From Haplodiscus bocki (Eukaryota), in assembly GCA_965655095.1 (NCBI GenBank), contig OZ296659.1, forward strand, positions 70,060,001 through 70,124,000: DNA of 64,000 bases, written 5' to 3'. The notes below the pieces were generated by a model. The model made no database searches, was not told the DNA's origin, and saw nothing but the letters and a program-made list of their open reading frames with translations. The position numbers and the translations under genes are program-made. Below, one piece after another: positions 1 through 64,000 of the stretch. How positions within the stretch are numbered: position 1 is the stretch's first letter; each line of letters opens with the position of its first letter.

Positions 1-3000
1 TACATTTTCCGTGGTGAAAAAAATGAGCGATGTTATGATAGAGTACTATCTAATAAAAAGAAATCTTATAAATTCTTAAAAGAAAAATTTCACTTTCATT
101 TGTTTGAGCTAGAACATCTGATCGAGCTAAAACATTTACCCGAACATTTGATCGGGGAGTTGTTCGGCGCCAGAACGATGACCTAAAAATTTGTAGACGA
201 ATTTTTTTTATGCAGCTGGAAAAGTGGAATCTGTATTAAACTTTTATTGGTGGAGTGGAAAAAATAAATGACTTTTTAAACGTTATTCTTCCTGTGTACC
301 ACCATTGATACATAAGTGAAGAAATATTGTTGCAAAATTAAATTTTCATTCCTGTGTACCTCCATTGGCATGGTTTAATTTTTATTGAGTTTTTGTTTGG
401 TATTGGTGCGGCACGCGAGGCTGGTGTCAAATGATTTTTTGTACACTACTTATTTTAACTTCTCTTCAAAGCTAGAATTGATTGTCCTCCTCAGGAAAAT
501 CAAAATGTTTGGTCACTTGTTGCGTTGAAAATCTGTTCCAGTACTTCGTCCATCTTCTGTGTTGGCTTGATTGGTGAAAATGTCTTGCACGTTACAGTTA
601 TGTGCTCTAAATGCAGTTTTTTTAAGTCTCAGCTTGACTTTTGTTAGTTTTCTTCTGTATCAACAAAGGGAAAATTCTACATTACTGTGTAAATTTAGTT
701 TTGATGAGTTCGACAAAGAAGTTGATATTTTTGGGACTTAGTTTGCTGGTTACATGTTGCTGATTTACTATTTGAAAATCTCCGAAAGGCGGAGGGGAAA
801 AACAGTAGTAATCCTTATACCAATCAATTAGTATTAAAAAAAGGTTCAGTTTGAAATCGTATTTGGGATCATTTTGTTAATTTTTCTGCTCATTTATCGA
901 GTAATATTCACCGAGAAACCTAAATAAGGATCTGATTGTTGTATTTTGACCCTTTACAGCTTCCAGTTTGTCATGGAATTCTTTCGTAATTGGTATTCGT
1001 GAAACAGTTTACTAAAACGTTTGTGCTCTTGTTGATCAACACAAAGTGAATTTATAATAGTCCTCGGTAATTTCCCTCCATATATGTACATCGAGGATAT
1101 AGGTTTCTTGGTTTTAATTCCACTGGGTCTTTCACTGATTGATACTCTTTTGAAAAGACAAGATTGTAAGAATAAGGATGACTGCTGTAAGTTTACCAAA
1201 AACACCAAATTTATTCGAGTTACTCAGGAATGCTTTGTTCTTTTTTGCAGATCATTGCAAAAAAAGTTTGGTTACTGGACACGATTTCTTTGCAAACCAT
1301 ACTCCAATTACCTATATAACATTCTTTATGTGACTGCCGGTACCGTATACTACTCACTGAAAAACTTGTTTCGAAAGAAATGTTCGCCAAAGTGAACGAA
1401 TCCACTTTACGAGTCAGTGTATGGATTGTTTTTACACGGTGTTCAAATGTGGACTCAAAGAGAACATGTGTACAACAGAAGGGCAGCTTTTTGGTATGGT
1501 GAAAACCTATTTTTAATCAACAACTGAAAAGATAAAGCGATTGTCAGTTTTTGCTAAAAACAGATAAATGAGGAAACACTTGACACATCAAATAACCTTA
1601 ACCTCAAAAAAACGCCGTTCAAAGGAACAATTGCCCTAGAATTGCTGAAACGAATTGCAAATAGCAAAAATAAATTTAGGCAACAAACTGATCCTTTGGG
1701 AATAAAGTATCGTCTTCTTGCTAGTTTGCTATTTTTGAAGTTTGCCTAAATCATTCAAAAGTGAAAGTTCAGCATACCTGAGTTTTTGCAACCTTGAAGA
1801 CACCTGAACAGTAGAATGTTTATTAGAATTTGGGAGACAATTCTGGGCTAATATTGGTGAAAAAATTTTGAGGATTTTTCAAGCAGATTTGCTTTGTTCA
1901 GTGGAACTCAATTGCTAGCTTTTGTTATTAAAAAACTACCAGTATTGTTCAAGATAAACTCTAAGACGAGACATTGCAAGGAAGCTTTTTTACCATCTTA
2001 GCCACTGCTTGGCATTGAAAGACTGCTGAAATATCACTGTAAGATACCAAACTTTTCTTCTGTTTTGTTCCATGAGAAGGAACTTGGGACATTACAGAGA
2101 AAAAAATTGATGACTTGTTAAAGAGGCAACATGACCAAAAAAGTACGCACATTGGTCTATCTCCGTCAACTACATGGAATTTGTGCCTACATTTGAAGAA
2201 TTGTAACTAACTGTGAATTAAATATTTCAACTCAGAGACATTTTATTTCACGGTTTACCTTTAGGCAACAATTAACTGGTGATTCGATTGATTGTTTCAA
2301 ACCAGTTTTCATTCCAGTAGTGGTAACGGTTAGCATCAAAACAGGTATGCATTTCATTAGAAGTGGATTGTCGCAGTACCCAAAACTAGCTAAAAAAATT
2401 CCCTCGTGATACTTAAACGACACCCATAGCCAAAGATTGTACATTGCCAAACACTCTTGCATGTCTTAGTGCTTCAGTAGTACCTTAGTACTGTGCGAAT
2501 CGTAAGCACTCAAACTTTACCAAAACCCTATAATATTACATTGCCAACATGTACTAACTTTGCAAATATGTATATCGAACATCGGGTTTTGCATGGCTTA
2601 TCCTAATACATTGATCTCCAGGGACGCTCCGCTTTTGTTTTGCCCTTTGCCTAACACTCTCAGCTTTTGGCGAACAAACTGGGTTTCTGCGACTTTATTA
2701 CTTTGCCGAAGTATGACCTATCTTGATACTTGGTAGGTCTTCACCCCTCCCCCGTTGATCTGTTCAGTTTTGTCCCCTCACAGTCGCGAAAATTCTACTG
2801 TCGTTTTTTTTCAATTCTTCATCTCTCATCACCATTGAGCCGTATTTCGAAAATTGTAGTTATTCGAGTTTTTCGGATTGGCATTCTTCTTCATCTGATA
2901 ACCGCTCCCAATTTTCGTCCGACGTAAAGTTAAAGTCAATTCGAATCTTGCGAAATTATATCTTGGCGTGGGTGTCCATGAACCGATCTTTGAAACTGGT

Positions 3001-3870
3001 GACAATTTCTACACCGTCGGATGTTTGCTCATGTAGTTCTCTTCCAATAACTGGAAGTTTTCTGGTCGAATTCCCAAAATACGAGTCGTTCTTTTCCTTT
3101 TTGTCTTGAGCCTTTTTTAGGTTATCCAATGTGTTAACGAGCGGATTGTTTTTTGCTGTAAGTGAAACGTCCTGCATTTTTTTGGTTTCGGTGAAGTTTC
3201 AAAACAACCCTCTCGAGTCCATGTTGCATTCTTGGTAACTACATTTAAGTTCGACAAGGTAATTAAAATTATTTAAATTGCATTGTTCCAACATCAGTCA
3301 AAACATAATGTCAGCTTCAAAATGAAACGAATTGTATCTTTAGTGGCAGCATCACGAACCACAGTTTACATCCGGTGGTGGCTAAAGGCCTAGGTATTAC
3401 TCAGCAAAATACCGGTTAATAACTTAACGGTTAAAGATACATGAAGTGTACAACTTAAATTGCTGTTTTTGTCTTGTAGCTATCTGGTACAAGATGCATT
3501 CAGGTTCCCGAGAGCCCAAATTCTTGACTGACCGTTCAAAATTTCAAACAGTTGAATTTTCCAATCTGTACAACCTGTCAACCGATTATATGGTCCATGC
3601 TCTACTGCTGTGACCTCACTCCTCAGGCCAAATTTGAGAAGGGTTCATTTTATAAAATTTATTTGAATATGAACTGTGTTAGACAAATTCTGGTCACATT
3701 TAGATTCGAGATGCAAATCAAAAATACTTCAACAATTGATTTTCCGTATTCAATCAATGCCACTTTTCAAAGAAGACTTCCGGCTACCAATTTTTGATCA
3801 CGCTCTGCCTTTATTCCTTCATAGGTTGCTCACAGCCAGTTAACCCCTGCCGACTGATCCACAAACATGT

Positions 3871-6249
3871 CTACTCGATGTAATCTGCTGGCGCTTCAAT
3901 TGATTTCCACGGGGAACAAACTCGCTTCACTAATTTAAATTCTATTTTGGTTGCACCCATGTTTACACTGCATTTTCTGAAACAAAATGAGCAAGTCCAA
4001 ATTAAATTTTTATTGGGAAAAAATAGCACACAAGAAATGCTTTTTTAACTAGCCAAAGAAGATAATTATCTTGACTTTTGTTTTAATGAAATCATTCGAA
4101 GATCAAAATGTTGATGTCTTTTCTGGTCTAAATATCTCTCAAGTGAAAAGTAATTCAGAGATGAGAAGTATTACTTACGATGTATCAATTGATGAAAAAA
4201 GGTTGAATTCCTTAGAAAAGCAGAGCTTCTCGGGACCGTAGACAATGTTTACGTTCAACTTGCGGCAGTTGGCGTTGAACGTACAAATTGAAGGGTCGGC
4301 AGTTTTGGCATAAATGTTGAGTGTCAGTAGTTTTGGGTTGTCGAAATGGTCGTATCTGCATTTGGCACGTTTTACACCCTTGGCCCACTTGTGCTTGCCG
4401 TAAGTACAGCCAGGCTGGTTGCGCATCTTCTCAAAATCAGTGTGCTTCTTTTGACAACAACCCCAATACTGAAGTCCTGCAACCAAATTCAAGAGTTTTC
4501 ATCTCAAATCAGTTTTTAGCCTTTAATATATTTAATAATTTGAAGTTTTAAAACATTCTTCTAAAATACATCGGAATTCTTTCTTTCAAGCTTCGGTACC
4601 TTTAGATACAGTTTAAAAACTATAGCAGCCAAAAATCGGCGCCGCCCTCTGTCGAATTTTGTGAATTTGGTCCAATTCAGAAGTATTGAGAACAAAACAC
4701 AACAATATAATAGATGGGCGATTTCCTTCAAAATCACTGGATCCAAAATTTAGGAGCAAAAACATCCATGAAAGCATTTGAAGAAATCCATGTCACTTTT
4801 AAAGCGCAGAAACTTTCACTGCGGACAGGATTACTTCCCTTCATCTGTAAATAAACTGCAGCGGGTCCGGAGCACAGAACATAACTCGAATATTGTGCAT
4901 TTTTGATTTGCTCATGGAATCTCAACTTCAATAACACTATGACTAGCTCACCTTCGTGAAAAACTGGAGGCATAGGGTGATGCAAACAATCTTCTATCAT
5001 TTCAAGTTCCTCTGAAACCTCAGCAACTGATTTTTTCAAAAGACATCCGAAGTTTTCACACTCCATTGTTTCAGCTGTTTGATCTGCCTCATTTGAATCA
5101 TTATTAGTAGCCAAAATTACGTTTGATTGCTTTGCAAGAGCTGATTTCAGAGATCCCAACACGTTGACAGGGAGTTTCACCATGGGTTCATTCGGATCCA
5201 CGTTATCATCAACATTATTGTTAACTGGTATTCTGGTGGGCTGTGGCATCGAAGATTTAATTAGTTCAGCTGCTAAAAAACAAAATGATTTTGGAACAGC
5301 GGTGTTTGACTATTTTGTAAAAACCAAGACTTCAGATTTATACGCGTCTTTTTAATTATCCCATTCCTGTCAACGTCCATTCTATGCAAAAGCCCTAACT
5401 TGAACGGCATTATACCAAATGCGAAAAGGAAAAGTTAAATTTTTTGCATTATTTGCACCCACCGGAAAAAGTCGAACCCATTTAGGACAAGCGAACATTA
5501 CTAACAACGACTCATGCCACTGATTTTGTAGCAACTTGGGAGTGAAAATCACTAAACTGCTTTGTCTTGGCACTCATAAATTCTTTCTAACCGATAACAC
5601 GAGAAACAAATAGACAGTCATTTCCGAAACCTACCTCCTAAAGTTGTATGATTACCAGGCTCAGACAACAATTGATCGTTGAAACTATCATAAAAAAACG
5701 TAGCCACCCAAGGCGGATAGGACTTCAGGAAATTTTTGATTTACGCGCTCTCACCACTGCTATAATGGTCCGTATGGTCCCTCCTGTACTCCCACTAAGC
5801 TTTGCTGCGTTTTCAAAAAAAATTGAAGTGTCGTACTAAAGTCCTTACTTATTTTGGAAGATGTCGCAAAATGTCGAAAATGCGTCAGAAAACAAAAACC
5901 GAGAAACATTCCGTCCTAAAACCAAATTACAGCTCGCTAATGAGCCCTCACCTTTTTGTGCTTCCATTTCACGCTGCTCATGCTCCTGTTCTTCTTTGGT
6001 TGGTGCCTGGACAACCGGTGCTGGTTTTTCAGGATTGTGAGGTCCCTGAATACATCCGGGGTAGGCTAAGAGAGTGGAAAAGTCACAAGAACTCTTTTTG
6101 CAGCACGGCCACCTTTTGATTCCGTCATGGAAGAAAGGCATTTTGGGGTGATAAGTACAAGCTTTTTCGTGGTTCTTACTCTCCACAAACTTCTTTTCCG
6201 GACATCCTGGGTTGTAACATGTGAGCAAAATTTCATCTTCCTGGCCCAT
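3871..6249 (-). CDS. CHORDC1: CHORD-domain Hsp90 co-chaperone (CHORDC1/morgana), 4 exons: complement(join(3871..3976,4179..4476,4952..5272,5952..6249)), about 340 aa
   Basis: CHORD1 (CYNPGC...CTYHP..PFFHDGIKRWPCC...GC..GPH), CHORD2 (CENFGC...CLHHPMPPVFHEG|LQYWGCC...GCTYGKH) and a CS domain (CRYDHF...LNIYAK...S|KCSVNMGATKIEFKLVK...W). All introns are GT-AG with consistent phases (1,1,2); 1023 nt in total. AATAAA at about 3810-3815 (minus). Confidence 0.93.
5690..5910. repeat. Dispersed repeat copy in CHORDC1 intron 1 (same family as 7700-8620)
   Basis: Motifs TTGATTTACGCGCTCTCA...CCTCCTG.ACTCCCAC..AGCTTT...TATTTTGGA.GA.GTCGCAAAA...AAACCGAG recur at about 7875, 8195-8370 and 8415-8620. Confidence 0.7.
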
Positions 6250-6855
6250 ATCGACTTCCCACGGAGTAGCAAGCAGCAGGAAAACCAGAACAAATCTGAA
6301 AGTAATGCCCAAGCTTGGTTAGGATGAAAAATTCGATTTCCATATTTCAAATATTCAGAAATAATTGACTCAGACGTTCAACTGTGATTATCAACATCCT
6401 TTATTGGGCTAATATCCGTCAACACAATATTTTCAAAAAGGACTGAGTTGATATTCCAACTTAAAACCAAAACTTTCCGTATCAATCCAATGACAATATC
6501 GGTTATTTTTTCAGGCTATAAAATGTCCAGTAAATGGACTATTTCAACTGGAAACATTTGAAACAACAACTGGCCCAGATTTTTTAACCTACCTCATGCT
6601 CCATTACTTTTCAATTTTTTTTTCGTATAAGGTTTTAATTTGTATCTTTGCAACGTCATCTTTGACACTTTCAACATTTAAACAGTCATTGATATGCATA
6701 AACACAAAGTGAGTCTGTACATTAATTAAATATATTCTACATAATTTTTCCCAGGATATTCCACAATTTGACATTTAGAAAGCAAACAAAAACGTGACCC
6801 ACTCAAGTCATCGCCAATTCAAAACATCGGGGCAAATAATACTGTTGGGTAAAAA

Positions 6856-9800
6856 TTATGACTTGAAGCATGTTTTCACAGCCCCGGAAGCAATTCCCCA
6901 CCAAAATGAACTGAAATAGGTCAGACCAGTAGCTCCTCCGGGAATATAGGACACGACATAATAAAGTAACGCACACACTTGGGCAGATCCGGCTACTGCA
7001 GTTAGAATTGTGCTTTCGAGACCCATTGCGAAATAGAGCGTCGCGACTAGGGTTGCAAAATATATTGCGGTGAAGAGGATTCGTTCTGGGGCGAAGAGGG
7101 TCTTGATGTGGTTCCAAGGGCCAAATAGAAATGAGAAGCTGAGCATGGTTAAGGCACTTCCGAAGGTAAAGAGAAGCACGAATTTACGCATTTTGAATAC
7201 CAGCATTGGCAGATACATGAATGCGCAAATGAAACACATGACACCGAGAAGTAATAGAATGACGAAACCTGCAAACCAACAAACACTTCACCTTCAATGT
7301 TACTCGTATTTCAATGGAATTTGGTTACCTTTGTTTAACAATCTGTTTTGATATTTTTAGGCACGATGATGATATTTTGAACATTGAAACATGTTGAGTT
7401 TCAGTTTTCAATTCAACACCTCGCCATTGTCTCTATCAAAACCAAATCTATCTAGAAATTGCAATTGCAATTCCAGAATTATGATAAAAACTCAATCTTT
7501 TTCACGACACGAACCTTCCTTTCAGCGCACACGATGTCGAAATTCAACTGTCTATTCCCAGATCAGACCATTACATGTTGCCAAATGCACATATTACAAA
7601 GAAAATGGTTTTGATGCGCGTCCTACGACTTCACTACTGTGAAGGTTACGAATTGAACTGCTTCTAACCTCGCCAGTCTAACTAGAACACCAAACTTCAA
7701 TTTAAAAACAACCACCCAGGGCAAATAGAACTTCAGAAAAGTTTTGGAATAACCAGAGAGTCTCTCCTGAACACTTAGTTCGTTTTCCCGCAATTTGGGA
7801 TAAACAAAATCAAAAGTTCCAGGGGTTTACACTTTTATAAGTATAATAACTAGAGAACAAAAAAATTCAAAATTTTGTTGATTTACGCGCTCTCAGCACT
7901 ACAGCTGTTTAAAAGCAATCTAATTAATCAGGATTCGAATTGAGCATCGGATGCCCGCAATCCAGCCGGTAGTCTTTGCGATGAACAAATTGCACAAAAA
8001 CAAAACAAGACGGAAGTAAAACATGGCCGCCCAAGGCTGATAGAACTTTTGGGATTTTTTTGGGATAACCATAGGGCCCCCTTGAACCTGATTCCGTTTT
8101 CTGAGAATTGGGATAAATGAAAGATGAATGAAAATTTCCCGAGGTTTACACTTTTATTAGTATATTGACAAGGAAACAAAAAAAATATTCGAAATATTTT
8201 GATTTGCACTATCTCACCGCTATTATGATGGTACCTCCTGAACTCCCACGCAGCTTTACCGCGCTTTGAAAGAAACTATTTTTTTAAAAGTCTCTCGAAA
8301 TTCTTTATTTTGGACGAGGTCGCAAAATTTCGTACAAAAAAGTCGGAAAAAAAACAAACCGAGTAACACTAAGTAATCGAAAAACAAAATTTTCGGAAGA
8401 ACTAAAAACTTGAATTTTTTCCCGACTCGCAGGCTCTAGCCGCTACTATGCTGGTCCGCAGGGTTCCTCTTTGTACCACCCCACCCACCCACCCCCACCC
8501 CGCTTTCCGGCGTTTTATGATTTTAAAAAAGTGTCAAATGTTGGACGAAACGCTTCATTTTGGATGGAGTGTCAAAAGGTACCAAAGGGGGTCAAAAAAA
8601 AGAAAAACCGAGTAGAACTATAACTACCTCATACAAATTGATATTTCCAAAGTACTAACATTTACACCTTCTCATCGCCACTTGTAACGCTACAATAAAT
8701 CAGACAATTGTTCAGTTATACAGAAAAATCATAAAGATTTTCACATTTCTTTTTGCTATTTCGCATTTTTGTCACAGTCTAGAGTAGTGCTATGATTGAT
8801 GATAACCAGTCTCATTGTACCTAGTCCAGTCTACACACATAGGAGAAACATACTTTAAATTTGTGAATGTCTTCTCACGACTGGCATTTGAATGAGCACT
8901 CGATGGTTGCAACCCAACCAGTCTCCGAGAAAAACACTCCGAGAAAAACACTCAAGAAGGACGGAAGTAAAAAATCGAATTTCAATTCACAACTGAAGAC
9001 ATTTAGCGTGTGAAGTTTGAAACGGGACATCTGTTTCTTCGCATACAGTTCTGTGGTACTGAAAGTCTATAAAGATGAATGTTCCTCCATTCCAGTAGTG
9101 ACCAAGTGCATGTGGAGCGCATTAAATGAAAAACCCTCAAAATATAGTATTTGCCCTCTAAAAGCTTCAAAAATTTCAATATTCTTAGTAGCTTTCAACT
9201 TGGCAACAAAATCCGATGATCAATATTCTGGAGTATGATAGATAATCGACCAGTTATGTGTACCCAAAATTTCACAATGGGAGTCGCGAAAAGAAAATTT
9301 GCTTCTAAATCAAAAACGCAGAAGCCTGTGATGGGCAACTACTTTAAACGCAAAAAATCTGCTATTTAGACATTCCAGCAAAAATTAAAACTGTACATGG
9401 AAGTTCACATGCAAGAAGTTGAAAGAGAAGTTCAGCGAGGCGTACTGCTTTACTCGATAGACACCGTGCAATTTGGTAAATGTCCACGTTCGAAAAAAAG
9501 CATCGTATCCACGTCCATGCCAATTGCTATCGTGAATGTAAAACAGAGGTGAAGCGGACTTCTGCAAAGCTGGCAACCCAAAAGGATTCAATAATTTGAC
9601 AACTTCAAATTGTTACAGCAGATTGCACTAAAGCCAAAAAAGGCTTCCCAAAAATAACAAAAACTTGTCAATAAATTTTAGTGAACCAAAATTTCGACGC
9701 AGAAACTTAAAAAATAGGGACTAAGAAGCTCAGTGTTAGGCTTGCCACAAGAATTTCTCACAGAAGCAAGAAAAACGTGCTCCTCGGTATCTCAAGTATT

Positions 9801-12800
9801 TGAAATCAAGATAACACCGTTTTCGAGTTCTTTCTCGAAAGAACTTCTACCGTAACAAGAAACCAGTTAGCAAGACACTGCAGCCACTTTAATATTCATT
9901 TTGAAAAATTGTCCTTATCATCCAGGATATAGCACTAAAGTTTTTGAAACAAATCTATAGCTCGAGCTACAGTCTTTCGTACAAAAACCTCATCAAAAAA
10001 TTTTTGACCGAAACCAGTAGTTAGTATGCGGCAAACTTAAGTCCTCTACTTACTCTACTGCAAAGATGACCCTTTTGAATTGAACTGGGATTCCTGGATA
10101 GGGTATGAACGTTAAAAAAACATCTCGAAAATAGGAAAAAATGCTCTATTAAAGTGTTTTTGCCTAAAAAAATCAATCTAAAAATTTTCTGACCTCAACC
10201 AAAAAACAATATGCGATACATGGTAGTACCTAGTTATGCCTTTTCATATTTAAACAATTTGAAGACCCAGTTGCCAGGATGAAAGAAGTCCTCGAAATAC
10301 CAAAGAAATATCTCCACTATCACTTAAGTTAGTTCTAAGTTTTTTCGCAAAACAAAACGAAAGTTTTTAGCAAAGGAACCAAAATTTAAAAGGTGCTGAA
10401 ATAGAGTCTCCATCTGGGCTGTGAAAAATCTAGATGAATTAGAGTCCTACATAAGATGAATACGACTTCTAATAAGGAAAATATGGTCAATGTAGCCAAA
10501 ATTAGCTCGAAATTCAATTTTTGTAGACAAAAAAAGCGATCGAAAAGGTCAGTTTCACCCAGAAAATAAGTGATTTAGTGGTATCTTGGGCGAACACACC
10601 CGACACTGAGAATTTTGAAAATTGAATTTTGATAGAATTTTGCAATTTGAACGGAACATTTCTACGACAAAAAAATTAGCCAGAAAATTTCGAAAGCACA
10701 AAGAACCACATGTTATTAATTAATGCGAGTAATATGCAGGGTTGGGTCATACCCATTAATTGTGTACAAATACTGCAATTATGTTGTGTAAATAATTGAG
10801 GGGAGGCAAAATAAATACTGCAATTATTGAGGGCACATTTTCTGATAATGTGGGCAAAATTTTCAATAATTGTAGGCTAAAGGAAAAATGGCAAAGTGAG
10901 AAAAATTTAGGGGAAATTGCACATTGAGAAGTTAATTTGGATTATGCACGAGCGGAATGTCGCGATATAGCACGGCAACCTATAAGGGCCGCGAAAGCTC
11001 AGTGAAATAATTGAAATTCGGCGTTGATGAAGAGCTTGTAACGTCTCGTACAGTGCAGCAAATTAACAGTCGAATTATTTCACGCATAGATTTCGTGTCC
11101 AATCAAATTGCAGGTTGAACTGGCCTGGTTTTCTCACTTTTACAAGTTGCAGAGTCGTGTTAAAATTCTTTTATGGAAAATGTCTAACAAAGACGCCCTT
11201 ATGAAATATTTTCGGCCTGGAAACGATCCAAATCAGCACGTTTGCTTGAAATGCAAGGACGAAAAGACTCAAGATCTGAGACATGGTTACACTATATTGA
11301 AAATTGGAAAAGCCTGTGTCAAAAACAGAAGAACTGATCGTGGCAATGCGACGTAATTGCAAAACTTCCGGGCTGATCTTTCACTCTGACCATTGACAAA
11401 AACAATGCCTTCAACTGGTAAACCGTGTACTAAGTCGACTGTAGTACCCATCTTGATGAAAAAATATTTATGAAACGCATAGATTATTTTCGGAGAAGTT
11501 TAAAAACAAACACAGACAACATCAGCAGTAAAATTTCGCAAAATTCCAATGACAAAACTATTAGCATAGTTTATAAAAAAAGGTAAGTTGTGCATTTTTC
11601 TCTCGCATTAATGTTGATCCGACATTCATTTGCTCTCCTTCTTGCAGAAAAGAGTGGGAAATAGGTTATCTCTAGAAGCTCCTAGCGACCAGCTAAGTCT
11701 TCTTGCTATCTGTTTGGTCAACCGTGGGTCTTCGATTCCGTCGAGTTGAGTTCGATTAGTGACCATCTTTGGGAGCCCAAGGGGTGGAACAATATTCTTC
11801 TTGATCAAATCTTTTAGTCAGCTGTTGAACATGACGTTTAATGTACTGAGAGGTATAGTTTAGTAGAGTGGTGACAGAATTGTTACTTTTTTCGAGACAA
11901 ATGAATTCTCCCGGTGTCAGCTGTATCACGGCTTGTTTGAAAATATTATTACCAGCAAATTTCATTACCTCCTTAACGATGCAAAAACTTGTATGCACCT
12001 TATTGGTTGGTCCCACCACCATTGGCTGACTTGTTGCCGATAGGTGTAGAGAAAGTTCGGGGACAGGGGTAGCTGTAAGTTTTGAAGTTTCATTTGGTCT
12101 GTTGATATTTTGCAGTATCTGGCTTATGAACCAACTGCAGTAAAAACAATGCATTTTTCCTCGAGCAGTGGTCGAAGTAGCGCTCAGAGTGATTGTGGTA
12201 ACAGCAAATAGTGCTGACAAAATGCGAGAATTCCACTACTTTAAGATAACCAACTATCTCTAAATTGATAACTTGGAAAAAATATCTTTCCATCAAGTCA
12301 CATATTGTCTTTTCACATAGGAGACAGCATTGGGGAGACTTCCAAGCTTGTGAAAAATATAAAGAGGAACGAGTAATTCTGAAATCCTGAATTCCAGTCC
12401 AAACTATGCAAACGTCTTATAACCCAAACATAGGTTTTTTAACGTCCAGGTGAATAAGTTGTTCATCGAAAGGAGGTCAAAAATAGAACTGTGTCCCGGA
12501 AATTTGTTCAGAAAAACGATATTTCTTTGATGATGAAGAAACAACTCTGTGTGTAAACTCTTTAACATAGGATTGCAACAACTCCGGGACTCCTTGAAAC
12601 AACGTCGATGCAAAAGTTTGAACTTCAGAGCGAAGAAGAATGGGTTGAAGTTTTGAGGGTGACCACTGAGTTTTTGCTCACAATTATCTAGAAAATGTTG
12701 TTTTTAGCTGACAACCGAGCCGGTAGACTTTGCTTTTGCAGAAGAACCAACTATTCTGACTTTCGATTTTTCGAGGAACTTGTTCTCAGTGAACATCAAA

Positions 12801-14959
12801 ATCAAGGAATGAGCGAATTTCTCTAAATAAGCCAATCACGAGGCGAAGACAGTTTCAGTCTGCATTTGCAAGAATAACCTCCAATAACAAAAGATCCCAG
12901 ATAAAAACGTACTTACAAGTCTCCATCGGATGTCATGAAGTTGTGTGAGTGAAATATAAAAGTTTCAAGAAAACCATAACTACCATAAGTTGAGAAATGG
13001 AAACTTTCGTTGTTGCAAGCGGAGCCGACTGGTTCCTGTTTCTGTTCGAGCTGCTGAAGTTTGTTTGATGTCAAAGTTATGTTTGTTGAGTTGCAAAGAT
13101 CATATAGAAGTAAAACAATTTCCATTGCTGTATTTTGATATCTGATGAGAAAAAAACTTAACATTCTAGTAACCATTGATCGTCATTAAACTGAATCTGG
13201 TATTTGACGGCTAAATAAGCGACCTGTAGTCGACTCGGTGCCTTATACTGAAAAACACGAGTGTAATTAACTCCATTGGCTATCAACCCGTGGTGATGGG
13301 CCAGTAATTGCGCAGCTTTTTGATTAACAGTAACCAGTCGGTACTGCTTGGAGGTTTTGTAAAGCCAGGTTTATCTTCATTTCCAAAATTTCAAATGAGC
13401 TTTTTGTCTACACAGTCCAAGAACACAGTATCTGAAAAATGTACCACGATCTTTTGTGTTTATTTTTGACAACATATTGCTTTAATTTCCAAGTTTCGTA
13501 ATTCGTCGATGGAACATTTAGCCTATATTCTCTATCCATGCGTTGCGAGCCAACTGACGTTTGACATTTTTCCAAGACAAATATCAAGTGCACCACATAT
13601 ACTTTTCACATCTCCTCGCACCGTACATATGTGGACAAACACAGACAGGCCCGTTCGCATCCACATCCACCAAGTAACGACTTGTCCTTCCGTGCAAACA
13701 ATAACCATCATAATTAACTGTGCATTCGCTTCCATGATAATACATTTTATCTGCGTCACCAGTATTGGCCTCACCGCAGCTGATGTGGCATAAGATAACA
13801 ATTGAACACAATACAGAAAGTTCAAGGAATGAAACGCAAAATCTAGCAATCACAGGCAACCGATTGATTGTTGACCATTTCCACTTTCAATTGAAAAAAA
13901 AATGAAATGTACCATAATCTTTTACCCTACACCGTAAGACCCAAATATTTGTCTCGAACTTGTATAACGTAAGGTATCCGCAGCCAAGATGTTATTTTTT
14001 TGTGATCCTAAGTAGGAGGTCCAGAGTTCGAGCCACCGAAAAACCGAGAATTTTTCAAAACCACGGCTTCACATTCGGGTGCGATCCGGTTTCAAGGATT
14101 CAAATTCGAGAATCCTCGTACCCGTTGTAAACGCCTCTAAAAATAATACTACTAATTCGAGTTTTCTACGACCGGAAAAAACATGTAAGGAAATAAGCTG
14201 GCTTTGACAGCTTCAAAAAGGAAATTTTCCGATGACAAAATGAAAAATTCCATTAAGTCGAATCGACATTTTGTACCCCCGATCTAATTCCTCGCTTGCA
14301 GAGAATCCTATATAAAATGGAGATCCGTATCTCGGCTTTCAAAAACTCCCACCATTTTTTCAACGTCATTGCCCAAAGACCGAAGCCAGCAAGTGAAATT
14401 ACCAGCCAATAAAAAGCGGTAAATAAAACTCAGGAATAGTGCTTCGGTTTTGGCGTCATGATGATCATGCCGAATGAAGAAAGCGAGTGAGTTCATCAAG
14501 TCGTCCGCTACATTCACTTTATCAAGTCGTCCGCCTGCTTCATTCATTCAGCGTGATACTAAAGACTTCGCAGCCAAAAAAAACGTGAGCGCATCTTTCA
14601 CATGTCTCGGACAGATTGAATGAAATCCGGCAGAAGGGTTTGCAAGTATAAGGTAACAACGAACCAGTTAGACGCTGTTTCCTACTCATTTCAGGCAGAC
14701 ATGCTATCTTGGGTTCTTCTTGCTTCTCAGCTCCTAGACCTGTCCAAGCGAGCCACCCAGATGACTTTGAGGCAGAGGAGGATGTTTGGGCTTCTTCGTC
14801 GAACGGGTTATCAGAGGACGCCTGGCTCAACTTTGAGTAGCCAGCAAAGGTCGGCAAATTGAGAGAGATGAAGCTTCCATTTGATGACCTGCTTCCAGGC
14901 AAATTTTTCTGCGAAGAGGACAAATAACTTTGCAAGTCAGATGCTATGTTTGAGGCCAT
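6856..14959 (-). CDS. SFT2D3: Got1/Sft2-family vesicle transport protein (SFT2D3/SFT2C-like), 2 exons: complement(join(6856..7268,14665..14959)), about 235 aa, 7.4-kb intron
   Basis: Exon 1 ends MSRKQRLTG (donor G|GTTCGT). It joins in phase 1 at TTTGCAG|GT to FVILLLLGVMCFICAFMYLPMLVFKMRKFVLLFTFGS...FLFGPWNHIK...QVCALLYYVVSYIPGGATGL, typical Sft2 transmembrane motifs. 708 nt in total. Confidence 0.9.
7700..8620. repeat. Dispersed non-coding repeat with internal duplicated subunits
   Basis: 7720-7910 resembles 8030-8220, and 8195-8370 resembles 8415-8620; a related copy lies at 5690-5910. Confidence 0.65.
8890..10030 (+). repeat. Highly diverged units of the ~175-bp repeat family
   Basis: TGAGCACTCGATGGTTGCAACCCAACCAGTCTCCGAG (about 8892) matches units at 29461 and 30357; 7945-7980 matches 29303-29335 almost exactly. 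Confidence 0.5.
10737..11370 (+). mobile_element. Probable hAT transposon 5' fragment (BED zinc-finger start)
   Basis: Begins CAGGGTTGGG, a hAT-like terminus. The ORF from about 11180, MSNKDALMKYF...HVCLKCKDEKTQDLRHGYTILK, resembles a BED finger and is truncated. No right end was found. Confidence 0.45.
13584..13878 (-). pseudogene. Intronless secreted EGF-like peptide ORF, apparently damaged
   Basis: A hydrophobic leader precedes ECTVNYDGYCLHGRTSRYLVDVDANGPVCVCPHMYGARRCEKY (EGF/TGF-alpha spacing, YCLHG, CxC, Y-G-x-x-R-C). The third Cys is AGT (Ser). The nearest ATG (13878) is 1 nt out of frame, so the called ORF starts at TTG. Confidence 0.7.
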
Positions 14960-15206
14960 TGTCTATGAAAGCAGCAAGGTCGTCTCAAAAATGTTCATAT
15001 AGATTCATTGATGATTGGGGTGACTGAAATGATTCATGTAAACCTGAAATTAAGAGCAATTGCACCCTCGGCTAATCTCAATTTGCATTTGAAACATCGA
15101 CTTCTTCACGATAACTCTAACATGCATTTAGGGTAAATGACAAAGATCGGTCCTTGAAAACCGTTTTACTGAAATTTGAAAATATTATTACAACTTAGAC
15201 GTGGGT

Positions 15207-15452
15207 CCCAGTTGAGGACAAACGTATGTCTTGGAAATCTTACAGGATCCTTGCAAAATGCTGCAAGATAATTCATTCTAGCAAAATCTTGCAATAAATA
15301 CATTCTTCCGAATTGCAATTTCTTCCAAACTTCCAGAGAATAGATTTCTTGCAAGATTTTGACTGCCTGCAAGAACCTTGAAATACGTATATTGACTTGC
15401 AAAATCTTGCCAGAAGTCCATTCTTACCTGGATCTTTTTGCTCAACAAAGGG
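15207..15452. repeat. Short MITE-like element rich in (T)CTTGCAAGA motifs
   Basis: Ends CCCAGTTGAG...CTCAACAAAGGG form imperfect inverted termini, with many internal TTGCAA/CTTGCAAG units. Confidence 0.45.
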
Positions 15453-15689
15453 GCACTACTCAGACGAAATAAGTTCGATGAACAAGGGCCAATTGAATAT
15501 AAAAGTTCAATTTAAATGTCACTATGAAATCAAGCCGTAAAATTATTAACTTTTTTGTAAACACCGTGCGTACTGTAGTCAGGATTCGAGGGGAAAACAT
15601 TACGGAGCTTGTGATCAAGTATGGGCAGTAAAAACAACAGGTCTCACTGCGCTGCAAGCTGCAGAGCCTCCTTACGGGGTCTTCTAGTA

Positions 15690-16130
15690 GTAGGACAGCG
15701 TCAGTTCAGACCTTGATGAAAGAAATCAAAGCTGTAGTTTTCGAATTGGATGATATGGAATATCGAGATATACCTCAACTAAAAGCACCCTTGCCACTTC
15801 TGTCCAACTAAGAATCCAATTTCGATGTAGAGATCAAATTTCTTGCTACTTAGAATTGAATAGTCAGCCTAAATTTTCAAGCCATCTATTGACACGTTGA
15901 TGGAAGAATGGAACAGGTAGAGTTGAAAAAGTATAATGTAAATATCGAGGTACATAAAGATTAGTGATCTTTCTGAAAAATCTGCTCATTCAAGATTCCA
16001 CTGCAGGAGCCAAACTCAATGATTTACTAATCGAACAGTCCAACTCCAAGCGATAGCTTCAGATTGAGATTTCGAAGGGAGACATCAAGTCAGTAGTTAT
16101 GGCAGAAAGATACAATCGCTGTCGCAAGAG
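15690..16130 (+). repeat. About 2.5 units of the ~175-bp repeat family
   Basis: TCAGACCTTGAT...GGAATATCGAGATA...GCCACTT matches 35842-35940; GACATCAAGTCAGTAGTTATGG matches about 36543. Confidence 0.7.
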
Positions 16131-16299
16131 TTTGATGACTTGTTAGCTTGGATTTACTTGATTTGGAATGGCTCTCCTAGATTAAGAAAAACTACTCCTA
16201 GAAGCTGAAGTATCATGTTTTCTCACTCTAAGATTTTGTGATTTACAAAGATGTTTTCGGTATCAAAGCTACTGCCACAGAAAGGGGTTAGTCTTTGCT

Positions 16300-18670
16300 G
16301 CTCCTGAGCATAGTTTCCCAGTGTTGTATATCTTATGGTGCCGCCGGGACTGAATGGTATCAACCTTCATTGTGTTAGAACTTGTATAAGGAGAAGTTGC
16401 AAAATTTTAGGTAACCTCGCCAGCTATAATTATTTGCTGTCCCCAAAAACGTTACCCGTTCCTTGAAACCACAACACGGTAACAATTGGAATAATGTCGG
16501 GTCCGCGTTATTCCCTTTTCACTTGATTTGTTTCAAAACCATTGCATTTTCGACATTGGACGCGTTGAGTGTTGTGTGGTGCCAATTGGTACGCATGTTG
16601 TTGAATTTTTTACGTGTTGGTCATGTAATTCAAATTTTCTCTGAGGTTTTGATGAAGATGTCCAGGGAGAAGTCCAAAAGGTGTTGCCTTTTCGTGTCCG
16701 GTGAGTTGTTGGTAAGATGTCACACCAGTTGTAGGATGCATATTTTCATTGCAGACTCCAGTGAGTTCAACGAGGTGTTATTCCCAGTAAAACGGTTGTC
16801 GTGACGGGGAAACACGGAAAAAATGATGTGTTTGTTTTTTTTCCACAAACCTGTTTGTTACTGGTGTTCGAGTGAAAAGAAAACTTGAATAATGAAATTT
16901 CCAGGCAAGAAACTCTTTTTAATCATCAGAGGACTCTGGTTCATTGTACATAACATGAGAGCAATCTTCGCATCATCCAGTCATAGTCTTCCTGAATATT
17001 GTCAACTTTTGTACAGTGATCGATCATGACGATGATGTTCGTGTTTCCTCTTACTGTACTGAAATCAAGAAATATTAAATATTCCAATCGCTGGATATCC
17101 TTGAATCAGGTTGATTTGATTGACTTCATGAAGAAAACAGTTTGGCCAGCGGAGCGTGTTACGAGCTAGCAGTTGAGCAAAATGGCAAACTACTCAGCAT
17201 ATGGGTCAGGGGGTTGAAGGCGTTCGAAACGCATACAAGAAATTGTTGGTAAATATTACCTGCTCTCTTGTATCCCAGTGTGCGCAAAGTTCTAACAATC
17301 ATCGTGCGCAGTAAGCGGTTTCTGTTTGGTACCATCGGGGGAAGTAATGAGGCCATGGGGGTATCGTAATTCTGAGAGTTTCCATTGGCAACGGAGAATT
17401 TATTGAGGAGTTGCAAAGTCAGTTTGTCGTTTCTCTTCCACGGTAACAACTATTTGGTCCTTGCGGCACAAATGACATTCAAGATCTTCGTTGCGGGCAG
17501 CCATAATCAGGCGAATAACTTGAATTACGCTGTTAACGTCTTGATTTTTCATCAAGTGAGCAAAATTTAACATTTTCCTATATTCTGGTTTCGATAAATT
17601 TGGGTATTTTTCCGACTGTCAAGGTTTCATTGCGGGTAGGGATAGCTGAGTGGCCCGTCGATTATCCGATCTCGCAGAATGTCATGAGTCATTCGACAGC
17701 ACAGATGTTGAAGAGACACTGCTCTCATGTTGTTCAATGTAATGCGCATTGTTGGAACATGTGAGCGCTGTAAAAGCAGAGACGTTAACCAGCTGCGCCT
17801 CCTTATATCTCGTCTTATTGTTTCAATTCGGTTGCTAATGGACGTTCACGTTCAGTTTTATCTACCACGACATGGTTGATTTCTCCCTGGAGGCAAATCT
17901 TTGCTAACCAGTGCTCTGTTTGGTCAACTATTGGTATATTCGCTAGCGTTTTCTCGGATTAAGAACAGTTTTGAGTCCGTTATGGCGATTCCCTTCAGTA
18001 ATGAGCTGCTTATCAAAACGAATTCTTCAGGAGCACCCTCCCACTCATGACGAATTCGGGTCATGTTTCTGGCTACAGATTTCTCTTGCAAATGGAATAC
18101 ATTATCAAGGCCTCAAGTATTCATCGGATTTTTGATCAGTGCGGGGTCAACGGTACGCATCAGACAAGTAGAAGATTCAAAACTGTTTCAACCTTCTGAT
18201 TCCGATGTGCCAGTTTGTTCAGTTGGGGATATCACTGTAAAATGTTTGCTTTTGTACTGCAGGATGGTTTGTAGGATCACTGAGGATGTTTCTGAACAAA
18301 CAGAACTGCGATTATTTTTTGGCATTGTAGTTTCTACCGCTCTCGACTACGGAACGTATTTTGGGAGGCAAATCTGGATGTTGCAGGATTGAGTTATTTC
18401 TCCAAATTTTCCACCAGATCTCAAATGTCAGATCAAGAATGCGCGGTTCTACAGAAGAGAGGTGTACTGTTGTATTGGGTCTGATTAGTTTTTGTTTTAG
18501 GGTAGGATTTTTTCCAGCAAAGGTGGGTTCTGGTAGTCACTATGTACGTACAGCCGTGAAGGTCATCATGTGTAAGGAGCGCGCTTCAGCGTGTCCGAAA
18601 TGTCTGACTGACAAAAAAGCACAAGTAGAAAGCGACATCAATTGCTCAAAAACATCAACTTGAACTTGAG
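16300..18670 (-). mobile_element. Heavily decayed Gypsy-type pol remnant (RNase H/integrase)
   Basis: Frame-broken resemblances to the RNase H end (about 18400-18560), the integrase zinc-binding segment (NHVGR...RRDIRR, about 17750-17880) and the integrase core (YGCP...QGP, about 17450-17510). Confidence 0.45.
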
Positions 18671-19699
18671 TACCATAATCAGACAAATAAAAACATTGAG
18701 CTTTTTAAGCAAATGTGGCAGCTAGCATCCTAATGATAGCAAAGGCAGTAATTACCAAAACAAATTTTAACGAAACATTTAGTTCAAGCACAGAAAGAAG
18801 ATATGGACGAACAAGGAGGTTGGAAACATAAACCAAAAAACACACGGTTTGAAAAAAAATAACACTAGGACTGGACTTTCTCGACAAGCATTGGAATATC
18901 CACTTGTGTTTTTAAGTTTTAAGCATTGAGGTAACTAAACAAACTCGTTGATGTTAAATTTGTAGGGTCACGCACCAGATTTCCTTTTTCGGTCAAGCCA
19001 ATGGAGTGATATCAGCTATATAGCAACAAATGACTCATTTAAACTTCAGATGCCTCGTCAAAAAAACTCAGTGATCAAATAATGCATTGAAAAAAACTAC
19101 TGACGTTTTTGTTTAGCTGTTTTTGACCTAGCCCATTGGAAGCTGATGGTTTTCCAGAGATCTGCTTTACTCCTGACGGGATAATTGGTAAACTGTTATT
19201 AGTGACTCCATTATGAGCCAAAAATAGTGGGCCAACTAATTTTACGTAGGTCAATTCAAATGATCTTACTGCTTCTGCCCGACAAAATTATTGCGTTTCC
19301 AGCAAAACCCAGAGTTTTGTTAATGATTAAAAATGAAGGCTAGTTTTGGATGCAACTCTCAGTTAAAACTAAATACTATTCCACCAATCAGGGGTGGGCC
19401 AATTCCAAAAATTAACGCCTAAAACTACGACTGTAAGCTCTTTCGTACTGAAATAAATTTGTACTCAATAGAAATCATGTTTCTAACAGACTCGGGTGAT
19501 ATCACCTACGTTTTTAAAGGGGTATCCAAGACAAATTTGTCTACTGCTGAAAAAATAATCGAACTCACCATACTCAGCCAAAAACGTTAACCTGTACCTG
19601 TAGTATTAGAAAATACCAGCGATTTTCAACCTTGGTGTTTCTGGAAAACAAAATCGATCAGACGATTGCGTAAAAATTTTTCGAAAACTGGCAGTCGCT

Positions 19700-21960
19700 G
19701 AAACTCAAGAAGGACGGTTTTCCATTCTTTAAATACGAGGTACAATTTTTCATCAATGAGTTTGCAGAGAAAGTAATGAAGTTCTTTCACAAACAGCAAT
19801 TCCACTACTGATTTCTACACTTCCTGCCATTATCGACTCGTCAGGGCTCCGAAGCAAAGTACTTACGCCGAAGTATTTTTCTGAATCACTTTTATGAGAA
19901 TTTAAAACTATGTTGTGAGATCTTGATAGCGAAAATCCAGCCAGTACTTCTAGAGAAAATGAGTTTGGCTATAGAGAAAAGCTACAAGACACACTTTTGC
20001 TAAAATTCACCTCTGAGATTACGAATGCAGGGAAAATATTTCAGAATATGTTCATCGAGTAACCTTATACGCAGATAAAATCGTCTAATGAGACCTTGAT
20101 GAAAAAAGTTCCGCCGCCGGTTTTGGAGGCGGATGAGTTGGAATCTCAAGAGGAACCACTTGCGTATGCAACATTTCGAGTTCTCAGCAAATCGTTTTTC
20201 CGCTGACAGCAACGAAATTCAATGTTTCCAAGTCCAAACTTTTCAAAATTAAAAAACTGACGTCTCAATGAAGAAATGCAGCTGATATATCTAGGAAATA
20301 ATACTTCTAACACAAAGAAGCATCATATAAATACATAAATTTTGGCAATTCAGGGCTATCAAATTTTCGGAAATCGAATCTTGTTACACAAAAACGAAAT
20401 TGTTGCTTGACACATTGACGGAAGAAATCCTGACAGTTTCTTTGAGGGAAACAGCTTGAATATTAACACGAATTTGACGAAAATTCATTTTCTAGCTACT
20501 TTCGCACATCGGGTTTCCATTGAAACAAATTAAATGCATTGCTTGGCAAGAAATTAACCTTTTCCGGTTAGAAAAATGACTGATACCCTGATGGACGAAA
20601 CTCAGCCAGTAGTTTTCATTCATAAAACAGGTTTCTTTCTCAGGAAAAGTCGAAAAATTTTGCACACTAAGGCTTTCTCGATCTTCAAAGTTTCCGATTT
20701 AAAAAACGCTTCTGGAGATTTTATTAGTGAATCATTCTCTTAGATTGCAGATTTGTTGAATATTCTCTGCATATAAAAAAAACCAGCCGATTGTTTTGAA
20801 AAAATAGCATTTGATTATTAAGGTAAATCCTACGGATGAGCAATTTTAGGCACTTTCCGCCTGTCAACTTTGCTTTGCCGGGAATCAAACTTAACAATTG
20901 ACCAGCCCGAACGTTTTTACAAATAATTAAAAAATCGACTGATACATCGATGATTGAAATGCAGCCACTGGTTTTGGAGAAAGGCAGGTTTGTTTGTCTG
21001 GAAAAATCAGACAACTTCCAAATTTCGGCTACATGGGCCCATGAAAAGTTTGCAATGCAATGACAATTTCCAGGAACGTTATCATTGGATGATGATCTGT
21101 AGATAGAAATAAACTCCAAAGAAAGAATGGAGAAGGTTAATTTTTAAAGAATCGAGTCTGTTTCATTTTGAAATTAATTGAGTCTCCTTTTCGAGATGAT
21201 TCATACAAATAAGTACTTATTAACAATTTCCGCGCATCAAGTTTCAGTTCCGAAGCACATAACACAAAATTGGATAGTCGAACAGCAGTTTACAAATGGA
21301 AAAGGGCTGAGTGAGACATTGATTGAAGAAACGTGGCGCTAGTTTCGAAGAAATTAAAGTTTGAGTTGCGAGAACAGTCTTGTAAGCACTTTTTGGATAA
21401 CTCCGGCTAGTTACATCCCTGAAGGTTCCTCTCCGAGAACCAGTATCGGAAATTTTGTTGTTGAAAGATGTTTTGGAAGTAAGAAACTGTGGATTGAGTC
21501 CTTGATGGGAAGGTTAGGGCTGTTAGAAATATTAGTTTGATTATCAAGGTTGATCTTACGTCAACGCAGTTCTCGCTGATTTTGTGACAAGAAGTTTCTA
21601 TTGGAAAAGTCAATTAGATAAAATGTACTTACTGAACACCCTTTCGAAAGGTAATAATAGTTGAGTGAAGCGTTCATGGATGAAAACCAGGTTATGAAGA
21701 AACTTACGTATGAATTTCGATTCAGAAAACTACTTGTCCAATTTTTTTTCAAAAAAAGTGATGCTTGTTTCATATGCCAGCTTTCAAAACGTCAATACTT
21801 TGACAACGAGGGCCCTGCTACTGGTGAAAATCTGTCGATTGTGGCTTTCATGGAGGAAGTCCTTCCGGTTCTTTTCGAGGAAAATGACTTTGAGTATCGA
21901 CAATAAAAACCATGTTTTCAAAGTCTTGTCTGATTCTGACTATACAACGTACACATCGAT
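19700..21960 (+). repeat. Degenerate tandem array of ~175-bp units (about 13 copies)
   Basis: The anchor GA.AC.YTGATGGA.GAAAT...CCAGTAGTT recurs at about 19925, 20098, 20267, 20417, 20590, 20949, 21319, 21503, 21676 and 21849. Confidence 0.65.
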
Positions 21961-22529
21961 CTATCCTTGGAAAAATATTATTTACGTTTTTGGTGTTTAA
22001 GGAAACCTATATACAGGTACTCGAATCAATTCCAGGAAAACGGAACTAATTATATAAAATGAATATGCAAATTTTAGATAGTTGAAATTCAACAAAAGAT
22101 CCGAAATTCCGCCATTTTTTCCAACATTCGGAATAAATTCATTCGATTCATTTATGTTGAAAAAAAATTTCCAAATACAGAAAAAAAATAGCTCATTAAA
22201 AAGAAAACTAGTGTGGAACAAAATGAATCAAAAATGAACATAAGTTTCAGGAAACTTAATGAAAGCTTTTAAAAGATTTGGTGGGTTCTAAGTTGGGGCT
22301 ACTCAACTGCGGTGACACTGCATACAAATTTATTTGTAATATACTATACATATCTGTATAGGAGGCTACTAAATCTGTAACACGAAGTTTGCATGACATT
22401 CGCAAATTCTAGAAAAGGCAAAAAGCTGCACAACTGAAATGACTATTTTCCTTTTCGAAATTTTATAGACGGAAGCTAAAAAACTGAGAACATGTCAACG
22501 TGCAAGTTGTTCATCCTTCGGGCACGAAA

Positions 22530-23490
22530 GCTCCGGTAAACCATAGGAGGGTATCAGCAAGAAAATTTTTTGTCTCAGTACCGAGAAAGGAGTGAGGGAG
22601 CACCCTTTTGGTGTTTCTGGAAGTTTCTGTTGTCGAAAAACTATGCGAAACGGGGGTATCACGATTTTTCATCAAAACTTTTTGGTCTGAGTACCGAAAA
22701 ATTTTGTAAGAGGTCATTTGGCTGGACGCCAGACGACGTAGAACCTTTGTCTCCAAACTTTTTGGTGACAGTGAAAACGCCCATATCGAAGTTGCCAGAG
22801 ACCCCAAAAGCACCGAGGCGTATTGTCGAAAAGAAGAAACCCGTCGGAGTGGTCCATGGACAAACATCAAGAAAGAAGAAATGGTAGCACAAATTTTCGT
22901 CGATTTTTTGTCTCACAGAACCGAAAATTCTCGTAGAAGGGTTCTTTTGGTGTTCGTGAGTAATTATCTGTGCTTGGCATAGACTGCACTTGCACACTTT
23001 AAAATAACATGCTTGGGAAATCAATTAGGGATAAAAGTAGAAAATTCGTTGTTATCTTGAAAATAATTATAATACAAATAAAAAAGTACATACAAAAGTC
23101 AGCATTTTATTTCACGAAGCACCGACTAAAATCCGGTTGAAAATAATTTCGATAGTAAAAAAATCCTCAAAATTCTAGATCATATTAACAAAGTAAAAAG
23201 TATGGGTACATGCTGCGATTCGAACCACTACCTAGTGCCTCAGAACCCTGTTGTCCTACCCACTGTTCCATGGGAGCCATTGCAATTTCTGACAGATGTC
23301 AGTGAAACCATAAAAATATATGGCACGAGAGATTCGAACCTTTCATACTGCTTGAGAAATTTTTGTCCGAACCTCACTGCCGAGATTTATGTTAAAATAA
23401 AAAATTGGCCATAATACACTGAAAAAAAAACGACCCTACTGAATGAATAATTTTTCTTACATATTTAAAAATATGAGGCGAAAAATAATA
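22530..23490 (+). repeat. Composite dispersed repeat (GTACCGAAAA-type subunits and GATTCGAACC boxes)
   Basis: TTTTTGTCTCA..(GT)ACCGA subunits at about 22568, 22681 and 22905; GATTCGAACC at about 23217 and 23331; the 3' end AATATGAGGCGAAAAATAATAA resembles 39026-39044. Confidence 0.55.
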
Positions 23491-24382
23491 AACATTCTTG
23501 CTTTCGCTCGAACGTAGCATGAAAAATTTAAATGGCCACCATGAAATGCAGAATTGAATTTGAAAGTTTTAGACGTTCCCAAATAATAGATTCAAAAAAA
23601 TGTCACAGGGTATAATATCGAACACCTTCGGCGTTAGTGTTAAAAAGCACGAAAACGTCCCACCGATAATTTTTTCCGGAAGCCCCTTCAAATTGTTAGT
23701 TAAGACCCCAGGTGTAAACATTTTCTTGTTAAGCCATTTTTGCAAACATATTAATTCGAGAAGACTAGCATCAAAAAGTATTGAGATACCACCGAAGAAC
23801 TAAAGGGTGGGAAGACAATATTTGGCTATCGGAGCTTTGAACTCTGTCAAAATTTTTCGATCATCCAAGGCGCCCACCTAAGAGTATTTCAAGCTTTACG
23901 GGTGGTGCCAACTTGCCCGTTCGTTTTTCGTTCTCAGACCGATACTAAATGTTTCGCATCATCCTCAAGGATGAAACTTGATGTGCAATCTGAAAGCAAG
24001 CTTTTGTTTTCAAGATTCGCATCAATTCCATGTCTTCTTCTTTGCGTGCCTTGTAACGGCAATTCCATGTAACGTTTTCCAATTGAAGATGACATAATGT
24101 TTTTAAGCAATTAATTAGCAATTCTATTCCTGAACATATTAGTAACTTCACATACAGGCTCAGAGAAGACCCATAAAAACTTGAAGTTACTCGAGATATT
24201 AATTTATAAACATTTGCAAAGTTAAAGAGATTCAACATAGACATTTACAAAATAGCTTTTTCAGTAAATATTTCAAAACATTTCTGTAGCTACAAAGCTA
24301 TTATCATTGATATCAACAAACCTTTCAGCAAATTGGTTTAAAACAATTCATGAACACAACACACATGTTAAAATTTACAAGC

Positions 24383-27022
24383 TTACGCTTCAAGAGATGG
24401 CGCTTGCAATTTGTTACTTCGCTCATTATTCTTTTTTGGACTTTTTTCAGATTTGCTGACGCAAATAAGGAACATTGGATAAACTTGATTGTGGTCAAAG
24501 ATTACCACTTGACTTGGTTCGCGATTATCGCCTACACAAGAATCGTACAATTCTTTCCTATTTTTGGGAGGGGGTCTTCTGTACGAGGAGTGCCCAACAC
24601 AGGATTCTCCACACAACACAAGCCCAACCATCAAACATATGTAAGCAATATCTTTGCCTTTCGCTGAAGTGCTGGCCAAATGCAGAGCATACTCGAACTC
24701 GGGGGTAAAGTAACTACCTTGGCCATAAACAGCTCCAAACATATCTCCGGAACGTCGAAAATCAAAGTTATTTCTCGCTATCTTGTCCGCATTTTTAGGA
24801 TGAGTTCCGTGAAACATCAAGGCTTCATTCAGTTTGGACTTGCCAAGTTTTTTCAACATATCTTGGCGTTTGACGCAATACAGTTTCCATAGACTGTGGT
24901 TTTCAATTCTGTAGATATTAAGGAAAGACGCTTTGGGCAGTTGGTAAAGCACGACATTGGCTATGACAGTATAATCTTCAGACATTCCAGGTTCCAGGAC
25001 TTGGTAACTGAATCCACTTTTTGTGATCCAGTTTTGAGGGATCATATTGTACTGGGCTTTTGCCAATTCTGACCTAACTTCATCATCCATTGCTGGTCGT
25101 CTACATAACATTTCAACTCGTCCATCCTTAAATTTAAAGACCATTAGTTTCGAATCAAAACCCTCAATTTTCAGCCCGGAGCGATAGCAGTTTTCCAAAG
25201 AAGTACTCCAATCACTAGCAATGTAAGGAGAACAAGTGTACGTCAAAGTCACTCTGCGTTTACAGTTATCTTTCCAAATATTCTGATTTTGATGTTCAAA
25301 TAGCTTCGATACAATCTGGGGAAAAACCGATGCTTTCGAAACCCAGCAGTCAGCTCCAACATTCGCCGCCGCTTCTTTGCTATACCAAGTCCAAAGATGG
25401 GAATCGTAACAGAGTCGTTGAACACGAACAGCGGGCATAGTCGAAACAATCATTCCCCTGTTGGTGAAGGTAAGTGGCCAGTCCAATTTATCCCACTTCA
25501 ATGTGGTCTGAGTAATATGCGGATCGGCAAACTGAACTTCTAATCCTCGAGCAGTATCAACTGGTAATAGAGACCATCTTGCATCCCCATATTTAATAGC
25601 AACCCACAAGTAATTCCCCTTGTACCCAAACATGGGGCATTTATCGTTTCTACATGGAAAAGTAGGATGATTCGCGCAGATAGTCGGCCACTGTGATACT
25701 AAGGTATTCTTTTTTCCTGTAGTTAGCTTTGGGCGGCGACAAACCCTTCGCACAGTTCCATGAATACTTTCTTGGAAATACGGGTATCCGTCGAAAACAG
25801 AACTTTTGAGAATAGTTAAAGTGTAACCTTTCTTACCACTTACATTAAATTCAATCACTTCAGTCGTATCGTCTTTCATTTTCTTATAAATAGTCTCGAT
25901 GTCAACGGAAGCGATGTTACTTTTAACACCATTCACTTGTGTACCATAAGGCACCCATTCGGCAGGACTTACATTATGAAGCCAATACCAAACCCATCTC
26001 TTATCTTCGCCTTCACTCAAACCACATCGATGCATTTGGGCACTCCGAACAGGCTCGCATACTGACTCCGCGAATATGTAGTTCAGAAAGGTCACATTAC
26101 ATAACACTTTCTCACCACGGATATCAGGCAGTTTCAAGTTTAGGTACTCGCATCGACCAGGGTCACTAAACGCAATTTCAAGTTGATCGTTGGCTTTGTC
26201 ATCCAAACAGAACCATTGGGTTTCGTCGTCAAACTTGTAAATCCAGTTGTACGACCTTTTAACCTTCGGATGCATTAGTTTACACTTGTTTCTCATGCCA
26301 CATTGGCTACCCACATATTTGGCACACACCTGCCAAAATGTGTTTTTCTCAACGTCATGTGGTTTCTCTATTCTGTTTCTTCCTCCTGTAGGAACGGGTG
26401 AGGCTGGTCTTTGCTTCAAAACAGGCACATCCAAAGCTTCGCCCAACTTAAGAGGCGAAAATGCTCGCGATAAATCCGAGAGATCTGTATCGTTTAACAG
26501 CTGGTTCGATAACTGCGATTTGAATCCCGACAAGTTCATGGAACGCAAACGAGCTCCAGAAGAATTGGTCGAATGCAGATACGATGACTGCGTTGAACAA
26601 GATGACATGCTTGACGAAGTGGAACTGTTGAAGTTACTTGAGCTAATTTTCTTGTAACTCGTAGAAGTCGTGGTTGTCTCCTCCAAAAACGTGACCGCAC
26701 TTCGTCTTCCACTAGTTTTCAAAGACTTTTTGAACAACATCAGACTCGAACTCTCCTTCTCCCAAAACTCCTCAGAAGTGAAAGTTTGGCTAGCCATGTG
26801 GAACTGACGCAATAGGTGCATCCAGTTTGGAGTGTAAGGAGTGAGTCCACAAGCCCTGATTAAAGTCACGTCTTTGTTAATAAGCTGGTGGTTCAAACTA
26901 CATCCCGCAACTTTGCATTGTCCACGGAGCACCAATCGCTTGCACATGTGAATGCCAGGACAGTTTTCATTAATGCAACGTCCATGGTTATAATCAATGC
27001 ACAGAGATGGGAACTTGATCAT
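24383..27022 (-). CDS. Intronless CCCH zinc finger / WWE / PARP protein (PARP12/ZAP/TIPARP-like mono-ADP-ribosyltransferase), 879 aa
   Basis: Two N-terminal CCCH-like fingers, a Ser-rich linker, a CCCH finger (CAKYVGSQCGMRNKCKLMH), tandem WWE modules ending RRVCRRP and LCRRP, and a PARP catalytic domain (LMFHGT, NNFDFR, YGQGSYF, LYDSCV...VIFDHNQVYP). Confidence 0.92.
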   Translation of the reverse strand: MIKFPSLCIDYNHGRCINENCPGIHMCKRLVLRGQCKVAGCSLNHQLINKDVTLIRACGLTPYTPNWMHLLRQFHMASQTFTSEEFWEKESSSLMLFKKSLKTSGRRSAVTFLEETTTTSTSYKKISSSNFNSSTSSSMSSCSTQSSYLHSTNSSGARLRSMNLSGFKSQLSNQLLNDTDLSDLSRAFSPLKLGEALDVPVLKQRPASPVPTGGRNRIEKPHDVEKNTFWQVCAKYVGSQCGMRNKCKLMHPKVKRSYNWIYKFDDETQWFCLDDKANDQLEIAFSDPGRCEYLNLKLPDIRGEKVLCNVTFLNYIFAESVCEPVRSAQMHRCGLSEGEDKRWVWYWLHNVSPAEWVPYGTQVNGVKSNIASVDIETIYKKMKDDTTEVIEFNVSGKKGYTLTILKSSVFDGYPYFQESIHGTVRRVCRRPKLTTGKKNTLVSQWPTICANHPTFPCRNDKCPMFGYKGNYLWVAIKYGDARWSLLPVDTARGLEVQFADPHITQTTLKWDKLDWPLTFTNRGMIVSTMPAVRVQRLCYDSHLWTWYSKEAAANVGADCWVSKASVFPQIVSKLFEHQNQNIWKDNCKRRVTLTYTCSPYIASDWSTSLENCYRSGLKIEGFDSKLMVFKFKDGRVEMLCRRPAMDDEVRSELAKAQYNMIPQNWITKSGFSYQVLEPGMSEDYTVIANVVLYQLPKASFLNIYRIENHSLWKLYCVKRQDMLKKLGKSKLNEALMFHGTHPKNADKIARNNFDFRRSGDMFGAVYGQGSYFTPEFEYALHLASTSAKGKDIAYICLMVGLVLCGESCVGHSSYRRPPPKNRKELYDSCVGDNREPSQVVIFDHNQVYPMFLICVSKSEKSPKKNNERSNKLQAPSLEA

Positions 27023-27638
27023 GGTTGTCCTCCGTCAAGTTTCAAGAATCTTCCAAAAATCAAAATAAAACAGCAACAAACAATCCAACACAAACACAAC
27101 TGAAATAGCCAACAAGATTGATTAGGAACAAGAGCATTGAATATTATCCCAATAAACTATCCTCTAACACTTGAAATTTCGACAAGATAAAAGGAGTCGC
27201 CAAATTGGCTCTTCTGAAAACAGGAAAATTTCCGGAAAAAGCCCAAAGTTGATAACTCTGCAAACAGACGCCAAAAAAATCGCTTTCGAAAATCGCCAAA
27301 AAACTAAGAAGAAACTAGAAAAAGTTAATGCTAGTTTGAAAAGAATGCAGCCATCATTGATCGAGCAAAACGTGTAGTAAGGAAAATACCCAGATTGCTT
27401 AAAAAGATAAGTTATGTGATCTCTTTTAGCTGAGTGAGAGCCGAAAACACGTTTAAATCGTCACCAAGCCCAGCTTTCGGATACAACACTACAAGAAGTA
27501 GAGTCATATGCTGGCTCTACCATTCGAGAGCTTTACGCGCCCGGGGTAAAAAAATTAATAATTTCATATCAATTTTTAAAACTATTCAAAATCACAACAG
27601 TGCAAGAAGCAAACCAACGTATGTTCATTCATAAGAAA

Positions 27639-52407
<24,769 letters not shown>

Positions 52408-52893
52408 GTTTTATCTCTGAAACTACAACAATCAGTGACAGCAAGATGAGAGAGTTCTCATGACAAAATTTCACATTTTTCATATCAGTGGCCCAAAAAG
52501 CAGCTGAATAAAATTTACTAAATTTTCGACGTCTATAGCAGTGCAGGAACTAACAAAGCAGATCAGAAGACGGTCCATTTTGAAACTTGAGCTTTTCTTT
52601 TGAAAAAAAAACGTTAGTTTGTAGTTTTGTACACGTAAGAGGACAATTGGACACCTGGGAGAAAAATAGCACGGAAAGCCTTTCTTACTATTACAAATTT
52701 GCGTAAAAATCCACTAACAACACAGGTCTGATTTGAGAGCTCCGTATTCTGTGTTTTTTAACAAGAAGAGCACATTTCAACATTCTTAGGCAATATGAAA
52801 CAATCGTTAGCTCGAAATCTATTAAATGTAAAATCTATAATTTAACAATCATGACCCAAATTGAAACAACTAGAAAAATTGCGTGCTGCCCTC

Positions 52894-54012
52894 TCATGCA
52901 AAGGAGGATACCATTGTATTACTTAGAGAGTCCTGGGGTATAGGTTCGTTATTCGCGGCATTCGCTTCTCTTTCCATTGTTTCCATTTCTTCGTCGCTAA
53001 GAACCGGGACTATGAGATTGTCACGACTCATCAAGCCGTATCTCAAAACATAAATTGTGAATCTTCGACATAATAAAGTGGCTGCCTCGAAATCGTCGAA
53101 AATAGTTCGATGATGGTAGTAAGCATGGGAGAATATTCGGTACACTCGTCTGCACACAGATCCCAGTTTTGCCACCGAAGATTCTTTTATGGTGACTCTG
53201 CTTGGGAAGTACTTGTTGCTGTTCAATAAACCTGCCGCTCCGTCAAGAGTGTGACGGGTGTAGTCAATAGCTGGACATTCTTTGGGTGTTTTATGCGCGG
53301 CGCACAGAAAAATCCACTGTTCTGTGCTTGTCATCTGGCTGCCTAAAACCACACAGAATTATTTCATCTTTGCTATGAGTCATTTTGAGTTGACCTTACT
53401 GTCTCAAGATGGGCAAAAGCACGATGTTTGAAAAATAAACAACTTTTCATATGCTCTAATCTCTATTCAGACTAGCATGTTAAGCATACAAGACTTACTG
53501 GGGGCCACAAGGAAGTACTCCGGTTTGTCCAAGAGATTTTGAAATCACTGAATAAATTCAGGAATGGGAAAAAATTTGTTTTAAAAGCATATTGAATTGA
53601 GTTGTTCTGAATTTATAGGATGCGTGCTCATTTCAAGCGAATCATTTTCAAGAAAACTTTTATTTTTCACTTCACTAATCACATAGAATTTCAACTTACA
53701 TGTTGAGGGGATACACTCTGATTGCAAGTAGACCGCTAAGGTATTCAACTGCATACAAAATTGTCTCAAATGCTCGTACTTCCACACCCCTTCGTCACAA
53801 TTTTCCGGAGGTGATAGTATTTGATCAATTTTTGAGAAATCAGAGCGAATGAGTTGCTGAATATACTGCTGAACAGCGAGCGCAGAATCCATTTGATCAT
53901 AGGCTTCATCGGGCCATGTGAACATTTCCTCCGCTTTGCAACCCATTCGATTTCTCCTGAGAACACGTGCTGCCATTGGTTCTTCAGAAGTCAAAGAATC
54001 GGTTTCCAACAT
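52894..54012 (-). CDS. MOB4: MOB-like protein phocein, 2 exons: complement(join(52894..53342,53700..54012)), about 253 aa
   Basis: RRNRMG.KA...WPDE...[13 protein letters not shown]...[14 protein letters not shown] | [37 protein letters not shown]...KYFPSRV; phase-1 GT-AG intron 53343-53699. An alternative in-frame ATG lies at 54027. Confidence 0.96.
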
Positions 54013-54399
54013 AGTCTGTAAGCACATCTCAGGATATTAATCATGGAAATTTTCAATTCAGATTAGTATGAAAATACATGCAGTGACAAATAGATTTTTT
54101 AATTCAAAGAAACGAGGGTGCGTCCTGCAGCCAGTATTCTTGGGGAGAAAACATTACCAAGCCCAAGATCAGGTATGGGGAGTTAGAAAAACAGGCGTCA
54201 CTAACCTGTAAGCTGCAGAGCCTCCTTACAGTGTCAATTACGGCCAAAAAAAAATCAAAAACATCAGCAAATAAAGGATGTATGCATTCAACTACATCGA
54301 TCATTTAGAAAATGAATGAAAAATCGCGATTGAAGGCTCGCCCCGATAAATCACGATGGCTTTCTCTCCTCAACTACAGCGGAAATTGATGCTTCAATA

Positions 54400-55450
54400 T
54401 TCAGTCGTCGAACTCAGCGGCAACCCCTCATTAAGTATAGAAGTGAGTGAGAGCAAAACTTAATTTCGTCAAGCAGCCCAGCGCATGAGTAGCCTTCCCG
54501 GGCTTTTTCGCTGATCTTCAGTGCAAGCCGAGCTAAGCATGGCGGCAAATGGGCCAGCACCTCCTTAATATGCAGAAAACATCGGACCGAAGGTGCTATT
54601 TTTAACATCCGGTATTTTGTTCATATTTCAACTTTTGCAATGATTCATAAGAATTGTACGCGTTTTTGATATCTTTCGCACAAAACTTTGCGAATGCATT
54701 GAACATTTTGACGTCGGAGTATGTTCTGCTAATCTGGACTCCGACACCGCTTGCCTACACACCTAGGCGAGCTTTACCTTCAGTACATGTTCATTTGTGA
54801 CCGAAGGGATGCCACTTCCAATGACTGGAGTTTTGGCTCTACGTCGATGTTATTGCGAACGCCTTTGATGACTTTACCAATGTAGAGCGTATCTCTCCAT
54901 ACCGCAAGCGGGTATAACCTTCTATCGCAATTTGCGGACATTGGACAACAGAGATAGCTTCTCAACGGGGCAAATTCTAGAATATGTTGTTCGGCTCCCA
55001 ATAGTAACTCAACGTGAGATCGACACAAAATTTGGAATTAGTCAGTTTGAAGAGTTATCGCCTCGGAGGCAAGACAGCGAGCCAGCTGGATGCTCCTGTC
55101 GGAAACTAGTGAAACAGTAATGTTCACTTCGTCCAGTTGGTTTGTTGAGGGCGCTGCTGTTCGCCTTTTGCAATTCCATTTTTCCTTTTTCCAGCTATTG
55201 TACTGTTTGATAATCCTTTGTTTAGGCATCATTGATGTCGTTATGATCTGAATGTCCTGTTTCCAACGTCGACAAGTCCCAGGTCATTGTTCGTGTGATT
55301 CGGCGCCAGGTTATTCAAGCCAACCTTGTTCAATGACAGGGAATGTTTGCTCCGTGAGTCTGAGTTCACCACGGCCAGCGGTGAAAAAGAGGAAGACGAG
55401 AAAGAACTCGACATACTAATGTGGTTTGTCTCACTCAGCTTCCTACACAC
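54400..55450 (-). mobile_element. Decayed CRE-clade non-LTR retrotransposon, C-terminal (restriction-like endonuclease) region
   Basis: The frame-broken series GASSWLAVLP, GYTRLRYGEIR (cf. GG...RHNEIRD), EPKLQSL, RLALKISEKAREGYS and MRGCR follows the order typical of CRE elements. Confidence 0.7.
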
Positions 55451-55981
55451 TTTTGAAAACCCTGCTTGAGCTCAAGTTGGCTTGTCGAAGAAGAGGACTC
55501 AAACAGAACATTCGAAGTGGCGTACATTAGTACAACATTACATCCGCATTCAGTTGACACGGCAATTTTTCTCTCCAAGCTCCACAATAGTTCCATAAAA
55601 TTCAAGGAAACATACTATTGGCTTCTCCAATCGATTCCTCATTGGTAATCATAAAAATAAATAATCGAGCTGTAAGTTAATTTAGTGAAATTTTATGCGA
55701 GATTATCGATTTTTGTTGTCACTTTGAAAATTTCTGAGGCAACACTGAGCGTTTTCAAGTGATTTTTTTTGAATGTCTGCTATAAGCATTTCTTATGGTC
55801 GGTATAAGCTTCTGTTACATCATCATTTAGGTTCTTCCGAGATTTCCTCCATGTTTAATGCTGCGCTCCGGAAAAACATCAGCTTTTGTTAAACACTTTT
55901 GCTGAAGGCATCATCAACATATAGAGAAGATTTTTTTGCTTTTTACGCCAGTTTGCCAAATTTGACGTTCAATCCACTAAT

Positions 55982-57021
55982 AGTCATGATGCTGACATTT
56001 AAACTAAGAAATTTCCAGTGTTGCATCATCAATTAAACTTTGAACTATCATTCTTTCACACCTTTGTTTACATTGATGTTCTTCTAAATTTGAATCTGTT
56101 CGCCTTCACTTGATCAAGTCCGCCCATCAACATCGGGTGTTTTCTAATATCTATTCAATTTATATACACACCATCCATTTTTCTACACAGTATCCAACCA
56201 AGAAGAAACCAAAATAAGCGAATTAATAGATTCATGAGTTGGTGCCCGGGAGTGGTGCCTCCGGGTCGACCCTCACGCATCCGCAAAAACATCCTAGAAT
56301 TGGAGCTATCGCAACTTTTTGAACAGACAGTGTTACCCTCCAGAATATTGTGGAATGCAGGCAGTCATCACGAACTGCTGACGGTCACCTCTTTAACTTC
56401 AAGTCTCAAACAGAATCAGCGAAGAAAATAAAAAACTAACGGGCAGACAATGTAAAAATCAACTTTTTGAGGGACCAACGGGCTGTAGCATAACCCTTAC
56501 ATTTTGGCCAATGGAAATGCTGTCGTTGCAAAAATGAGCGAGAATATCATGAAACACCTGGAAGAAATTGGTTTCTTCAATTAGTTCTTTTTGATGACAC
56601 TCAGCTACACCACGATTCTGTTGAAAGATCTTGGGCTTGCGGAACCCACAGATGGTATGGTAATGTAGCAGCAAGCCACATATTGCTTGTGGGACGTACG
56701 GATAGAAGAATGATTCGGACAACTTTTTTCAACCGGTGGGGAAGTTTTTTCAAAGAGTGGAAGAGTCATGATGCTGACATTTAAACTAAGAAATTTCCAG
56801 TGTTGCATCATCAATTAAACTTTGAACTATCATTCTTTCACACCTTTGTTTACATTGATGTTCTTCTAAATTTGAATCTATTCGCCTTCACTTGATCAAG
56901 TCCGCCCATCAACATCGGGTGTTTTCTAATATCTATTCAATTTATATACACACCATCCATTTTTCTACAAAGTATCCAACCAAGAAGAAACCAAAATAAG
57001 CGAATTAATAGATTCATGAGT
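55982..57021 (+). mobile_element. TRIM-like miniature LTR element: two 258-bp direct repeats around a 524-bp spacer
   Basis: 55982-56239 and 56764-57021 differ at 2 positions by eye. CTAAT flanks both ends (55977-55981 and 57022-57026). The spacer starts TGGTGCCCGGGAGTGG and ends AAAGAGTGGAAG. The duplication is certain; the TRIM interpretation is inferred. Confidence 0.65.
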
Positions 57022-57199
57022 CTAATGTTTCCAACTAAAATGTCTCCCACGAGCGTACCAATCCCATATTGGATCCAGGGTCACAGTGAACCTCAACTAT
57101 TTCGACGACTACGTGTGTGAACACGTCTCGTTCTCTACTGTCCAAGTTTTTCTGGTCATTTTGTGGCACACAGTGACGTTGTATCCGAATGCCGGTCTA

Positions 57200-58260
57200 C
57201 GGCATTCCAAAGGGTGATAAAAACTCTGAAGCGATGTGAGATTTCTTTCTGCGTTTCTGTCGTCCGTATGCCTTTTGGGTCAAATCAATTTCTTTAAGTA
57301 AATCCATGTCGACAGCTGACTAAAATGTGAAAGCGATCGACGCCGTTCCTCTGCGTCTACACCGGATTGTCCATGGCTTCCCTGTGTCACCAGGTAGCTT
57401 TTTTATTGGTATTAGCGTCTCTTTTGTCATGGATGGTCAATTGATAAATAAGAGTTCAGTTAGCGTTACTTGTGGCATATTTATCGTTCGCTGCCGTGGG
57501 TTAAGGATGTTCTTCTTGCAGCAACAGAGTTACTGTTTTCCCCCATTTTCCCGCATGGAGAGAAAACACACAACCTTCTGAGTCCCGTCCAGTTGCCTTG
57601 CTGCACTGGAATATCTCCCAGTGATCACATGCATGTCGAAATATTTCATCACATTGTAGCCACTACGACTTCTCTCGTTTTTGAACACGTTGTTGCAGCA
57701 TGCTTTTTCCACTGCTTTCTCTTCCACCGTTGCACCAGTAATTCCAATGTCTCTCCAGGTACTTACCAATTGAAGCATTATGCTAGTCCCTAGTTCGAGC
57801 AAGGATCATGTCGGCCTTTAGCATTGCGAAATGAAGAGCCTCTCCGATGTGCTGAGTGTTTTCAGCTAATTGTTCACAAAATGCATTGAGGTTGTCGATC
57901 GACCATGGGTTTGTTTTTTATGATCGTAATAGACTTCGATCGCCAATGAACAACTTGGAAGTTGCAATTGAAGCGGGTGATGTCATCAGGGGTGACTCTT
58001 CAGTAGAATGCACTGTTATTGCTGCAAGTGCGTCATTGCCATGTGTTCTCATTGATAAAGCTGAAGCGCGTGTACTACGACTGATTCAGCTGAGGCTACT
58101 GTAGTTTACGCAAACAAAACCATTGTAATGATCGCTACTGCACAAGAACCCGCTGCATTGCACATGAAGAAAGTCGCACCTTTTGCACTATACACCGCCT
58201 ACTTGGAGTTGACCATTATTATTGCCGAAGTGTGTTGGATCTGACATCAGAGTAAGAGAC
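57200..58260 (-). mobile_element. Possible decayed piggyBac-like transposase remnant
   Basis: Weak resemblance only: TSIMLQL...DIGITGATV (cf. FTS..L...GI..TGT.R) and NGVDRF (cf. GGVD). No TIRs or TTAA sites were identified. Confidence 0.35.
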
Positions 58261-58749
58261 AAGGAACATTGTGACGTCATCGAGAATTTTCAAATTTTAA
58301 ATCTTTCATTTTTCACAACTGTACAGGTGGAGTATTGACTATGAAAGGGGAGGATACGCGCTAAAAGGTGGTTTCATGGAAAGGAAGGTTGATTTCGTCA
58401 CTGCGGAGCAATTTACTCTCGAAGTATTAAGAAAATGGGTGAAAAAGTTGGAAAATCGAGGCAATTGATCAGCGTAGTGGGAGGTGTTGAATGAAAGTTT
58501 TTATCTATTCACAAAAGATTTTTTTTAAGTAATCCTTAACGGCCTAAAATTCCAGAAAACCAATTGGATAAAAAAGTTCCAGTTCTCCGCAAAAATTAAA
58601 GGGGAGCTGCGAAGACCGATGAAAACGACAACTGAGAAAATGTTGATCAATTTGTAGAGGTTGTTTTCAAAATGGTTCTGCACTTCGTTCAACGTTGGGA
58701 ATTGGCAAACACAATAGCAAAACTAAACCTAAAGCCCTATGTGCTGAGT

Positions 58750-61700
58750 TTATTTTATAATTTAAAAAAAACAATGAAAAGCTTTCCTATTGTTACTGGA
58801 CTTCGACATTGTCAGGGGTAATTTCTCCCGCTCGCCTTCAGTGGAAACTTTTTCCCTACAGGTACACTGATAACCATTTCTTTTGATTCTAGAACTCTCT
58901 TGCTTTTCTTGATCAACTCCACCCTCAGACGTCAATATCAATTCAAGAAAGCCGTACTGTACACTTCGTTTGCATAGTGTTCTTCCAGCTTAATCTCAAA
59001 CATGTTCGGTTTGTCGGACAGTATGAGTACGCCAGGTGATGAGTTCCAGTCATTTTTTGTTGAAAAGAAAACGTTTGGTTTGGCTGGTTCGTAATTCTCC
59101 AGCATTTTGTTTGTATGGGTTTCTTCTAGTGTTTTTTTTGGTTTATGACAAAAATTTCATCGGTTGTTACTCGATCAATGTCTGTTTGACATCTTGAGTA
59201 TTTTTATCATGGAGTCACATCACCCTGTGTTCTCCAGAGTGAGTAACTCCAAAGCGTTAAGTCACTCAGTTTAGCTATCTTTGATCAGGGTTGTTATCAC
59301 CTCGGATGGTCGCCCTTGTACGTTATCAATACATAACTTGTCTTTTGTAGTAGGGCCTCCATGTCTTTTTTGCGTACTCCAGATGAGGCCTACCTATTGC
59401 TTTGTAAATGGTTCTCTTGATTTCTTTGGCAAAGCTTACAACTTCTTTTGTTTTCCGAGCAATATTCGCATAGGAATTGAAATAGTTCCTTCAATAATCA
59501 GGTTTTTTTTGTTTAAATGTTGCCAGTTGCACGATTGTCCCATTCTGCACGTTTCTTCTGAATAAAAATTCTTCATCGAATACTCGCCACAGACTGATCA
59601 ATACAAAAGTGAGAAGCACCTGTTAATATCAACAATATGAAGTCACCAAAGCTCCATTGTGATTGAACGAGAGTAAAAGATGCGGGAAACTTGTAACTAA
59701 AAACACGATTACGTCATAACCTTTCCATGTGAAGAAATAGAAAGTTTGAAGTTTAGTGTGGACTCCTAAGGAAGGCCTGGTGGGTTGATACTTTTGCACT
59801 CGTTATAGTAATCTCCATTTGAAGTCAGAAGATCAAGTGTTTGAGTTTTAGAGGTATCAAAACAATTTACCAAAGTAGAAAAAAATCCTAGCGATAGACG
59901 GGCGTCTTCTGGAATATTGCGATCATGCAATTGACTCCCCTGGTTTTCTAGAGTATGTAATGGCGGAACTGAAGTTTCGACTGGATTCTCAGTCTTTTTC
60001 TGAATTTCTATGTGCAGTTTTTGGTTTTATTGTATAAACTTAAGTTCTGCTGAAGTTCATAAATCGTTTTTAATGATTGAGTTTGTAACTCTTAGATAAC
60101 TGAGCTCCAAAAGATTTGCTGGGTACCAGATAGATAGTTTTCTAGATCACCTTGTAAGTTTTGCACCCTTGAGCTTTTGCAATGGTTCTGTAAGATCTTG
60201 CACCAGCAGCGTAGCTGGAAAGTTTTGATGTTGAGCTTTCTGTGTTTAAGTTCATGAAAAAGAGACAACGGATTTGTCAGAGTTGAATCCGCTGATGGTG
60301 GGTTCCCATAGTTTGTAGTTTTTTTCACTGTGACCCAATTTTTCGATCGGTTGAAAATGTGGTAGCTCATTCAGGTGTTGTACCTCGCCTCATATCTAAA
60401 TATCTAGCTTCTTTTGTACCAGTCTGTTGTGCGGAACACTATCGAAGGCATTTTTGAAATCACTGTCTGTAACGTCTACTCCATTGGCCTTAACGAAATA
60501 TGCGGCGCAATCATCTGGTCTTCACAAAATTTGTAGCATTACTGAGCGACCGACCAGAAATCTAGACTGTTGGTTTGATTTCATGTTGCTTTGATTACAA
60601 ACTCAATCACTTGTCTCCGAACCAATATTTTTCTACATTAGTTTGCAACAAACTATGGTCAAACTCAGAGCCTTTTGCTAATCGTTTCAGCGGTTTTGTT
60701 ATTTATTTCAACGTATCGCCGTCATGTTTCAAGACTTTTCCAATAGTCAGGTTTTCATCTCCTATTCGGAGATCTTTCAGAAATTTAGATCAGAGTTGGA
60801 ATTACTTCATTTCTTGTTTCGTAGAGGTTCCAAGAGAACAGGGTACCTGGCCCCACTGACTGACTTACAACCAGATTTTCAGGGACAATAAGGTTTATTT
60901 GTGCCATGAGTTTCACTTCAAATGAATGATAATTGCTGTTCTTGATTTTACAGGCTTTTCCAACACTGCAGATTACATTTGTAAAGATTGATCTGAAGGA
61001 AATCGGTAGAGTCCGCGTCTTCATTTTTTGTTGCTGGGCACCTGCCTGTGCTCAGACTCAATGCCGTCTCTGTTTCGGTCCACTTCACTTTTCTTTGGAT
61101 CTGATTGCAGAACTCCTTTGGTTTAGCCCAAAAATAGATGGAAACTTCCGATCAATCAATCAGAGGGTTGACTGTCTGAGCCTAGAACTGCAGGGTACGT
61201 TTCTTTCGAACTTCACACTTGATAGCGATATGATGCAAGACACTTTCGATACGCAGCTTCAAAGTTTAAAGACAGTGATTCAACTACATCAAGTGCCACA
61301 GCGTCCGTTGAGTTGCAGCTGTTGAACACTCTATCGCTGCATACGCTTCTAATGAAGGTTCGTTCTTTCTTGCCTTGAAGGAAAGCTTTATTGTTGTTCT
61401 GTTTGAGGAAAACTAACCGCATTAACATTTCAGTAGCACTGCAAATTGGTTTAAAGTTAAACAACTTTAAACCCGACACTACAAGCGTTAAAACTGTGCT
61501 TTTTTAAAAGAAAAGCTTAAGAGTTCGTATCGGGACCTGTAGCAGGTTGAGTGTTTTAAGTCTCTAGCAGGTCTCGGTTTAGCTTGATCTCGACCTTGCA
61601 ACGAAAAACACGGAAGGAGCAGCTAAACTTTGTGTTAGTCTTGTTTAGTAACCATAACAAAAAAAGACTGCAAAGCATACAGCTTCAGTGATTTCACAAA

Positions 61701-62900
61701 ACGATGCTTTTCTCTTCCACTCCCGTAGATCCTGCCCAAAAGGGATACTGTTGGCCGCCTCCACGGTATCTGTGGATGATTTGCAACGTAATGAAGATCT
61801 GAGAATACCATCTAATTTTCAAGGGTCTAAACAGGAAAAACCATGGTGAACAACTGTTTCAATCAGTAGCTTTGATCTTTCCCTGACAAGGCTTTCACAG
61901 CAATTTTAGCTACTCTTAAGGTTTTGGTGCTTCTTTTTGTCTGAGGGGTTTTTTGTTATGGTCTTACAGAAGACAAATAGTATTGCAGTCGTTGTTTCTG
62001 ACTCCTGTCAATAACTGACAGTAGATGCCAAGTACACATTCGAGTTAACAGTTAATTTCAAGTTAATCATCATAGTTAACAGTTTTGCACCCAATTCGAC
62101 GATGTCTATATTTTGCAAGAACTGGAACCGTACCTTTTGAATGTGTGCCGAGCAGGTGAGGGGTTTCAAAGGAGGAGTCTTTGAGACGCAAGGATGTACC
62201 AATGTTCCTCTCTGGACTGTGCTAGACGCACATTGATGATGCAAAACGTTTCGTTCAAGAAATGGTATCAAGTTGACTTCCTTCAGAGCTTGGATGAGGC
62301 ATCGCATGTCTCGGTGATCTGGCCTGGGAGCGTTTTTAGGATTCAATTGGATTTAGATGTTTTCAACTGTGACTTCTTGAGGTCTTTAATTTGAAGCGAG
62401 CTCGCCCAACACTTGCTGTTGCGTAACTGCCAGTAATGGTTGCAAATTTTGGGAGTATTTAATCTGTTCATGTTTCGGACATGCATACTAATTTTGTCAA
62501 AAAAACCCATGTTAGTGGCTCCTTTATTCACTTGTGCTTCTTGGCATCAGCACCAAAGTTGAGGTGACATGCGCCGTTTCAACGTTCTTTTCATGGTTCT
62601 TTTGCGGAGGGTAGATGAACTTCACGAGTTACAACTGTACATCGAGAAAATACGGTTGCTTATGAGGAATGCTAATGTTGAATGGCCTTGTCAAAACTGG
62701 AGGTCGCTATGTTCTTCAAATTCAGAGTGGAAACAAGTAATTTGTATTCCAACAAGGTAAGCGAATTGCGTTCTCGTCGCAGGTTTATGCAAGGGTACAG
62801 CAGTGTTTGAGCCAGCCAGTCCGTCCATCAAAAAACAAGTAAAACGAATTGCGTCTTCTTTGAGTTCTTTCCTATCGTGGAACTAACGAAAGAACTATAG
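58750..62900 (-). mobile_element. Heavily decayed Gypsy-type gag-pol remnant
   Basis: Scattered RT-like (61000-61480), RNase H-like (60150-60560) and integrase-like (GRPSEVIT, about 59150-59330) fragments in Gypsy order, with many stops. Confidence 0.5.
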
Positions 62901-63360
62901 GAGATGCTTTGGATGCCCAAGTTTTCTTGTTTTGCACTCGGGATAGGCACCTTAGTTTCAAAGGACCCTGGCGCTGAGTTTCAAACATGAGAAGAATCTA
63001 CTTTTATACGGCATCCATCACTCGGAAGTCAAATGAAAAATGTCATCAGAGAGATCGATTACAGTTGACGTTATCATTTTTCTGTTGCCTCGGAGGGGCC
63101 ACACCTCAAAAACTGCATGAAATTTCATCAATTATACTACTCTGTCCGAGTTGGAGACAAGTGAGAGAGACATCTGCATACTGATATTCTGTGTTAACCA
63201 GCGCGAGAACAAAACCAATGTGGTTTTTTGAGAGCAGGAATACAATGCTGATAGGTTCTAGCGAGTTGTGTAAATATTCTCTGCTTTCAGAGGACGTGCA
63301 ATTTTTTTAGCTTACAGGAAGTAAGAGTGTGATCTGATCATACGCAGGCTGTGTTGGACG

Positions 63361-64000
63361 TGTGACGTGTTGCATAACATACATCTGACCATGCCTCGGG
63401 AGGATGTGACGTGTTGCATAACATACATCTGACCACCCCTCGGGCTATGTAGTTAATTAATTGCGTAATTATGCAATGATTATCAGTTGAATTCACGATT
63501 GGCTAGAGAATAGTCTTCACATTTGGCGCAGTCAGCAAGATTAGAGTCGCGGCAGTGCGGCACTACGAGCATTATGCTGCAGTGAGGGACGTTCAGTCAG
63601 CACGTCAGCCTAACTTTGGAAGCTAATAACTTCTCTAAGACTGAACCGGCCTTATTGAAAAATATTTCGGGGACTAGCCTGATTCAAGCCCTTTCCAACG
63701 ATATTGTGTTGGGATTGCTATTGTGTGGTACACGTGGTAACATTCTGGCGATTCTTGCTTCAGTTCATCTTGGCACCACGACGACTTGTGGGGAGATTAG
63801 CACTTGCAACAGCAAAATTCGTTGATTCCAGCACTAGAATTTTGGTTACTTCATTCAGTGATGACAGATACTGTTCTTCGACATCACATTAAGCCACCCG
63901 CGCAGTTCAATCCCTTTGACAAGGCTGTTAAATGGAAGCTGTGGCGTCAGATGTTCGAGAATTACATGGTTGCCTGTAACTATGCAACACTGGAAGACGC
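63361..64000 (+). mobile_element. 5' end of a Gypsy-like LTR retrotransposon running off the window
   Basis: LTR-like TGTGAC...GTAACA (63361 or 63405 to 63742), PBS-like TGGCG at 63746, and an open gag start at 63861 (MTDTVLRHHIKPPAQFNPFDKAVKWKLWRQMFENYMVACN). Confidence 0.75.

Follow-up and report, generated by a model that had tools for sequence, protein, structure and literature searches.

Several kinds of operons resolved by spliced-leader (SL) trans-splicing have been described in animals. In the single-leader operons of Macrostomum lignano, Schistosoma, Ciona and Oikopleura, co-oriented and unrelated housekeeping genes receive one leader, at an acceptor lying just before the downstream ATG. 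Ciona operons have spacers of nearly zero length. In the SL2-type operons of C. elegans, an upstream poly(A) signal is followed by the downstream trans-splice acceptor, and 'hybrid' operons combine read-through with an internal promoter. The usual intercistronic length is ~100 nt in both C. elegans and Macrostomum; in the latter, operons are called at gaps of <1 kb and repeats are said to inflate their spacers (PMC8629364). Operons of the chaetognath Paraspadella gotoi are defined by gaps of <250 bp (PMC12460157); in this marine bilaterian SL trans-splicing is widespread and broadly expressed genes form clusters. Among SL trans-spliced genes, monocistronic ones with an outron form the majority in C. 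elegans, M. lignano and Symsagittifera roscoffensis, and the genome paper of S. roscoffensis gives 30.2% of genes as trans-spliced and leaves operons unmentioned. As for the acoels, whose position near the base of Bilateria is much debated, the literature searched held no paper linking operons to them or to Xenacoelomorpha.

The window analysed here (64,000 nt of Haplodiscus bocki contig OZ296659.1) comes from an acoel worm with a repeat-rich genome of 1.5 Gb. It carries a conserved head-to-tail cluster of SL trans-spliced genes, MOB4, PSMC2 and a PARP12-like gene, all on the (-) strand, the last of which would receive its leader at a predicted acceptor (Table 1). The stop-to-ATG gaps of 486 nt (MOB4-PSMC2) and 616 nt (PSMC2-PARP) agree exactly with a previous sequence-only reading of the window. 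Its description of the gaps as repeat-free also stands, since each gap sequence matched only itself in a search of the assembly, which likewise leaves no further copy or retrocopy of the cluster. The 18.6 kb of mobile DNA that it had placed in PSMC2 intron 1 was recovered as MULE/FLYWCH and Pao/BEL remains. A search of the window against Rfam gave zero matches. Elsewhere in the window, the SFT2>CHORD pair is also spaced at ~0.5 kb.

Table 1. Coordinates of the features of the MOB4, PSMC2 and PARP12-like cluster, numbered from the first nucleotide of the window; a slash marks a splice joint.
Feature	Position	Strand	Details
MOB4 outron	54016..54527	(-)	transcribed but unspliced RNA preceding the trans-splice site
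MOB4 trans-splice acceptor AG	54016..54017	(-)	SL joins 54016/54015, 3 nt before ATG
MOB4 gene	ATG 54012, stop ends 52894	(-)	two coding exons; Pfam Mob1_phocein
MOB4 mRNA body	52810..54015	(-)	exon 1 54015-53700, intron 53699-53343 (357 nt), exon 2 53342-52810
MOB4 CDS	54012-53700 + 53342-52894	(-)	
MOB4 3'UTR	84 nt, end 52810	(-)	PAS-like hexamer AATAGA at 52827-52822
Spacer 1	52424..52809 (386 nt)	(-)	MOB4 poly(A) site to PSMC2 acceptor; single-copy
PSMC2 trans-splice acceptor AG (TTGTAG/)	52423..52424	(-)	SL joins 52423/52422, 15 nt before ATG
PSMC2 (Rpt1) gene	27639..52422	(-)	ATG 52407; five coding exons, 436 aa; Pfam AAA, AAA_lid_3, PRS7_OB
PSMC2 exons	52422-52236, 33635-33544, 33443-33204, 29086-28921, 28279-27639	(-)	exon matches to L010 and L011
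PSMC2 intron 1	52235-33636 (18.6 kb)	(-)	MULE transposase/FLYWCH and Pao/BEL retrotransposon remains (including a Pao peptidase ORF)
PSMC2 3'UTR	27560..27638 (~80 nt)	(-)	end placed by conservation
Spacer 2	27102..27559 (~460 nt)	(-)	PSMC2 3' end to PARP acceptor; single-copy
Predicted PARP acceptor AG (TATTTCAG/)	27100..27101	(-)	joint 27100/27099, 77 nt before ATG
PARP12-like gene	24383..27099	(-)	5'UTR 27099-27023; single-exon CDS 27022-24383, 879 aa

The genome contains the 31-nt leader published for S. roscoffensis, with 1818 genomic matches. An SL RNA gene was sought, as the sequence-only reading had suggested, and 666 exact 31-mer copies followed by GTR were found, that is, a leader exon with its GT donor; most of them stand in tandem on C9, repeating every ~1.7-2.6 kb. 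The 3' end of the leader reads ...AAATAG, and all eight of the eight retro-copies sampled diverge directly after it.

Evidence for the junctions was drawn from the RNA contigs of run X4 over the MOB4/PSMC2 region, and it confirmed SL trans-splicing of both mRNAs, which the sequence-only reading had proposed. At MOB4, the loose end at 54017 reads, once reverse-complemented, GTTGTGATAAACTTATTAAAT, then AG/ACTATG, so that the leader sits exactly at the acceptor GCTTACAG/ACT-ATG picked out from the sequence. Contig 10 (851 nt) shows the joint 53341->53699, GT..AG on the (-) strand, and ends at 52810; the mature MOB4 mRNA is thus SL/ACT-ATG, with its intron removed and its end ~84 nt past the stop, and an in-frame ATG at 54027, ahead of the start codon, is lost through trans-splicing. 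At PSMC2, contig 9 reads, reverse-complemented, TTGTGATAAACTTATTAAA, then TAG/TTTCAGAGATAAAACATG, crossing the junction unbroken, and it also joins exon 1 to exon 2 across the 18.6-kb intron. An SL acceptor had been rightly expected here, at the wrong position: in place of TTTCAG/ 9 nt before the ATG, the RNA uses TTGTAG/TTTCAGAGATAAAAC-ATG, 6 nt upstream, and the mature message is SL/TTTCAGAGATAAAAC-ATG. An AG adjoins both junctions, and the leader is not encoded in the local genome sequence. Cis-spliced 5'UTR exons without a shared leader are therefore excluded for both genes by the SL in their RNA contigs. The visible leader (19-21 nt) is identical on MOB4, the first gene, and on PSMC2, the downstream gene, and over that length no specialised second leader of SL2 type is seen.

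Relatives keep sequence at these sites. The MOB4 acceptor is TTCCAG/ATA-ATG in L010 and TTTTAG, 9 nt before the ATG, in L011; for PSMC2, L010 retains the exon start TTTCAGA. Beyond the MOB4 stop, the first ~115 nt are ~90% conserved in L010, with AATATA in the position matching the hexamer. The PSMC2 3'UTR shares an identical 32-nt block (TTGTGATTTTGAATAGTTTTAAAAATTGATAT) with L010 and is 97.5% identical to L014. Protein look-ups for mRNA contigs of PARP and MOB4 relatives returned only genomic ENA contigs, and P0005 proved to be a MOB4 mRNA from a different animal, one whose 3'UTR is long.

Concerning the third gene, its product carries a PARP catalytic domain (Pfam, E 2e-12) and a weak, below-cut-off WWE match; among solved structures it matches the PARP12 catalytic domain best (E 5e-26). 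The CCCH-type zinc fingers, which together with WWE precede the C-terminal catalytic domain in PARP12-like mono-ADP-ribosyltransferases, were assessed by visual inspection alone. A search yielded just three relatives, with identities of 45-96% and all from acoel-like assemblies. The gene is expressed, because 82% of the words sampled from 24300-28300 occur in X4 RNA, which would be impossible without most of the ORF. The acceptor-like site TATTTCAG/ 77 nt before its ATG, noticed in the sequence-only reading, is present and kept in L010 together with the ~25 nt that open the 5'UTR (TTTCAG/TTGTTTTGTGTTGTGATTGTTT), in proteins that are only 48-51% identical. On this conservation the PARP12-like mRNA probably receives the SL at 27100/27099, and the joined message would read ...ACTTATTAAATAG directly followed by TTGTGTTTGTG at 27099. 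It could be argued instead that this acceptor is cis-spliced to an unrecognised non-coding exon or is unused, leaving at most a pair of trans-spliced genes, given that the RNA junctions obtained cover the MOB4/PSMC2 region only and that the published annotation puts the share of trans-spliced genes at only 30.2%. We consider this very unlikely: in L010 the acceptor and its ~25 nt are kept within a spacer that otherwise cannot be aligned, neither an exon nor a donor conserved upstream can be made out, and SL trans-splicing is known to require an acceptor without an upstream donor in the transcript (Conrad et al. 1993, cited in PMC8629364).

Upstream of MOB4, X4 contig 11 (433 nt) runs unbroken from 54420 to 53988 at a depth of 6, vs. 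346 for the MOB4 mRNA, i.e. the unspliced contig at the junction has ~2% of the mRNA depth, and coverage of the outron extends to about 54527. The outron is therefore transcribed over at least 500 nt, with a transcription start well upstream of MOB4, and contig 11 shows no cis-splicing there. A SINE-like repeat occupies ~54130-54280 of the outron, with an X1 DNA depth of 362 at 54200-54281. A cis-spliced MOB4 5'UTR exon at CTTACAG/GTTAGT (~54206) was rejected, as the motif belongs to this repeat and the RNA consists of SL at the acceptor and unspliced outron. MOB4 would itself be a downstream cistron if an AIDA-like gene lay ahead of it; this was also set aside, the Aida_C2 match at 60092-60370 being weak and spurious and the real gene lying on C1. 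No conserved exon was found within 7 kb upstream of MOB4.

With the leader demonstrated by RNA on the downstream gene PSMC2, and suggested for PARP by acceptor conservation, the trio may be, at least in part, a true or hybrid SL-resolved operon, a reading to which we give a chance falling only just short of even. Polymerase continuing past the MOB4 poly(A) site would reach the unpaired PSMC2 acceptor 386 nt further on, where SL trans-splicing could cap and rescue the downstream RNA; a like rescue might follow for PARP ~460 nt beyond the PSMC2 3' end, and internal initiation would probably add to PSMC2 output, making the operon a 'hybrid' one. In its favour are the single-copy 386- and ~460-nt spacers, lying beside an intron with 18.6 kb of transposons and passing the <1 kb same-strand SL criterion of Macrostomum (PMC8629364). 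The precursors are also asymmetric, unspliced RNA being found at the MOB4 junction and none at that of PSMC2, which fits a short-lived, uncapped intercistronic RNA.

Of the operon proposed by the sequence-only reading, the leader on MOB4 and PSMC2 was borne out; the single polycistronic transcript was not, as no X4 contig spans spacer 1. None lies on 52426-52809, a hole that is no proof since contigs drop rare molecules; depth is 0 over 52478-52805, and nothing beyond the share of contig 9 is found upstream of 52425. The 82% word share suggests that spacer 2 is mostly uncovered too. This gap in the RNA counts against an operon and is also what would be expected of three independent units, each with a compact promoter in its ~0.4-0.5-kb spacer and a short outron, the SL only trimming the 5' end, within a gene-dense, transposon-poor island. 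Spacers of 386 and ~460 nt leave room for a promoter, at a distance comparable to that of SFT2>CHORD, and they exceed typical operon spacers. The PSMC2 contig has a depth of 694, double the 346 of MOB4, depth being a poor measure; this excess speaks against one shared transcript and suits separate promoters, and it also fits the hybrid operons of C. elegans. Independent promoters would, however, require polymerase leaving MOB4 to terminate within 386 nt to miss a functional trans-splice acceptor, and they sit ill with the finding of unspliced RNA over the capped MOB4 outron and of none ahead of the PSMC2 acceptor. Two successive sub-kilobase, same-strand gaps are moreover improbable by chance in a repeat-rich 1.5-Gb genome. 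On balance, three independent units are a serious possibility, at somewhat under an even chance.

The evolution of the spacers bears on both readings. Spacer 1 ranges from 364 to 3197 nt in relatives (3197 nt in L011), and spacer 2 reaches 1448 nt in L010, whose counterpart carries a ~830-nt repeat insertion, so that relatives' spacers tolerate insertions of kilobase size, as independent promoters would allow. Compared with the haplotype-level copy L014, spacer 2 is 90.3% identical with 38 gap columns, vs. 92-95% for introns; it evolves neutrally. As its divergence equals or exceeds that of introns and relatives' spacers reach 1.4-3.2 kb with inserted repeats, short length is not strictly maintained, and the earlier proposal that selection keeps the spacers short is not supported. 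Long, expandable spacers, the second of them neutral, thus weigh against an operon. As for promoters, neither spacer showed a conserved promoter-like block (spacer 1 was compared with L010 and L011), and its best local alignments and shared >=8-mers did not surpass those of shuffled controls. The lack of a conserved motif would tell against independent promoters, but footprinting of the MOB4 upstream region likewise gave nothing, so missing spacer motifs carry no weight and favour neither model.

Gene order is similarly two-sided. Three lineages keep the order and orientation MOB4>PSMC2, and two of them, as well as a divergent haplotype, extend it to >PARP, which from sequence comparison would favour an operon. 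Collinearity reaches the next genes, SFT2 and CHORD, over gaps of 1.8-9.4 kb, so conserved order is not specific to the tight trio; this, together with the same leader on both genes and the lack of an SL2-type mark, counts against an operon. The PARP12-like protein is 48-51% identical between relatives vs. 97-100% for its neighbours, a fast evolution suggesting a regulation unlike that of a proteasome subunit and so in keeping with separate promoters, as is the silence of the S. roscoffensis genome paper on operons.

Set against the described systems, both spacers pass the <1 kb limit and fail that of <250 bp, being two to four times the usual intercistronic length and about four times the ~100-nt mode. 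The cluster resembles the single-leader operons in its co-oriented, unrelated genes, acceptors and leader, but differs from those of M. lignano and Ciona in its longer spacers and in that polycistronic RNA was not seen. It shares with C. elegans SL2-type operons the succession of poly(A) signal and acceptor, without an SL2-like leader and with a spacer ~4 times the norm; both spacers also exceed the limit set for P. gotoi. MOB4 behaves exactly like a monocistronic outron gene, the SL taking the place of an outron of 500 nt or more, and PSMC2 and PARP could belong to this class with short outrons; such genes do not normally lie 0.4-0.5 kb behind a poly(A) site twice running in a repeat-rich genome.

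What is new here is gene-level proof of the SL at two loci, SL trans-splicing in S. roscoffensis being already published. The reading of MOB4>PSMC2>PARP12-like as a true SL-resolved operon, with its order kept in at least three acoel lineages and with long (~0.4-0.5 kb), insertion-tolerant spacers, and the first documented in Xenacoelomorpha, is advanced tentatively, its probability being appreciably below even. If it is true and verified, the list of origins, independent or ancestral, of operons coupled to trans-splicing would grow by one phylum, operons would survive in a transposon-rich 1.5-Gb genome, and the spacers over which acoels resolve polycistronic RNA, using one leader, would far exceed those of nematodes, tunicates or chaetognaths. 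The locus is a good test case, its two RNA-supported junctions and upstream poly(A) site now being mapped along with three orthologous loci.

The window is eukaryotic, with a G+C content of about 39%, and no N stretches were met in the parts of it that were read. MOB4, PSMC2 and a PARP12-like gene follow one another head-to-tail, and the stop-to-ATG gaps of 486 and 616 nt put forward by the sequence-only reading were measured at identical values. Its description of these gaps as free of repeats also held, each of them matching nothing but itself across the 1.5-Gb assembly, as did the 18.6 kb of mobile DNA attributed to PSMC2 intron 1, where MULE/FLYWCH and Pao/BEL remains were found. The counterpart of this intron in one related species measures only about 200 nt. 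As for the PARP12-like ORF, its nearest solved structure is the PARP12 catalytic domain (E 5e-26).

Coordinates of the three genes and of the two spacers in the window
Feature	Position	Strand	Remarks
MOB4/phocein	coding exons 54012-53700, 53342-52894	minus	Pfam Mob1_phocein
Spacer 1	52424-52809		MOB4 poly(A) site to PSMC2 acceptor
PSMC2/Rpt1	coding exons 52407-52236, 33635-33544, 33443-33204, 29086-28921, 28279-27639	minus	Pfam AAA, AAA_lid_3, PRS7_OB
Spacer 2	27102-27559		PSMC2 3' end to PARP candidate acceptor
PARP12-like	single-exon ORF, 27022-24383	minus	879 aa; PARP catalytic domain; WWE sub-threshold (Pfam)

Run X4 (82 Mb of contigs) comes from a sample differing from that of the genome-sized runs X1-X3; none of the runs is recorded as RNA, and X4 proved to be RNA by its placement on 52150-54600. 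Its contig 10 has the MOB4 intron (53699-53343, GT..AG, minus strand) spliced out and terminates at 52810, i.e. 84 nt past the MOB4 stop. At 54017 X4 has a loose end that spells GTTGTGATAAACTTATTAAAT once reverse-complemented, and therefore the spliced leader (SL) is joined at 54016|54015, giving SL|ACT-ATG, exactly at the acceptor that had been predicted; an upstream ATG that lies in frame at 54027 is thereby eliminated. Contig 9 reads TTGTGATAAACTTATTAAA, then TAG|TTTCAGAGATAAAAC-ATG, and joins PSMC2 exon 1 to exon 2, bridging the 18.6-kb intron. Since the SL ends in TAG, the PSMC2 junction is 52423|52422: trans-splicing of this gene was foreseen correctly, but the RNA uses a TTGTAG located 6 nt upstream of the proposed TTTCAG site. 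MOB4 and PSMC2 are thus SL trans-spliced, which for these two members of the trio excludes cis-spliced 5'UTR exons with no shared leader. As far as the leader is visible, it is identical on MOB4, the first gene, and on PSMC2, the downstream one, so that no SL2-type distinction appears. MOB4 shows, beside the spliced form of its junction (depth 346), an unspliced contig of depth 6, whereas the PSMC2 contig crosses its junction unbroken, at twice the depth and with no unspliced counterpart in X4, an asymmetry that would be consistent with an intercistronic RNA that is uncapped and short-lived.

The SL sequence is available from the Symsagittifera roscoffensis genome paper, which puts trans-spliced genes at 30.2% and makes no mention of operons (PMC9911081). 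Of this leader, the initial 31 nt occur 1818 times in the assembly at ≤3 mismatches, vs. 0 for a reversed control. In 8 of the 8 SL copies sampled the flanks diverge directly past ...AAATAG, which sets the SL exon at 31 nt. A genome search for SL RNA genes, which the sequence-only reading had proposed, returned 666 exact copies adjoined by a GTR donor, mostly within a long tandem array on assembly sequence C9 (72473736-72675410 and beyond; period ~1.7-2.6 kb). A second set, with donor GTG and a spacing of ~10-20 kb, lies on C7. Also, an SL retro-copy on C1 (37777729-37780759) continues with TTTCAGAGATA, the very 11 nt to which the SL is joined in the PSMC2 mRNA, and then diverges; this match may be a coincidence or an unrelated element.

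Concerning the PARP12-like gene, X4 contains 82% of the words sampled from 24300-28300; as 66% of this interval is ORF, such a share is only reached if most of the ORF is present in RNA. In the orthologue of a first relative (loci L010/L019), the PARP protein is just 48-51% identical and the remainder of the PSMC2-PARP spacer is unalignable; the candidate acceptor and the initial ~25 nt of the 5'UTR are kept (TTTCAG|TTGTGTTTGTGTTGGATTGTTT vs. TTTCAG|TTGTTTTGTGTTGTGATTGTTT). Judging from this sequence conservation, the gene is likely also SL trans-spliced at the predicted acceptor, and it is improbable that it is not trans-spliced at all. The 323 nt located 3' of its stop (24060-24382) show 97% identity to L014, a divergent haplotype-level copy, vs. 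92-95% in introns, which suggests a long constrained 3'UTR; Pfam gave no match for a 99-aa ORF at 23945-24244.

An unpaired functional acceptor located 386 nt past a poly(A) site, together with active SL trans-splicing, makes polycistronic transcription of the trio plausible, though unproven. The MOB4 3' end is set by the contig end at 52810, preceded at 12-17 nt by a PAS-like AATAGA (in L010, AATATA), with a U/GU-rich conserved block beyond it. From there to the PSMC2 acceptor, spacer 1 measures 386 nt; spacer 2 covers ~460 nt from the conserved PSMC2 3'UTR end to the PARP candidate acceptor. Both lengths, tiny for a repeat-rich 1.5-Gb genome, speak for an operon and fall under the <1 kb used for Macrostomum, with same strand and a trans-spliced downstream gene, by the S. 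roscoffensis annotators' group (PMC8629364). The MOB4>PSMC2 order and orientation, shared by the window, L010/L019 and the loci of a second relative (L011/L012), point the same way.

Independent promoters with short outrons would account for the layout otherwise. Several points speak against an operon. Both spacers exceed the 250-bp upper limit of chaetognath operons (PMC12460157) and amount to several times the ~100 nt that is usual, and no X4 contigs were found on spacer 1 (52150-54600 examined). The MOB4-PSMC2 gap varies from 364 nt in L010 to 3197 nt in L011, where it contains a tRNA-like SINE and a duplicated MOB4 fragment, and the PSMC2-PARP gap in L010 reaches 1448 nt, including a ~830-nt repeat insertion. 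Spacer 2 shows 90.3% identity and many indels between the window and L014, vs. 92-95% in introns, so its sequence is unconstrained. Footprinting revealed no conserved block or shared ≥8-mer in either spacer, nor upstream of MOB4; because this last region is equally devoid of conserved blocks, the result decides neither way on internal promoters. Collinearity also reaches SFT2 and then CHORD, on the same strand, across gaps of 9.4 kb (window) and 1.8 kb (L019), which makes the conserved order a regional property rather than one of the tight trio alone and counts against an operon. As a whole, we give slightly less than an even chance to the trio being an operon or hybrid operon, and regard independent promoters as a serious possibility that stays somewhat short of even. 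No paper connecting operons with acoels or Xenacoelomorpha was met in the literature searched.

The PSMC2>PARP step likewise speaks for an operon, being kept in the window, L010/L019 and L014. This last locus (ERZ26859043, same sample as L001) is a second PSMC2-PARP copy of similar coverage, with introns 5-8% diverged and a PARP protein 96% identical, while the chromosome-level assembly has one cluster copy only; the explanation is either a duplicate that was collapsed or heterozygosity at a very high level. In the window, the SFT2-like and CHORD genes (3871-14964, minus) are separated by ~0.5 kb from the last SFT2 match to the CHORD exon 1 match, a TTTCAG acceptor precedes the CHORD ATG (~6247), and order and similar spacing recur in L019 14400-22300. 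The L010 species also possesses a second PARP12-like paralogue (L013, ERZ25074608), 45% identical, which sits at a different locus with a RasGEF gene on one side and DOLK on the other; a further AAA ATPase comes after it in the same orientation.

Upstream of MOB4, its outron (54016-54527) carries at 54130-54280 (minus) a SINE-like, possibly tRNA-derived repeat, with a DNA run depth of 362 vs. ~8 around it. The motif GGGCTKGGTAATGTT, similar to this repeat, occurs in the expanded MOB4-PSMC2 gap (L011 10880-11000). In L011/L012 that 3.2-kb gap also holds an 80-nt duplicate of the MOB4 C-terminal coding part, 84% identical (11391-11463 vs. 10360-10439). Joints and loose ends at 54238-54527, skipping 114-135 nt and with a common loose end at 54527, were seen in both X1 (DNA) and X4 (RNA) and look like haplotype insertion/deletion differences, not splicing. 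Finally, the last PSMC2 exon, undivided in the window, is interrupted by two additional introns of ~420 and 640 nt in L010 (15079-16789), introns having been lost or gained since these close acoel lineages separated, and a PSMC2 intron of L010 holds a 57-nt piece (12117-12173) copied from PSMC2 exon 1, which matches window 52390-52334 at 84% identity.
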